Source: Longimicrobiales bacterium (GTDB lineage: Bacteria; Gemmatimonadota; Gemmatimonadetes; Longimicrobiales; Gaopeijiaceae). Taken from it: a stretch of DNA of 64,000 nucleotides. Location of the stretch: contig CBDFIQ010000002.1 in assembly GCA_965248195.1 (NCBI GenBank), forward strand, positions 2,336,001 to 2,400,000, in the 5' to 3' direction. The position numbers and the translations under genes are program-made. This document shows positions 1 to 64,000 of this stretch, piece after piece. Numbering within the stretch: the first letter of the stretch is position 1; each line of letters starts with the position of its first letter. The notes below the pieces were generated by a model that worked only from the letters and a program-made list of their open reading frames with translations, was not told the DNA's origin and ran no database searches.

Positions 1-119
1 TGTTCGAGGTCCCCTCTCGAACGGATGTCCGAGAGGTGGTCGTCACGGCCGACTGTATAGACAAGGCCGTGCCACCGCTGCTGGTACTCCACCCGGAGAC
101 GCAGAAAAAAGAGGCCTGA
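1..119 (+). CDS. clpX: ClpX ATP-binding subunit, C-terminal fragment (runs off window start)
   Basis: Frame from nt 3 reads FEVPSRTDVREVVVTADCIDKAVPPLLVLHPETQKKEA*, like a ClpX tail; lies upstream of lon-engB (conserved order). Confidence 0.8.
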   Translation, partial: FEVPSRTDVREVVVTADCIDKAVPPLLVLHPETQKKEA

Positions 120-229
120 GCCCTTCCCCACAGTTGTTCCCCGGCGTAGGATGCGCGCAGCCGGTCCAACCTCCCGAGAGCGGCCCGCACCTATGTGAGC
201 TTGAATTCACGTATCTGAAGTACGCTTAA

Positions 230-532
230 GAAGGCTGTTGAAGGAGTACAGCGGGTCGCGCACAGGGCGCTTGTGCGCGTTCAGACAAGGAACGACGACG
301 AGGCGTAGCAGAGCTACGCCGAGGAGGAGAGACGCAGGATCAACCGCACAACCGCCCTGTGCCCTCCACCATTTATGACATAAGCTTACACGTTGATGGG
401 TTGCGGTGGCACGGCCCCATCTCCGTTGTTGGAGCTCCTAGCCATAGCTACGGCTATGGCGTCGTCGCTCCGCCTAGGGTCTGGGACCGTGGCATCCGCA
501 ACGCGGCCCACTGTACTCCTTCAACAGCCTTC
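230..532 (+). mobile_element. MITE-like structured repeat, copy 1 (303 bp)
   Basis: Perfect 22-bp TIR GAAGGCTGTTGAAGGAGTACAG (230-251) / CTGTACTCCTTCAACAGCCTTC (511-532); near-identical copies at 46176 and 61295 in the opposite orientation; no transposase ORF. Confidence 0.9.
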
Positions 533-542
533 ACGGAGCTGA

Positions 543-2993
543 ATGGCGACACTGATCCGGGTCGACCAGAGCTACGAGATCCCAGACCAGCTTCCCGTGG
601 TCGCGCTTCGGGACCTGGTCTTCTTCCCTTACATGGTCCTGCCCCTGCTGATCGGCCGACCGCCGTCGCTCGCCGCGCTGGAGGCGGCCGAGAAGGGCGA
701 AGGATTTATCCTCCTCCTGGCGCAAAGGGACGTTCAGGTGGAGGACCCTTCCAAAGACGACGTGCACCGCGTCGGGGTCGTTGCGCAGGTCCTACAGGTG
801 TCGCGACTTTCGGACGGGAACGCACGCGTCGTACTCGAAGGCATCGGGCGCTGTAGGGTTCGTCGCTTCCTGAAATCTCAAGTCGGGTTTGCGGCGTCGA
901 TCGAGCCCTTCGTCGCAGAGGAACGAGCGGAGGGGCGGGAGCCGAGCGAGGAGGAGGCGCTCGCCCGAGGCGTCCTTCGGCTCTTTCACGAGTATGTCCA
1001 TCTGTGTGATCGCGTCCCAGACGATGTGTCGAGCTCGATTTCCCTCGAGGGCGACCGGCTTCGCTCGGCCCATTTGATCTCCGGACATTTGCTGGTGCTT
1101 CCCAGCGAGAAGCAAGAGCTTCTCGAATCTCCCGCCCTCGCGCCATATTACGGGCTACTGAGAGAGATCCTGGTGCGCGAGTTGGAGATTCTGCGCATCG
1201 AAGAGAAGCTGGATGCCCAGATCCGCATGCAGCTCGACTCGGATCACCGCCAGATCTACCTCCAGGAGCAGTTGAAGGCGATTCACAACGAGCTCGGGGC
1301 CGACCCCCAGGATGAGTGGTCGGATCTCGCGGCGGCGGTGGTGTCCGCTTCCCTACCCCCACAAGCCCGTGAGCGTGCGGAACGCGAACTCAATCGCCTC
1401 GAAAAATTGAATCCGGTCGCACCCGAGGCCGCGGTGATTCGAACCTACCTCGACTGGATCTTGGAACTCCCGTGGACGGAACGCAGAGAGGACAATCTCG
1501 ACGTCGAGCATGCATCAGCCACGATCGATGAGGCCCATTACGCGCTGGCTGAGGTGAAGGATCACATTCTCGACCATATCGCTGTCCTGTCGCTGGTCGG
1601 TGAGCTGAAGGGACCCATCCTCTGCCTGGTTGGCCCACCCGGGGTCGGCAAGACCTCTCTCGGCCGCAGTATCGCCACGGCTCTCGGCCGAGAATTCCTC
1701 CGCGTCAGCTTGGGGGGCATCCGAGACGAGGCCGAGATCCGCGGTCACCGGCGCACCTACGTCGGTGCCTTGCCTGGAAGGGTGCTCCAGGGAATGCGCC
1801 GCAGCGGGACCATCAACCCGGTTTTCCTCCTCGATGAGATCGACAAGTTGGCCCATGACTTCCATGGCGATCCCGGTGCAGCCCTCCTGGAGGTCCTGGA
1901 CCCGGAGCAGAACAAGACGTTCACGGACCACTACCTGGAGTTGGAATACGACCTCTCCGATGTCTTGTTCGTTGCCACCGCCAACACGCTCGGTGGGATA
2001 CCGGAGCCGCTTCGGGACCGCATGGAGATCATCCGTCTTCCAGGATACCTGGACACCGAGAAGCTCGCGATCGCCCTGCGATTCCTCTGGCCCCACCAGG
2101 CGATGCGCCATGGCCTACCGACCGACCTGGACCTGACCGAGGGAGCGGCCAAGGCCATCATCCGGAGGTATACGCGGGAGGCGGGTGTCCGAGAGCTGGA
2201 CCGCCGTATATCTCGCGTCGCCCGAAAACTCGCCCGACGAAGGGCCGAAGAGGGCCCGCCTAAGGGTGACGACGCTGCGGCGAGCGCGGGCGATCGGTCG
2301 GCCAAAACCCCTGGAATCGGCGAGGACGACCTAAAGGCTCTTTTGGGCCCGCCGCTCTATCTGGATCGCAGCAAGGACGATGGTGAGCGCTCCGGAATGG
2401 CCAACGGGCTGGCGTGGACGGAAGCGGGAGGTGTTGTGCTCGACGTCGAGGTGGCGGTGGTGCCGGGCTCGGGCCAAGTGCAGCTCACTGGCACGCTCGG
2501 AGACGTGATGAAGGAGTCCGCCTTCGCGGCGGTCACCTACGCCCGTTCACGCGCCACCCGGCTCGGGCTCGATCCACAGTTCCATAAGGACGTCGACATC
2601 CATATCCACATCCCGGAGGGTGCGACCCCGAAGGATGGTCCGTCTGCCGGAATCACCATCGCCACGGCGCTGATCTCGGCGCTCACCGGGACGCCGTCAC
2701 GGGCCGACGTGGCCATGACCGGAGAGATCACACTTCGAGGGCGCGTCCTGGCTGTCGGAGGGGTCAAGGAGAAGGCTGTGGCCGCGCTCCGGGAGGGATT
2801 GAGTAAGGTTCTGCTGCCGGCCGCCAACGCGCCGGAGTTGGAGCTCATGCCTGAGGAGGTGATCGACGGATTGGAGTTCGTGCCGGTCCGTACGATGGAC
2901 GAGGTCCTGAACCAGGCGCTCACGGCGGTACCGGAAGCCCGGCGGAGCTTCGCTGAGGGTGGGAGTTCGGTCGGAACCCACCTTTCGCAATAG
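543..2993 (+). CDS. lon: Lon ATP-dependent protease
   Basis: LON N domain, Walker A GPPGVGKT, GHRRTYVGA, catalytic PKDGPSAG. Confidence 0.98.
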   Translation: MATLIRVDQSYEIPDQLPVVALRDLVFFPYMVLPLLIGRPPSLAALEAAEKGEGFILLLAQRDVQVEDPSKDDVHRVGVVAQVLQVSRLSDGNARVVLEGIGRCRVRRFLKSQVGFAASIEPFVAEERAEGREPSEEEALARGVLRLFHEYVHLCDRVPDDVSSSISLEGDRLRSAHLISGHLLVLPSEKQELLESPALAPYYGLLREILVRELEILRIEEKLDAQIRMQLDSDHRQIYLQEQLKAIHNELGADPQDEWSDLAAAVVSASLPPQARERAERELNRLEKLNPVAPEAAVIRTYLDWILELPWTERREDNLDVEHASATIDEAHYALAEVKDHILDHIAVLSLVGELKGPILCLVGPPGVGKTSLGRSIATALGREFLRVSLGGIRDEAEIRGHRRTYVGALPGRVLQGMRRSGTINPVFLLDEIDKLAHDFHGDPGAALLEVLDPEQNKTFTDHYLELEYDLSDVLFVATANTLGGIPEPLRDRMEIIRLPGYLDTEKLAIALRFLWPHQAMRHGLPTDLDLTEGAAKAIIRRYTREAGVRELDRRISRVARKLARRRAEEGPPKGDDAAASAGDRSAKTPGIGEDDLKALLGPPLYLDRSKDDGERSGMANGLAWTEAGGVVLDVEVAVVPGSGQVQLTGTLGDVMKESAFAAVTYARSRATRLGLDPQFHKDVDIHIHIPEGATPKDGPSAGITIATALISALTGTPSRADVAMTGEITLRGRVLAVGGVKEKAVAALREGLSKVLLPAANAPELELMPEEVIDGLEFVPVRTMDEVLNQALTAVPEARRSFAEGGSSVGTHLSQ

Positions 2994-2994
2994 C

Positions 2995-3600
2995 GTGAAG
3001 GTTCGGACCGTCGAATTCGCCGGGAGCCTGTTCGACACCGACGCGCCGGTTCCTGGAGACCTTCCTCAGGTCGCGTTCTCCGGCCGCTCCAACGTCGGCA
3101 AGTCGTCACTCATCAACGTGCTTCTTAGACGCACGCAGAAGAAGCTCGCGCGCGTATCCGCGACACCGGGCAAGACGCGGTCCCTCAATTTTTACCTGGT
3201 GAATGACCGCTTCTTCCTTGTCGACCTTCCGGGCTTCGGCTTCGCCAGGGTCTCCTCCCGTGTGAGGCGGTCCTGGAAGACGCTCGTCGAGGATTATCTC
3301 GTAGGGGAACCGAAGCTCCGTGGCGTCGTACATCTAGTAGATGCCCGCCACGACCCCACCATCACCGATCTCGAAATGGTGGAGTTCCTCGCAGAGAAAG
3401 GCCTGCCGACCTTGGTGGTGCTCACGAAGATGGACAAGCTCAAGCGTATGGCCAGGGAGAGAACCGTGACGGAGGCCGTGGAACGACTGAATATCGATGA
3501 GGATCAGGTGCTTGGCTTTTCATCCAAAACGGGCGAAGGACGCGAGGAGTTACTGACAGCACTCGACCATCTGATCGGCGTAGACGAGGACGGACATTGA
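2995..3600 (+). CDS. engB: Ribosome biogenesis GTPase YihA/YsxC
   Basis: GRSNVGKSS, PGKT, DLPGFG, TKMDK motifs; GTG start right after lon stop. Confidence 0.95.
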   Translation: MKVRTVEFAGSLFDTDAPVPGDLPQVAFSGRSNVGKSSLINVLLRRTQKKLARVSATPGKTRSLNFYLVNDRFFLVDLPGFGFARVSSRVRRSWKTLVEDYLVGEPKLRGVVHLVDARHDPTITDLEMVEFLAEKGLPTLVVLTKMDKLKRMARERTVTEAVERLNIDEDQVLGFSSKTGEGREELLTALDHLIGVDEDGH

Positions 3601-4226
3601 GCGGTAAGGTGGGCGGGACGTGTGCGCTTGTCGGGGCCATTCTGGTTATTCTCAGCGGCTGCGGGGCCGTCGGCACGGGAACTGGCCAGTCGGCGCCGCC
3701 GCCCGGCCGCGGAGGCGCGGATGCACTCGTCCCACCTGGATATGGGACCCTTACACAGGCCCAGTTCACGCTCGAGTTAGAGAGCGGCGAGCTCCAGATC
3801 CAGGTCACACCGCTGGCCGAATCCGTCATTCGACTGGCAGCTCCCGACACGTATCAGCGGCTGACTGGCATCTCGGCGTCGGCCGGTGCGTCCTTGGGGT
3901 CCCGGGCTCAAGAGGAAAGCCCCCTTTTCCTCGTGTCGATGTTCAGTCGAGCCCCAACGGTCACGTACGAGCCCGAGAATCTCCATATCGTTAACGGTGG
4001 ACTCAGGTACCGTTCCACAGCCATCCAGGCGATCACCCCCGGCTGGGGAGGACAACGCCTTCGGCAACAGGAGACCCAACTTGCCGTCTACGCCTTCGAT
4101 CCGGGCATCGAGCTGGAGATCGCCCTGATCGTAGAGTACGAGGGCGTCAGCGATACGTCCTGGCAAACCATCCTCAATCGGCTCGAAGCGGAGCGGGCTC
4201 GCGTGCGGGCTCGGGTCGGCGCTTGA
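3597..4226 (+). CDS. Hypothetical lipoprotein
   Basis: Hydrophobic N-terminus with LSGC lipobox; overlaps engB stop. Confidence 0.7.
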   Translation: MSGKVGGTCALVGAILVILSGCGAVGTGTGQSAPPPGRGGADALVPPGYGTLTQAQFTLELESGELQIQVTPLAESVIRLAAPDTYQRLTGISASAGASLGSRAQEESPLFLVSMFSRAPTVTYEPENLHIVNGGLRYRSTAIQAITPGWGGQRLRQQETQLAVYAFDPGIELEIALIVEYEGVSDTSWQTILNRLEAERARVRARVGA

Positions 4227-4278
4227 GAGGCATCGGCACTCCCGGTGGCTCGCAAACTTCTGGAACACTGCATTAGGT

Positions 4279-5910
4279 CTAATCGGCGTCTTCCTCGTCC
4301 ATCCCGAATTTCTTGATCTTGCGATAAAGCGTCCGCTCGCCGATGGCAAGCATCTGGGCCGCCTTTCGGCGGTTTCCACGAACCTCCACCAGCGCCGCGG
4401 CAATCGCCGCCCGCTCCAGATCCTCCATGGTCATCCCCGGCCGATACACGACTGCCCCGCCCCCGAGCGCCTCCCGCGGCCCGTCTCCGGTTGAGATCTC
4501 GATCGGCTCCTCAACGTCCCAGGACTCGTCCAAGACGCCGGCGGCGGGTCGAACACCGATCTCTACTCTCCCCTCGCGGCTCGGATAGGTGTCCACGGGC
4601 GCGGCAGCGCCTGGCTGTGGTGACTGGTAGGCCTCGAACTCCTTTCGGAGGTCGTCCACGTCCATTCGAAGATCGACCAGGGTCCGGAAGATAAACTCCA
4701 ACTCGGGCCTGATTCCCTGAGTGCCCGCGCCTTCCAACGCCCCTGAACTCCCTGCGGCGAAGGGAACAAGGGCAGCGGTGCCCGGTGCGTTCCCCCGAAC
4801 GTCCGAAGGGATATCATTGGGCAGAACCCGCCGTCCCGGCGCGAGGACGACCATACTCTCGACCAGGTTCTGTAATTCGCGGATGTTCCCGGGCCAATAG
4901 TAGTCCTGGAGGATCTCCATGGCCTCTTGAGAAATTCCCTCGAACCGACGGTCGTGACGCCTACTGGCATCCTCGATGAAGGCGTCCACCAGCAGGGGGA
5001 TGTCCTCTCGCCTCCGGCGGAGCGGAGGGAGCTCGATATGCAACACGTTCAGCCGATAGAAGAGGTCTTTTCGGAACTGGCCCAAGGCCACGAGCTGCTT
5101 CAGGTCCTGGTTGGTGGCCGTGACGATGCGGATATCGACGCGAATCACGTCCTCACCACCCACGCGACGGAACTCGCGCTGCTCGAGGACCCGAAGGAGC
5201 TTGGTCTGCGTGGCCCCCGGCATCTCCCCGATCTCGTCCAGGAAAATGGTCCCTTTGTCGGCCAACTCGAAGAGCCCACGTCGGGAATCGATCGCGCCTG
5301 TGAAGGCTCCCTTTTCATGACCGAAAAGTTCGCTTTCCAAGAGAGTCTCAGAGAGTGCGGCAACGTTTACCGCGATGAACGGCCGGTGGCGCCTCGACGA
5401 GAGATGATGGATTCCTCGCGCGACTAACTCCTTACCTGTTCCCGACTCACCAGTGATGAGCACCGTGGACGCCACCGGCGCGAACTGCACGACCCGCTCC
5501 AGAACCTCCTTCATCGCGTCGGTTTCACCGACGATGCCGGCTGACGCCTGGAGCCGACGACGTTCGATTACCGAACGAGCAACGAAAACAACGTCGTCGG
5601 CACGAACAACGTCAGAGAAGACCTCCAGGTACGCGGCAGCCAGCCTGGGGATTAGCTCAGCATCTTCCACGATCGCGAAGGCCGGAGCTTTCGATTCGGC
5701 GCGGACACGGCCGACCAGGCCGCGGGCGGTGGCGGTGGCTGGGGACCCGGTTATGACCAGCAATTCGATTGGGGGTCCTCCACTCACGTCTTCGTCCGGG
5801 GTGACCAGCTCTGCGTCGTACCCGGCGCCCTGGAACGCCTTCCTGAGCTCCCCCGCCCGCTCCAAATGATGGGTCGAGACGAGCACCCTGCCCTCATCGG
5901 CGCCGCTCAT
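4279..5910 (-). CDS. Sigma54-dependent Fis-family activator with degenerate receiver-like N-terminus
   Basis: [32 protein letters not shown]-terminal HTH ([20 protein letters not shown]). Confidence 0.93.
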
Positions 5911-6416
5911 TCGGGACCCATGGGCTTCGCGGAGCTCGGATGTCCAGTGGCCTCGCCCCGCAACAGTTCCACGATGTGTGGAAGAAGCCCCTCGATCGCC
6001 TCAAGGCCGTCGCGGACACCGCCGGGGCTCCCCGGAAGGTTCGCCACAAAGGTCCGGCCCCGGGATCCCGCAAGCCCCCTCGATAACACCGCGGTCGGCG
6101 TCTCGGGCAACCCCTGTCTTCGAATGGCATCGGCCAACCCGGGCGCCTCCTTATCCAGCACCCCTCTTGTGGCTTCCGGCGTCACGTCACGCGGGGAAAA
6201 GCCCGTACCCCCGGTGGTCAGCACGACGTCGACATCTCCGGAATCGGCCCACTGCACGAGCTGCGGAATGATCTGTTCGGTCTCATCGGGTACGACGCTT
6301 CGATGTATCAGCTCGTATTCGCATCGGGCGCACCACAGCGCGATCAGGTCACCACTCCGATCCTCCCGCTCACCGGAAAAGCAGCCGTCGCTCACCGTCA
6401 GAACCGCTACCCGCAT
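5907..6416 (-). CDS. mog: MogA/MoaB molybdopterin adenylyltransferase
   Basis: [34 protein letters not shown]. Confidence 0.93.
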
Positions 6417-6450
6417 ACTAGAGGCCTGTTGAAGAAGTAAACGGCCCGAT

Positions 6451-7560
6451 TCACCGTCGAACCGAGCCCTCGGTATAGAACGGAAGCCGGGTGACCACGC
6501 CGGGAATCACCTCGTCGCGGATGCGAACCCCGACTTCGGTATCGGGATTGATCAACTCGGCGGGCACGTAACCCAGCGCGACGCCGTAGCCGAGACTCGG
6601 GCTCACGGTCCCGCTGGTCACCGATCCCACCTCGTTCCCCTCATGGACAATGGGGTATCCGGGCCGCGGAAAGCCCCGCTCAGTCAGGCGAATTCCGACA
6701 AGTCTGTGGGGAACGCCCTCTTTCCTTTGCCGCACCAACGCATCGCGCCCGGAAAACTCTCCCTTATCCCATTTCACCACCCACCCGAGCCGGCCCGCCA
6801 GGGGCGTGTGTTCCTCGTCGAGGTCGTTGCCGTAAAGCGCGAAGCCCACCTCGAGCCGTAGGGAGTCCCGGGCTCCGAGCCCGGCCGGGAGTAGCCCGGC
6901 CCCCCCACCCCGCTCGAACAGAGCATTCCAGACCGCGACCGCATCGGCCTCGGCCACGTACAGCTCGAAGCCATCCTCTCCCGTGTATCCGGTCCGACTG
7001 ATCGTCGCGGCACACCCCGCTACGATCCCTTCCGTGAAATGGTAATATGCGATGCCATTCAGATTCGCGTCCGTGAGGGGATCGAGTATCTCCTGGGCAC
7101 GGGGGCCTTGGAGAGCCAAGAGGCCCATGTCGTCCGACCGGTCCTCCAAGGTCACATCGAGGCCCTCTACATGCTCCAAAATCCACACCCAGTCTTGATC
7201 CCGTCGGGAGGCGTTCACCACCAACATGTAGTGATCAGCCATACGATAGACGACGAGATCGTCGCGGATGCCTCCGTCCTCGGCGCACATGGCGGAGTAT
7301 TGGCACTGACCCACTGCCAGGCTCGCGGCGTCATTGACGCTCACGCGCTGAACCAGATCGATCGCTTGGGGGCCGTGGATCAGGAACTCGCCCATATGAG
7401 AAACGTCGAAGAGGCCCGCCACCTCACGCACGGCGTGGTGCTCCGCCGTGATTCCCGCCGGGTACTGGACCGGCATCTCGTATCCGGCGAACGGCACCAT
7501 CTTGGCCCCAAGACCCAGATGCACATCATGGAGGGGAGTTTTCTTAAGCGTGTCGTTCAT
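6451..7560 (-). CDS. gcvT: Glycine cleavage aminomethyltransferase T
   Basis: [46 protein letters not shown]. Confidence 0.97.
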
Positions 7561-7596
7561 GCTCTTTCGTCGCACTCGACAGGATTAACGCGCGAA

Positions 7597-9096
7597 TCAG
7601 AGGATGTAGCGCCTCAGGTCAGCGTCGTCCACGATGGCTGAGAGGTTATCCCGAACGAAGTCACGATCCACGACGATCTCTCGTAGGTCGTCTTCGGGGA
7701 GCCCGTAGAGCACCGACTCGAGCAGTGTCGTGAGCACCGTGTGCAGACGGCGCGCCCCGATATTCTCCATTTGGTCGTTCAAAACGGCGGCGAGTCTCGC
7801 CACCTCCTCGATCCCCTCTGAAGTGAAATCGAGCGTGGCGCCCTCAGTCTCCACCAACGCGCGGTATTGATGAACGAGCGCATTCTTTGGCTCCTGGAGA
7901 ATACGGACGAATTCCTCTTCGCCGAGGCTTTTCAGCTCGACCCGAATGGGGAAGCGTCCCTGCAGCTCGGGGATCAGGTCGCTGGGTTTCGCCACGTGGA
8001 ACGCTCCTGCCGCCACGAAGAGCACATGGTCCGTCCGCACGAGACCGTATTTGGTCTGCACCGTCGAGCCCTCGACGATCGGCAGGATGTCGCGCTGCAC
8101 CCCCTCGCGGCTCACATCGGGCCCTGCCCCACTGCGCTCCCCGGCGATCTTGTCGATCTCGTCCAAGAAGACGATCCCCATGTCCTCGGCCCGAATGAGG
8201 GCCTCGTTCACGACCTCGTCCATGTCGATCAAGCGGTCCATCTCGTCCTGGACAAGGATCCTCCGGGCCTCCGAAACAGACACGGTGCGCCGCTTTTTCC
8301 GCTTGGGAAGCATATCCTGGAGCATTTCGGTGAAGTTGTGATCCATGCCCTCCATACCCCCGCCCATCGGCAACACCATGCCCTCAATCGACGCCGTCTG
8401 GGATACCTCGATTTCGACCTCGCGTTCTTCCAGCTTTCCATCCTGCAGGAGCGTCCGGAGCTTTTCCCTCGTTCGTAGGCGGCGTGCCTCGATAACCTCG
8501 TCGGCCTCCCCGCCAACATCCTTCGCCTCGGCGCCCTCCCTGCCCACCACGAAGACGTGTGGGCGCCCCTCACCGCTCTCCGGGACCGCCGGATGCGCAA
8601 CGGTCGGACTCGTCGCCGGCGTAGGGAGAAGAAGGTCCAGAAGGCGCTCTTCGGTCCTCGCATCCGCCAACTCCTCGACATCGTCCTCACGCTCGGCGCG
8701 AACCATGTTGACGGCTACGTCCACCAAATCGCGGATCATCGACTCCACGTCCCGCCCCACGTACCCCACCTCGGTGTATTTCGACGCCTCCACCTTCACG
8801 AACGGTGCCCCCGCCAGACGGGCAAGCCGACGCGCGATCTCGGTCTTCCCGACCCCTGTGGGACCGATCAGGATCAGGTTGTTGGGGAGGATCTCATCGC
8901 GAAGCTCCTCTTCGACCCGCTGCCGGCGCCAACGGTTTCGAAGAGCGATGGCCACGGCCTTCTTGGCTTCGTCCTGACCCACGATGTACTTATCCAGCTC
9001 GGCAACGATCTGGCGAGGCGTGAGTTGGTCCAACCAATCCTCGTCCGACGCGTCGGGCGTATCCACTGAAAGCCGGGGCTCGCTGGATTTTTCCAT
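7597..9096 (-). CDS. hslU: HslU ATPase
   Basis: [40 protein letters not shown]; start set at ATG 9096. Confidence 0.97.
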
Positions 9097-9097
9097 T

Positions 9098-9652
9098 CTA
9101 CACCAACTCCAGAACCGTGATCTCTTGGTTCGTATAGATGCAGATCTCAGCGGCAATCTCGAGGGACCGGCGCACCGTTTCTTTCGCCGATAGCTCTGAA
9201 TGTGCAAGCAGCGCGCGAGCCGCGGCCGTGGCGTATGAGCCGCCAGAGCCGATCGCCAGGACAGGATCGTCGGGTTCGATCACCTCGCCCTGTCCACTGA
9301 CCAGGAAAAGGTGTTCTCGATCGGCCACGAGAAGAAGAGCGTCGAGTCTCCGCAGATAACGGTCCATCCGCCAATCCTTGGCGAGCTCCACCACGGCCTT
9401 GGTCAGGTTCTTCGGAAACCGCTCCAGCTTTTCCTCCAGCTTCTCGAAGAGCGTGAACGCATCGGCGACGGCGCCCGCGAAACCGACGAGCACGCTTCCT
9501 TCCCGAAGCGTCCGCACCTTTTGGGCGGCATTCTTCACGACCGTGTCCCCGATCGTCACCTGGCCGTCGCCCGCAAGCGCAACATGGCCATCGCGCCGCA
9601 CGGCCACGATCGTCGTCGCCCGGAGGTCCAGTCCGCCAGCTCGTTCTGTCAT
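9098..9652 (-). CDS. hslV: HslV protease subunit
   Basis: ATTIVAV, AGDGQVT, AIGSGG, ICIYTN; start set at ATG 9652. Confidence 0.97.
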
Positions 9653-10042
9653 GCGGTTCCCTCGACTCACTCGGTGTATCCTGGGTTCCATCATCGTAGA
9701 TCGCGTATCGAAAACCGCCAGCCGGGCCATTCGCCGGGGCCCCGCCCAAACGCTACTCCCCGGGGATCCTACGATACAGCAACACCCTGACCGCACCAAG
9801 CGCCCACCGGCGTCACGGTTGTCCCAACAGTAGCGATGGGGTCCATAAGTCGCGATGGGCGGATCTCACCGAGCCTGGGCCGCAGCTCGGCCGACTCTCC
9901 GCGATATAGCTAGGCGGCCCCATCGGGTCGATCCATAGTGAGTTGCCCGTGTCTTCCCTTGCCTGCCGTCGGGACGACAGGTACGATTTTGCCAGACGCC
10001 CGTCGAGCGGGCGTCATCAGCAGATTCCCCGGGAGGTGTTTC

Positions 10043-11191
10043 GTGAGACGTGTTCTTCTTGCGGCCTTAGTGCTCGGCCTGACGATGACTCCGGCGTTCG
10101 GGCAGATCGTTCCGGAACTTCCGTTCGAATCGGTGCCCAATCCGCTGAAATTACCCAACGACATCCACTTCGGTGAGATCGCTGGAGTGGCGGTCAATTC
10201 GAGGGGGCATGTCTTCGTGTTCTCGCGTGGCAACTCAGTCGGGCCGTCCTACATGGCCACGGCCTCGCAGCTCCTCGAGTTCGACGCCAACGGTAATTTC
10301 GTCCGCGAGATCGGCAAAAACCTGAATGCGTGGTCCTACGCACATGCCGTTCGCGTCGATCCCCAGGACAACGTCTGGGTCGTCGACAAGGGATCGAACA
10401 TGATCCTCAGGTTCACCCCCGAGGGTCACGTGGATTGGGTCTTCGGCCGCAAGGGAGAGGCCTCGCACCTCATCGTGCCGCCCGACTACCAGACCGTGAT
10501 GGCCAGACTGCTCGACCGCGCCGGCGTGGACGTGGAAGTTCCCGAGAATAACAACCCGCGCTGGCCCATACCGGTGCATCAGGACAACAGCTTCAACCAG
10601 CCCACCGACGTAGCATGGGACTCGAACGGGAACTCGTATTTCAGCGACGGCTACATCAACTCGAGGGTTGGCAAAGCCAACGCGAAAGGCGAGTGGGTGG
10701 CCAGCTGGGGGTCACTCGGCAGCGGCCCCGGCCAGTTCGACACGCCGCACGGCATTGCGGTGTCACCCGATGACGAGATCTACGTGGCGGACCGCGGCAA
10801 CCGCCGCGTTCAAGTGTTCGATCCCGACGGCAACTACCTGCGCGAATTCGTCATCGACGTGCCGGTGGACGTGACGCGGGGCAAGATCGTGTACGGGCGG
10901 GAAAACCCGAACGGCACGAGGGGCTCCCTAGCACCAGGGGCTCCCGACGCCTTGTGCATGACGCCCGGGCCCAATCCGGTGCTCTTCATCGGCGATCTGT
11001 ACCCGAGCCGCATCTACAAGGTGTCGCTCGACGGCAAGGTGCTCGGCGTTTACGGGCAGCCCGGCCGTAACCTCGGCGAGTTCGGCTGGATTCATGGCAT
11101 CGCGTGCCCGTCCGAGGACGAGATCTGGGTGGCCGAGCTCATCAACTGGCGCGTGCAGAAGCTCGTCACCAGGGGCACGAGCACCAGGTAG
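10043..11191 (+). CDS. Secreted NHL-repeat beta-propeller (peptidylglycine amidating lyase-like)
   Basis: GGAGG + GTG start, signal peptide, FNQPTDVAWD, GQFDTPHGIAV, YVADRGNRRVQVFD. Confidence 0.85.
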   Translation: MRRVLLAALVLGLTMTPAFGQIVPELPFESVPNPLKLPNDIHFGEIAGVAVNSRGHVFVFSRGNSVGPSYMATASQLLEFDANGNFVREIGKNLNAWSYAHAVRVDPQDNVWVVDKGSNMILRFTPEGHVDWVFGRKGEASHLIVPPDYQTVMARLLDRAGVDVEVPENNNPRWPIPVHQDNSFNQPTDVAWDSNGNSYFSDGYINSRVGKANAKGEWVASWGSLGSGPGQFDTPHGIAVSPDDEIYVADRGNRRVQVFDPDGNYLREFVIDVPVDVTRGKIVYGRENPNGTRGSLAPGAPDALCMTPGPNPVLFIGDLYPSRIYKVSLDGKVLGVYGQPGRNLGEFGWIHGIACPSEDEIWVAELINWRVQKLVTRGTSTR

Positions 11192-11249
11192 GAGGACCGA
11201 GCCCCTGTTCCCGGATCCAGAGATCGTCGCTGAGCCGTACTCGCGCCGA

Positions 11250-13703
11250 TCACTCCGCCCGCAGCGCCTCCACCGGCTGAACGCTGGAAGCCCGTACGGC
11301 AGGCAGCCAGGCGGCGGTCAGGCCGACCGCGCCCATCAAGAGGGCCACTAGGCCGAGGGTGACCGGGTCGTTGGGGGCGACACCGTAGAGCAGGCTCTCG
11401 AGAAGACGAGAGGCGAGCACCGACCCTAGCGCACCGAGCACGAGACCGATCAGGAGAAGCGCCGCGCCCTCGAGCACGATCATTCGTCGTACCTGCCCGG
11501 CCCGCACGCCCAAACTCATGCGCACCCCAATTTCGTTGGTGCGCTGGCTGACAGAGAATGCCAGAACCCCTGCGAGACCGACCGCTGCGATGAGCAACGC
11601 GACGATGCCGAAGCCCGAAACGAGCAGGGCGTTGATGCGCTGTGAAGCGACTGATTCGTCCCGAAGCTCCGCCAGGGTGCCGACCTTACCGATCGGCACG
11701 GTCGGGTCCACGTCGCGAACGATCCGCGTGGCTGGAACGAGGAGCGCACGGGGATCGGACGCGGTGCGCACAACAAGCGAGCCTGCGAAAACCTCCTCCT
11801 GATCGAACGGTTGATAGAGCGCCGGGGTCGGCTCCTGGTCGAGCGCCGCTGAGCGCGTGTCGCCTACAACGCCGACGATGGTCCGCCAGTCGCCCGATAC
11901 GGGAATGAAGGCCAGCACTTCGTCGGTCCATGCGACCCTCCGGCCCAGGGGGTCGGAATCCCCGAACAGGCGCTCCGCGAGCGACTCGTTCAGAATGGCG
12001 ACGAGCGGATCTTCCCTGGAGTCCGTCGATTGGAACTCTCGTCCGGCCAGCAGCTCGATCCCCGTGGCGCGGAAGTATTCCGGTGTGGCTGTCCGGTGTT
12101 CCGCCCGCGGAGTGGGGAGGTCTGGGTCGAGCGCAACGCCCTCGGCGCCGATCTCGAGTTGGATGAACCCATCGTCCCGGACAGGGACCGTGGAACCGAC
12201 ACCCGCGTCGAGAACGCCCGGGAGGGAAGCCATGTCCGATCGCATTCGCTCGTAGGCGTCCTTGACTTCGTCCGTCGTTCTGCCCGTCCCGGCGACCGGC
12301 ACCTCAACGGTCAGCACACCTTCGAGGTCGGCGCCGACGTCGACCTCGTAAAGGTTCAGCAGCGTGCGAACGAGCAGGCCGGCGCCCGTTAGTAGCGTAA
12401 CGGACAGGGCGACCTGCGCGACGACGAGCCCGCGCTGCATGCGCCGGTACCGACGTCCGCCGGTCGTCCGCTTCCCTCCTGACGCCAGGGATGCGCCGGG
12501 CCTTGACGATGCGCCCGGCAGCCTGGGCGCCCATCCAAGCCCCAGAGCGACGATGAGCGCGACACCCGCCGTGAAGCCGAGCACCGCCCCATCCAGAGCA
12601 ACCTCGCTCGCGCGGGGCGTGAAGCGCGCCGCGAACGTGGTGAGCAGGTCGATCCCCGCCATGGCCACGAGCACCCCGATGAGCGACCCGAGGGCCGCGA
12701 TGAGCACGCTCTCCGAAAGAAGCTGGCCTCGGAGCCGCCAAGCGGACGCGCCAAGGGCTGCTCGAACGACCAACTCGCGTTCGCGGCGTACGGATCGGGT
12801 CAGTACGAGGTTTGCGACGCTCGCGCACGCGATCAGCAGCACGAAGAACGCCGTGACCCAAAGAAGGTAGATCGTGCCTGTTGCGTCTTGGGTGAGAACC
12901 TCGGCGAGCGGGTACACGTGCACCTGATACCCGGCCGCCACCTCGTAGGCCTCCGGGTACGCGTCGTGGATGCGGATGCTGATCCCGTCGACCTCCGTCT
13001 GTGCCTGCTCGACGCTAGCGCCCGGCCCCAACCGGGCGAAGATTTGCGTCATCCGGTGCGAGCGACCGTGGACCATCGTCGCGCTCAGGTGGTGCGGGCT
13101 CGTCACCATGTTCACGAGCACGTCGGTGCGCTCCGGGTAGTGCGGCGCTTGCTGGACGACGCCGACGATCGTCGCGGCCATGGCGCCCAGATCGACCGTT
13201 TCGCCCACGACGCTCGGATCGCCTCCGAAGAAGCCCATCCAGTAGTCGTACGTCAGCACCACGACGGCCGCAGCCGCCTCTCCATCATCTCCAGAGTCTA
13301 GGACGCGGCCGATCTCGGGGCCGAGTCCCATGACTCCGAAGAAGTTGCCCGTGATGATTCCGGCCAGGATCTGCTGCGGCTCCCCACGAGCGGTAAGGTT
13401 GAAGCTCCCCGAGGAGAACTCTGCGATCCCAGTGAGGGCACCCGCCGACCGATAGTCGATGATCTCCGGAACCGAAAACAGCGCGTTCTCGATGCCCGCC
13501 CGCTCCGCCGAGTGCCTCAGGTAGACGAGGCGCTCGCCGTCGGCATGCGGCAGGGGACGGAGCAGCACGCCCCGCACGACGCTGAAGACCGCAGTGTTCG
13601 CGCCGATCCCGAGCGCCAGTGTGAGGATCGCGGCTGCCGCGAAGAAAGGGGCCCTCAGCAGTCCTCGAGCAGCGAGGCGCAGTTCCCGATAGAGCGACTC
13701 CAT
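11250..13703 (-). CDS. MacB/FtsX-type duplicated ABC permease (ADOP-like)
   Basis: ILTLALGIGANTAVFSVV, LLIACASVANL, QRTNEIGVRMSLG, PAVRASSVQPVEALRAE. Confidence 0.92.
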   Translation of the reverse strand: MESLYRELRLAARGLLRAPFFAAAAILTLALGIGANTAVFSVVRGVLLRPLPHADGERLVYLRHSAERAGIENALFSVPEIIDYRSAGALTGIAEFSSGSFNLTARGEPQQILAGIITGNFFGVMGLGPEIGRVLDSGDDGEAAAAVVVLTYDYWMGFFGGDPSVVGETVDLGAMAATIVGVVQQAPHYPERTDVLVNMVTSPHHLSATMVHGRSHRMTQIFARLGPGASVEQAQTEVDGISIRIHDAYPEAYEVAAGYQVHVYPLAEVLTQDATGTIYLLWVTAFFVLLIACASVANLVLTRSVRRERELVVRAALGASAWRLRGQLLSESVLIAALGSLIGVLVAMAGIDLLTTFAARFTPRASEVALDGAVLGFTAGVALIVALGLGWAPRLPGASSRPGASLASGGKRTTGGRRYRRMQRGLVVAQVALSVTLLTGAGLLVRTLLNLYEVDVGADLEGVLTVEVPVAGTGRTTDEVKDAYERMRSDMASLPGVLDAGVGSTVPVRDDGFIQLEIGAEGVALDPDLPTPRAEHRTATPEYFRATGIELLAGREFQSTDSREDPLVAILNESLAERLFGDSDPLGRRVAWTDEVLAFIPVSGDWRTIVGVVGDTRSAALDQEPTPALYQPFDQEEVFAGSLVVRTASDPRALLVPATRIVRDVDPTVPIGKVGTLAELRDESVASQRINALLVSGFGIVALLIAAVGLAGVLAFSVSQRTNEIGVRMSLGVRAGQVRRMIVLEGAALLLIGLVLGALGSVLASRLLESLLYGVAPNDPVTLGLVALLMGAVGLTAAWLPAVRASSVQPVEALRAE

Positions 13704-13712
13704 CCTCCCCCT

Positions 13713-15044
13713 TTACACGCCAGACAAGAGGGGCAAATACCCCGTGCTGTCGCCAAACGTCTCCACGTTCACCCCGAACTTCTCCAGGAGGCTCAATGAG
13801 AGGTTCGCCAGAGGAGTGCCCTGCGGATACACGAGGTGGCGATTCCCCTCGAGCCCGTTCTCAGGCCCGCCGATGACGACGACCGGCACGTTGTAGTTGT
13901 TGTGCGTGTTGCCGTCGCTCATGCCGCTGCCGTAGAGGACCACCGTGTTGTCCAGTAGCGTCCCGTCACCGTCGGAAATCGACTGCAGCTTGTCCAGGTA
14001 GTACGCGAGGGTCTCCACGTGATAGGTGTTCAGCCTCGTGAAGTCCTTCATCTTGTCCGGATCATTGCCGTGGTGCGACATCGAGTGGTGCACCTCGGGC
14101 AGTCCGATCTCGGTGTACGAACGATTGATGTTTTCTCGCGCCATCATGAACGACGTGACGCGCGTGACATCTGCTTGGAACGCGAGCACCTGCAAGTCGA
14201 GCATCAGCTCGGCGTATTCCTTGAAGGTCTCGGGCACGCCGACCGGACGATCCGGGACCTCGAGATCGACGTTGGACGACTCCGACGCAGCGATGCGCTG
14301 TTCCACGTCGCGAATCGCACCGAGATACTCACCGAGCTTGGCACGGTCCTGCCCGCCTAATGTGCTCGAGAGCGTCGAGATCTCGCGGATCAGGCCGTCG
14401 AGAATGCTGCGGTCTTCCTGGACTCGAGCCAGCCGCTCTTCGGCGGTGTCGCCGCCGCCGAACAGTCGCTCGAACACGAAGCGCGGATTCGTCTCCGCCG
14501 GCAGCGGCATCGTCGGCGTCTTCCACGACATCGAGTTCATGTAAGCGCAAGCGTAGCCGTGGTCGCAGGCACCGACGACGTCGTTGCGATCTACGGAGAC
14601 TTCCAGTGACGAGAGCCTCGAGTCGCGGCTGATGCGCTCAGCGATGATCTGATCGACCGTCGTGCCGGCTCGCACATCCGCGCCCTCGGTCTGCTTCGGG
14701 TGCACGCAACTCATGAACGCCGGAGCGGCGCGCGGATGCTGACCACCGGAGTCGCCCTGGTCGGTCGCCGGGAAGTTATCGAGCCCGCTGAAGACGAGCG
14801 TCCGATGCCGGAACGGCTCGAGCGGTTTCAGCGTCGGCGAGAACTCGAACCCGACGCCCTCGGTGGGTGGCGTCCAGTCGAACATATTCGCGCCGTTCCC
14901 GACATAAATGGCCATGAACCGAGGCGCTCCCTTGGCTCTGGCCGACATCGCGGGCACCATCGCGTCGAGGAACGGCAACGCCAGGGTGGCGCCCATGCCG
15001 CGAATAAACGTCCGTCTGGGTAGGGCTACTTTCCTGATCCACAT
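13713..15044 (-). CDS. DUF1552 (HXXSHH) family protein with Tat-like signal
   Basis: RRTFIRGMGATLALPFLDAM, HHSMSHH, GTLLDNTVVLYGSGMSDGNTH. Confidence 0.9.
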   Translation of the reverse strand: MWIRKVALPRRTFIRGMGATLALPFLDAMVPAMSARAKGAPRFMAIYVGNGANMFDWTPPTEGVGFEFSPTLKPLEPFRHRTLVFSGLDNFPATDQGDSGGQHPRAAPAFMSCVHPKQTEGADVRAGTTVDQIIAERISRDSRLSSLEVSVDRNDVVGACDHGYACAYMNSMSWKTPTMPLPAETNPRFVFERLFGGGDTAEERLARVQEDRSILDGLIREISTLSSTLGGQDRAKLGEYLGAIRDVEQRIAASESSNVDLEVPDRPVGVPETFKEYAELMLDLQVLAFQADVTRVTSFMMARENINRSYTEIGLPEVHHSMSHHGNDPDKMKDFTRLNTYHVETLAYYLDKLQSISDGDGTLLDNTVVLYGSGMSDGNTHNNYNVPVVVIGGPENGLEGNRHLVYPQGTPLANLSLSLLEKFGVNVETFGDSTGYLPLLSGV

Positions 15045-15058
15045 TGAACGGTCTCCCT

Positions 15059-15092
15059 CATATCGAGTAATTCGGCATATCGAGTAATTCGG
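15059..15092. repeat. 17-bp tandem duplication
   Basis: CATATCGAGTAATTCGG x2 in the DUF1592-DUF1552 spacer. Confidence 0.9.
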
Positions 15093-15095
15093 CGA

Positions 15096-17522
15096 TCAGT
15101 TCGCGCGCTCCTCCGCCATCCGCATTTGAAATGGAGTGCTCGTCACGATGCCCTGGATCAGAGCGGCGAACGCATAGTTCTCATCGGCGGCCTCTCGCTT
15201 GATCTGACGCACATAGGGCGCATCGGTCGCTTCCAGCCCTCTCCCCAGGGCATACGTCAACAGCCGGTCGGTCACGGTGGTCAAGAAGGACTCCGACTGG
15301 TCCAACAACAGCTGGCGGAGCTCCGCCGGGCCGTCGAACGTCGTGCCGTCGGGAAACTCCGCCGACGCGTCGATCGGCAGGCCCGACGTATAGATCTCTC
15401 TCCATTCGCCGATCGCGTCGAAGTTCTCGAGCGCGAAGCCCAGCTGGTCCATCTGGGCATGGCAGCTCGCACAGACCGGGTCGGCCCGGTGCTCCGCCAT
15501 CTGTTCGCGTATCGGAAGCACCTTCCGCGGGTCCCTCTCGTCTTCGAGGTCGGGCACATCAGGCGGCGGGGGCGGCGGGGGCGCCCCCAAAAGGTTCTCC
15601 AGGATCCACTTGCCACGGATGACCGGCGACGTCCGATTCGGGCGCGAGGTCCCCGTCAGAATCGATCCCTGTCCCAGCAGCCCGCGACGAACGCTGTTGG
15701 CCGGGAGCACCACGCGTCTGAATCGCTCTCCGTACACGCCAGCAATGTCGTAGTGTTTGGCGAGTCGCTCATTCAGGAACGTATAGTCCGCATCCAGCAG
15801 GTCGAGCACGCTACGGTTCTCGCGGATGATGCTCTCGAAGAACATCTTCGTCTCGCGCTCGAAGGCAACGCGCAGATTGTCGTCGAAGTGGAACAGCAGC
15901 TCCGGACTCGGCCGGAACCCTTCCACGTTCCGGATGTGTAGCCACTGGCCCGCGAAGTTGTCGACCAGCGCCTGCGAGCGCGGGTCGCCGAGCATGCGCC
16001 GCACCTGCTCCTGCAGCACCGCCGGATCGTACAGCGTCCCCTGTACGGCCAGGTCCACCAGCTCGTCATCCGGAATGCTGCTCCACAGGAAGAACGAGAG
16101 GCGTGAGGCCAGCTCGAGTTCCGAGATGCGATACGGCGTTTTGGGGGCGACCGACGACGGCTGATCCTCGAACCGGAACAGAAAGTTCGGGCTGACCAGG
16201 ATACCGCGCACAGCCAGCTCGATGCCTGACTCGAAACCGCCGCTGCTAGCGCCCTCGCGATACAGGGCCAGCGGGACCTCGAGATCTGCGTCGGTCACGG
16301 GGCGCCGATAGGCACGCCGGGCGAGCGTCGAGAGGATCGTTTTCGCGCAAATCGCGGCTTCCTCAACCGCAGCCGATGCCGGAGTACAGACGAACAGCCG
16401 GCGGCGGCTTGGCGAGTCGCCGGACCAGTCAGAAGCAGCGTCAGCGTCGGGCTGAGGGCCGGTGATCGTCACCGTGGAAACCACTGGCTCGCCGTTGGCG
16501 GCTCGATAGGGCGTCCGACGCAGGTCCGGGTCGAACAGATCTTCGGCGTAGGCCGAGGTCTTGGCAGCGAAGTACACTTGCACCAGGTGTGAGCCGGCCT
16601 TCACCGGGGCGTAGAACCGCATGCTCTCCAGGATCCTCTCGATCCGCTCGTCTCCAAGCAGCCCCTCCGGTCTCTGCACCGTCCCCGACCAGACCCTGCG
16701 GCCGTCGATGCTCACGTCGAGCTGGTGTGGCTCATCGGTCACGCCCTCGAATCCCCCGTCGGCGCCACTCTCCTTCGGCCGCATTTCGAAGAGGTACTCG
16801 CCATCCGCCGGAAAGTAGTAGCGGAAGGCCGTTCCGCCGCGCGACCCGAACGGCATGTCGTCGTTGATGCGGGTGCCCTGGTTACGATCGGTCGGCACGA
16901 AGAAGGTCTCCGGAGCCGGCGTGCCCCGCAGCCGGGTGAGAGCCAGCTGACTGATCTTCGCGGCCGCTCCCAGATACCGCCCCGTCAGCGCCGACGACAG
17001 CGTGAGGGCATCGGCGTTGTTGTCGAACCCATACGCCGCGTTGTCGGCGGGCAGCAACGACACGTCGATGTCGACCGCGAGCAGATCGCGCACGGCGTTG
17101 CGATACTCCGAACGGTTCAGCCGATGGAGCGTGGGCCGACCGGGGTCGGGATGTTCCACCGCAGCGCGGTCTAGCTCCGCCTCGAGCCAAGTCGCAACGT
17201 CATTCGACAGAGCCTTTCCGGGCTGTGGCCGTCCGGCAGGCGGCATGGCGCCCGTACGAAGCTTGCGTACCACCTGTTCCCACACATCTGAGCGCTCGGC
17301 CACGTGCGCCATATCCAGGACGTCGAGCGCAAGGTCACCCACCATGCGGCGCTCGTTGTGGCAGCCGAAGCAGTACTCCTGGAGCACAGCGCACGGCGCG
17401 CCTTGGCCGGCAGCGGCGACAACGGCGACCTGCGCCGCCGCTCCTCTCGCCTGCACACAGAGGGCGACCGTGGCGACGACACAAGACATGCCGACACCCC
17501 GCGCCAGGCGAGGACCCGTCAT
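15096..17522 (-). CDS. DUF1592/DUF1588-type cytochrome c-like protein
   Basis: CFGCH and CASCH heme motifs, RLNRSEYRNAVRDLL, ASRLSFFLWSSIPDDEL, RTSPVIRGKWIL; ATGA overlap with ankyrin gene stop. Confidence 0.9.
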   Translation of the reverse strand: MTGPRLARGVGMSCVVATVALCVQARGAAAQVAVVAAAGQGAPCAVLQEYCFGCHNERRMVGDLALDVLDMAHVAERSDVWEQVVRKLRTGAMPPAGRPQPGKALSNDVATWLEAELDRAAVEHPDPGRPTLHRLNRSEYRNAVRDLLAVDIDVSLLPADNAAYGFDNNADALTLSSALTGRYLGAAAKISQLALTRLRGTPAPETFFVPTDRNQGTRINDDMPFGSRGGTAFRYYFPADGEYLFEMRPKESGADGGFEGVTDEPHQLDVSIDGRRVWSGTVQRPEGLLGDERIERILESMRFYAPVKAGSHLVQVYFAAKTSAYAEDLFDPDLRRTPYRAANGEPVVSTVTITGPQPDADAASDWSGDSPSRRRLFVCTPASAAVEEAAICAKTILSTLARRAYRRPVTDADLEVPLALYREGASSGGFESGIELAVRGILVSPNFLFRFEDQPSSVAPKTPYRISELELASRLSFFLWSSIPDDELVDLAVQGTLYDPAVLQEQVRRMLGDPRSQALVDNFAGQWLHIRNVEGFRPSPELLFHFDDNLRVAFERETKMFFESIIRENRSVLDLLDADYTFLNERLAKHYDIAGVYGERFRRVVLPANSVRRGLLGQGSILTGTSRPNRTSPVIRGKWILENLLGAPPPPPPPDVPDLEDERDPRKVLPIREQMAEHRADPVCASCHAQMDQLGFALENFDAIGEWREIYTSGLPIDASAEFPDGTTFDGPAELRQLLLDQSESFLTTVTDRLLTYALGRGLEATDAPYVRQIKREAADENYAFAALIQGIVTSTPFQMRMAEERAN

Positions 17523-19105
17523 CGCCGGAGGGCCTCCTCGGGGATCGCCGCCGCGCATGGAGCCGGACATGGGATGTCCTTGGCGCCCAACTTCCTCAGC
17601 AGCTCCGCCGTATGCGGCTGCGCGGCAAACGAGTTGCCGTACTCGACGCCCTCGGCAACCCTCAACGGCGTTCGCCCGTCCACTGCCACCACGTCGAGCT
17701 CTGCGCCCTTGTCGAACAGATACTGGACGACGCTGTTGGCACCGCGATACGCGGCTGCGTGCATCGCCGTTTCCCCGAGGTCGCTGACGAAGTTGACGTC
17801 GGCGCCCAGCTCTTCGACGATCAGCGTGACAGCCTCGAGCACCTCCGCTTCGCTGGCGCGCTCCTGATTCGACGCCCAGGAGATGCCCGCCGCCGCCATC
17901 AGGGGTGTGATGTCATCCATGCTGTTGATCGTCGGGTCGGCTCCATGGCGGAGCAACAGACGCATCACCTCGACATCGGCGACTTTGGCCGCAAACAGAA
18001 ACGCGGTGGCGCGGGTCATGTGACGTCGATACCGGGCGCCCGACCATCGGGGCTCCTCCATCGTGTTCTGGCCGTTGACGTCGGCCCCGTGCGCCAGCAA
18101 GGACTCGATGACGCGCAGCCGGTCGAGGTGCACGGCGATGAACTGATCGCTGATGTGCCAGTTCGCCACGTGTACAGCCGCCTGCAGCGGCCTGCCGAAG
18201 ATATTGCCCCTCGCCACGCCCTCGGACTCGCGCTCGCTGTAGCCCAGCGTCCTGAACTCGAGCGGCATCGGCTGGGCCCGCACGCCGTGGACCGTCAAAC
18301 GTGTCGACCCGCCCTCGACGTTCGGGTCGGCTCCTTCGTCGAGCAGCAGGTCGACGAGATCCTCGTGCCCGTTGATGACCGCCACGAGCAACGGGGTCGC
18401 CCCGTCGGGCCGCTCCCCGTTCACGTCGGAACCGGCCCCGAGCAAGGCGCGGACAGCGTCCATACTTCCCTTGCGCGCCGCGAACAAGAGCGCCGTCGCG
18501 CCGCTGTTGGAGCGCGCATGGATGTCGGCGCCGTGATCGATCAGCGTCTGCAAGACAGACAAGTGCCCTTCGGCCGCCGCCCACATGAGCGCCGATTGTC
18601 CGTTCCATGTTTCCGTCGCGTTGGCGTCGGCGCCAGCGCTCAGCAGTGCCGTCACCGCATCGACCTGTCCGGACCGCGCCGCGAGCATCAGCGGCGTCTC
18701 GCTGGCATTCACCGAGTGCCGCGGATCCAGCGGATCGGCACCGGAGCGCACCAACTGCTCGATGATCGCCGCATTGCCGTTCGTGGACGCTAATGCAAGC
18801 GGTGTCACGCCGTAGTTGTTCGGCGCGTTCACTTCCGCACCGGCGCGGATCAATAAAGCGGTCGTCTCCGCATCGTCCAGATATACGGCCCAGTGCAGCG
18901 CGGTCGCACCATCGCTCTGAGCCGCGTTGACATCCACCTGCTGCCTGAGCAGCGACAACATGACCGCCTCGTCGCCGCGCTGCACCGCGTCGGCGAGCGG
19001 TGCCTCTTGGCCGGCGGCTCCAAGACGGCCACCCGCAACGCAAAGGCCGGCCACGAGCAGCGCGGCCCGAAGCGACAGCCCGGACGAGCGTCGGACCCGC
19101 ATCAT
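17519..19105 (-). CDS. Secreted ankyrin-repeat protein
   Basis: Signal peptide followed by many GATALHWA/GVTPL/ETPLM ankyrin repeats. Confidence 0.92.
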   Translation of the reverse strand: MMRVRRSSGLSLRAALLVAGLCVAGGRLGAAGQEAPLADAVQRGDEAVMLSLLRQQVDVNAAQSDGATALHWAVYLDDAETTALLIRAGAEVNAPNNYGVTPLALASTNGNAAIIEQLVRSGADPLDPRHSVNASETPLMLAARSGQVDAVTALLSAGADANATETWNGQSALMWAAAEGHLSVLQTLIDHGADIHARSNSGATALLFAARKGSMDAVRALLGAGSDVNGERPDGATPLLVAVINGHEDLVDLLLDEGADPNVEGGSTRLTVHGVRAQPMPLEFRTLGYSERESEGVARGNIFGRPLQAAVHVANWHISDQFIAVHLDRLRVIESLLAHGADVNGQNTMEEPRWSGARYRRHMTRATAFLFAAKVADVEVMRLLLRHGADPTINSMDDITPLMAAAGISWASNQERASEAEVLEAVTLIVEELGADVNFVSDLGETAMHAAAYRGANSVVQYLFDKGAELDVVAVDGRTPLRVAEGVEYGNSFAAQPHTAELLRKLGAKDIPCPAPCAAAIPEEALRR

Positions 19106-19498
19106 GTATGTCCTCTTTTGTAGACCGATGCCATCCCACCTTCACCCAGCTCGCGATTCATGCGGTGCTTACCGTCGAGCGCGGCTTCATGGTGGTCGGT
19201 GCGTCCTTGGCTCATCCATGCCCCCTAATCTCGACCTCACCATTATACGCGGGCCATGCGCCATGCGCACGGGATTCAGGTCGCCTGAGTACGCTCCTCC
19301 ACCGCTCAGTACCCTTGACCTAACCAGAGTTTTGGGGCGTATCCCAGGGCGTCACGCCCCGTTTTCCGGCCCGCAATCTCACCGGGGAGAGATGGGGCGC
19401 TGGTGAACGCTGAAATCAGGGGGTTTTCACCGAATCTGCGCTCGTGGGCGCTCGCCAGCGCTGGCCGACCCGTAAAACGGCTTTCGTTTTAACTATCC

Positions 19499-21038
19499 CT
19501 AATCAGCAGGCGCCAGTCGAACGATTCGCCCGCCGGAGCCATGTTCGAGTAACAAGTAGATGTCTCCGTTATAACCCTGCTCGATATCACGAATGCGGCC
19601 AATGCTTTCGAACAGCGTTTCTCGATGAACGAGTCGATTGTTCTCAATATCGATTCGGAAAAGACTGCGTGCCTTCAAAGAGCCTACCAAAAAATCGCCT
19701 TTCCATTCGGGAAACTGTTCGCTGGTGGTGATGATGAAACTGGAAACTGCGGGTGAGGGCGTCAGGTCCACCACCGGCTGCTCGATATCGGATAATTCAA
19801 AGGCGATGCCCAGGTCCTTACCGTACTCGACCGGCGTGCCGTCGTAATCCATACCCAGAGAATACAACGGCCAACCATAGTTGCGCCCCGGTAGCAGGCG
19901 GTTCACCTCGTCCCCACCCCTAGGCCCGTGTTCGCTGCCCCATAACTCTCCGTTTACAGTATCGAATTCCAAGCCCTGAGGACTGCGATGACCATAGGTG
20001 TAAATGCTGCGATAGACATCATCGCGATCGGCGAAGGGATTGTCTTCCGGAATACTGCCATCGTCGTTGACGCGATGAATCTTGCCCCAGGGTGTGGACA
20101 GATCCTGAATGCCGCGAATGCCTTTCATTCCCACAGTGAAATAGACATGGCCGGCGTCGTCGAAGGCGACGCGGCCGCCGGCGGTCACATCGCCTCCTGC
20201 GCCGTAGTGCTCCATATCGGCTTGCCAGATGGTTTCCTGTTCAATCCATTCGCCCTCTTCAATTTTGCCCCGTACCAGCTTGTTCATGGAAACCGGGCGT
20301 CCGCTTTCCCGGCTAATGGCATTGCAATCGTCGCAGCGGTCACCGAAGTGCAGATAGATCCAGCCGTTCTCCTCGTAGTTCGGATGCAACGCGATATCGA
20401 GCAACCACCCCATGCCTCGTTCTATATCCAAGCGTGTGTCCAGACGGTAGACGTCGTCATAGGCCTGGGGCGTTCCGCGAATAAAACCCGACTGCTCACC
20501 ATCCGGGACGACGATGCGCACACCTTTCGTTTTTTCGGTCAGCAGCAGGCGCCCATCGGGCAGGGGCTCCGATGGAATAGGGGAGCGGATCCAGGTCGTC
20601 GACGAGTGTTTCCAAACGGAAATTGTGTAATTCACTCTCGATCTCGCCATCCGGGATCGAAAGTGGCATTTCAAAATTCGACGTCACGTAGTCGACGTTG
20701 GCGCGGGTTTCTAGGACGTACATGGCGATGTTGCGGATTTGCGCGGGGCTGAAGGTATCCCGCCAGGTGGGCATGCCCGATGCCTCATAGCCATTGCTGA
20801 TACTGGCGACCATATCTGCCATGGAGTCGCCGTGACGCAACTCTCCCCGCAGGGGCGTGCCCTGGGGAGCCCCCTCCAGGTTTTCGCCATGACACACTGC
20901 GCAGTTCTCCTGAAACAGCACAATAGAATTGGTGACACCGGAATAAGCCTCGGCTTGCGCGAAGGCAGCAGGCGCCTTGATCAGGGCGATTGGAATTACG
21001 ATCAAACAGAGCTTCCAATACTGGCGTGGTGTTTTCAT
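19499..21038 (-). CDS. Cytochrome c + PQQ-dependent aldose sugar dehydrogenase (GSDH) fusion, split by a one-base frameshift near 20570
   Basis: ORF 20496-21038 has a signal peptide and CAVCH; ORF 19499-20674 has GHRSPQGL, EHGPRGGDEVN, NYGWP, GRIRD; removing one G from ATCGGAGCCC restores YSIEPLPDG. Confidence 0.82.
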
Positions 21039-21433
21039 TGTTATGCCCTGTTATTAAGGTGGGCACAGACGAGGTTGCCCCAGTTTAACGGATACTTTTG
21101 TTTGGGAACATCCCCCACCCGAGTGCGGCCCAAAGTGGGGCCTACCATGTCATGTGTTGGTGTAGGCCTAGAGAGCGCCGGGAAGGAAAAAGCATGCCCC
21201 GAGCCTCTCGCCGGTCCGCATATCGATCCCGTTCTCCTTCAGAAGTCGGGGCGTGTGTCCGTCCTGCGGGGACACGGGCGATACAAAAAAAGCTACCGCT
21301 CATACTCGGGTCACCAGATATCTTTCAGTAGGACATTCACTCTGCGTCGTGGCGGTGGTGCAAGGCTGTGATGGCCACGATCCACGCCACGCTTGTTGTC
21401 TGGGTTCTAGAAAACCCGCGGGAAGACGAAGCC

Positions 21434-22006
21434 ATGGGGATCAGCGAATACGTGCTGCTCGGGTTGGTGGCCGTCACGGGCGTTTACATCGTGACGATCT
21501 ACAACAACCTTGTGCGCCTGAAGCATACGGTGACGAAGAACTGGTCGAACATCGACGTGCTGCTCAAGCAACGGCACGACGAGCTCCCCAACCTCGTCGA
21601 GACGTGTAAGGGCTACATGAAGCACGAGAGGGAGACGCTCGAGGCCGTCATGAAGGCGAGGTCGGCGGTGGCGAGCGCACGGCAGGCCGGGAACGTAGCT
21701 GCGCTGGGACCCGCCGAGGGCGCGCTCCGTATGGGCTTGGGCTCGCTGTTCGCGGTGGCCGAGGCATACCCGGACCTCAAGGCGAACGAGTCCTTCAGAC
21801 ATGTCCAGACCAGAATCTCACAGCTCGAGAACGGCATCGCGGACCGGCGGGAGCTCTACAACGCGACGGTGAACAACCTGAACGTGAGGATCGAGCAGTT
21901 TCCCGATGTCTTCGTCGCTCGCAATCTGGGCTTTCAGGCCGCGGATCTTCTCGAGTTCGAAGAGCCGGAGTTGAAGAACGTCGACATGCAGAAGCTGTTC
22001 CGCTGA
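21434..22006 (+). CDS. lemA: LemA family protein
   Basis: YNNLV, WSNIDVLLKQRHDELPNLV, AEAYPDLKAN, RRELYN. Confidence 0.95.
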   Translation: MGISEYVLLGLVAVTGVYIVTIYNNLVRLKHTVTKNWSNIDVLLKQRHDELPNLVETCKGYMKHERETLEAVMKARSAVASARQAGNVAALGPAEGALRMGLGSLFAVAEAYPDLKANESFRHVQTRISQLENGIADRRELYNATVNNLNVRIEQFPDVFVARNLGFQAADLLEFEEPELKNVDMQKLFR

Positions 22007-22944
22007 TGCTCGCCGAGCTCACCTCCGGCATCCAAGCACTGAGCCAGGAGCAGTTGGGACTTCTGCTCCTCGTCCTCGCTGTCTTCACGGGCGTCGGGTT
22101 CTTCCTGTGGAAGAGATCCTTCCAACACGCCCGTGTGATGGAAGACATGCCCACGTCCAAGGTCCGCTCCGCCGCCCAGGGGTTCGTCGAGCTCTCGGGA
22201 ATCCAGCACGCGCTCGAGGGCGTTCCCCTGTCCGCTCCCCTGACCGGTAGTACCTGCACTTGGTGGGACTACAAGATCGAGAAGAGGGAACGGAGGCGGA
22301 GTTCCAAAGGGCAAAACTCGACCCGCTGGGTCACGGTGGAGAAGGAGACGAGCGTCGGCTTCTTCAACCTGAAGGACGACACCGGGGAGATCCTCGTTAA
22401 TCCGATGGGAGCCGACGTTACCCCCTCGTTGCAGAGGGTCTGGTACGGTAACGCGCGGCGGCCCAACGGTGACGGCTCGTCCCGATTTGGAGGCAGCCTA
22501 AAAGGGCGGTACCGGTATACCGAGCGGATCATGCGCCCCGGCGAGCCCATCTACGCACTCGGCCACTTCGAGACGTGGAGCAACGTCCGGGGAACGAAGG
22601 AGCGCTCGGAAAAGCGCGCCGAAATCCTCGCCGGATGGAAGAAGGACGCCGACGCGCTCGTGCGCCGTTTCGACGAAGATGGGGACGGGCGCGTGGACGA
22701 AGACGAGTGGGAGAGCGCCCGCGAGGCCGCGCAAACTCTCGTCGAGGAGCAGGTTGCCGAGGCCGCGATGAAGCCGAACGTCGACATTCTGATGAAGCCG
22801 GAAGAAGACCATCCGTTCATCCTTTCCACGAAGAACCAGGATGAGCTCACCAAGGTATATCGTTGGAGAGCGGTGGGCGGGCTCCTGTTGTTCTTCGCGG
22901 GGCTCGCGGCCGTCGGAGTCACCCTGACCTCCCGCTTCGGGTAA
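22006..22944 (+). CDS. GIDE-domain-like membrane protein with EF-hand-like loop
   Basis: N-terminal TM, MEDMPTSKVRSAAQGFVELSG, RYTERIMRPGEPIYALG, FDEDGDGRVDEDEW, C-terminal TM; coupled to lemA. Confidence 0.75.
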   Translation: MLAELTSGIQALSQEQLGLLLLVLAVFTGVGFFLWKRSFQHARVMEDMPTSKVRSAAQGFVELSGIQHALEGVPLSAPLTGSTCTWWDYKIEKRERRRSSKGQNSTRWVTVEKETSVGFFNLKDDTGEILVNPMGADVTPSLQRVWYGNARRPNGDGSSRFGGSLKGRYRYTERIMRPGEPIYALGHFETWSNVRGTKERSEKRAEILAGWKKDADALVRRFDEDGDGRVDEDEWESAREAAQTLVEEQVAEAAMKPNVDILMKPEEDHPFILSTKNQDELTKVYRWRAVGGLLLFFAGLAAVGVTLTSRFG

Positions 22945-22964
22945 TAGGCCTCGTCCAGCAACCG

Positions 22965-23279
22965 CTACAGCAACCGCTCCATGATCCCCATCAAGGTGAT
23001 CTTTTTCACATCACCTCCTCTCTCGTAAAGGAGGTACGGCGCAGGTTCCTTTCCCAAGATCGCTGGGACCTCCAGTAGTTCTAGGTCATTCCGGATCTCT
23101 TCAACAGAGTGATCTTCGAACACAGATTTGCGGACCGACAGCATGGGCGGAAGCGGAACGTCGTGCAGGATTCGAAACCAGTAGGTGTCGGCCACGGGGT
23201 CGAAACCTGCGTCTACCTCGCCACCCATTCGCGTTGAAAGCCAGTCCTTGAGCGCTTCGACCTTCTCAGCAAGATCCAT
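22965..23279 (-). CDS. Hypothetical protein
   Basis: 104-aa ORF with AGGAG upstream of ATG. Confidence 0.6.
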   Translation of the reverse strand: MDLAEKVEALKDWLSTRMGGEVDAGFDPVADTYWFRILHDVPLPPMLSVRKSVFEDHSVEEIRNDLELLEVPAILGKEPAPYLLYERGGDVKKITLMGIMERLL

Positions 23280-23731
23280 CGGTATCCGCTCCTCTGTTCA
23301 TGGCCTCATGGCCTAGCCCCGCCCGTCATCCAGCAACTGCTGCAGATCCTCGTCCGACCGATCCTCGAGTCCATCGTTACAGTCCAACAAGACCGTGTGG
23401 AACTCCCCCTCGGATCGAAACTTCGTCGATTTACTCACCGCCCGAAAGCAACTCGTATATCAATCCACAGACCATATAGAAGTCGGACCTCGATATCTCC
23501 AAACCTTCCATCAACGAAGGAAGACGCGCGAGCAGCCGATCAAGACGTTCGGTAACCGACATCGGGCGGTGATGTCGGCTCGCTGCTTGCTCATGCAGCA
23601 TGAGGTCGCGCTGTCGCTAGATCGTGGCGCAGATCCGCGACACTCGATTATCTTGATCGGCGGTGACGGCCGGCGGCCGGGCTAGTCCCTGGCCGCCGGT
23701 TTCACTTCCTACCAGGTGATGGAGCATCCGC

Positions 23732-24730
23732 ATGAAGCCTCTGACCGGAAAGGTCGCCGTCGTGGCCGGCGCGACCCGAGGCGCGGGACGCGGCATCGCG
23801 AGCATGCTTGGAGAGGCGGGCGCCACCGTCTACTGCACGGGGCGGAGCGTCCGTGGCCAGCCGGCCTCCGGGGCGAACCGTACCGAGACGATCGAGGAAA
23901 CGGCAGAGCTCGTCACGGAGCTCGGAGGGACAGGCATCTGGGACCGAGTCGACCACACCGTCGAGAAGGAGGTCGCGGCGCTCTTCCAGAGAGTTAAGGA
24001 CGAGCAGGGACGCCTGGACATCCTGGTGAACGACGTCTGGGGGGGCGATTCACTGACCGAGTGGGGCAAGCCCTTCTGGAAGCTCTCCACCCAGAAGGGT
24101 CTGGCCATGCTTCGGCAGGCCGTCGACACGCACATCATCACGAGCCGCCATGGAGTCCCCCTGATGATCGAACAAGGGCACGGCCTCATCGTGGAAATCA
24201 CCGACGGCGACTTCCTCGGTTACCGGGGCAACCTGTTCTACGACCTCGTGAAGGTGGGTGTGATCCGCCTGGCCTACGACATGTCGCTGGATCTGAAGGA
24301 CCGGGGGATCACTGCGCTGGCGGTGACGCCCGGGTTTCTGCGCTCCGAGGCCATGCTCGATCATTTCAGCGTCACCGAGGAGAACTGGCGGGACGGTGCG
24401 GAGAAGGACCCTCATTTCGCCGAGTCCGAGTCGCCCGCCTTCGTCGGGAGGGCGGTGGCCGCCCTCGCAGCCGACCCCAACGTCCTCGACAAGACGGGCC
24501 GCGTGTGGGCGTCCTGGACGCTGGCTAAGGAGTACGAGATCCGCGACGTCGACGGCCGACAGCCGGACTGGGGTGGCTATTTCGATGGGACCGTGGCGGC
24601 CGTCCTGGAACGTGGTGGGCCGCTCAGTGGCAGCGACCGGGCGCTCCTCGAGATGCGGCGCTTTCAGATCGATCGAGACACCGCGCGGGCGGACCAGGCG
24701 AAGCAGATCGACGAATTGCTGAAGGGATAG
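23732..24730 (+). CDS. SDR family oxidoreductase
   Basis: VAVVAGATRGAGRGIA, DILVNDVWGG, YDLVK catalytic motif. Confidence 0.93.
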   Translation: MKPLTGKVAVVAGATRGAGRGIASMLGEAGATVYCTGRSVRGQPASGANRTETIEETAELVTELGGTGIWDRVDHTVEKEVAALFQRVKDEQGRLDILVNDVWGGDSLTEWGKPFWKLSTQKGLAMLRQAVDTHIITSRHGVPLMIEQGHGLIVEITDGDFLGYRGNLFYDLVKVGVIRLAYDMSLDLKDRGITALAVTPGFLRSEAMLDHFSVTEENWRDGAEKDPHFAESESPAFVGRAVAALAADPNVLDKTGRVWASWTLAKEYEIRDVDGRQPDWGGYFDGTVAAVLERGGPLSGSDRALLEMRRFQIDRDTARADQAKQIDELLKG

Positions 24731-24760
24731 GGAGCCTCGATGACCGGCCCACGAGACGAA

Positions 24761-25259
24761 CTACCGAGACGTCCAGAGGAAGACCTCCCAGTCACGGAGA
24801 GGGTCAGGCCCACCCACCGCCCTGTCCATGGGAAGGCCGGTCTTACCGGAGTACAGCTCGAGCATCGGCAGGCGCGCGTCACCCAGGATCTCCGTGGCCC
24901 GCATCGCATACGTCGCGTCACCGATGCGTAGCCGCCCATCCGTTTTGCCGTCTCTTATCCGCTGCGCCCAGTAACCCCCGTCCGGGCGGGTGGGTGATCA
25001 CACCCTCGGGAGTCCCCACATACGTAAGATAGATCACGAACGGCGGGAAGCCGGCCTGCTTCATCAGCAGATTGGTCCCCACGTCATTGACGGTGCTAAA
25101 GTCGCTCGGGGCGGGCGTATCCGTCCCTCCGATTATCACACCGGGCGTACGCGAAAGCCCCTGGTTGCCTGCATAAGGAGCGGTGGACACCCAGCTGGGA
25201 ACGCCGATCAGGAGTACCACTCCCGTGACGATCCCTGCGATCTTCAGCTTTCCGCTCAC
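24761..25259 (-). pseudogene. Membrane-anchored hypothetical protein, frameshifted near 24990
   Basis: ORF 24918-25259 continues in another frame as TRPDGGYWAQRIRDG...WEVFLWTSR* with stop at 24761. Confidence 0.6.
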
Positions 25260-25650
25260 CCTACATCCTCCGCGTTGGTCTCAGCGCGGACGCTTTACCA
25301 GGCCTCGGCAGAAGGGTAACCCTGAACTGGAGCGTTGTCAGTATGGGAGCCCGAACACCAGAAGATCTTCGTAGACTCGTCACTGGCGTCGGCCCTGAGT
25401 CGCAGGTGGTAGGGTCGATGCGTCGTTGGAAGTGCAGACGAGAATCGGATCCTGAGCCGGGGAAGGTTGCTGCACGACCGCCCCTCGCGGGCGCCCATGG
25501 GTGAGCGCAGTCATGCGTGTGAGCACTTGGTAGTTGGCGAACGACTGAGGGCGAGCTAGACTAACATTCCGGGGGGCCACAAGGCCCGATTGCCGGCGAC
25601 CGCTTCATACTCTTTGCGGCAACGGAAACGTTCCTCGAAAGGAACCCGAC

Positions 25651-26820
25651 ATGACAAAACAGACCACCCGTCGTGACATGATCAAAGGAAGCGTCGCTCT
25701 CGCGGGATTGGGCGTCCTCGGCCTACCGGAATGGGCGTTTCCGGCCCTCACCCAAGACCAGACCTTGGTGCGCTTCACCGACTTGCCCGATGAGATCGTG
25801 CTGGAGCGCACGCCTGATCGGCGGATCATCGATATCCGAGGGATCGACGGGGTAATCACCCCGAGCGACCAGTTCTTCACGACGCAGCATTACGGGCACC
25901 CCGAGATCGACACGGCGACGTACCGACTGCGGGTGTCCGGACTCGTGGACCGGCCGTTGTCGCTCTCGCTCGCCGAGCTGCGCGCGATGCCCGGCCGCGA
26001 TCTCGTCTTTGGGTTCGAGTGCTCGGGGAATCGCGGCCCGGTGAACGGTCTTTCGAGTAACGGCCGCTGGCGGGGGGTCCCGTTGCGGGCGGTCCTGGAG
26101 CGGGCCGGGGTGCACGCCGAGGCCCGCGAGTTTGTCTTCTTCGGCGCCGACCACGGCGAAGAGGAGGTGGAGTTCCGGGGTCGCGCGTACCCCGTGGACC
26201 AGCAGTACGGCCGGAGTCTCCAACGCGACCAGGCGTTGTCGGACGAGCCGCTGCTGGCCTACTCGCTGAACGACGAGCCGCTAAGCACACATCAGGGGCG
26301 TCCGCTCCGGTTGCTCAACCCCGGGTGGTACGGTGCGCCGAACGTAAAGTGGCTCTCCGAGATCCACGTCCAGGAGGAGCCGTACCTCGGGAAGTACCAG
26401 GCCCGCTGGTACCGGACGTTGAAGGGCGAGATGATCAACGGCGAGATGAAGTGGGTAGAAACCGCGATTACCAAGATGCAGCTGAAGTCGTTCGTCGCTC
26501 GGGTCACCCGAGAGAGCGGCGGGCAGCACAACGTGTTCGGCGTGGTGATGCACGACGGCACGCCGCTCCGGTCGGTCGAGGTGAAGGTGGACGACGGCCC
26601 GTGGCAGCCTGCAACGCTCGACCCGGCGACGACGAGCGAGCAGTACGGGTGGAAGTTCTTCAACTACACCTGGAACGGCGCCACCCCGGGAGAGCACACC
26701 GTGACCTCACGGGCGACCGACGTCGACGGCAACGTACAGGCGACCGCCGAGGAGCTGGAAACCAAGCTGACCTTCCTCGAGCACAGCCTGCAGCTACCGC
26801 GGACCCTCATTATCGAGTAG
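25651..26820 (+). CDS. Tat-exported sulfite oxidase-family molybdoenzyme
   Basis: TTRRDMIK Tat motif, FECSGNR Mo-ligand Cys, HQGRPLRLLNPGWYG..NVKWL, SRATD. Confidence 0.9.
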   Translation: MTKQTTRRDMIKGSVALAGLGVLGLPEWAFPALTQDQTLVRFTDLPDEIVLERTPDRRIIDIRGIDGVITPSDQFFTTQHYGHPEIDTATYRLRVSGLVDRPLSLSLAELRAMPGRDLVFGFECSGNRGPVNGLSSNGRWRGVPLRAVLERAGVHAEAREFVFFGADHGEEEVEFRGRAYPVDQQYGRSLQRDQALSDEPLLAYSLNDEPLSTHQGRPLRLLNPGWYGAPNVKWLSEIHVQEEPYLGKYQARWYRTLKGEMINGEMKWVETAITKMQLKSFVARVTRESGGQHNVFGVVMHDGTPLRSVEVKVDDGPWQPATLDPATTSEQYGWKFFNYTWNGATPGEHTVTSRATDVDGNVQATAEELETKLTFLEHSLQLPRTLIIE

Positions 26821-26868
26821 GGAGGAATAAGGGAATCATCCACTAATCCCGAGTACGATTTTCGATCC

Positions 26869-26934
26869 ATGCACGAGCGCAAAGTCGCGCTCAAGGTCCT
26901 GAAGCCCGAACTCGCAGCCGTAGTGGGCTCAGAT
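26869..26934 (+). pseudogene. Remnant of a Hanks-type Ser/Thr kinase gene
   Basis: HERKVALKVLKPELAAVVG matches kinase subdomain II-III; flanks are not kinase-like. Confidence 0.6.
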
Positions 26935-27047
26935 CCCCTGGCTTCGCGCCTTCGTGGAAGGCGCGGTGATCTTGCGGCAGAGTGGAGAACTAGGGGCCTC
27001 ACAGCGGTCGTAGCTGAGGCTCCTGCCATTGCACCAGCGCCTTCCTG

Positions 27048-28784
27048 CTAGCCATCCGGAAGGGTGAACAACCATACGCTGTCTCCCCGATCGGTTCTGG
27101 CTATCCGGTTACCTGCAGAAAAAACTGCGACGTATTGCTTGCCGTTGTGCTCGAATACCGTGACCGGTGCGTTTACACCCGCGTCGGTCGCGAACTCCCA
27201 CAGCATGGAACCGTCACGGGCATCCAGCGCGGTTAAACGGCCGTCGTTACGGCCGGCAAACAGCAGGTCGCCTGCCGTCGCCACCAGGCCGCTGTAACAG
27301 CGACTGGGCCAGCGCTGGCTCCACAGCTTGCGATTGGTGCGCAGATCCATTGCGGAAACGATTCCGGTTATGGGAATGGGCGCGAAACGCATGCTACCAC
27401 CGGTGTAGCGGGTACCGGATTCCACTTGTTCCAGATCTGTCCCAACGGAATACGCGGCCTGCCGCTCGCCGGCGCAGACGTACATCACCCCGTTCTCGGG
27501 GTCTACGGTGCTCGGAGGCCAATTGGCCTCGCCACGGCGGAGCAGTACCGGCTCATCCCAAAACGGTGTAAAGATGGCGCCGTTGTTGATGAGCTGAAAA
27601 CCCTCCGGGGCGACATCCAATGTTTGAGCAACGAAGGGCTCGCCAACGGGATACGGCTGCGTGGCGGCAGTCGCCTGGCGGGGTTCCTGTGGAACCGGTC
27701 TCTCCTCGATACCTACAAGCGGTTCACCGTTCGTGCGATCGAGTATGTACAACCACCCTGTCTTGCCGGCCTGGGCCAAGCCTTTGCGTGGCACGCCGTC
27801 GTAGTCCAGATCGAACAAGACAACCGGGTTCGGTGCATCGTAGTCCCAGATGTCATGATGCACCTGCTGAAAGTGCCAACGATACTCACCGGTGTAGACA
27901 TCCAACGCCACGATGGACGCCGTGAACAGGTTGTCCCCAGCGCGCACGGCACCGTTATAGTCGGGGCCCGGGTTGCCGGTGGAGAAGTAGATCATGCCCA
28001 GCTCCGGATCGACTGCAGGCGTGTGCCAGACCGTTCCGCCGCCGGTTCGCCAGGCATCGTTGTCAGCGGGCCAGGTATCGTGGCCGAATTCGCCGGGGCC
28101 GGGCACGGTATAGAAGGTCCACAGCAGGCTACCGTCGTCCGCGCTGTACGCCTTCACTCTCCCTCGGGCCGCATATTCGGCACCCGCGAAACCGGTGATG
28201 ACCATGCCCTGGAAATACAGAGGTGCGCTCGTGATGGTGTAGCCTTCTTCCCAGGCTTCGGCTTGAACGGACCAGACCTCTTCCCCGCTGTCTTTGTCCA
28301 ATGCCTTCAGCACGCCATCCAGCTGTCCGACGAAGATCTTGTCTTCGCCAAAACCCACCCCGCGACTGGTCCATCCACAACAGATCGTCGAAATCTCGTT
28401 CGTGAGATTCGCCGAGTAGCGCCACGAGATTTCCCCGGTTTCAATGTCGAGGGCGAAGACATCGTCGGCGCCGGTGACGATGTACATGACCCCTTCATGG
28501 ACTATGGGCTGCGCCTCCCCGGAATACTTCGCGCCGACCCCGGACTCCTCTAGATGAGTACGCCAGACCGGACCAAGTCGATCGACGTTTCCGGTGTTGA
28601 TCTCCGTCAATGCTGAGAAGTTTCGGTTGAAGAGATCCCCGCCGTTGGTTAGCCAGTCGGTCGTAGGCAGTTCCGACAGCGCCTCTTGATCCGGTCTGCT
28701 CTGTGAAGACTCCGCAGCTTGAGATGCCGACGCTGAACTGAGAATGAGTATTCCCGCGAGAAGTGCCGGTATGTGGTTGTTCAT
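27048..28784 (-). CDS. Secreted PQQ-dependent alcohol dehydrogenase-family protein
   Basis: Signal peptide from MNNH, vicinal CC (ICCGWTSRG), GGGTVW, STGNPGP, HHDIWDYD, GKQYVAV. Confidence 0.9.
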   Translation of the reverse strand: MNNHIPALLAGILILSSASASQAAESSQSRPDQEALSELPTTDWLTNGGDLFNRNFSALTEINTGNVDRLGPVWRTHLEESGVGAKYSGEAQPIVHEGVMYIVTGADDVFALDIETGEISWRYSANLTNEISTICCGWTSRGVGFGEDKIFVGQLDGVLKALDKDSGEEVWSVQAEAWEEGYTITSAPLYFQGMVITGFAGAEYAARGRVKAYSADDGSLLWTFYTVPGPGEFGHDTWPADNDAWRTGGGTVWHTPAVDPELGMIYFSTGNPGPDYNGAVRAGDNLFTASIVALDVYTGEYRWHFQQVHHDIWDYDAPNPVVLFDLDYDGVPRKGLAQAGKTGWLYILDRTNGEPLVGIEERPVPQEPRQATAATQPYPVGEPFVAQTLDVAPEGFQLINNGAIFTPFWDEPVLLRRGEANWPPSTVDPENGVMYVCAGERQAAYSVGTDLEQVESGTRYTGGSMRFAPIPITGIVSAMDLRTNRKLWSQRWPSRCYSGLVATAGDLLFAGRNDGRLTALDARDGSMLWEFATDAGVNAPVTVFEHNGKQYVAVFSAGNRIARTDRGDSVWLFTLPDG

Positions 28785-28870
28785 ATTCTTGGGCTCTACA
28801 GTTCGTGTTGATCCCCAGAGACCGGCGGCGACGGGCTTATCATTGCCCGACAGCCTCACCCTCTCGTTCA

Positions 28871-28909
28871 ACCCCGGAGTCGGGGAATGAACCGGACCAA
28901 CTCCGGGGT
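28871..28909. terminator. Intergenic hairpin, possible terminator
   Basis: ACCCCGGAGT / ACTCCGGGGT 10-bp inverted repeat downstream of the 28943-29617 gene; no clear U-tract. Confidence 0.45.
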
Positions 28910-28942
28910 CACCGCACTCTTCCTTTCTGAGGGAAGCCCCAA

Positions 28943-29617
28943 TCAGCCGGCGGCGAAGCAGTAAAACAAACCGGCGCCTCCGGTGCTGATGAGGTTCTCC
29001 GGTGTGCAGCCCGGCGTGCCGTGGGAGGAGTTCCAAGGTGCGCCCGGCGTGGTAAAGGAGTAACGGTCCGCATGCCCTACCCTGGCGTTTCCCTCGCTGT
29101 TGCTTGTCCAGTTGTTGCAGGTTTGGTCCTGGCCCGCGGCAAACGCGGTGCCATCCATTTGTGAACCGGTGAGTACATCGTGCTCGGAAGAGTCCGGATC
29201 CCCGTCGATGCGTGAGACGAATTGATTGCCGTTCTCGTCCAGCGTGTACTGCCAGTTGAAATTCGAATTGTCGTAGTGGAGGCTTTCCACGCTGGCGGCC
29301 ATGATGAGGCCGTTGACATTCGCCCAGGGTCCGGAACCGATCCGGTCACGAGCATTGACGGCCGTGGCGTCGGCCGTCGCCTGCGTGCTCAGGTAGGCCC
29401 GCCAGGTACGGTTACCGGCCCCAACCGTCTCGGCAAGGCTCTGGCAGTGCGCGTCGGCGCCCTCGAGGCCCCCGAGGTTACCGCCGTTCCCGAGCCCCAC
29501 GCTCGTGATGAAGAAGCCCATGGGCTCGGTCTGCTGCTGCTGTCCCGCAGCGTGGACCGGCAGCGCCAACAGGCCCAAAGCGGTCAGCGAGAGCGCGACG
29601 TTGCGAGTGTAGCCCAT
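28943..29617 (-). CDS. Secreted endostatin/C-type-lectin-like fold protein
   Basis: GGAGG RBS, signal peptide, GNLGGLEGADAHCQSLA, TWRAYLS, CNNWTS, LFYCFA. Confidence 0.8.
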   Translation of the reverse strand: MGYTRNVALSLTALGLLALPVHAAGQQQQTEPMGFFITSVGLGNGGNLGGLEGADAHCQSLAETVGAGNRTWRAYLSTQATADATAVNARDRIGSGPWANVNGLIMAASVESLHYDNSNFNWQYTLDENGNQFVSRIDGDPDSSEHDVLTGSQMDGTAFAAGQDQTCNNWTSNSEGNARVGHADRYSFTTPGAPWNSSHGTPGCTPENLISTGGAGLFYCFAAG

Positions 29618-29964
29618 CGTTCTACCTCCCTCCTCGAGACGAGGCGTTCGGCCAAATCTTTCTTGGCATCTCTTGTACAAGGCGTCCGTCCGTTCGCTGC
29701 CGGGGGCGTCCGCAACGATTACGACTCGGAAGGTCGCGGCGGCACTCGGGGCGCGCTGTTCTAGGGGAACGTAAAGGCGGTCCCCTTCGCTTGCCAGGGG
29801 ACACGAGCCAAAATACGCTGAAGTACTCCAGGAACGCCGGCCATGAGCGTGATGGTGGCTATTAAGAAAAAAAGGGAGGGGCCTCGGGGCGCCAGGAGTC
29901 CCGGGACGGCAGGAAGCCTCAGGACGCAACGAAAGCTTCCGAAAGCCAAAGGGAATTTCGCTTT

Positions 29965-30885
29965 CTACGAGCGCGGGTGCGATCTCCGATATACCTGCCT
30001 CAAACGCTCCTTCGACGTGTGCGTGTACACCTGCGTCGTAGACAGTGACACGTGGCCGAGAAGCTCCTTGACCGCCATGAGGTCCGCGCCCGCGTCGAGA
30101 AGGTGCGTGGCGAAGCTATGGCGTAGAGCGTGCGCGCTCAGCCCCTCGCCCGGGGCCGCATCATCCAGAAATCGTCGGACCACGGTCTGGATGGACCGCC
30201 TCGAGAGCCTTTTCCCCGCCGGATTGAGGAGGAGGGCTTCACGGTCCGGCGCGAGTGAGGCGGCACCAAGTTCGAGGCGGCGAGGCAGGTATCGGGTCAT
30301 CGCCCGCCTGGCCGAGCCGGTGATGGGTACGAGTCGCTCCTTACTTCCTTTGCCGAACACCTTGGCCTGTTCCTGTCCCAGATCGAGGTCCGAGAGGTCG
30401 AGACCGTGAAGCTCCGACAGCCGGAGACCGCTCCCGTACAGGAGCTCGAGGATGAGGAGGTTTCTCGTGCCTCGAAACGTATTCTCCGCGGCACCGGCCT
30501 CGGCCCCAGAGAAGACTGCCTCGATATTTCCTGCAGTCGCGTGTCCGGGAAGACGCTTCTCTATCCTCGGTGACCTCAGCGTTCTCACCGGATCATTCGG
30601 CACACGGTCCTCGAGATGCAGGAACCGGTAAAACGTACGTATGGCCGACAGCTTTCGGGCCACGGTACGACGGGTCAGTCTTTTCCTCCCACACCATCCC
30701 ATGAACGTGCGGAAATCGATCCGTTCCACAGTCCCCCATCCCCATTCTCCCCCCCCGCGGTGGTCGTCGAGAAAAAGCCGCAGATCCTCGAGATCCTTTC
30801 GATAGGACACCAGGGTCCCAGGGGAAAGCCGTCGCTCCGACTCGAGGTGCTTGAGAAAGCGGGAAACTTCGGGGTCCACGTCCAT
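29965..30885 (-). CDS. xerC: Tyrosine recombinase XerC
   Basis: LYGSGLRLSEL, GKGSKER, HALRHSFATHLL, LLGHVSLSTTQVYTH; coupled to trmFO. Confidence 0.93.
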   Translation of the reverse strand: MDVDPEVSRFLKHLESERRLSPGTLVSYRKDLEDLRLFLDDHRGGGEWGWGTVERIDFRTFMGWCGRKRLTRRTVARKLSAIRTFYRFLHLEDRVPNDPVRTLRSPRIEKRLPGHATAGNIEAVFSGAEAGAAENTFRGTRNLLILELLYGSGLRLSELHGLDLSDLDLGQEQAKVFGKGSKERLVPITGSARRAMTRYLPRRLELGAASLAPDREALLLNPAGKRLSRRSIQTVVRRFLDDAAPGEGLSAHALRHSFATHLLDAGADLMAVKELLGHVSLSTTQVYTHTSKERLRQVYRRSHPRS

Positions 30886-32249
30886 CAAGGCAGCGGAGCC
30901 TCGGCGCGGACAGACGCTTCCACCGGCGCCTCCCTCGCGCCTTCGATCCCACTCGCCTGCATCCACGCCCTGAAATCCGTCTCGGCGCGCTCCGCCAGCA
31001 TCTCCCTCTTCCGAACTTTGTCCTTCACGCGTCGGTTGAGCGGGTCAACGAGCCCCCAGTTCGAGTTCATGGGCTGGAAGCGGTCGGCCGCGCTCTCCCT
31101 CAGGTACCGGAACAGCCCGCCCAGCATCGTCGTGGGTGGAGGCACCACCGGCGCCTCTTCCTTCAGCACGCGCCCCAAGTTGATGCCTGCCAGAATCCCA
31201 CTGGCCGCCGACTCGGTGTACCCTTCCACCCCGGTGAGCTGGCCGGCGAAAATCAGGTCCGGCCGGTCCTTGAGCGAACCGTGAGGGGTCAGACAGGCCG
31301 GGAAATTGAGGTAGGCGTTGCGGTGGATGGAGCCCCACCGAAGGAACTCGCATTGCTCGAGGCCGGGAATCAACCGGAAAACACTCTTCTGCTCTCCAAC
31401 GCGCAGCCGCGTCTGGAATCCGACGAGATTCCACATTTGCCCAGCGCGATCCTCCCGCCTGAGCTGCACGACCGCATGGGGCCGCTCCCCGCTCCGCGGG
31501 TCGGTGAGCCCGATGGGCTTCATGGGCCCGAAACGCGGCGTGTCCTTCCCTCTTGACGCCATGACCTCGATCGGGAGGCAGCCCTCGAAATACGGGACCG
31601 CGTCCCAGTCGGGGCCTTCGTGCACGTCCCCCTCGAGGAGAGCCTCGATGAAGGCGATGTATTCCCCGTGGTTCATCGGGCAGTTGAGGTAGTCACTGTC
31701 CTCCTCGAAGCGGCCGGCCTCGAACACCACGCTCTCATCCAGAGAGTCACGATGTACGATCGGCGCGATGGCGTCGTAGAACGCAAGCCCGTCGTTACCC
31801 AGAGCACCCTGGATGGCAGAACTCAGCGCGTCAGACGTCAGCGGGCCTGTCGCCACGACGGCCGGGCCCTCGGGAAGCGCCTCGCTCTCTTCCCGTGCGA
31901 CCTCGATACTGGGGTGAGAAACGATCGCACGGGTCATTGCTGCGGAAAAAAGCTGCCGGTCGACCGCCAACGCCGAACCGGCGGGCACACACGTCTCATC
32001 GGCGCAGGTGAGAAGAATGGAGCCGAGGGCCCTCATTTCTCTCTTGAGCTGGCCGTGCGCGTTGTTGGGATGGATGCTCTTGAACGAGTTCGTGCAGACC
32101 AATTCGCCCAGGTTTTCGCTCTGGTGTGCCTCGGTGCGGCGCCCGGGGCGCATTTCCAGCAAGGCGACACCGTGCCCGGCGTTCGCGAGTTGGAGTGCGG
32201 CCTCGCATCCCGCTAGGCCACCCCCGACCACGATGACGCGATCGCTCAT
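30885..32249 (-). CDS. trmFO: Folate-dependent tRNA m5U54 methyltransferase
   Basis: GGGLAGCEAA, ELVCTNS, FEGCLPIE, AGQLTGVEGY, FQPMN. Confidence 0.97.
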   Translation of the reverse strand: MSDRVIVVGGGLAGCEAALQLANAGHGVALLEMRPGRRTEAHQSENLGELVCTNSFKSIHPNNAHGQLKREMRALGSILLTCADETCVPAGSALAVDRQLFSAAMTRAIVSHPSIEVAREESEALPEGPAVVATGPLTSDALSSAIQGALGNDGLAFYDAIAPIVHRDSLDESVVFEAGRFEEDSDYLNCPMNHGEYIAFIEALLEGDVHEGPDWDAVPYFEGCLPIEVMASRGKDTPRFGPMKPIGLTDPRSGERPHAVVQLRREDRAGQMWNLVGFQTRLRVGEQKSVFRLIPGLEQCEFLRWGSIHRNAYLNFPACLTPHGSLKDRPDLIFAGQLTGVEGYTESAASGILAGINLGRVLKEEAPVVPPPTTMLGGLFRYLRESAADRFQPMNSNWGLVDPLNRRVKDKVRKREMLAERAETDFRAWMQASGIEGAREAPVEASVRAEAPLP

Positions 32250-32289
32250 CGGCTCATTCTTCCGCGCCCCCCCACGCTGGGAGTCGGCC

Positions 32290-34746
32290 CTACTTCCGTG
32301 TCCGACGCTTGCCCCATCCCGACTTCTTCCGCTTAGCGGCCTCGGCAATCATCGACACGGCCTCCCCCATGGTGAGGTCGTCTGGCTCCATACCCTTGGG
32401 CAGACTCGCGTTTGCCGTACCATCGGTCACATACGGGCCATAGCGGCCGGAGAGGATCTGGACGTCTTCCCCTGTGTCCGGGTGGGCGCCTAGCGCCTTC
32501 AGAACCGTTCTCCCCGCCTTCTTCTGGTTGAGAAGGGTGACGGCCTCGTTGATGGTAACCGTAAACATTTGGTCTTCATTCGCCAAGCTCGCGAATTTCT
32601 TACCTCGCCGCACGAAGGGCCCATAGCGGCCCAATCCAGCCACGACTTCCTCGCCGGTCTCCGGATCGGTCCCCACCGTTCTTGGCAACGAGAGCAGGCG
32701 CAACGCATGGCCGAGGTCCACGGACTCCGGCTCCGTACCCTTGGGCAGGCTGGCCCGCTTAGGCTTCGTATCATCCTTTGCCTCGCCGAGCTGCACGTAG
32801 GGTCCGTACGGCCCCACCTTCGCGTAGACGGTCAGGCCAGTCACCTCGTCGACGCCGACCTCGTGATCCTCGGATTCGCCGTCGATCGGCCGGGTCCCCC
32901 TGCAATCGGGATAGGCAGAGCAGCCCAGGAACCGGCCGAAGCGATTCCACCGCACCTGCATCGGCTCACCGCACACGTCACACGTCTCACCCTCGGCGGC
33001 CAGGATTTCCTTGATGATTTCCTCGGACAACGCCTCGCCCCGGTCGAGCTGGATCTGAAACGGCGGATAGAAATCCCCGAGGAGCGCCTGCCACTGGATT
33101 TCGCCATCCTCCACCCGATCCAGTTCACTCTCCATCCGGCTCGTGAACTCGACGTCGAAAATGTCGGGGAATACCCGGACCAGTAGCTTGGATACCGTGT
33201 CGCCGAGCGTCGTCGGCTGAAATCGGCGCTCCTCGTAATCGACGTATCCCCGGTCCTGAATCGTCGAGATGATCTGCGCGTAGGTAGAGGGACGGCCAAT
33301 TCCCAAGGCCTCGAGCTCCTTGACGAGCGAGGCCTCACTGAAGCGCGGAGGTGGCTGTGTGAAGTGCTGGGCCGAGTCGATGCCCTTCACAAGCGCAGAG
33401 TCACCCACGTCTATATCCGGGAGTGCCGCCAGGTCATCGATAGGACGGCGGTCACCCGCCTCGGTAGCCTCCACGTAGAGTCGGGTGAATCCCTGAAACC
33501 TCAGGATCGACCCTGTAGATCGGAACTGATATTCGCCACCCTCGGCCTTCAGATCAAAGTCAATCGTGGTCGTGTCATACAGGGCCGGCGCCATCTGGCC
33601 GGCGACGAAGCGAAGCCAAATGAGCTCGTAAAGACGCCCCGTGTCGTCCTCGAGGAACGGACGCACCTCATCGGGATGGAGGCCCGGGTCGGTCGGCCGA
33701 ATCGCCTCGTGGGCATCCTGTGCCGCTTTCTGTTGCTTTCCACCCCAGAGCCGGGGTGACGAAGCGAGATAGTCCTCACCGAACTCCCCACTGACCCAAT
33801 TTCGGGCGGCCTCTACCGCACCCGGGGCGACCCGAGTGGAGTCGGTCCGCATATAGGTAATGAGCCCGACGGCGCCACGCCCGCCCAGTTCGATTCCCTC
33901 ATACAACCGTTGTGCCGTAGACATCGTTCGCCGGGCGGAGAAACGGAGCCTTTTGGACGCAGCCTGCTGAAGCGTAGAGGTCGTAAACGGCGCTGCCGGG
34001 TTTCTTCGCCGCTCGCGGCGCCTCACCTCTCCAGCCGTAAAGTCGAGGTTCTGGACCGCCACCACGACGGCTTGGGCTTGTTCCTCATTCTCCAGCGTGA
34101 ACGCCTTCCCGTCGATCTTGTGGAGCCGCGCGTCGAACGGGTGCTCTTCCTTTTCGAGCCGAGCCGTAATGGACCAATACTCGACCGAATCGAAGGCCTG
34201 GATCTCGTCCTCGCGCTCACAGATCAGTCGGAGCGCCACCGTCTGTACGCGGCCGGCCGAGAGTCCGGGCCTGATCGGCTTCCATAGGAAAGGACTCACC
34301 TGATATCCAACCAACCGGTCCAGGATTCTGCGGGCCTGTTGCGCTTCTACTTTGTTGAGATCCAGGGACTCGGGGGATTGAAGAGCCCTTTCCACGGCAT
34401 CCTTGGTGATTTCGCGAAAGGTTACCCGCTCGAAGCGGCTCCCGTCGTCCTCGAAGCCGAGGTAGTGAGCGACGTGGTAGGCGATCGCCTCCCCCTCCCG
34501 GTCCGGGTCGGTCGCGAGGATGATGCTCTCGGCCTTCTTTGCCTTGCTCTTGAGCTCCTTGAGGATCTTGCCCTTCCCGCGGATCGTCTCGTACTTGGGC
34601 TCAAAGCTATTCTCGACGTCGACCCCCAGCTCCTTCTTCGGCAGATCTCGAACATGCCCGACTGAAGCGGCCACCTCGTAGTCACGGCCCAGATACCGAC
34701 TGATCGTCCTCGCTTTGGCCGGAGATTCGACGATGACCAGCTTCAT
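32290..34746 (-). CDS. topA: DNA topoisomerase I
   Basis: LVIVESPAKA, ATDPDREGE, SAGRVQ, ITYMRTDS, Zn ribbon and C-terminal GRYGP repeats. Confidence 0.98.
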   Translation of the reverse strand: MKLVIVESPAKARTISRYLGRDYEVAASVGHVRDLPKKELGVDVENSFEPKYETIRGKGKILKELKSKAKKAESIILATDPDREGEAIAYHVAHYLGFEDDGSRFERVTFREITKDAVERALQSPESLDLNKVEAQQARRILDRLVGYQVSPFLWKPIRPGLSAGRVQTVALRLICEREDEIQAFDSVEYWSITARLEKEEHPFDARLHKIDGKAFTLENEEQAQAVVVAVQNLDFTAGEVRRRERRRNPAAPFTTSTLQQAASKRLRFSARRTMSTAQRLYEGIELGGRGAVGLITYMRTDSTRVAPGAVEAARNWVSGEFGEDYLASSPRLWGGKQQKAAQDAHEAIRPTDPGLHPDEVRPFLEDDTGRLYELIWLRFVAGQMAPALYDTTTIDFDLKAEGGEYQFRSTGSILRFQGFTRLYVEATEAGDRRPIDDLAALPDIDVGDSALVKGIDSAQHFTQPPPRFSEASLVKELEALGIGRPSTYAQIISTIQDRGYVDYEERRFQPTTLGDTVSKLLVRVFPDIFDVEFTSRMESELDRVEDGEIQWQALLGDFYPPFQIQLDRGEALSEEIIKEILAAEGETCDVCGEPMQVRWNRFGRFLGCSAYPDCRGTRPIDGESEDHEVGVDEVTGLTVYAKVGPYGPYVQLGEAKDDTKPKRASLPKGTEPESVDLGHALRLLSLPRTVGTDPETGEEVVAGLGRYGPFVRRGKKFASLANEDQMFTVTINEAVTLLNQKKAGRTVLKALGAHPDTGEDVQILSGRYGPYVTDGTANASLPKGMEPDDLTMGEAVSMIAEAAKRKKSGWGKRRTRK

Positions 34747-35276
34747 GTTTGCCCTTGTCTTGTCATCAGTTTCATGATCTCATCTGCCAACTCTAGGGGA
34801 CCGTACTGTTCCGAGTCCAGGGTGTACCGAGCTCGACGGTACGAGGCTTCCCGGGCAAGTAATAACGCCGTGGCCCGATCCAACACATCTCCTCCATCCA
34901 GGAGAGGGCGCGTTCCTCCCTCTTCCGATGCTCGGCGTACGGCGACCGTCGGTGATACCTGGAGCCAAACGCTCATCGTATCTGCCGTTACAATCTTCCA
35001 AGATCCCTGCTGCGCAGGCCATCCACCCCCAGACGCCACCACCGTATTTCTCCGGAGCAGCAACTCCTCGGCTACGCCGGATTCGAGACGGCGAAACTCG
35101 GCCTCACCGTCCTCCGAAAAAATCTGAGACACGCTCTTGCCCACGCGCGCTTCTATCGCGGTGTCGAAGTCCTCGAAGTCCCATTCCAATCGTGAAGCCA
35201 ACTCTTTCCCTACGCTGGATTTCCCACTGGCCATGAATCCGACGAGCAAGACCCGTTCCGGCATGTCACCGTTCAC
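34743..35276 (-). CDS. aroK: Shikimate kinase
   Basis: GFMASGKSSVG, GEAEFRRLE, SGGG, TRPLL. Confidence 0.94.
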   Translation of the reverse strand: MNGDMPERVLLVGFMASGKSSVGKELASRLEWDFEDFDTAIEARVGKSVSQIFSEDGEAEFRRLESGVAEELLLRRNTVVASGGGWPAQQGSWKIVTADTMSVWLQVSPTVAVRRASEEGGTRPLLDGGDVLDRATALLLAREASYRRARYTLDSEQYGPLELADEIMKLMTRQGQT

Positions 35277-36474
35277 CGTATCCGCGCTCGCCGAGGTACG
35301 CGACGTACGACTCGAAGTTCCGTCTGACCTCGCTCATCGCGTCCCCACCAAATTTTTCGAGGAATGCGTCCGCCAAGACGAGGGCCACCATGGCCTCGCC
35401 CACCACGGCCGCCGCGGGAACAGCACAAACGTCGCTTCGCTCGACGGCCGCATCCGCGGGCGATCCATCGCGCATGTCAACGCTGGGCAGGCGTTTTCTA
35501 AGTGTGGAGATGGGCTTCATGGCAGCCCGCACGACCAAGGGCTCTCCTGTGGTAACGCCCCCTTCGAGCCCACCCGCCCGGTTCGATGCTCGTCCGATGC
35601 TGCCCGCTCTTCCGGCCGATTCATCGGCCACGATCGGGTCGTGGACTTGAGATCCGGGACGGCGCGCCCCCTCGAAGCCCACGCCGATCTCCACCCCCTT
35701 GATCGCCTGGATCGACATCATGGCACCCGCCAGGCGCCCATCCAGCTTAGTATCGTACGAGACGTAGCTGCCGAGGCCAGCTGGGAGGCCCCACGCGACC
35801 ACCTCGAAGATCCCGCCCAGCGTATCGCCTTCTTCCTTGGCCTGGTCGATTGCGGCGACCATGAGCGAGGCCGCCTCTTCGTCCAGGGTGCGAAGCGGCG
35901 AGGCGTCCACCATGGCGTTCAGATCCTCCGGCAAGTCATCAGGAACCTTCGCCTCTACGGCTCCGATCGACGTGACATGGCTCCCGATCATGATCCCGAA
36001 ATCGGCGAGAAGCTTTTTGCACACAGCCCCACATGCTACGCGGGCGGCGGTCTCCCGGGCGCTGGCCCGCTCCAGGATATCCCGGGTGTCGCGCCGGTCG
36101 TATTTCAGCAATCCCACTAGGTCTGCGTGGCCAGGCCGGGGAAGGTAAAGCGATCGCAAAACCTTGGGATTGCCATCCGGGTCTGGGGGCAGCGGCGACA
36201 TCGCCTCCGTCCAGTTCTCGGCATCCCGGTTCCAGATGACCAGGGCGATCGGAGATCCGAGCGTCTCCCCCAAGCGGACGCCTGAAATCACCTCGGCCCG
36301 GTCGGACTCGATCTTCATGCGCCTGCCGCGCCCGTATCCACCCTGGCGGCGCTTGAGATCGGGATCGACATCGCGGGCCATCTCGAGGGAGAGGCCGGCC
36401 GGAAAACCTTCCAACATCGCCACGAGGCCTGGCCCGTGGGACTCCCCCGCAGTTCGGAACGACAATCGCTTCAT
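35266..36474 (-). CDS. aroC: Chorismate synthase
   Basis: TAGESHG, PRPGHAD, ERASARETA, GGLEGG, MKPISTL, ERSDVC. Confidence 0.97.
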   Translation of the reverse strand: MKRLSFRTAGESHGPGLVAMLEGFPAGLSLEMARDVDPDLKRRQGGYGRGRRMKIESDRAEVISGVRLGETLGSPIALVIWNRDAENWTEAMSPLPPDPDGNPKVLRSLYLPRPGHADLVGLLKYDRRDTRDILERASARETAARVACGAVCKKLLADFGIMIGSHVTSIGAVEAKVPDDLPEDLNAMVDASPLRTLDEEAASLMVAAIDQAKEEGDTLGGIFEVVAWGLPAGLGSYVSYDTKLDGRLAGAMMSIQAIKGVEIGVGFEGARRPGSQVHDPIVADESAGRAGSIGRASNRAGGLEGGVTTGEPLVVRAAMKPISTLRKRLPSVDMRDGSPADAAVERSDVCAVPAAAVVGEAMVALVLADAFLEKFGGDAMSEVRRNFESYVAYLGERGYGER

Positions 36475-36530
36475 CGAGCGTTTCTCTATCCCCAGCGTGA
36501 ACCATTGTGAACGGAACGGCCCGAAACCAT

Positions 36531-36570
36531 AAAAGGGAACCCCGGCGGGCGTCTACCCACCGGGGTTCTC
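36531..36570 (-). terminator. Probable intrinsic terminator after the pil operon
   Basis: GAACCCCGG...CCGGGGTTC hairpin followed by TTTT on the minus strand. Confidence 0.7.
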
Positions 36571-36592
36571 GTTTCCACGGAGGGCACTCGAT

Positions 36593-39388
36593 CTAGGGGG
36601 CGCGGGACGGATGGAACCGGAGCACGTCGGCCTTGGTGACGTTGACCACTACCACACCACCAGTGTCGGATATGCCAAAGAGCTTCACGACCACACAGGA
36701 GTCCTCCGTGGGCCCACCGGCTGCAGGGTGGGGATCGTTAAAGTTGTTGTTGTTGAAGATCTCGATGGCATTGCCGATCATGGTCCCGTCACGATCGGTG
36801 ACCGCAACCGTCCCGCAGGTTAAGCCTGCGTTATCCGCCGGGAACGGAAGCACCGCACGGAGCGGCCCGCTGATCACGTCTCTGATTGGAATCCTGCCCA
36901 TCGGGAAGAAGTGGAACGTGTCGTACACGTCGATGCTGTTCGCGCCCGAGCCGACAAAGACCATATGAGTATTGGGCTGGAACGTCCCGGCAGGATTATC
37001 CAAGGCCACGGCATTGGCGTGTAAGGGGTGCATCACGGCGCCGCTGCCGCCGGGCGCGAGGGCCTTACTCCCCTGCAAACGGAGATCCATCGTAAAGAAG
37101 TAGGCCGTGTTCCCCCTGGCCACACCGAGACTCGCGTCGAAGTTGAGACCGAGACCGGTAACGAAGTCGTCTTTGTTGATGCCCAGGTCTTCGGTTTGCA
37201 AACCGGCGGTAATGGTATCGCCGACCGCCTGATAGACCATGATGCGACGGCCGTCCTGAACCGCATTGCCCTCACCGAAGGCCACGGCTCTCCCATCGCC
37301 CGAAACGGCGACAAACGTCGTATCGGTGAGCCCCAAATCATCCGCGTTGAACGGCTTCCCCCAAAGGGCCATATCGGACCCCTTGGCGAGGAAGTTCAGG
37401 TAATGGACGGGGTCGAGGAAGTCGGTGTCGACCCTCTCCGTGATGCCGGCACTCAGGTCGCCAGGTAAGTGATCGAACATGTCGAAGATCGGGTTCCGAC
37501 CTAAATCAGCATGATCGATGTTGAGGATGCCCCACGCGTTATCCTCGCCTGCACCGGGGATTTGCAACCCGTGGAACTGGACCTCAGTGTTTGGATTCGG
37601 GACGGCGACGGTGGGAGCCGGCACGAAAGCGCGCCGGATGGTCCCTCTCTCGCTCGCCACCTCGGTCGGCCATGTCGAAAAATGGATTTGGCGGTTTTGA
37701 TCCATCACCAGGAACTGAGGCCGGTCGGAGAAGACGTTCAGAGCCTCCACATTCCATATCGTCCCCACGTCCGAAATTTCCAGCCTCACATTGAACACGA
37801 CATTATCGGGGGTCAAGATCCGGCTGCCGGGAACCTCTGAGCCGGACGCCGACCCATCGAGTAGATCGAGGTACACACTGGTGATGTTCGTGCCGCCAGA
37901 GTTAGCCACCAGTAAGGTATCTCCACAGCCGACCGCGGCGGTCCCGTAGCAATTGTTGAGGGCGAGCCCCCAGGGTTGAGAGCCGACTGCGACGGGAGGC
38001 AGGAAGACCTCTTGCTCCAACCGGAACACCTCGACCCGGTTGAGATCGAAATTGGACAGATATAGGTTCCGCCGGACCGGGTCGATCACACCGTCCAGGA
38101 TCTTTCCGCCCGCCGGCAGCCGCACCGTGCGTCCGTCCACAATCACCAGCGTCAGCCGGTCGCCCGTGCGACCCTCAGCCACGGTAAAGCCGTTTAGTGT
38201 ACCGCATGGGTATGACACGAAGGCAGGCTCACCCACGGAGGCACCACAGTTGCCGGCGACCGACTCGTCCACGGCGTACGCGAACACCTCATAGACCATG
38301 GTATCCGGAAGAGCCAGGAGATCGGCGTTGAACACTTGAAAGTCGAACGTCTGAGTCACAGCCCCTGTGCGGGGGGTGGCAAAAACTACCTCGTCGGAGA
38401 CGAACAACGTATCGCCTCGCCTCGGCGAAATCCCCAGAACAGTGTACCCCATTCGGGCAACACCGCCTCCCAGGGCGTCATCCTGCGACGTGACCTCCAC
38501 ACTGACGACATCCCGGAACTCTGAGCGCGCCGACGAAATGGTCGTGAACGTCACCCCGGGCGGGATCGCATCTCCGCCACCCACAACCGAAGTTACGTTC
38601 AGTATGATAGGCGCTCCGCGTCCGACCACGTCGACCGTGTTCCAGGCCTGCGCTGATATCGTCAGCGTACCGTCGACCCCGCCAGGGATGTCGACGATGG
38701 TGTCCACAACCAGCGAATCCAGCGCGGGTGATATCGTCTTCGTGATGACAGTGTCCACCACTCCCGACACCGTGATCGAGACGGTACGAACCCCGATGGG
38801 GTCCTGCGCCTGAACTCTGAGTCCAAGGACGCGGCCGCTCTGGATCACCTCTCCACCGGCGAAATTCAGAATCTGAACCGACGGGCCGCCAAGAAAGATC
38901 TGCACCGTATCGGCTGTGAAGTTTTGTTCGGCGTCAAACGCCGTCACGATGACGGCAACGACCTCCAGGGTCCCGTCGGTAAACGGCTGCAAAAAACGGG
39001 TCACGATCGTATCAGAAACCGGATCAAGAAAATCCACAGTCTTCGACTCGAAACGGGGCACCGCCACGTCCGTGCCGAGGCTGGCATCGCCCCGAAGCGC
39101 CAGGCCCTCGAAGACCACTCTGGTGATTCCACCGACGTCGGAGACATCGACCATCACGCGCACAGAATCCTGCAGAGGCTTGGCGGTTACTTGGCCTGGG
39201 GGTGGATCCAGGATCATGACAGAAGGAATTTCCCCATCCTGCACGGAGCCACCGGCGCCCGTGAAGTCGACGAAAAGATTGTCGCCCTGGCACGCAGCGA
39301 AAAGAATGCCCGCCAAGAGTCCCCCGGCCAATCTTTTTAAGGGGCTCCTGCGCGTATCGTGCTTATGAGTTCGTTGACGCTGCATCAT
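36593..39388 (-). CDS. Large lipoprotein with Ig-like repeats and a C-terminal beta-propeller-like region; possible pilus-associated adhesin
   Basis: AAGGGAG RBS, LFAAC lipobox, repeated V..SD..G....V beta-sandwich patterns, LYLSNFDLNRVEVF / VGSQPWGLAL / LLVANSGG. Confidence 0.75.
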   Translation of the reverse strand: MMQRQRTHKHDTRRSPLKRLAGGLLAGILFAACQGDNLFVDFTGAGGSVQDGEIPSVMILDPPPGQVTAKPLQDSVRVMVDVSDVGGITRVVFEGLALRGDASLGTDVAVPRFESKTVDFLDPVSDTIVTRFLQPFTDGTLEVVAVIVTAFDAEQNFTADTVQIFLGGPSVQILNFAGGEVIQSGRVLGLRVQAQDPIGVRTVSITVSGVVDTVITKTISPALDSLVVDTIVDIPGGVDGTLTISAQAWNTVDVVGRGAPIILNVTSVVGGGDAIPPGVTFTTISSARSEFRDVVSVEVTSQDDALGGGVARMGYTVLGISPRRGDTLFVSDEVVFATPRTGAVTQTFDFQVFNADLLALPDTMVYEVFAYAVDESVAGNCGASVGEPAFVSYPCGTLNGFTVAEGRTGDRLTLVIVDGRTVRLPAGGKILDGVIDPVRRNLYLSNFDLNRVEVFRLEQEVFLPPVAVGSQPWGLALNNCYGTAAVGCGDTLLVANSGGTNITSVYLDLLDGSASGSEVPGSRILTPDNVVFNVRLEISDVGTIWNVEALNVFSDRPQFLVMDQNRQIHFSTWPTEVASERGTIRRAFVPAPTVAVPNPNTEVQFHGLQIPGAGEDNAWGILNIDHADLGRNPIFDMFDHLPGDLSAGITERVDTDFLDPVHYLNFLAKGSDMALWGKPFNADDLGLTDTTFVAVSGDGRAVAFGEGNAVQDGRRIMVYQAVGDTITAGLQTEDLGINKDDFVTGLGLNFDASLGVARGNTAYFFTMDLRLQGSKALAPGGSGAVMHPLHANAVALDNPAGTFQPNTHMVFVGSGANSIDVYDTFHFFPMGRIPIRDVISGPLRAVLPFPADNAGLTCGTVAVTDRDGTMIGNAIEIFNNNNFNDPHPAAGGPTEDSCVVVKLFGISDTGGVVVVNVTKADVLRFHPSRAP

Positions 39389-39625
39389 ATCTCCCTTGCG
39401 TACCGGCTTTTCCATCTCACTAGGCCCTTCTGCGGGCTTCCATGTGCCGGGTCTGAACCCCATGCGTGCGAGATCCGTGCCAGCGGTGGAACAGCCTTCT
39501 CCAGCAAAGTCACACCGCCGCATGGACCGTCACCGGGACACACTTTCCTCTTCACCGGTAAAGTTTATTCAGTCAGACCGCAGCGAAGTCGCCGACTCGT
39601 GTCTCATTCGGCGTGCCGACGTCGC

Positions 39626-41368
39626 CTAGAAATCTTGCCGCACGATGTTCGGGGTCACGAGAATCAGCAGATCCCGCTGGATGTCCGACACCGAGGTCGT
39701 GCGAAAGAGGCCGCCAAGGAGCGGCAGGTCCATCAAGAGCGGGATCCCAGACCGGACCTCGGAGTGCTCCGTCACGGTCAATTGTCCCCCCACCACGGTC
39801 TCGCCGTCACGCACGAGAATGCGCGTGTCGATATTCTGTGTCCGGAAAATCAGCCCAATATCCGTCGCCGCGAGGTCGGCCGCCGAGCGCTCGGCGTGGA
39901 GCGTGAGAAGAACGTGGTCTCCGTCCGTAATATGCGGCGTCACCTCGAGAATGATTCCAGTTTCCTCGAGTTGTACGGTCGCCGTCGGGAAGCCCTGGTC
40001 CCCACCCCCACCTCCCGCGGCCGCATCGATGATGCGGATCGGTGTCCGCTCCCCGACCTGGAGGCGCGCCGGCTGGTTGTCCGCCACCGTGACGGCCGGA
40101 GCCGCTTGGATGTCCGAGAGATTTGAGGACTCGAGCGCTGTGATGAAGTTCAACAGGGTGTGGCGGCCCACTACGAGTGAGGTCAACATACGCAACGTCG
40201 GGACGGCGATATTGAAATCGGCGTTTCCGAGTGCAGCGATCGAATTTCCTCCCAGCGAGAACACGTTCGTACCGATTGACACGTCTTCGATGACCCCATC
40301 GCCATCGAGATCCGCGGCACCGGGAGCGGTCTGATTGAGCTGGTTCCCCTGAGAGTCCTTCAGATCGTAGGTGACACCAAAGTCCGACAGCTCCGTCCGG
40401 TTCACGAAGATGATCTTCGCAGAAATCATGATCTGCGGGGTCGCAACGTCCAACTCGCCGATTAGCGCGCTGATCGCGTCATGAACGCGCCGAATATCGG
40501 TCACGATGACCGTGTTGGCACTCAGGGCCTCCGCTACCTGTCCGCGGGCGCTGATGAGCTGCCCGATGGCGACGGCCATCTCTGCGGATGTCCCATAGTT
40601 GATCCGGTACGGCACCGTCACCAGCGGCTCGATGGCCTCACGGTCGTTGATGTTCTGGATCGCGTCGACCCGAATGATGCCTGTCTCACTTTCGACGGCG
40701 ACCAGAGCCCGGCTCTGAAGAATTTCCTCGAGGGCGTCGTCCCACGCCTGATCGCGAATGTCGGCGGTGACCACGATGCCCGCCACGTCACTACCGGAGA
40801 CGATGGACTTATCCGAGAATTCAGCGAACGTGAACAGCACGTCTTCGATGGGCGTGTTGTCGAACGAGACGGAGATTCGGCGTTCAGCTTCCTGGGCTTG
40901 TAGAAAAGCCCCGGTGAACGGGGCTGCAGCCCCGACAAATGGAGCGGCGGTCGCAACGAAGGCCGGATCGAACGTCAAGGACGGGCTCTCCCACGGTTCG
41001 AAATCTTCAGCAAGGTTGTCCAACGAAATACGAACCGCTCCGCCCGAGGCCTCGACCGTGTATTCCGTCATCCCCGCGAGGTCCACCACAACCCGGACAA
41101 TATCTTCCGAATACTGGCTGGTGCGGACGGACAAGACCCCGCCGCGGTTGATATCCAGGAAGTCTTCCCGGGAGAGCGCGTGCCTCGCATTCATGAGGTC
41201 GACGACGATACGCGCCGGCGCCTCCAGGCTGAACGCTCTATGGGAGACCAACCCGTCCACCGAGACGAGAATTTCCGTCCGGTTCCTGTTCGGGACGACG
41301 CTTATCCCTGTAACCCACTCTGTGGCCGGCAGGAGCAGGCTGATCAATAACGTGAGGATCAAAGTCAT
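39626..41368 (-). CDS. pilQ: Type IV pilus secretin with AMIN domain
   Basis: APARIVVDL..VRVVVDL AMIN domain, PQIMISAKI, TGIILEVTP, GIPLLMDLPLLGGLFR, LLILVTPNIV. Confidence 0.93.
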   Translation of the reverse strand: MTLILTLLISLLLPATEWVTGISVVPNRNRTEILVSVDGLVSHRAFSLEAPARIVVDLMNARHALSREDFLDINRGGVLSVRTSQYSEDIVRVVVDLAGMTEYTVEASGGAVRISLDNLAEDFEPWESPSLTFDPAFVATAAPFVGAAAPFTGAFLQAQEAERRISVSFDNTPIEDVLFTFAEFSDKSIVSGSDVAGIVVTADIRDQAWDDALEEILQSRALVAVESETGIIRVDAIQNINDREAIEPLVTVPYRINYGTSAEMAVAIGQLISARGQVAEALSANTVIVTDIRRVHDAISALIGELDVATPQIMISAKIIFVNRTELSDFGVTYDLKDSQGNQLNQTAPGAADLDGDGVIEDVSIGTNVFSLGGNSIAALGNADFNIAVPTLRMLTSLVVGRHTLLNFITALESSNLSDIQAAPAVTVADNQPARLQVGERTPIRIIDAAAGGGGGDQGFPTATVQLEETGIILEVTPHITDGDHVLLTLHAERSAADLAATDIGLIFRTQNIDTRILVRDGETVVGGQLTVTEHSEVRSGIPLLMDLPLLGGLFRTTSVSDIQRDLLILVTPNIVRQDF

Positions 41369-41868
41369 TTAGGGCCTCCCTGGCCCGAAGTCCCTCGTGG
41401 CAAAAGCATGGTTCTAGTTTCCGCGATACCGAATTCCACTAACTCTATCGTCACTTGTAGGCGCTCGATTGAAAGAACGGTCAGGTTTCCCAGTGTGGCT
41501 CCCTCTCTCACCCGGTAGGTGCCTCCGGTTATGTCCACCGTAACCGTCTCCGGAGCATCCCTATCCCCGGGAGTAACTGTTCTTGTACCCTCACCAAACA
41601 GGGCAATCCTCTCACCGGCGAACTGTGAGTAAATAATCCCGAGGAGCAACAGACTCTCGAAGCGTGGCCCGCCGCCCTCAGCTGCCAGTAGGGTCTGGAA
41701 CGGGTTTCGACGCGAGTATTGAGGATACGTGAACACCTCGCGCTCGAAGGCCAACGCCAAACTGTCTCCCGGCTGCTGCGTTGGGGTGTCCTGGCCCACC
41801 AAGGCGCCCGGAACGAGCCAACCTGCTACGAGCACGAACAGACATGCGTAGACGACCCTGATGCTCAT
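41365..41868 (-). CDS. pilP: PilP-like protein
   Basis: Position between pilO and pilQ; signal peptide; RRNPF and L.LLGIIY motifs. Confidence 0.65.
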   Translation of the reverse strand: MSIRVVYACLFVLVAGWLVPGALVGQDTPTQQPGDSLALAFEREVFTYPQYSRRNPFQTLLAAEGGGPRFESLLLLGIIYSQFAGERIALFGEGTRTVTPGDRDAPETVTVDITGGTYRVREGATLGNLTVLSIERLQVTIELVEFGIAETRTMLLPRGTSGQGGPK

Positions 41869-42449
41869 GGGTTCTCTTCCTCACGATCCGGAAGGACATA
41901 GGTCTGGAATCGAAAATTCACGACCACCGGGGCGTCGAAATCCACCGCACGCGGGTCATTGAACGGGTCCACCGAGACGTCGATCGGAGTAAGGATGCGC
42001 GACAGGGATGCGATACGAGTCAAAAACCGGGCGAGGTCGTGAAATTCCCCGAAAACTCTCATCTGGAACGTCTGCTTGGTGTAGAAATCCCCCGGTTCCT
42101 CCGCTTCTGGGCGCATCATGTCGACAGTGACTCCGACGTCGCGCTCCACGGTGCTGATCTGATCCAGGAGCGCAGCCACCTCCGCCGACCGGGGAATGAG
42201 TTGCTCGAGTTGAGCGATATGACGTTCGTAGACCGCCATACGCTCCTCGGTGTCCTCTCCCAGGCGGATGGCGAGCGCCTGCGCCGTGCGATTTTGGGCC
42301 TGCATATTTTCGACGCGGGCCTCTTCGGCTTCCACCGCTTCCGTGGCTCCGGAATACCAAAAACTGTTGGCGAAGTAGAGCACGACAAGCGAGAGGGAGA
42401 CCACCACTAGGGCTTGTTTCTGTTTCGGATCGTCGGGAATCAGCGGCAT
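41865..42449 (-). CDS. pilO: Type IV pilus alignment protein PilO
   Basis: N-terminal TM, LIPRSAEVAALL, GEFHDLARFL..IASLSRI. Confidence 0.88.
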   Translation of the reverse strand: MPLIPDDPKQKQALVVVSLSLVVLYFANSFWYSGATEAVEAEEARVENMQAQNRTAQALAIRLGEDTEERMAVYERHIAQLEQLIPRSAEVAALLDQISTVERDVGVTVDMMRPEAEEPGDFYTKQTFQMRVFGEFHDLARFLTRIASLSRILTPIDVSVDPFNDPRAVDFDAPVVVNFRFQTYVLPDREEENP

Positions 42450-42455
42450 ATGTGC

Positions 42456-43139
42456 TTACTCGTTGACCGTAAAGGGGTCTGCGAAGAGCGGGACGGTTTC
42501 GACGAGGTCCAGTGGCGGCGCACTGTACACGCAGTCCAACTGGAAGGCATACACCAACTCACCGGTTGGCTCCACAACCTGCTCAGTTTGAACAAGCTGG
42601 ACACTGCGAATGAACGGAGATTCCTGTAGCTGCCTCCAGAACGTCGTCAGAGCGCGGTTATTCCCCGCCCTCCCTCGAACCTGGAACTCGACCGCCACAT
42701 CACCCACCGAGACCTGGATGACCTGAGTCAACCAGGTGTATTCCGGGAGGGCTCTCGCCAGTTCATCCAGGAGATGAGGCCAGACGTACCGATTGGCGTC
42801 GATCTCCTGGATGATCGTCACCTTCTGCGCGATCGAGTCCCGCCGAGCTGTCAGAGTCGCATTTCGCTGGATGAGATCCGCATAGTTGGCCGAGTCCTGG
42901 AGCGCGTCGGCCAGCTCCACCCGGACCTCTGCTTGTCGGGACGAGAGTCCCACGTACCACCATCCCGGAAGGGCGAGGACTCCGAGCCCCACCACGACGG
43001 CCCCGATGGTGTAGGAATCCGAGAGAATGCCCCCCAGATCGGGCATTGATAGCTTCGATAAGATGCCGCCGGCACCACCGCCGCCGCCCTTTGAGGGGCG
43101 CCTTTTCTTCCCGCCAGGTAGAAGATTGACTTCAATCAC
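42456..43139 (-). CDS. pilN: Type IV pilus alignment protein PilN
   Basis: MIEVNLLP, TM, LLDELARALPEYTWL. Confidence 0.9.
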   Translation of the reverse strand: MIEVNLLPGGKKRRPSKGGGGGAGGILSKLSMPDLGGILSDSYTIGAVVVGLGVLALPGWWYVGLSSRQAEVRVELADALQDSANYADLIQRNATLTARRDSIAQKVTIIQEIDANRYVWPHLLDELARALPEYTWLTQVIQVSVGDVAVEFQVRGRAGNNRALTTFWRQLQESPFIRSVQLVQTEQVVEPTGELVYAFQLDCVYSAPPLDLVETVPLFADPFTVNE

Positions 43140-43159
43140 AATCTGTTCCTCGTCGTCGG

Positions 43160-44197
43160 CTAGACCGTCCGCAGGGCCAAGCCGAGCGGTAGAAGGAGCA
43201 TGGGTGCCGCTTCTTCCAGCACCACCGTCCCGGCAGCTCCAGGCTGGACCGGGACCTGGTGGAACGGATTGACCAGGTCCGTTTGCAAGTTCATACGATT
43301 CCCTAGGGCATCAGCCATGCCAGGAATGCGGGCGCCACCGCCACTGAGGTAGATGCTCCCCAAACCTACACCATCCTGACGGGTCATGAGGAAGGCCGCC
43401 GCACGTTCGATCCCGACACCCACTTCGTCGGCCGCAGAATCCACGAGCGACGAGAGGTCGTCGCGCGTTTCACGACCCTGAACGACATCTTCAGCTTGCT
43501 CAGCCGTGAGCCCTTTCTCCCGCTGTAGGTCCTGACGCACCCTTCTGGACCCGAAGGGGATGTCCCGCGTGAGAAGAGGATTTCCAGCCTCGAGGATGTT
43601 CACGTTGGTGGTTTCGTACCCAATGTTCACCAGGGCCACGATCCCCCTCATCGCTTCGGGATGGTTGAGCGCGAAGGCATTGTGGAGCGCAAAGGCATCG
43701 ACATCGATCGCCGCCGGAGAAACCCCCGCGTCGAGAAGCAGGCTCACCTTGTGGTCCACGAGCTCGCGCTTGGCGGCCACCAGAAGGACCTGCATCTGCA
43801 GCCCCTCCTCGAGTGGATCGAGAATCTGGAAGTCCAACTCAACGCTCTTGATGTCGAACGGAACGTGCTGCTCCGCTTCCCACCGGATGACCTCACGAGC
43901 GTCGGATTCCTTCATCCGGTCCATCTCGATTTTCTTGATGATCACGTCGTGCCCTCCCACGGCCGTGATCACATTCGTTCCTTTATCCCCGATCTCTCGG
44001 AACACATCGCGAATGGTGTCGGCAACGAGGCCGGGGTCCATCACCTCGCCCTCTACAATTGCGTCTGCGACCAGGGGACGCATTGCCACCCCGCTGATCT
44101 CGGGCTGATCCCCGGAATGATCGACGACAACGACTTTTACGAAGCCGCTGCCGATGTCCAGCCCTACCGACTTCTTGCTGCGTCCGACGAGGCCCAT
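43160..44197 (-). CDS. pilM: Type IV pilus assembly protein PilM
   Basis: VGLDIGS, EAEQHVPF, LVAAK, LSGGGARIPG, NPF, GLALR. Confidence 0.95.
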   Translation of the reverse strand: MGLVGRSKKSVGLDIGSGFVKVVVVDHSGDQPEISGVAMRPLVADAIVEGEVMDPGLVADTIRDVFREIGDKGTNVITAVGGHDVIIKKIEMDRMKESDAREVIRWEAEQHVPFDIKSVELDFQILDPLEEGLQMQVLLVAAKRELVDHKVSLLLDAGVSPAAIDVDAFALHNAFALNHPEAMRGIVALVNIGYETTNVNILEAGNPLLTRDIPFGSRRVRQDLQREKGLTAEQAEDVVQGRETRDDLSSLVDSAADEVGVGIERAAAFLMTRQDGVGLGSIYLSGGGARIPGMADALGNRMNLQTDLVNPFHQVPVQPGAAGTVVLEEAAPMLLLPLGLALRTV

Positions 44198-44249
44198 TCA
44201 ACGCTCGTCTTATGGGGACAGGAACATATTTTTATACGAATCTTAAATC

Positions 44250-44279
44250 ACGTTACCACCTAATCGTGAGCAGTGTCAA
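44250..44279 (-). promoter_or_regulatory. Putative sigma70 promoter of pilMNOPQ
   Basis: TTGACA-18 nt-TAACGT with TG extension, inside an AT-rich intergenic tract. Confidence 0.55.
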
Positions 44280-44353
44280 GACATTTTTGACCACTTCGAA
44301 AATAGATTTATTGGTAAACATTTGGATCACACCGTGCCCTTGAGGCGCGGACA

Positions 44354-45454
44354 TCAGTTTGAATCCGGCCAGGCCGACTCGGGGATGGGAGCGAGTTCCC
44401 GAAGGGACTCGGCGGCCTCCAACGCGGACAGTGCCGCGCACGCCGAGCCGACAATGCGGGAGCGGCCCCCGAGGAAGACCGAGCCGCGGACGCGGACGAG
44501 TCCGTGGATTTCCGACTCCTCGGTGATCTCGAGGTCACCGGCAACGAGCACGAGCCCGTAAAAGCGGGCGGTAGACCGGAAGGTCACATGCCCGGGGATC
44601 AGCAGGACGCCCTGGCCCTGCCCTCCATTCACGATCAAAGAACCCTCGGAGGTCACCACCGGCCTGTACGCTCCACAGGGGCCCGACGCATCCAGCGGAG
44701 CCCCCCAATTGGTCGGAGAGGGCACGGCACACCGGCCCAGCCCCTGGATCGGCGCCGGCGAGACGGTGCCGGACACGTGAAGGTCCGCACCCTCTATCAG
44801 CGCATCATGCCCCAGGAGACCCAGGGAGGGTAGACGTGGCTCCACCGCACCCGATTCCGGCCCCCTCCCGATCCCGGCCCGTGGATCCTCGTGTAGTTCC
44901 GCCTGAGGCGAAAGCCCGTAAATGAACAGGGTATCCACGTCGGGACCGAAGGGAACACAAGACGCTTCCGGCCACAGAGGTGGCGTATCGTGAATCAGGC
45001 TGGGATCGACCATGCTGCTGGCCTCCACCCGTGTCGATCGGCCGCTCTCGAGGACGCCCCGTGCGGCCGCGTACCTCGCCACAGGGTCCATCGCCCAATA
45101 GAGACCCACCTGCCGATCCCGGCCGGGCTCTGTGTCCAACGACCCCTCAGCAAGGATCAAGAACAACTCCCGCGACAACCGCACCACCTGCGCATCATAT
45201 CGCGCCCGAGGCGGAACGGCGCCTGAGCCCATCGGCACCCACTCCCCCCACGGAAGGGAGTCCGTGCCCGTCATCGAGCGTGAGGTCAGCTTCAGGCCCG
45301 TTTCCGCAGCGAGCCTTCTGGTGAGCACATCCCATCGCGCCCGCGATACGAAAAACTCGGATCGAGTCATCACGAGAAGTGTGTGCCCCACCCCCGTGAC
45401 CGCCAGCAGAAGGAGCAGCACTCCAACCAGCACGTACCCTCTTCGCGTCGGCAT
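44354..45454 (-). CDS. PilX-like minor pilin
   Basis: RRG|YVLVGVLLLL leader lacking Glu5; C-terminal G.GVLL..G..F.GLVLV.G beta repeats. Confidence 0.75.
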   Translation of the reverse strand: MPTRRGYVLVGVLLLLLAVTGVGHTLLVMTRSEFFVSRARWDVLTRRLAAETGLKLTSRSMTGTDSLPWGEWVPMGSGAVPPRARYDAQVVRLSRELFLILAEGSLDTEPGRDRQVGLYWAMDPVARYAAARGVLESGRSTRVEASSMVDPSLIHDTPPLWPEASCVPFGPDVDTLFIYGLSPQAELHEDPRAGIGRGPESGAVEPRLPSLGLLGHDALIEGADLHVSGTVSPAPIQGLGRCAVPSPTNWGAPLDASGPCGAYRPVVTSEGSLIVNGGQGQGVLLIPGHVTFRSTARFYGLVLVAGDLEITEESEIHGLVRVRGSVFLGGRSRIVGSACAALSALEAAESLRELAPIPESAWPDSN

Positions 45455-45469
45455 CGATTCTGGCTTGGA

Positions 45470-46219
45470 TCAACGGTTCTCGGGAGTCCAAAACTGGAGA
45501 GCGGCCGAGCTCGTATCGGCGCTCCGACGTATTCCGTGGCCGACAAGGTTGAAAATGACCCTGTCCACCCGGGCCTCGATGCTCGATCGGTCGTCGTCGA
45601 ACACGTCCAGCGTCAGGGGCTGCCGGCCACCCCGCCCTCGGCGATACCGAAGAGCTCCGCCGCTTACGTGATAGCTCCCTCGCTCGAAGATCCTGGCCAC
45701 CAACGCACCCGAAACAGGCGGATCGAGGGTCCACACTTCGGAGTGTCCGCCCAGATCCATTCCGCAGGACCGTGGCCCCGATACCCGCCCCGTCAGGTCC
45801 GCCCGCCGCCATCCATCTGCCGTCAGGATCAGAACCGAGTCCTTTACGGGATTAGCCGTCCGCTCTCCACGGTAGGCCACGACAATATTTCCGGGCTCGC
45901 TGCGCCACTCACACACCGGCCCCCATCCACGAAAAGCCCGGAGTGACAGACTGTCGGGCGCCGGACCGATCCAGTCCCTTCCCCTCACTCCCGCCCGAAG
46001 TTCTTTCCCGATCACGATCGCCGCGAGACGTCGAGCCGACAGTAGATCCATTTCGGACCTCAATCTGGACGCGACGGTTTGTTGATGGGCGAGAGCACGC
46101 CAGGCAAACGAGATTACCACGAGCCCCAGAAGCAGAGACACGAGCACCTCCACGACCGTGACGCCGTAACGCCTAGAAGGCCGTTGAAGGAGTACAGTGG
46201 GCCGCGTTGCGGATGCCAC
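45470..46219 (-). CDS. PilW-like minor pilin; original start (ATG 46486) cut off by the repeat element, probable replacement GTG at 46219
   Basis: RRYG|VTVVEVLVSLLL prepilin motif; upstream codons of the track ORF derive from the repeat. Confidence 0.75.
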   Translation of the reverse strand: MASATRPTVLLQRPSRRYGVTVVEVLVSLLLGLVVISFAWRALAHQQTVASRLRSEMDLLSARRLAAIVIGKELRAGVRGRDWIGPAPDSLSLRAFRGWGPVCEWRSEPGNIVVAYRGERTANPVKDSVLILTADGWRRADLTGRVSGPRSCGMDLGGHSEVWTLDPPVSGALVARIFERGSYHVSGGALRYRRGRGGRQPLTLDVFDDDRSSIEARVDRVIFNLVGHGIRRSADTSSAALQFWTPENR

Positions 46220-46478
46220 GGTCCTAGCTCCTAGGCGGAGCGACGACGCCATAGCCGTAGCTATGGCTAGGAACTCCAACAACGGAGATGGGGCCGTGCC
46301 ACCGCAACCCTTCAACTTGTAAGGTCATGCCCTTCATGTTCGTGGGCACAGGGCGGTTGTGCGGTTGATCCTGCGTCTCTCCTCCTCGCCGTAGCGTTGC
46401 TACGCCTCGTCGTCGTTCCTTGTCTGAACGCGCACAAGCGCCCTGTGCGCGACCCGCTGTACTCCTTCAACGGCCTTC
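46176..46478 (-). mobile_element. MITE-like structured repeat, copy 2 (303 bp)
   Basis: TIRs GAAGGCCGTTGAAGGAGTACAG / CTGTACTCCTTCAACGGCCTTC; reverse-complement homologue of 230-532. Confidence 0.9.
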
Positions 46479-46805
46479 CTGAACATCCGGTTGGTCCAGG
46501 CTCAGGCCCACGGACACACTGGCGCCGGGTCCACCTTGGAAGGTGACAGTGACGAGCCCGTCCCCCTCACGCGTCCAGAGGAGCAACCCCTTTTCAGTTT
46601 CGATCGAGCCCGGCCCACCCCAACCCGTGAATGAAAGTGAGTCAGCCAGCCACTCCACCGCCCGGGATGCGGATTCCAACGCGGCGGCCGCGAGGAGCGT
46701 CCTTTGGGCCTGCAGGGTCATCGCCAAGACACCCAGTATTCCCACCTCGAACACGACGAGAGCGACGGTGATTTCCACGAGGCTGAACCCGCCCCGGCCC
46801 CTCAC
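46467..46805 (-). CDS. PilV-like minor pilin (last codons EGR* supplied by the element TIR)
   Basis: RGG|FSLVEITVALVVFEVGILG. Confidence 0.8.
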   Translation of the reverse strand: MRGRGGFSLVEITVALVVFEVGILGVLAMTLQAQRTLLAAAALESASRAVEWLADSLSFTGWGGPGSIETEKGLLLWTREGDGLVTVTFQGGPGASVSVGLSLDQPDVQEGR

Positions 46806-47230
46806 TCCCGCCGGATCCGTCCATAGGCCGAGATGATCAATCGGGCGACTGCTGATCCGCGGGTGAGCGTGACCGAACTAGCAGCCATACGCCCCAAGCC
46901 CGACGCGTCGAAGTGGAGTTCGACCGTGGGACGTCCACCGGAGAGCACCAGCTCTGTTCTCCAGGTCGCTCCAATGTCCACCCGGTGCAGTAACTCTCCC
47001 TTGGCCTCGATCCTGATCTCGGCGGGATTTCGGACGACGATCAGGCTCGAGCCCCCTCGCCGGAGCGCTTCGGCGCGAGCCCGTGTGATCAGTCCAACGA
47101 GCTCCTCCCGCGCGCCTGTCACCGAAAGACGCTCCCGGACGCTCCGGCCCACTGGAAAAGACAGGCTTGCCGCCAGGGCCAGGAGTGCCAGAACTCCCGT
47201 GAGTTCGAAAAGAGTGAAGCCGCGACGCAT
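46802..47230 (-). CDS. FimT/GspH-like minor pilin
   Basis: MRRG|FTLFEL, ARAEALRRG, FDASG, IISAYGRIR. Confidence 0.85.
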   Translation of the reverse strand: MRRGFTLFELTGVLALLALAASLSFPVGRSVRERLSVTGAREELVGLITRARAEALRRGGSSLIVVRNPAEIRIEAKGELLHRVDIGATWRTELVLSGGRPTVELHFDASGLGRMAASSVTLTRGSAVARLIISAYGRIRRE

Positions 47231-47283
47231 GGACCGACGTTACCGGCGCTCCCCGGGCGCCGGAATGCCGCGTTAGGCCAAAC

Positions 47284-48639
47284 TCAACCCAGTCCGTAGT
47301 CCTGTATTTTGTAGCGGAGGGCACGCGGGGAAAGTTCGAGCAACCCCCCCGCCTTCGACCGGTTCCCGCCCGTACGCTCCAAGGCCCGCTGAATGAGCTG
47401 CCGCTCCAGCTGTGCGGAGCGGCGCTTCACGGAAAGGTCGTCCGACTCATAGATCGCCTCGACCGTCACCCCCATATGACCCAGCCGAGCGGAAAGCGCC
47501 TCCTCCGCCAGCTCCGTGCCTTCGGAGAGAACCGCGGCCTGCTCGAGCACATTCTCCAGCTCACGGATATTACCCGGCCACGGATAGGCGAGCAGAAGCT
47601 TCATCGCAGCCGGCGAGATCGCGGCCACCTTCACGTTGAGCCGCTGCCTCAGGCGCTCGAGCAAGTGCTGGGTAAGGTCCGGAATCGCCTCCGTCCTCTC
47701 CCGCAGGGGCGGGAGGTGGATGGGAATCACCGCCAGCCGATAGTAGAAATCTTGGCGGAACTCGCCCGATTGCACCGCCGCCCGCAAGTCGATGTTCGTG
47801 GCCGAAACGATCCGGACGTCTACCTGAGACGTGGCGGTCCCTCCCAGACGCCTGATCTCACCGTCCTGCAATGCACGCAGCAACTTCACCTGAAGGGGGG
47901 TTGGCAGCTCCCCGACTTCGTCGAGAAACAGTGTCCCGCCCTCGGCCGCCTCGAACAACCCGGCCCGATCATTTTCGGCCCCAGTGAACGCTCCACGCAT
48001 GTACCCGAAGAACTCGGATTCAAGCAGCGTTTCGGGAATGGCACCACAATTGACTGGAACAAAAGGTTTGTCGGCCCGGTCGCTTTCGCGGTGGATCAGC
48101 CGGGCCATTAACTCCTTGCCGGTACCAGACTCCCCGGTCAGCAACACGGGGGACCGATGGCGGGCGACCTTGGTCGCCGTCTCCAGAGCCCGAATCATGG
48201 TCGGTGAGCGAGCCACGATGTCCCCGAGCCGACGTTCCGCGCTCACCTCGGCGCGCAGCCGCCCGACTTCCGTCCGAAGCTGCTCCCTCTCCTCCGCCTT
48301 CCGGATCGTAAGGAGGACCTCGTCGGCGCCGAACGGCTTGGGTAGGTAGTCGTATGCGCCCTCCTTCATCGCCCCGATGGCAAGCTCCATGTTCCCATAC
48401 GCGGTCATCACGATGACGAGCGCTTGACCCTCCGCCTCACGATACTTTGCGAGGAACTCCAAGCCGTCCATTTGGGGCATACGTACGTCGCAAAGGATAA
48501 TCTGGGGGTTCTCATTCGCGGCTATCGCCAGGCCTTCCTTGCCATGCGCCGCGAGGAGCGCGTCGTGTCCGCCCTCCTCGAGAATGAGTGTCAGAGATTT
48601 GCGAAGTCCCTGATCGTCGTCGATCACGAGGACCTTCAT
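47284..48639 (-). CDS. Sigma54-dependent response regulator (NtrC/PilR family)
   Basis: VIDDD..CDVRMP receiver, [17 protein letters not shown]. Confidence 0.95.
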
Positions 48640-49949
48640 TCGACCTCCTGTCTCTCTATTGCCTCAGGGTACCGAGCTCCAACGGCTCCGTACTCCTCCA
48701 AAGTGGGTTCCTTCGCCGTGATCGCCTCCGGCAGCCGAACCTCGAAGCGCGCTCCCCCCTCGGGTGCGCTCTCCACGTCGATACGCCCACCCATTCCCGC
48801 GACGAGGCGGGCGGAAATGAAAAGGCCCAAACCGGTTCCCTTCCCGGGCTCCTTGGTGGTGTAGAAGGGATCGAAGACGCGGGTCTGATCGGCGGAAGGG
48901 AGACCTGTTCCGTTGTCGGACACCGCCACGACGACGACCTTCCGGGCGGTGTCGAGGGTGCCGAGAGCCTCTGCCGAGAAGGCGCGAGCCACCCGGCGCC
49001 TGTGCAAATAATTGACGCCGGGCGGATCATCTCCCCGTCTCTGGAGGGGGTTGGCCGCCGCACCATCCTCCGACCAAAGAGCAACCTCGATCTTGGGGGC
49101 GTCCAGGCCTTTCACCGCATCCGTCGCGTTCAAAAGCAAGTTCACGAGCACCTGTTCCAGGTGCCGAGGGTCCATCAAGACAAGAGGACATGCGTCATCG
49201 AGGGTCCAGGAGTGTTCGATCCGTCCGAGTTGGCCCTGGTTCTCCAACAGATCGCGCACACCTTCGATGACTTCATCGACCCGAACCGGAGTGATCTCGT
49301 CGGGCTGGGGCCGGGCAAAATCGAGAAGTCCTCGCACGATGCCATCGATGCGCTGTGCCTCGGAACGGATCGACTCCAGTAGCTCCGGATCTCCCTGGTC
49401 CGCCTCGATGCGACGGAGGGCGACGTCGGCATACCCGATGATCGCGGTCAGCGGATTTCCGACCTCGTGCGCGATGCCAGCCGCCAGAGTTCCCACCGAA
49501 GCCAGCCGGGCAGCCTGGATGACCTCGTTGCGAGCTTCGACCAGCTTCACGTTGGTATCATCGAGCGACCGGACATTCTCGGCCAAGACCTGCTGGCCGG
49601 CGATGAGCCGGTCGGCCATCGCATTCACGCTCTCGGTGATACTCCTGAGCTCGAGGCCATTGGGGATTTCGAGCCGGTGCCGGTAGTCTCCGTCGGCGAT
49701 CTGTTTCACTCCCAGGACCAACTCGTCCACCGGCTCCAGGAGATTCTTCTTGAGGGCCCAGCCTCCGAACGTGAGAACGATAACCAGGTCCACCGCCACG
49801 ATGACCAGAATGAAGACCGTAGCCTCGCCCGTGGAACGGAGAAAGGGAAGCACCAGGCTGATGGCGATACCCAAAAGGAGGGTGACTCCCCCGAATAGAA
49901 TCCCCAAGGAAACAAGCAGCTCACGACGAAGGGGTGTCGGGGAACTCAT
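48636..49949 (-). CDS. HAMP-domain sensor histidine kinase
   Basis: Two TMs, HAMP, AHEVGNPL, NLLLNA, DNGTG, FYTTK..GTGLGL. Confidence 0.94.
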   Translation of the reverse strand: MSSPTPLRRELLVSLGILFGGVTLLLGIAISLVLPFLRSTGEATVFILVIVAVDLVIVLTFGGWALKKNLLEPVDELVLGVKQIADGDYRHRLEIPNGLELRSITESVNAMADRLIAGQQVLAENVRSLDDTNVKLVEARNEVIQAARLASVGTLAAGIAHEVGNPLTAIIGYADVALRRIEADQGDPELLESIRSEAQRIDGIVRGLLDFARPQPDEITPVRVDEVIEGVRDLLENQGQLGRIEHSWTLDDACPLVLMDPRHLEQVLVNLLLNATDAVKGLDAPKIEVALWSEDGAAANPLQRRGDDPPGVNYLHRRRVARAFSAEALGTLDTARKVVVVAVSDNGTGLPSADQTRVFDPFYTTKEPGKGTGLGLFISARLVAGMGGRIDVESAPEGGARFEVRLPEAITAKEPTLEEYGAVGARYPEAIERQEVE

Positions 49950-50072
49950 GTTCGTATGGCGCCTGAGGCAAAAAAGTGCGAACGCCGGAGGTTCTCTCCT
50001 CCGGCGTCCTCGATGAAGACTACTTCTAACTTGTGCAGGGGACGGGTCCGCTGCAACGATGGGGATTTGGCC

Positions 50073-50462
50073 CTAACGCGTGCAGGCGATGACCCCCTCC
50101 TCCGGACCGGGGTCCCCGCCGGCGGCCGCCGCATTCCCCTGGTACATGCCACAGTGCTCCGTGGGGAGACCCGCATGGGAGGCAGTCGCAGCCCAGCCCG
50201 AGCCGGTAGCCTCGTTGATCGTGATGGTCACTCCATCACTCACGGACCCGCCGACGAGGGCGACTGAAGCGCCGTAGAAAAAGTTGGAGTTGTGGTACAT
50301 CTCCTGCTGCGTCGCCAAGTTCTTGAGATCGCTCTTCATCGAGGTAAGGAATGCGTTCTCTCGCGCCGAGGAGAACTTCGGAACGGCGACGGAAGCCAGG
50401 ATGCCGATGATCACGATGACGATGAGGAGTTCGACCAGCGTAAAGCCTCTTTGCATGCCCAT
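50073..50462 (-). CDS. Type IV major pilin-like protein 2
   Basis: QRG|FTLVELLIVIVIIGILASVAVPKF; C-terminal Cys pair; paralogue of the adjacent pilin. Confidence 0.9.
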   Translation of the reverse strand: MGMQRGFTLVELLIVIVIIGILASVAVPKFSSARENAFLTSMKSDLKNLATQQEMYHNSNFFYGASVALVGGSVSDGVTITINEATGSGWAATASHAGLPTEHCGMYQGNAAAAGGDPGPEEGVIACTR

Positions 50463-50504
50463 GCTCAATCCCTCTTTTCGTCTCATGCCTGGAGTGGAAG
50501 CGAG

Positions 50505-50539
50505 AGAGCGTGGCCCGGGAAAGGCCCGAGCCACGCTCT
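50505..50539 (-). terminator. Hairpin between the two pilin genes
   Basis: AGAGCGTGGC / GCCACGCTCT 10-bp outer stem with an inner CGGG/CCCG stem. Confidence 0.6.
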
Positions 50540-50575
50540 TCGACCGAAAGCACACGGTGCCTCCGAAGTCCTGCC

Positions 50576-50971
50576 TTATTGCGTGCAGGCCATCTCACCC
50601 GGACTCCCCGGTACGGCGGCGCCAAGTGACACCGCAGGCCCGGTCCCATAGTAGATCGCGCAGCCCTCGGTCGCGGCCAACGCTAAGTGCGTCGACGTCG
50701 CGTTCCAACCGGTGGAGGTGCCCGTCGGAGTGACGGTCACGCCGTCGGACTGCACGAAGCCGAGCGACGTGACGTTGGCGGTGTAGGAATACTCGTCCGA
50801 ATAGTAGATCTCCTGCTGGCTAGCAAGATTCTTCAGGTCGGACTTCATGGCCGCAAAATAGGCCTTCTCACGCGTCGCAGAGAACTTCGGAATGGCGATG
50901 GCCGCCAGGATTCCGATGATCACGACCACGATGAGGAGCTCGATCAGGGTGAAACCCTTGTTGTCCCGCAT
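50576..50971 (-). CDS. pilA: Type IVa major pilin
   Basis: AGGAG RBS; MRDNKG|FTLIELLIVVVIIGILAAIAIPKF; upstream sigma54-type promoter. Confidence 0.92.
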   Translation of the reverse strand: MRDNKGFTLIELLIVVVIIGILAAIAIPKFSATREKAYFAAMKSDLKNLASQQEIYYSDEYSYTANVTSLGFVQSDGVTVTPTGTSTGWNATSTHLALAATEGCAIYYGTGPAVSLGAAVPGSPGEMACTQ

Positions 50972-51025
50972 GATGATAACTCCTAGATAGGATGACACTT
51001 GTGAACATTCGATATGCCCCCTGAG

Positions 51026-51042
51026 TGCAAACGCTGGTCCAA
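51026..51042 (-). promoter_or_regulatory. Putative sigma54 (-24/-12) promoter of pilA
   Basis: TTGGACCAGCGTTTGCA = GG-N10-GC with TTGCA; two sigma54 activators in the locus. Confidence 0.65.
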
Positions 51043-51115
51043 AAGTCGGCATGACTTCTTAAGTGGTTGTGGTTTAACACTTTGTACCAATATCACTCGA
51101 CGTCCTTCGTCCCCA

Positions 51116-53020
51116 CTATCGACCGTCCGGTGACGGATTTTGCGAAGCATTGGCATTTTCAGAGCTTCTTAGCACAGCCTGAAACCTGTCAATTTGGCCG
51201 GGTTCATCCGGAGGTCGCACCCTGGTACGGGCGCTGTCGAGCGATTCGAGCGCTCTAGCCGTGTCTCCCGACTGGGCGTACGCTTCCGCGAGCCAGAACC
51301 ACTGCTGCCAGCGGTGTCCTTCACCCGCTTCGATCGTTCGGCGGCGGGCTTGGACCGACTCTTCCCAGCGGCCCTCCCGCGCCAAGGAACGGGCCAGGAG
51401 ATGGTTCGCAACCAAGTCTTGGGACCCGAAGAAGGCGATGGCAGCCTCGGCCGCTTCGATCGCGCCCGGATAATCCCCTTCGCCGTAATGGATGCCGGCG
51501 AGAAGGCGGGCAGCGATCCCTTCATCCGGGTATTCTTCCCGAGCCCGACGGAGAAGGCCCTTGGCGGCGTGCGTCTGTCCGTTGACGAGGAGCTGCCGCC
51601 CCACCTCCACGAGGACAGCGTAGTTTCCGTGCAAGAGACTGATCGTAATTCGGTAGGCGGCGTTACCCGCCTTCCTGTCGCCGATCATATACTGTGCGTC
51701 TCCGAGGAGCCACTGCGCCCGTCCTGACTCCGGGTGCTCACGGATCAGAGTTTCGAAAACGCTGACGGTGTCTCGCCAAGTGGCGTTCCGGGCGACGGTT
51801 CGAAGCGACATGAGCATCAAAACGAGGATCAGCGTCGCCTCGGCCACAAGGCGACGCTCTTTGTACAGCTCGCCCCCGATCCACGCGAATAGCGCCACGA
51901 ATCCGACCGACGGCAGATAAAACGTGCGCTCCGCGAGGAGGACCCCGGAGAGGAAGAGCACGTTCGAAACCGGCGACAACGTGATCACGAGCCACAGGAC
52001 ACCGAATGAGAAGAGACGAGGAGGAGTACGGGCCACCCCGAGCGTCTGCCTCCCCCACAGACGCAGGGCCAATCCGAGCGTCCCCAGGAGGAGAAGAGCC
52101 CCTAGCATACCACTTCCTGTCCAGCCGAGGGCGAGAGGAATTACGGCCGGCGCATAGTCGGCGCTCAAGTCGAGAGGGAAAAAAAGCAGCCGGAAGTAGT
52201 GAGGCCAGGTCGACGCAACGGTCCAGATTCTCGGGACTTCCTCCTGCAAGAGCCTCGCACCCAACGGGGGCAACGGGCTGGCCAGGCTGCCAAGCACCAC
52301 AAAGCGAGCCGTCAGAATGAGCGCAGCAGCGGCCGTCAGACTTACGTAGATCGCCCACCGGCGGCGAACGTAGGAGAGCGCCTCCTTGACCCCGACATCG
52401 TCACGCGCCCCGTCAAGTAGGAAGAGGACCCCGAGGAGCGTGATGGCGCTCTCCTTCGCTAGGAAGGCGAGCACGAACAGGAGCGTAATGGCTGTGCCCG
52501 GCAGAAGCGTGATCCGCTCTCCCGCCCGTAGAAAGATCAAGCATGCGCCCAGATAAACCGCCGAGGAGAAAATCTCGGCCAACCCCACGACGTTCGCCAC
52601 GGCCTCGACATGGACGGGATGAACCGCGAAGAGCAGTCCCGCGACGAACGCGAGCGCAAGGGGCGCGAGTTCGGCCAGCACCAGCACCACGAGCGCGGTA
52701 ACGACCCCGTGTAGCAACACGTTCGTCACGTGGAACATCGCGGGATTCTCGCCCCAGACCGCCCATTGGATGCCGTAAAGCGCCGTCGTCACCGGTCGCC
52801 ATAGTCCCAGAGCCCGGCCGAACTCGTTCGGCCAGTAGGGAGAGGCCATCGCCTCCGGCAGAGTGTCGAGATCCTGGATCCGCGTATTCTGGACAATGAG
52901 AGGGAGGTCGTCGAAGGCGAAGTCGTTGAGGACGCTGTTCGCCGATAGAAGGACCGCGGCCGCACCCGCAAGGAACGCGGCCGAGCGGACCGACCGGAAG
53001 GGAGAATCCCACGTCCTCAT
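51116..53020 (-). CDS. TMTC-like GT-C glycosyltransferase with C-terminal TPR-like repeats
   Basis: FAFDD, WRPVT, HPVHVEAVANVVG, AKE, LSADY, LAERTFYLPS, RNATW, then helical repeats. Confidence 0.85.
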   Translation of the reverse strand: MRTWDSPFRSVRSAAFLAGAAAVLLSANSVLNDFAFDDLPLIVQNTRIQDLDTLPEAMASPYWPNEFGRALGLWRPVTTALYGIQWAVWGENPAMFHVTNVLLHGVVTALVVLVLAELAPLALAFVAGLLFAVHPVHVEAVANVVGLAEIFSSAVYLGACLIFLRAGERITLLPGTAITLLFVLAFLAKESAITLLGVLFLLDGARDDVGVKEALSYVRRRWAIYVSLTAAAALILTARFVVLGSLASPLPPLGARLLQEEVPRIWTVASTWPHYFRLLFFPLDLSADYAPAVIPLALGWTGSGMLGALLLLGTLGLALRLWGRQTLGVARTPPRLFSFGVLWLVITLSPVSNVLFLSGVLLAERTFYLPSVGFVALFAWIGGELYKERRLVAEATLILVLMLMSLRTVARNATWRDTVSVFETLIREHPESGRAQWLLGDAQYMIGDRKAGNAAYRITISLLHGNYAVLVEVGRQLLVNGQTHAAKGLLRRAREEYPDEGIAARLLAGIHYGEGDYPGAIEAAEAAIAFFGSQDLVANHLLARSLAREGRWEESVQARRRTIEAGEGHRWQQWFWLAEAYAQSGDTARALESLDSARTRVRPPDEPGQIDRFQAVLRSSENANASQNPSPDGR

Positions 53021-54845
53021 CGTTGGCGGACGGGGGCGGGTGCCCCGTCCCCGCGGGCCTGGCGCTCCTGGCTCGCAAGAACATCAGCACGCTGAGAGGC
53101 GGCGTCGGCTTCTTCGGAGCGGCCGGCCAACTCCATGAGCTCGCTCATGCGACGCCATTCCTCAGAATCATCGTCGGCCACACCGAAGGACGCCCATCGC
53201 GCCCGAATGGCCGCGTCGTAGTCTCCCTTCGCCACATAACTCTCGGACACGAGCTTCCACAGGTCTCGGTCGGATCCAACGAGCGACAAGCCCTGGAGCG
53301 CCACCGCGTGTCCTTCCCGGCTCCGGCCCTGGTTCAGCCGCTGTTCAGAGAGCACCTGCCATGCGACGGGGTGCGTGGGAAACAACTCGATGGCGTGGAC
53401 GAGCAGCGACTCTGCCTCGACCCACCGCTCCCCCCGCCCATAGAAACGCGCGACCTCCACGAGCAGGCTGTATCCCTCCGGAGCCAGCTCAAGCGCCGTC
53501 TGGTAATAACGATCCGCCTCCTCGTACTCGCCTACGTTGTCGAGACCCTGGGCGCGTGCCCTGATCGCCATCAACGACTCCGGGTGCTCTTCTCCAAGCG
53601 TCGTCAACATCGTGAACGTGCTCATCCACGAGGGGTTTCTGAGCGCGGTCCGCACCATGAAGGCGCTACACAGGACCCCCGCGCCCACCAAGAGAATGCC
53701 CAGGGATGTCCTGCGCTCACGGGCCGTCCACGACACGACTCCCGCGGCCACGAAGGCAAGCCCGACGGACGGCAGGTAAAGCGTTCGCTCAGCCAACAAC
53801 ACGCCCGTCGGGATGAGTAGGTTGGTAACGGAAGGATCGCGATGCCGAACCAGGCGATGCCGAGCGCCACCAGCCGTTCCCTGGGCCAAAGGAAGATGAC
53901 GGCCGCAGCACCACCAAGAATCGTGAGTAGGCCCAGGATCACATCGGGCCCCCATGTCAACGCTGGAAAGAGTACCGCCGGCGCGTAGTCCACCACGAGG
54001 TCCAGCGGGAACACCAGGAGCCGGAGATAGTGTGGCCAGACCGCCAGAGATGTAAGGATTCTTTGGCCCGCCGAGAGACCCACGAGAGCCGGTGCGGGTA
54101 CTTCGCCCGAAACCGAACCCAACATCAGGAATCGGGCGCCCAAAAACGCCGCCAGAAGGGCGGCGGTCAGGAGGAACACCGGCAGATCGGTCCGAACACG
54201 GTCGCTTACACGCTCATCGCCGGTCCGCACCAATGCTATGAGAACCAGCAGCGCCGGGAGCGTCACTGCCATTTCTTTGGAGCCGAGACCCAGCACATAG
54301 AGCGCCCCGATGCCGAGGAGGCGGGCGGCCCTCCAGGACGGTGAAAGCCCCCGCCCCTTCAGGAAGAGCAGACACGCCCCCAGCACGAAGAGCGCCGAGT
54401 ACAACTCGGAACGCCCCACGACGTTTGCCACCGCCTCGCTATGGACGGGATGTGCGGCAAAGAGCGCACCCCCGACGAGAGCCGGAAGTGTGGCCGACAG
54501 CGGTAGAATCAGTAAGAACACCACCAGCGATACAGCAGTGTGAACGGCTAGGTTCACGAGGTGAAAGCCCGCCGGATGGCCGTTCCACAGCCTCCATTCC
54601 AACGCGAAGCTCGAAAGCGTAACCGGCCGATAGAGGCCCGCACCGCTAACCGCCTGAGGCCAATAGGCGGAGGTCAGCACCTCGACGACCCCTCCCTCGG
54701 CCACGACGGAGCGTCCCACGATGATGGTATTGTCGTCGTAGGCGAAGCCGTTGAGCACGGAGTTGGCGTACGCCGCCACCGCCACGAACAGCACCAGAAG
54801 CGCGGCGCGCCACGGCGGGATGGCAGAAAGCTGCTTAAGGGTCAC
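53017..54845 (-). CDS. Second TMTC-like GT-C/TPR protein, split by a one-base frameshift near 53830
   Basis: FAYDD, YRPVT, HPVHSEAVANVVGRSE, SKE in ORF 53622-54845; LAERTLYLPS, RNPSW and TPRs in ORF 53017-53955; adding one C at CTTCCGTT restores ILPVTNLL. Confidence 0.82.
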
Positions 54846-54863
54846 CTGGATGCGGAGTCCGGA

Positions 54864-55757
54864 TCAGTCCGGATCGGCCACAGGAGGAAGGCCGGCCTCG
54901 GACCCTCCCCCGCCTTCCGAAGGGGCGGGAAGCGCCGGACGCTGCCCGTCCACGAGAGCGCGCCCCTCCCACGGCTGCACCTCGGGCGCCTGCCAAGGAT
55001 CGATTCTTGGCCCGAAGAGATTGCAGCGAAGGATATAGTAGAGGGCGGACACGCCGTCCTTCCAGTTGATCTTCTTCCCCTCCTCGTACGAGCGCCCGTC
55101 GTAACTGATCGGGAGCTCGTAGATGCGAGCCCGCGCCTGAGCCAATCGGGCCGTCACCTCCGGCTCGAATCCGAAACGGTTCGCCGAGAGAGGCAATCGC
55201 TTCAGAAGATCCGCATGGATGACTTTATAGCAGGTCTCCATGTCCGTGAGGTTGAGGTCGGTCAACATGTTGCTCAGCAACGTCAGGAAACGATTCCCTA
55301 TCATGTGCCAGAAGAACAGCACCCGGTGGGGTCCGCCGAGAAAGCGTGACCCGAAAACGGCATCGGCCTTCCCGGCCAAAATCGGCTGCATGAGTGCCGG
55401 CAGTTCGTGTGGATCATACTCCAGATCCGCGTCCTGAATCGCAATGATATCGCCAGTGGCCCGCTCGAATCCGGCCCGGAGCGCAGCACCCTTCCCCTGA
55501 TTCACCTCCTGGAACACGAGAATATCGATCACCCCTTCGTCGTGTAGGCGCGAAAGCAGATCGTGCGTGCCGTCCGTGGATCCATCGTCTACCACGATCA
55601 CTTCGACGTCCAGGCGGACCTCACGTACCCGCTTGAGGAGGATCTCGACACTCCGGATCTCGTTGTAGGCGGGGACAACCACCGAGAGCCTCACCCGGTC
55701 CCAGGCAAGATCGTCGTGCCTTCTCTTATGCATTTCGCGGAAACTGGGCATCATCAT
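54864..55757 (-). CDS. GT2 polyprenyl-phosphate glycosyltransferase (DPM1/ArnC-like)
   Basis: VVPAYNE, VDDGSTDGT, NQGKGAA, QDADLEYDP, GSRF, LTDMETCYK, FGFEPE. Confidence 0.93.
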   Translation of the reverse strand: MMMPSFREMHKRRHDDLAWDRVRLSVVVPAYNEIRSVEILLKRVREVRLDVEVIVVDDGSTDGTHDLLSRLHDEGVIDILVFQEVNQGKGAALRAGFERATGDIIAIQDADLEYDPHELPALMQPILAGKADAVFGSRFLGGPHRVLFFWHMIGNRFLTLLSNMLTDLNLTDMETCYKVIHADLLKRLPLSANRFGFEPEVTARLAQARARIYELPISYDGRSYEEGKKINWKDGVSALYYILRCNLFGPRIDPWQAPEVQPWEGRALVDGQRPALPAPSEGGGGSEAGLPPVADPD

Positions 55758-55845
55758 GGGGATCGAATCCTCGATAATTTAGAAGTTTCAGGCACGGGCC
55801 CATGGGCGCCGAAAACCGTAACTTCCACGCGGAGCATGAGGCTGA

Positions 55846-57207
55846 TCAGACCTCGATCCCGTACCGGTTGAGCTTCCGGTACAAGGTGGAGGGATCGATG
55901 CCGAGAACCTCCGCCGCCTTCGACTTGTTCCCCCCCTCGGCCGTAAGGACCCACTGGATGTACGCCCTCTCGATCACCTCCATCGAAGGATTCGAGGGGA
56001 GGTGATCCGTGACCAAGGGTTTCGTGTCGGTGGCCCGTACGCCTTCCGGCAGGTCAGCCACAGAGATTTCCGGCTTGGACGCCACGACGGCCGCCCGCTC
56101 CAAGGCGTTCTCGAGTTCCCGGACATTTCCGGGCCAGTCATAGGCACACAGCGCCTCTAAAACATCCTCCCCAAGGGTTTTTTCTCCTTCTCGCTCCGCC
56201 AACGAAACGAGAAAGCGGTGGGCCAGAATCGGGATGTCGTCCTTTCTTTCACGGAGCGGAGGGAGTTGTAGCGCGATGACGTTGAGCCGATAGTAGACAT
56301 CACTCCGGAACCCTCCGCGTCGGATCTCCTCATTCAGGTCGGCGTTGGTGGCGGCCATAATCCGAACGTCGATCTGCCTGACCTCGGTCGAACCCACGGG
56401 AATGACTTCGCGCTCCTGCAGAGCGCGGAGGAGCCTGACCTGCGTCGCAGGGGACATTTCGCTGATCTCGTCCAGGAAGAGCGTCCCGCCGTTAGCGGCC
56501 TCGAAGAGTCCCATTTTGTCCCTGACGGCACCGGTGAAGGCTCCTTTCACGTGGCCGAAGAGCTCGCTCTCGAGAAGCCCCTCGGGAAGCGCCCCGCAGT
56601 TCACCGACAAGAAGGTGGCTTCGGCCCGGCCACTGAGCGCGTGGATGTAGCGGGCCAGCACCTCTTTACCGGATCCGCTCTCCCCCGTGATCAGTACGGT
56701 GGACTCCGTCGGCGCCACCGTCTCCGCCAACTTGAGGACCTCGACGAACGACCGGTTCTTTCCCGTCGGCCGGTCGGTCGGCGACATGGACTGCCGGCGG
56801 ATCTCCTTCTTGAGGGCCTTGTTCTCCACCCGGAGTTGCCTCGTTTCCGCGGCTCTACGGCAGATGGCCAGAAGTTCCTCGTTGGCGAAGGGCTTTTGGA
56901 GGTAGTAGTACGCCCCCTCGTTGACAGCCCGTACCGCCGTCTGAAGCGATGCCTGAGCGGTCATCAATATCACGGCGGTCTCGGGATCGACCTCGTGCGC
57001 CTTCGCCATTACCTCGAGGCCGGTCATCCCGGGCATTCGAATGTCGGTCAGGACGATGTCCGGCAAGGTGTCGGGAAGCATTTCGACGGCCTCTCGCCCG
57101 CTGAGCGCCGACACCACTTCGTAGCCATTACCCTGAAGCAGAATGCGAAGCGTGTCGAGGATGCCGGACTCATCATCCACCAGGAGAATCCTTCTCTCCT
57201 TGCTCAT
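55846..57207 (-). CDS. Sigma54-dependent response regulator (PilR-like)
   Basis: LVDDE..TDIRMP, GESGSGKE, GAFTGA, HTH. Confidence 0.95.
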   Translation of the reverse strand: MSKERRILLVDDESGILDTLRILLQGNGYEVVSALSGREAVEMLPDTLPDIVLTDIRMPGMTGLEVMAKAHEVDPETAVILMTAQASLQTAVRAVNEGAYYYLQKPFANEELLAICRRAAETRQLRVENKALKKEIRRQSMSPTDRPTGKNRSFVEVLKLAETVAPTESTVLITGESGSGKEVLARYIHALSGRAEATFLSVNCGALPEGLLESELFGHVKGAFTGAVRDKMGLFEAANGGTLFLDEISEMSPATQVRLLRALQEREVIPVGSTEVRQIDVRIMAATNADLNEEIRRGGFRSDVYYRLNVIALQLPPLRERKDDIPILAHRFLVSLAEREGEKTLGEDVLEALCAYDWPGNVRELENALERAAVVASKPEISVADLPEGVRATDTKPLVTDHLPSNPSMEVIERAYIQWVLTAEGGNKSKAAEVLGIDPSTLYRKLNRYGIEV

Positions 57208-58883
57208 ACGGCCGCCTGTTGTTTCGTCGCAGAAGCGACATCCGTGCCCGGCAACAGAACCACGAATCGAGCTCCACCCCCAGCCACCTCCTCAGCGTAG
57301 ACGGCGCCACCGTGCGCCTCGACGGCACGATGCACCACCGCCAGGCCGAGACCGCTCCCACCTTTACGCGTGGTATAAAATGGGGCGAAGATGCGCCCGA
57401 TATCCTCGGGTGGAATCCCCGGTCCGGAATCCTGAACGCTCAAACACACCGGCTGGGAAACGGTGGATCCAGGTAGCCGGTCCTCGACGGCCCGATTCTC
57501 GACGGAGACCCGGACGGTACCCCCGGGGCCGCTGAACTGAACCGCGTTGAGGATCAGGTTGAAGACCAGGCGGTGAAGGAGATCCGCGTCCCCCGGTAGG
57601 GTCAGGCGGCCTTCGAGGCCCTGCTCGTCGATGCGAATCCCTGCTTCGCAGTCAGGATGTTGTTTCACCAATGTGATGGCTTGCCTGACCACGCGGGTAA
57701 AGTCCACCCTGGCCTTCGCGCTGAGGCGCATCACCGAGAAATCGAGAAATTCGTTGAGCAACCGGCTCAGGCGATCCGATTCGGCCAGAACCAGCCGTTG
57801 GAGGAGCGCACGATCCTCGACGGGAAGCGTGGGGCTGTCGAACTGTTCCACGGCGCTGCGTATCGAAGCCAACGGATTCTTGATTTCGTGGGCGAGGGAA
57901 GCACTCAGTTCAGCCACGGCCTCGAGTCGTTCGTTTCTGCGATTTAGGGCCTGGATACGCTCCAGATCCGTGATATCCTGAAAGATCGCCGTGACGGATG
58001 GGCCTTCCCCCTCGCGACTTTCGAGCAGGGTTGTGCTGATGCCCAGCACCAGGTTCCCCGACGCTCTCTTGACGGCCGTCGTTTGGCGGCTGACAGGGCG
58101 GCGCCCGTCGATGCTCCTTCGGAGCGCCTCGGCAAGCCCCGGCGCCAGCTCCTCTACCACGTCCAAGATGGGGGCGCCGCGCCACTGCTCGAAGCTCAGA
58201 TCCAAGAATCGTTCGCCAGCTCTATTGAGGTACCCGAGTCTGCCGCCATCGACGAGGGTAAGCACACCTGCGGAGATGTTCGTGAGAATGTCCCCCGTAT
58301 CGAGCCGCAAGCGGACGAGTTCGGACTGGACTTCTCCGAGCGCGAGCCCGGTGCTTTGGACGCGGTTCCCCAGCCAACCCGTGAGGAGAGCAACGACGGC
58401 GAAAAGCCCGATCTGTAGCCCAACGGTATACAAGGGTAGGGTCTGCGGACCGCCCCATACGAGGCTCGCGAAGTAAAGAATGGAGGAGAGGGCCCCGATG
58501 AGGAAGGCTCCCGACAGGGGCAATAGAAGAGCCCCCTCTGTCATCACCAAGAAATAAAGGGGGGCGAAGGCGACGTCGCCGCCGCCCGACGTGATATAGA
58601 CGACGGTCGTGACAAGCGCCGCGTCGAGAATGACCTGGCCGTACATGAAGTTCCGGCCCACCGGGCGGCCCCGCACTTCGGTGTGCCACACGGAGGCGAG
58701 GGTGAGCGCCAACGTGGCCAAAAACATGAGCGTCGCTATGCGCGTGGCCTCCGCGGGAGCGGAGAACCAGGCCACCATTATGCCGACGAAAATTCCAAGG
58801 GCCAGAGTCATTCGGCCGACGTAGACCCAACGAAGGAGTCGGTTTCTGTCGAATTCGTACTTCTTTGGAGTCTCCGGCCTCAA
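57204..58883 (-). CDS. PilS-like membrane sensor kinase with PAS-like domain
   Basis: About six TMs, PAS-like ..IFQDIT, AHEIKNPLASI, DSGPG, GSGLGL. Confidence 0.9.
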   Translation of the reverse strand: MRPETPKKYEFDRNRLLRWVYVGRMTLALGIFVGIMVAWFSAPAEATRIATLMFLATLALTLASVWHTEVRGRPVGRNFMYGQVILDAALVTTVVYITSGGGDVAFAPLYFLVMTEGALLLPLSGAFLIGALSSILYFASLVWGGPQTLPLYTVGLQIGLFAVVALLTGWLGNRVQSTGLALGEVQSELVRLRLDTGDILTNISAGVLTLVDGGRLGYLNRAGERFLDLSFEQWRGAPILDVVEELAPGLAEALRRSIDGRRPVSRQTTAVKRASGNLVLGISTTLLESREGEGPSVTAIFQDITDLERIQALNRRNERLEAVAELSASLAHEIKNPLASIRSAVEQFDSPTLPVEDRALLQRLVLAESDRLSRLLNEFLDFSVMRLSAKARVDFTRVVRQAITLVKQHPDCEAGIRIDEQGLEGRLTLPGDADLLHRLVFNLILNAVQFSGPGGTVRVSVENRAVEDRLPGSTVSQPVCLSVQDSGPGIPPEDIGRIFAPFYTTRKGGSGLGLAVVHRAVEAHGGAVYAEEVAGGGARFVVLLPGTDVASATKQQAAV

Positions 58884-59025
58884 ACCGATCTCCCCTCAGA
58901 ATGAATCGACCGTCTAACTTGGGACGCCTTTCCCACGCTATTACTCGCCGTGGCACAGTGCAACACTTCTATTTGGCGTTTTGCGAAAAACTTGCCGAGG
59001 AACGGAAGGCTCCGGCGGTCGCGTC

Positions 59026-59664
59026 TCAGATGTCCGGCCGTGGGAGGACTCGGACCTCCCCCAGGAGCGCGTAGGCGAACCCCCAAAGCCGTCCAACCGG
59101 CCGGAGCCCCTCACTGTCCACGAACGCCGATCCCTCTACGATGTGTAGCTCGGGATCCAAACGAACACCCCTCACCTCGCCGAGCACCAAACCACCGGCG
59201 TCGCCCAAGTCCAAATACTCATGAAGCTCGCATTCAAGGACCGCAGGACAATTCGCAACATATGGCGCCTCAACGGTCTCCGCCTCCGCCACGGAAAGTC
59301 CAGCGAAAGCAAACTCATCACCCTCCGGAGGTAAGTTGGCCGCCGTCCGGTTCATCGCCTCGAGTTGGGCCTCCGTGACGACGTTCACACAGAAGGCGCC
59401 TTGGTCCAAGATGTTGCGGAGTGAGTCCTTGGCCACTCCTCCCCGTGTCCCGATGGACAAGCTGACGAGCATGGGCGAGGACGCCACCGCCGAGAAGAAG
59501 CTGAAAGGAGCCACATTGAGAACGCCGGTGGCGCTCCGGGTGGAAACCCAGCCGATCGGGCGTGGCACGACGAGGGACGTGAGAAGCTGGTACCGTTCAC
59601 GGCCATCGACCGAGTCGGTACGGATTATTCGGTGCCGAAGGGGCCCTTCAGGGTCGCCGGCCAA
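59026..59664 (-). CDS. Flavin reductase-like FMN-binding protein
   Basis: VVPRPIGWVST, NVAPFSFF, KDSLRNI, LECEL. Confidence 0.9.
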   Translation of the reverse strand: MAGDPEGPLRHRIIRTDSVDGRERYQLLTSLVVPRPIGWVSTRSATGVLNVAPFSFFSAVASSPMLVSLSIGTRGGVAKDSLRNILDQGAFCVNVVTEAQLEAMNRTAANLPPEGDEFAFAGLSVAEAETVEAPYVANCPAVLECELHEYLDLGDAGGLVLGEVRGVRLDPELHIVEGSAFVDSEGLRPVGRLWGFAYALLGEVRVLPRPDI

Positions 59665-59675
59665 CCTCTATGCCC

Positions 59676-60422
59676 CTAGTCCGCGGGTACCGTTAGGAGC
59701 TGACCGGCGTAAATGCGGCTGCCTCGGATATTGTTGGCGGCCCTGAGCTTCGGTACCGTCGTCCCGTGACGGCGGGCGATGGCCCAGAGCGAATCACCAG
59801 CCCGAACCATATAACGTGACGGAGCCGTAGCTCGGTTTCCGGAAACGGCGGAAGCCAACACGTCGCTGACGTAAGCCGCGTAGCGTTCTGGAAAGACGGC
59901 CACATGATAATGCGACGGCCGCCGTTCCCTCGTTGCTTCCAGCACGCCTGCCGCCTCGAGGTAGAGGAGGGTACTCTCCAACCAGTACCGGCAAACGGAG
60001 TTCAAACTCGTCCGAAAATCAACCGCCATGCCCGTGGGATGAGCGGAGAGAGTGGAGGCGTTGCGGGGCTGCTCGCTCAAAGGACGGGTGAGGCTCGTGA
60101 CGACCAACTCCTCGCCACAAGCCCACCGGTGCTGCGCCCCCAGACGTTGCACGAAAAGGTTCACCTCTGGACGGCCGTAGGGGAAAGTCACGTCGTGAAG
60201 CACGAAGTCCCGACTACTCCTCAACCGGACAAGGTAGCCCGCATCGACAAACTGCTGAACATGTGCGCGTGTCTGTAGGAAGGTGAAGTTATGGTCCTCC
60301 GCGTGCACATACGCTCGGTTTAGGGAAGCCTCGGAGCCCCGAAGCGCCTGCCCTTGTACCTGACCAAAGCCGGCCGCCAGGAAAAGCGAAAGCCAAACCA
60401 GCAGGCTCATTCGTCGCACCAT
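59676..60422 (-). CDS. Secreted DUF5715/M15-like peptidase with C-terminal LysM
   Basis: Signal peptide, VTSLTRP, SAHPTGMAVD and HYH Zn motifs, YMVRAGDSLWAIARRHG. Confidence 0.82.
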   Translation of the reverse strand: MVRRMSLLVWLSLFLAAGFGQVQGQALRGSEASLNRAYVHAEDHNFTFLQTRAHVQQFVDAGYLVRLRSSRDFVLHDVTFPYGRPEVNLFVQRLGAQHRWACGEELVVTSLTRPLSEQPRNASTLSAHPTGMAVDFRTSLNSVCRYWLESTLLYLEAAGVLEATRERRPSHYHVAVFPERYAAYVSDVLASAVSGNRATAPSRYMVRAGDSLWAIARRHGTTVPKLRAANNIRGSRIYAGQLLTVPAD

Positions 60423-60541
60423 TGCTACCCTCTCGAGGATTGGAGTCCCACTCGGATCGAACCACGTGCCGCCAGCCTATGTGTAAACATATGTATTGCG
60501 AAACACAAGGATTCCGTCATGCTCCTCAACCCACGAACGAC

Positions 60542-61162
60542 TCACCCCCGGGCATCGGAGTAGTTGGCCGCAACAACGTCCCAATTGACTACGTTCCACC
60601 ACGCGGAGACGTAGTCGGGTCGCCGGTTCTGATAGTTCAGATAGTAAGCGTGCTCCCAGACATCCACCCCGAGAATCGGGATGAATCCCCCGGAGAGCGG
60701 ATTGTCTTGGTTCGCGGTCGCGGACGCGTTGAGGTCTCCGGTGGGTCCAACCGTCAGCCAGCCCCAGCCCGAGCCGAACTGCTTCGCGGCGGTGGCGCCG
60801 AGAGAGGTCTTGAGGTCCTCGAACGATCCGAAGGCACCGTCGATGGCCTCCGCCAACTCTCCGGATGGCGTATCCGCACCGCCGGGAGCCATGATCGCCC
60901 AGAACAACGTATGGTTTACGTACCCGCCTCCGTTGTTTCGCACGGCGTTACGAATGGCCTCGGGCAGGTCGGCCAACCCCGCGAGCAGCTGTTCTCCCGA
61001 ATGACCGTGTAAGTCCGCATACCCTTCGAGGGCGGCGTTCAAATTGTTGGTGTAGGCCTGATGGTGCTTCCCGTGGTGGATCTCCATCGTACGTGCGTCG
61101 ATGTGTGGCTCCAGGGCGTCATGGTCATATCCCAGTGCGGGCAGTTCGAACGGATATCCCAT
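60542..61162 (-). CDS. sodA: Fe/Mn superoxide dismutase (Mn-type signatures)
   Basis: [35 protein letters not shown]. Confidence 0.93.
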
Positions 61163-61172
61163 TCTTATCTCT

Positions 61173-61204
61173 CCTATGGATCGGCGGGCCTATGGATCGG
61201 CGGG
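61173..61204. repeat. 16-bp tandem duplication in the sod 5' leader
   Basis: CCTATGGATCGGCGGG x2. Confidence 0.9.
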
Positions 61205-61294
61205 TTGCTCGATAGGCCGCCCGGTCACCGCAATGGCGCCGCGGTCGGACGGCTAACCGGATTGTACCCTACTTCGATTCCCCTTCGCAAATGG

Positions 61295-61615
61295 GAAGGC
61301 TGTTGAAGGAGTACAGTGGGCCGCGTTGCGGATGCCACGGTCCTAGCTCCTAGGCGGAGCGACGACGCCATAGCCGTAGCTATGGCTAGGAACTCCAACA
61401 ACGGGGGCACCACGCGCAGCGTGGTCGGGGCCGTGCCACCGCAACCCACAAACATGCAAGGTCATGCCCTAAATGGTGGAGGGCACAGGGCGGTTGTGCG
61501 GTTGATCCTGCGTCTCTCCTCCTCACCGTAGCGTTGCTACGCCTCGTCGTCGTTCCTTGTCTGAACGCGCACAAGCGCCCTGTGCGCGCCCCGCTGTACT
61601 CCTTCAATAGCCTTC
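61295..61615 (-). mobile_element. MITE-like structured repeat, copy 3 (321 bp), flanked by AAATGG direct repeats
   Basis: TIRs GAAGGCTGTTGAAGGAGTACAG / CTGTACTCCTTCAATAGCCTTC; AAATGG at 61289-61294 and 61616-61621. Confidence 0.9.
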
Positions 61616-61678
61616 AAATGGAAGACGCGGTAAACTCTACGCGAATCCCTGAACGTCACTCTTCCGACATCACAAGCC

Positions 61679-62890
61679 ATGGCACCGGACGAATTTCGTC
61701 CACCCCGACGGATCCTGCTGGTCGATTGCGACGCGTTTTACGTTCAGGTGGCACGCCTCGAGGATCCCGAGGGTGCGGGGAAGGCAGACTTACTCCTCGT
61801 CGGCGGCTCCCCCCGGGGACGTGGCGTCGTCACATCCGCATCTTACGGGGCACGCCGGTTCGGTGTTCGGTCCGCGATGCCCACCGCCCAAGCCCTCCAC
61901 CTGTGCCCGGACGCGATCGTCGTGGGCGTCCCGCGGCGGGCGTGTAGTCAAAAGAGCCGCGAGATCAGATCCTGCCTAGAGAGGCTCGCACCCGTCGTGC
62001 AGGCCGCATCGATCGACGAGTTCTACTTGGACCTCGCGGGCACCGAACGTCTTTTCGGCGAACCGCTGGAAGCGACGGCCCACCGCATACGCGAAGCCGT
62101 CCTCGAGGCGACCCGCATCTCGGTGTCCGTCGGAGGTGGAAGTCGTCGAATGATCGCCAAGCTCGCCTCCGGTAGGGCCAAACCCGGAGGCGTGCACATC
62201 GTCCCGCCGGGCCACGAGGCAGATTTCATGAGGGGGCTGGACTTGGCTGAAATTCCAGGCGTGGGCCCGGCGCTGGTCGAGGCGCTGCGAGTGAGGGGGC
62301 TGGTTCGCATCGAAGACGCTCTGGGACTCAAACAGGAGTGGCTCGAACGGTGGTTCGGGGCCCGTCGGGGGCACTGGCTCTACCGTCGCATGCGAGGACT
62401 GGATGCGTCGAGGGTGGATCCACGGGAGCCCCGTAAGTCCATCAGCTCCGAGCGCACGTTCTTCCAGGACCTGAATTCGGACGAAGACCTGGAGCGTGTG
62501 CTCCTACGCCTCTGCAGATCGGTCACTCACACCCTCCGCAAGGCCGGCCTTCGGGCCCGAACCATCACCGTCAAGCTCAGGGACCGGGACTTCAAGACCC
62601 GTTCACGCTCACAGACGGTGGCGGAGCCGCTTGAGACCGACGCCGCCACGTACCGGATCGCCCGAGAACTCTTGGCGGAATTGAGAAGCCGACGCAGGAC
62701 TCCCGCACGGCTCCTCGGCGTGGGCCTGACCAAATTGGGCTCGGGAGACGGTCCCGTCCAAATCGGACTGTTCGAGGAGAAGGCTCGCTTGGAAGGCCAC
62801 CGAGAACGGACGCTCGACCACGTCGTGGACGGTCTGCGCCAGCGCTTCGGGGACCGCGTGGTCCTGCCCGGTCGCATCATCGGGGATTGA
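61679..62890 (+). CDS. dinB: DNA polymerase IV
   Basis: VDCDAFY, SASYGAR.FGVRSAMP, SIDEFYLD, AKLAS..KPGG, KSISSERTF. Confidence 0.96.
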   Translation: MAPDEFRPPRRILLVDCDAFYVQVARLEDPEGAGKADLLLVGGSPRGRGVVTSASYGARRFGVRSAMPTAQALHLCPDAIVVGVPRRACSQKSREIRSCLERLAPVVQAASIDEFYLDLAGTERLFGEPLEATAHRIREAVLEATRISVSVGGGSRRMIAKLASGRAKPGGVHIVPPGHEADFMRGLDLAEIPGVGPALVEALRVRGLVRIEDALGLKQEWLERWFGARRGHWLYRRMRGLDASRVDPREPRKSISSERTFFQDLNSDEDLERVLLRLCRSVTHTLRKAGLRARTITVKLRDRDFKTRSRSQTVAEPLETDAATYRIARELLAELRSRRRTPARLLGVGLTKLGSGDGPVQIGLFEEKARLEGHRERTLDHVVDGLRQRFGDRVVLPGRIIGD

Positions 62891-62915
62891 CCGAAAGGCG
62901 TCGGAGGCCTGGCCT

Positions 62916-64000
62916 CTAGACCTTACCGCTGACCTTCCAGGGCTTTCTTTCAAAGTAGTCGTCGGTCAATTCCTTGATCTTTCCGGAAAGCAGGACCAAC
63001 GCGATCAGATTGGGGAGGATCACGATCCCTAGAGCAATATCTCCCAATTCCCATACGAGATTCAGAGCAACCAACGCCCCCACGTAGTGCATGATCAGGT
63101 AGACGACCTTATACGGTAGTACGGCCCCTTCACCGAATAGGTAGATCGCACAGCGGTCCCCGTAGTAGCTCCACGCTATGGCAGTGGAGATGCCGAAGAG
63201 GAAGACCGAAAGAATCACGATGTAATGGCCCCAATCGCCGAGAGGGGAGAGTCCCCTTCTGAAGGCATTCGTCGTGAGCGGTGCTCCACTCTCGACCGCC
63301 ATTCCCCAGAGCGACGTATAAACCGTACCGTCGTCTCCCACGGCCTCGCCTCGGGCCGGAAACACCGAACCGGTAAACGCCTGCGTCCTGCCCTCGTCCG
63401 TGGAAAACATTTCCACTGCCACTTCGTGCCACGCCACTAGAGCCGCACTCCCAGCAACGTGTGCTCCGCCTTGGATTCGGATCTCGGCGGGCAGATCGAC
63501 GTCTTCATATCCCGCCTCTGCGTCTCCGGAGACCCAACTGAGATCACCACCCTCGAGTGTGATTTCGGTGGGGAAGCGCTCATCGTATACGCCCGTCATT
63601 ACGATCACGAGCGCCGTCATCGTGACGATCACGATGGTGTCGATAAAGGGCCCGAGAAGTGCGACTACGGCCTCGGAGACGGGCTCTTCCGTCTTCGCGG
63701 CCGCGTGGGCGATGGGCGCGGACCCCTGACCCGCCTCATTGGAGAAGAGGCCTCGATTGACGCCCCAGATCATGGTGACGAGGATGGCGCCCACCCCAGT
63801 ACCCGCCACTCCAGCCGTGGGATTGAACGCCTCGCTGAAGATCGTGGTGAAGGCAGGGACCACCTCTCCCAGGTTCATGAAAACGATGAGCAGGGCGGAC
63901 AGCACATAAACGGCAGCCATGAACGGGGCCAGAATACTCGTGATGCGACCGATGCGGGTTATACCTCCCAGAATCACTGAGGCCACGATCGTGACCGTGA
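62916..64000 (-). CDS. Alanine/glycine:cation symporter (AGCS/AlsT), 5' end outside window
   Basis: GGITRIG, RGLFSNEAGQGSAPIAHAAA, PFIDTIV, WSYYG, PNLIAL. Confidence 0.93.
   Translation of the reverse strand, partial: TVTIVASVILGGITRIGRITSILAPFMAAVYVLSALLIVFMNLGEVVPAFTTIFSEAFNPTAGVAGTGVGAILVTMIWGVNRGLFSNEAGQGSAPIAHAAAKTEEPVSEAVVALLGPFIDTIVIVTMTALVIVMTGVYDERFPTEITLEGGDLSWVSGDAEAGYEDVDLPAEIRIQGGAHVAGSAALVAWHEVAVEMFSTDEGRTQAFTGSVFPARGEAVGDDGTVYTSLWGMAVESGAPLTTNAFRRGLSPLGDWGHYIVILSVFLFGISTAIAWSYYGDRCAIYLFGEGAVLPYKVVYLIMHYVGALVALNLVWELGDIALGIVILPNLIALVLLSGKIKELTDDYFERKPWKVSGKV

What the first reader, a model, noticed from the sequence alone, without database searches (positions are those of the whole stretch)
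50073..55757. Candidate TMTC-type pilin glycosylation system: GT2 + two TMTC-like GT-C/TPR genes directly upstream of major pilins
Seen: a co-oriented run of GT2 (54864-55757), TMTC-like A (53017-54845), TMTC-like B (51116-53020), pilA and pilin 2. Both membrane proteins carry TMTC-like motifs (F.[FY]DD, RPVT, HPVH.EAV..VVG, KE, AERT.YLPS, RN..W, TPR tail). Known: animal TMTC1-4 transfer mannose from a lipid-phosphate donor to Ser/Thr on cadherin beta-strands; DPM1-like GT2 enzymes make such donors; characterised pilin glycosyltransferases include PglL/TfpO and TfpW. Seen: PilA has 16 Ser/Thr in mature residues 56-104, including an alternating VTVTPTGTST stretch. Inference: a donor synthase plus two transferases that glycosylate the pilins, possibly one paralogue per pilin or per site. 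I know of no characterised bacterial example, but cannot check the literature here.
Basis: partly seen in the sequence, partly recalled or inferred. Interest (0 to 1): 0.85.

Follow-up and report, generated by a model that had tools for sequence, protein, structure and literature searches.

The report
Pilin-linked TfpW/TMTC-like sugar transferases
Right before its pilus-subunit genes this bacterium carries two membrane sugar-transferase genes and a predicted lipid-sugar synthase that likely coat the pilus with sugars, much as the known Pseudomonas enzyme TfpW does, so it is an untested but widespread variant of a known design.

Summary
Observation confirmed, with one correction: TMTC-like A is split by a one-base deletion near 53828 that is very likely an assembly error. 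The host is a Longimicrobiales (Gemmatimonadota) genome. The membrane domain models as GT-C (top 20 fold matches) and keeps most TMTC ligand motifs, but not the one modelled on mannose, so the sugar is unknown. Linkage to pilA is strong: 67 of 69 informative order-level loci, 38 of 45 sampled genomes across the phylum, and a separate proteobacterial branch of the family shows the same pilA-transferase-GT2 trio. What differs is the donor: a DPM-like GT2, no arabinofuranose pathway. Against: GT2 stays beside pilA in five genomes lacking the transferase, Ser/Thr richness persists without it, and paralogue and pilin numbers do not match strictly. The scan noted this system before on other genomes. 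Verdict: new variant of a known kind; pilin O-glycosylation about 65% likely; interest 0.5.

The parts
54864..55757 (-). GT2, DPM-synthase/ArnC-like; predicted polyprenyl-phosphate sugar synthase without a membrane anchor
   Evidence: PF00535 117 bits; best PDB match dolichol-phosphate mannose synthase 5mlz E 2.6e-17, then ArnC E 2.3e-14; all NCBIfam models below cut-off; highest 19-residue hydropathy 0.98
53017..54845 (-). TMTC/TfpW-like GT-C with TPR tail, paralogue A; one-base deletion near 53828 in this assembly, very likely an assembly error
   Evidence: two frames; extra base in all runs laid; 38 of 41 relatives open; TPR hits; A-type clade
51116..53020 (-). TMTC/TfpW-like GT-C with TPR tail, paralogue B (634 aa); the copy next to pilA
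   Evidence: AlphaFold2 models pLDDT 83.6 and 88.4; GT-C fold Z up to 20.1; invariant D37 D38 R75 P76 K189 E190 D288 E364 R365 Y368 in 43 of 43
50576..50971 (-). PilA, likely major type IVa pilin (125 aa mature, two Cys); predicted acceptor
   Evidence: N_methyl 41 bits; closest solved pilins Geobacter PilA, Thermus PilA4, Myxococcus PilA; Ser/Thr 0.26 from residue 53
50073..50462 (-). Second pilin (123 aa mature, from the MQRG-FTLVE start), 50% identical to PilA; possible second acceptor
   Evidence: Ser/Thr 0.17
49980..50009 (-). Terminator-like hairpin (12 pairs, T run) after pilin 2
   Evidence: consensus match only, 7 found against 5.1 expected in the region
55846..58883 (-). PilS/PilR-like two-component pair upstream (context)
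   Evidence: 6TM_PilS, HisKA, Sigma54_activat
39626..49949 (-). Second sensor/sigma-54 regulator pair, minor pilins and pilMNOPQ-like genes downstream (context)
   Evidence: the pilM-Q names are my reading of the translations and were not scanned against a library

Best explanation
The two membrane proteins have a predicted GT-C fold with a TPR tail and likely attach sugar to Ser/Thr residues of the neighbouring type IV pilins, using a lipid-phosphate-linked sugar that the GT2 is predicted to make. Inferred steps: the GT2 loads a sugar from a nucleotide-sugar onto polyprenyl phosphate at the inner face of the membrane; the lipid-sugar is flipped (a GtrA-family gene lies elsewhere in the genome); the DD loop, KE and ERxxY motifs on the periplasmic face transfer it to membrane-embedded pilin, with the TPR tail helping to select the acceptor. 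Likely sites lie in the loop after the long helix (residues about 56-73) and on the exposed strand residues T86/T88. Paralogue B would be the core enzyme; A may serve other sites, the second pilin or chain extension. The sugar is unknown. The likely benefit is pilus stability or phage shielding, as shown for TfpW.
For: Shown by calls: GT-C fold, the 20 best of 48,161 chains are all GT-C-fold proteins (AglB Z 20.1, rmsd 4.4, 317 aligned; Pmt1-Pmt2 18.7; Pmt4 18.3; STT3B 18.2; ArnT 17.2), then a drop to 7.9. TMTC motifs M1 DD, M4 KE, M5 D and M7 ERxxY invariant in 43 of 43. Pilin directly downstream in 67 of 69 informative loci, GT2 upstream in 66 of 70 (80 best of 387 matches). Linkage survives loss of both regulator pairs (L044, L052, L053, L057, L088, L090) and inversion (L132, L134, L136, L144, L145, L157); 38 of 45 hand-chosen genomes of the phylum have a copy within 6 kb of a pilin. 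A separate proteobacterial branch (hhalign 99.7%, E 2e-26; own clade, support 0.996) sits beside pilA in 16 of 28 regions and 18 of 20 regions, 16 of these 20 with a GT2; one has the pilA-transferase-TfpX/TfpZ-like layout of PA7 (L221). From papers: TfpW is 646 aa, 11 helices, DDX in loop 1, TPR tail, beside pilA, O-links sugar to Ser/Thr, motif YX6PFX7P; Y-x6-P-x-x7-P is in 35 of 43 of our proteins. Thermus PilA4, a match to PilA, is glycosylated in the equivalent loop (PMC7203116).
Against: No glycan was observed; everything about activity is inference. GT2 remains intact directly before pilA in 5 genomes with no transferase match, two of them single-contig, 98% complete and without PMT_2 genes, so GT2 and transferase are not obligate partners. 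PilA stays Ser/Thr-rich without the transferase (0.24, n=9 same family, against 0.277, n=102). 21 of 60 phylum regions have no pilin within 6 kb (some end at a contig edge), this genome has a third, stand-alone paralogue, and in the other classes of the phylum 1 of 17 domains is pilin-linked, so the family also serves other acceptors. TfpW's sequence was not obtained, so homology to it rests on architecture and one motif spacing; the strict F of that motif is present in 1 of the 35, and none of the 19 proteobacterial proteins that I checked has the spacing. Related genomes are not independent observations.
Confidence: 0.65

Rival explanations
1. The transferases glycosylate many exported proteins, pilin being one acceptor or none; their place in the pil locus is inherited synteny.
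For: Stand-alone copies are mixed among pilin-linked ones in the tree; some lie beside Ig-like or TonB-receptor genes (L131, L159, L087); other classes of the phylum keep tandem copies beside panC.
Against: Adjacency to pilA survives inversions and loss of flanking genes and recurs in a distant branch at the proteobacterial pilA locus.
Confidence: 0.15
2. The transferases do modify pilin, but with a donor made elsewhere (for example a lipid-pyrophosphate oligosaccharide, as OST-type enzymes use); the GT2 has a separate job.
For: Orphan GT2-pilA in 5 genomes; best fold match is the OST AglB, tied within about 2 Z with the Pmt enzymes; L221 and L213 lack a GT2 in the region fetched.
Against: GT2 upstream in 66 of 70 loci; a GT2 of the same class, only 24-31% identical, lies beside the proteobacterial branch; GT2 and transferase are both missing beside pilA in other genomes (L265, L274).
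Confidence: 0.12
3. The acceptor is a lipid or a growing glycan (ArnT-like or chain-extending role), not protein.
For: ArnT and ALG12 score Z 17.2 and 16.6; ArnC is the second PDB match of the GT2; in other families PMT_2/GT87-like GT-C and methyltransferase genes are inserted in the cassette, so chain extension may occur there.
Against: The TPR tail and the DD...KE...ERxxY set follow TMTC and TfpW, both protein-acting; single-copy cassettes (19 of 55) have no other enzyme to start a glycan.
Confidence: 0.08

Closest known systems
TfpW of Pseudomonas (para)aeruginosa group IV strains Pa5196/PA7 (pilin D-arabinofuranosyltransferase; bioRxiv 10.1101/2020.04.19.049825, whole text read)
   Same: About 640 aa, about 11 membrane helices, DD in the first outer loop, ArnT-like GT-C fold, C-terminal TPR, gene touching pilA, Y-x6-P-x-x7-P spacing in loop 4, lipid-linked sugar donor, Ser/Thr-rich pilin.
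Animal TMTC1-4 (CAZy GT105), cadherin O-mannosyltransferases (PMC7801869 passages and section 9 part 1; PMC11292533 passages)
   Same: GT-C plus TPR architecture; motifs M1, M4, M5 (as DY), M7 kept; weak DUF1736 hits in the right place; a eukaryotic DUF1736 cluster scores 0.93 in the Atlas.
   Different: M2 keeps only [WYF]RP, the SHKS part modelled on mannose is replaced; M6 lacks its second Pro; M3 Arg present in A, absent in B; DUF1736 below cut-off; no cadherin acceptor known here. PMC7801869 already notes uncharacterised prokaryotic full-length homologues.
DPM1/Ppm1-ArnC-GtrB class of polyprenyl-phosphate sugar synthases (GT2)
   Same: Sequence match to Pyrococcus-type DPMS 5mlz and ArnC, DxD motif.
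   Different: No membrane anchor; below the cut-off of every named NCBIfam model; sugar unknown.
PglL/TfpO O-oligosaccharyltransferases of pilins
   Same: Pilin acceptor; tfpO also adjoins pilA.
   Different: They transfer ready-made oligosaccharides; our proteins showed no Pfam hit other than TPR.

Membership tests
GT-C superfamily | Multi-helix membrane fold shared with OST, PMT, ArnT | tested here: met
   Top 20 VIA matches all GT-C-fold, Z 20.1-9.2; Foldseek top rows DPY19/STT3/AglB but none at E <= 0.001
GT-C superfamily | Acidic motif in first outer loop | tested here: met
   D37 D38 invariant in 43 of 43
TMTC / GT105 | GT-C domain followed by TPR repeats | tested here: met
TMTC / GT105 | Motifs M1-M7 of PMC7801869 Table 4 | tested here: inconclusive
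   M1, M4, M7 met; M5 as DY; M2 only RP; M3 Arg in 14 of 43; M6 one Pro
TMTC / GT105 | Pfam TMTC_DUF1736 above gathering score | tested here: not met
   12.7-20.4 bits against 27 in 11 genomes; no hit
TMTC / GT105 | Transfers mannose from lipid-phosphate to Ser/Thr of beta-strands | not testable with these tools
   needs an assay
TfpW-type pilin glycosyltransferase | Gene adjacent to the major pilin gene | tested here: met
   67 of 69
TfpW-type pilin glycosyltransferase | About 11 helices, DDX in loop 1, C-terminal TPR, about 640 aa | tested here: met
   634 aa; model; hydropathy finds 9 strong segments at threshold 1.6
TfpW-type pilin glycosyltransferase | YX6PFX7P motif in loop 4 | tested here: inconclusive
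   Spacing in 35 of 43, F in 1 of 35; strict form in 5 of 391 stored proteins
TfpW-type pilin glycosyltransferase | Sequence homology to TfpW itself | not testable with these tools
   No named TfpW among listed hits; no Pseudomonas genome reached
TfpW-type pilin glycosyltransferase | D-arabinofuranose donor pathway (DprE1, DprE2, UbiA-like) in the genome | tested here: not met
   No PF04030 match; DprE1-like query best E 0.001, no HAD-UbiA match; genome 91.8% complete
DPM1/GtrB-like GT2 | GT2 fold with DxD and similarity to DPMS/ArnC | tested here: met
DPM1/GtrB-like GT2 | Makes polyprenyl-phosphate sugar | not testable with these tools
   needs an assay

The most novel reading that the evidence does not exclude
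TfpW and the animal TMTC enzymes are branches of one family whose main bacterial job is pilin glycosylation; the pilA + TMTC-like + GT2 cassette is one of the commonest pilin glycosylation systems of environmental Gram-negative bacteria (matches in 87 of 151 Gemmatimonadota and 166 of 301 genomes of one gammaproteobacterial family), adds single sugars from a lipid monophosphate as TMTCs do, and divides sites between paralogues as TMTC1-4 do, giving a small bacterial model for the structure and acceptor choice of TMTC enzymes.
Probability: 0.35. Interest if true: 0.75.

Novelty: new variant of a known kind. Interest (0 to 1): 0.5.

Why it matters
If right, TfpW-style pilin glycosylation is not a Pseudomonas oddity but a common system with exchangeable donors (arabinofuranose pathway or a GT2-made lipid-sugar), and since TfpW glycans block pilus phages (bioRxiv 10.1101/150227, passages) it may be a widespread, overlooked defence. 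A three-gene cassette with a 125-residue acceptor would also be a simple way to study TMTC-type catalysis: no TMTC or TfpW structure appeared in my PDB searches, and how TMTCs choose their acceptor is stated as open in PMC11292533. It is not a new kind of system, and the scan has met it on other genomes.

Tried and rejected
Pseudogene reading of gene A: rejected. Full-length Foldseek search returned only TPR proteins; the membrane domain had to be folded alone. Sequence search of the PDB with the membrane-domain profile: 0 hits. One paralogue per pilin: transferase/pilin counts in 55 complete cassettes were (1,1) 13, (1,2) 6, (2,1) 4, (2,2) 26, (3,2) 6; not strict. Ser/Thr richness as evidence: linked 0.277 (n=102) against 0.205 in all transferase-less controls (n=27, which include two doubtful frames, L273 and L278, and distant pilins) but 0.24 in the 9 same-family controls; kin are not independent, so I do not use the p-value. 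Sigma-54 site before pilA: no match there and no shared motif in 72 upstream regions; no sigma-70 site. Getting TfpW: primers in the preprint are an image; Kus 2008 is not held; homologue and plasmid searches gave no named TfpW; two family searches reached non-Pseudomonas-looking families (166 of 301; 0 of 63). Literature: TMTC+bacterial+pilin 0 papers; TfpW+TMTC 1 irrelevant hit; pilin+glycosylation+Gemmatimonad 2 irrelevant; some searches gave listings only, apart from the papers cited. The library lacks most subscription papers, so absence in print is not shown. Earlier-findings look-ups returned nothing. No complex prediction was run (enzyme with substrate).
Full report
Observation. The window is G000:C2:2336001-2400000 of a 4.86 Mb, two-contig genome; named homologues and loci place it in Longimicrobiales, Gemmatimonadota. 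The five genes are present, co-oriented and in the stated order between a PilS/PilR-like pair and a second sensor/regulator pair followed by minor pilins and pilM-Q-like genes. Gene A reads in two frames. All seven distinct runs laid carry one more C behind 53828, one contig being otherwise identical over 355 letters, and 38 of 41 A-type relatives are open, so the break is very likely an assembly error. These are contigs, not raw reads.

What the proteins are. B folds with pLDDT 83.6; its membrane domain alone (pLDDT 88.4) matches only GT-C-fold chains in the first 20 ranks of 48,161 (AglB Z 20.1, Pmt1-Pmt2 18.7, Pmt4 18.3, STT3B 18.2, ArnT 17.2), with a fall to 7.9 at rank 21. Foldseek agrees in rank but without E <= 0.001. 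Against Table 4 of PMC7801869, DD, KE, the D of DW and ERxxY are invariant in 43 of 43 aligned domains; M2 keeps only RP, M6 one Pro, and the M3 Arg is in A but not B. DUF1736 scores stay below cut-off but land in these genes. The GT2 is closest to DPM synthase and ArnC, has no membrane anchor and fits no named model. A GtrA-family gene lies at C2:180916. An arabinofuranose pathway was not found (genome 91.8% complete).

Neighbourhood. Of the 80 best of 387 genome loci, 67 of 69 with enough downstream DNA have a pilin next and 66 of 70 a GT2 upstream. Six loci have lost both regulator pairs but keep GT2-transferase-pilA. In the phylum 87 of 151 genomes match; I fetched 60 regions from 45 of the 87, chosen by hand for long contigs: 39 regions and 38 genomes have a pilin within 6 kb, six of them with the transferases inverted yet still adjacent. 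In other families further GT-C (PMT_2, GT87-like) and methyltransferase genes are inserted in the cassette. In the other classes the family is mostly not pilin-linked. Through a genome whose record is titled Proteobacteria (L036, G187) I reached that phylum: the profile found a 647-aa gene between two pilins with Beggiatoaceae homologues. Its family (A3; 99.7% to A2) matched 25 of 401, 66 of 301, 166 of 301 and, with the joint profile, 0 of 63 genomes in four draws. It adjoins a pilin in 16 of 28 regions, three of the rest being cut by contig ends, and in 18 of 20 hand-chosen regions, 16 with a GT2. L221 has pilA, transferase and a TfpX/TfpZ-like gene (149 bits, cut-off 200); L174 has a member beside DprE1-, DprE2- and UbiA-like genes. 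In a FastTree tree of 194 of 285 domains (redundancy-reduced, Longimicrobiales subsampled, midpoint root) the Gemmatimonadetes and the proteobacterial pilin-linked sets are separate clades with unlinked lineages between them; A and B are old paralogues, A grouping with the stand-alone third copy of this genome. 'Alone' labels there include contig ends.

Results against. In five genomes without a transferase match the GT2 orthologue, motifs intact, sits directly before pilA (one search had no positive control, but same-genus genomes matched); two are single-contig and lack PMT_2 genes too. Recent loss of the transferase with a lagging GT2, or a second role, would both explain this. PilA stays Ser/Thr-rich there. 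Paralogue and pilin numbers differ in 16 of 55 cassettes.

Mechanism. Shown: genes, predicted fold, motifs, linkage. Inferred: lipid-sugar synthesis, flipping, transfer to pilin, sites, purpose. The best-conserved hydroxyl positions in 102 aligned pilins are S69 (99%), T86 (88%), T58 (80%), T88 (78%) and position 59 (73%). Thermus PilA4 carries glycans at Ser59, Ser66 and Ser71 in its loop 55-77 (PMC7203116 passages) and aligns to PilA; Pa5196 pilin is modified mainly at Thr64 and Thr66.

Comparison. TfpW (bioRxiv 10.1101/2020.04.19.049825, whole text read, figures not held) has the same size, helix count, DDX loop, TPR tail and position beside pilA, and its YX6PFX7P motif has the spacing seen in 35 of 43 of our domains. 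So the system works like TfpW; membership is not proven because the sequence could not be compared and the donor pathway test failed. It resembles TMTC but fails the DUF1736 cut-off and lacks the mannose-contact motif. PMC7801869 (passages, section 9 part 1) already notes uncharacterised prokaryotic TMTC homologues. Also seen as passages: PMC12369383, PMC11841053, bioRxiv 10.1101/150227, PMC11292533. No supplements were read; those of the TfpW preprint are closed and its alignment figure may hold the sequence blocks needed. My searches found no paper linking TfpW with TMTC or describing the GT2 trio, within a library that lacks most subscription papers.

Verdict. A real, conserved cassette; most likely pilin O-glycosylation with a GT2-made lipid-sugar (0.65); a new variant of the TfpW kind rather than a new kind. 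Earlier notes of this scan describe the same design on other genomes and gave me the TfpW lead, which I then checked in the paper. Interest 0.5.

Noticed in passing
G000:C2:1589607-1591322 (L101:9607-11322, minus): Third, stand-alone TMTC-like paralogue (572 aa) beside an epimerase and an NHL-repeat gene; groups with A-type in the tree.
   Followed up: partly
L257, L258, L259, L260, L285: Orphan GT2 directly before pilA in genomes with no TMTC-like match; two also lack PMT_2 genes. Unexplained.
   Followed up: partly
L111, L128, L137, L139, L141, L143, L146 and others: Extra GT-C genes (PMT_2, GT87-like), SAM methyltransferases and large spermidine-synthase-like membrane proteins inserted between pilR and pilA: possibly longer or methylated pilin glycans.
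   Followed up: partly
L162, L165, L167: Three tandem TMTC-like genes of about 710-830 aa with long TPR tails after panC and an unknown 460-480-aa gene in another class of the phylum; no pilin nearby.
   Followed up: partly
L174:3678-9441: TMTC-like gene beside DprE1-, DprE2- and HAD-UbiA-like genes in a proteobacterial genome, with no pilin in the region: TfpW's donor pathway with another acceptor?
   Followed up: partly
family of G790: 166 of 301 genomes carry the family, usually as a tandem pair; their neighbourhoods (L223-L252) were fetched but not analysed.
   Followed up: no
G073: 13 PilA-like genes scattered over several contigs in a genome without the transferase; possible pilin variation.
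   Followed up: no
L022:12217-13197: A transposase gene lies between transferase B and pilA in a same-genus genome.
   Followed up: no
L036 (G187:C198): A contig 85% identical to gene B in a genome titled Proteobacteria; probably a mis-binned contig. Its upstream genes differ from the pil locus.
   Followed up: partly
window 50716-50919 and 55000-55407: Contig depth is several-fold higher over the pilA 5' part and the GT2 core, most likely many related organisms matching these conserved stretches.
   Followed up: no
window 61316-61455 and 46200-46315: Similar text ('PLLEFLAIATAMASSLRLGARTVASATRPTVLLQ') appears in two ORFs (61225-61455 and the start of 45470-46315), suggesting a short repeated element; the true pilW start is probably later.
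   Followed up: no
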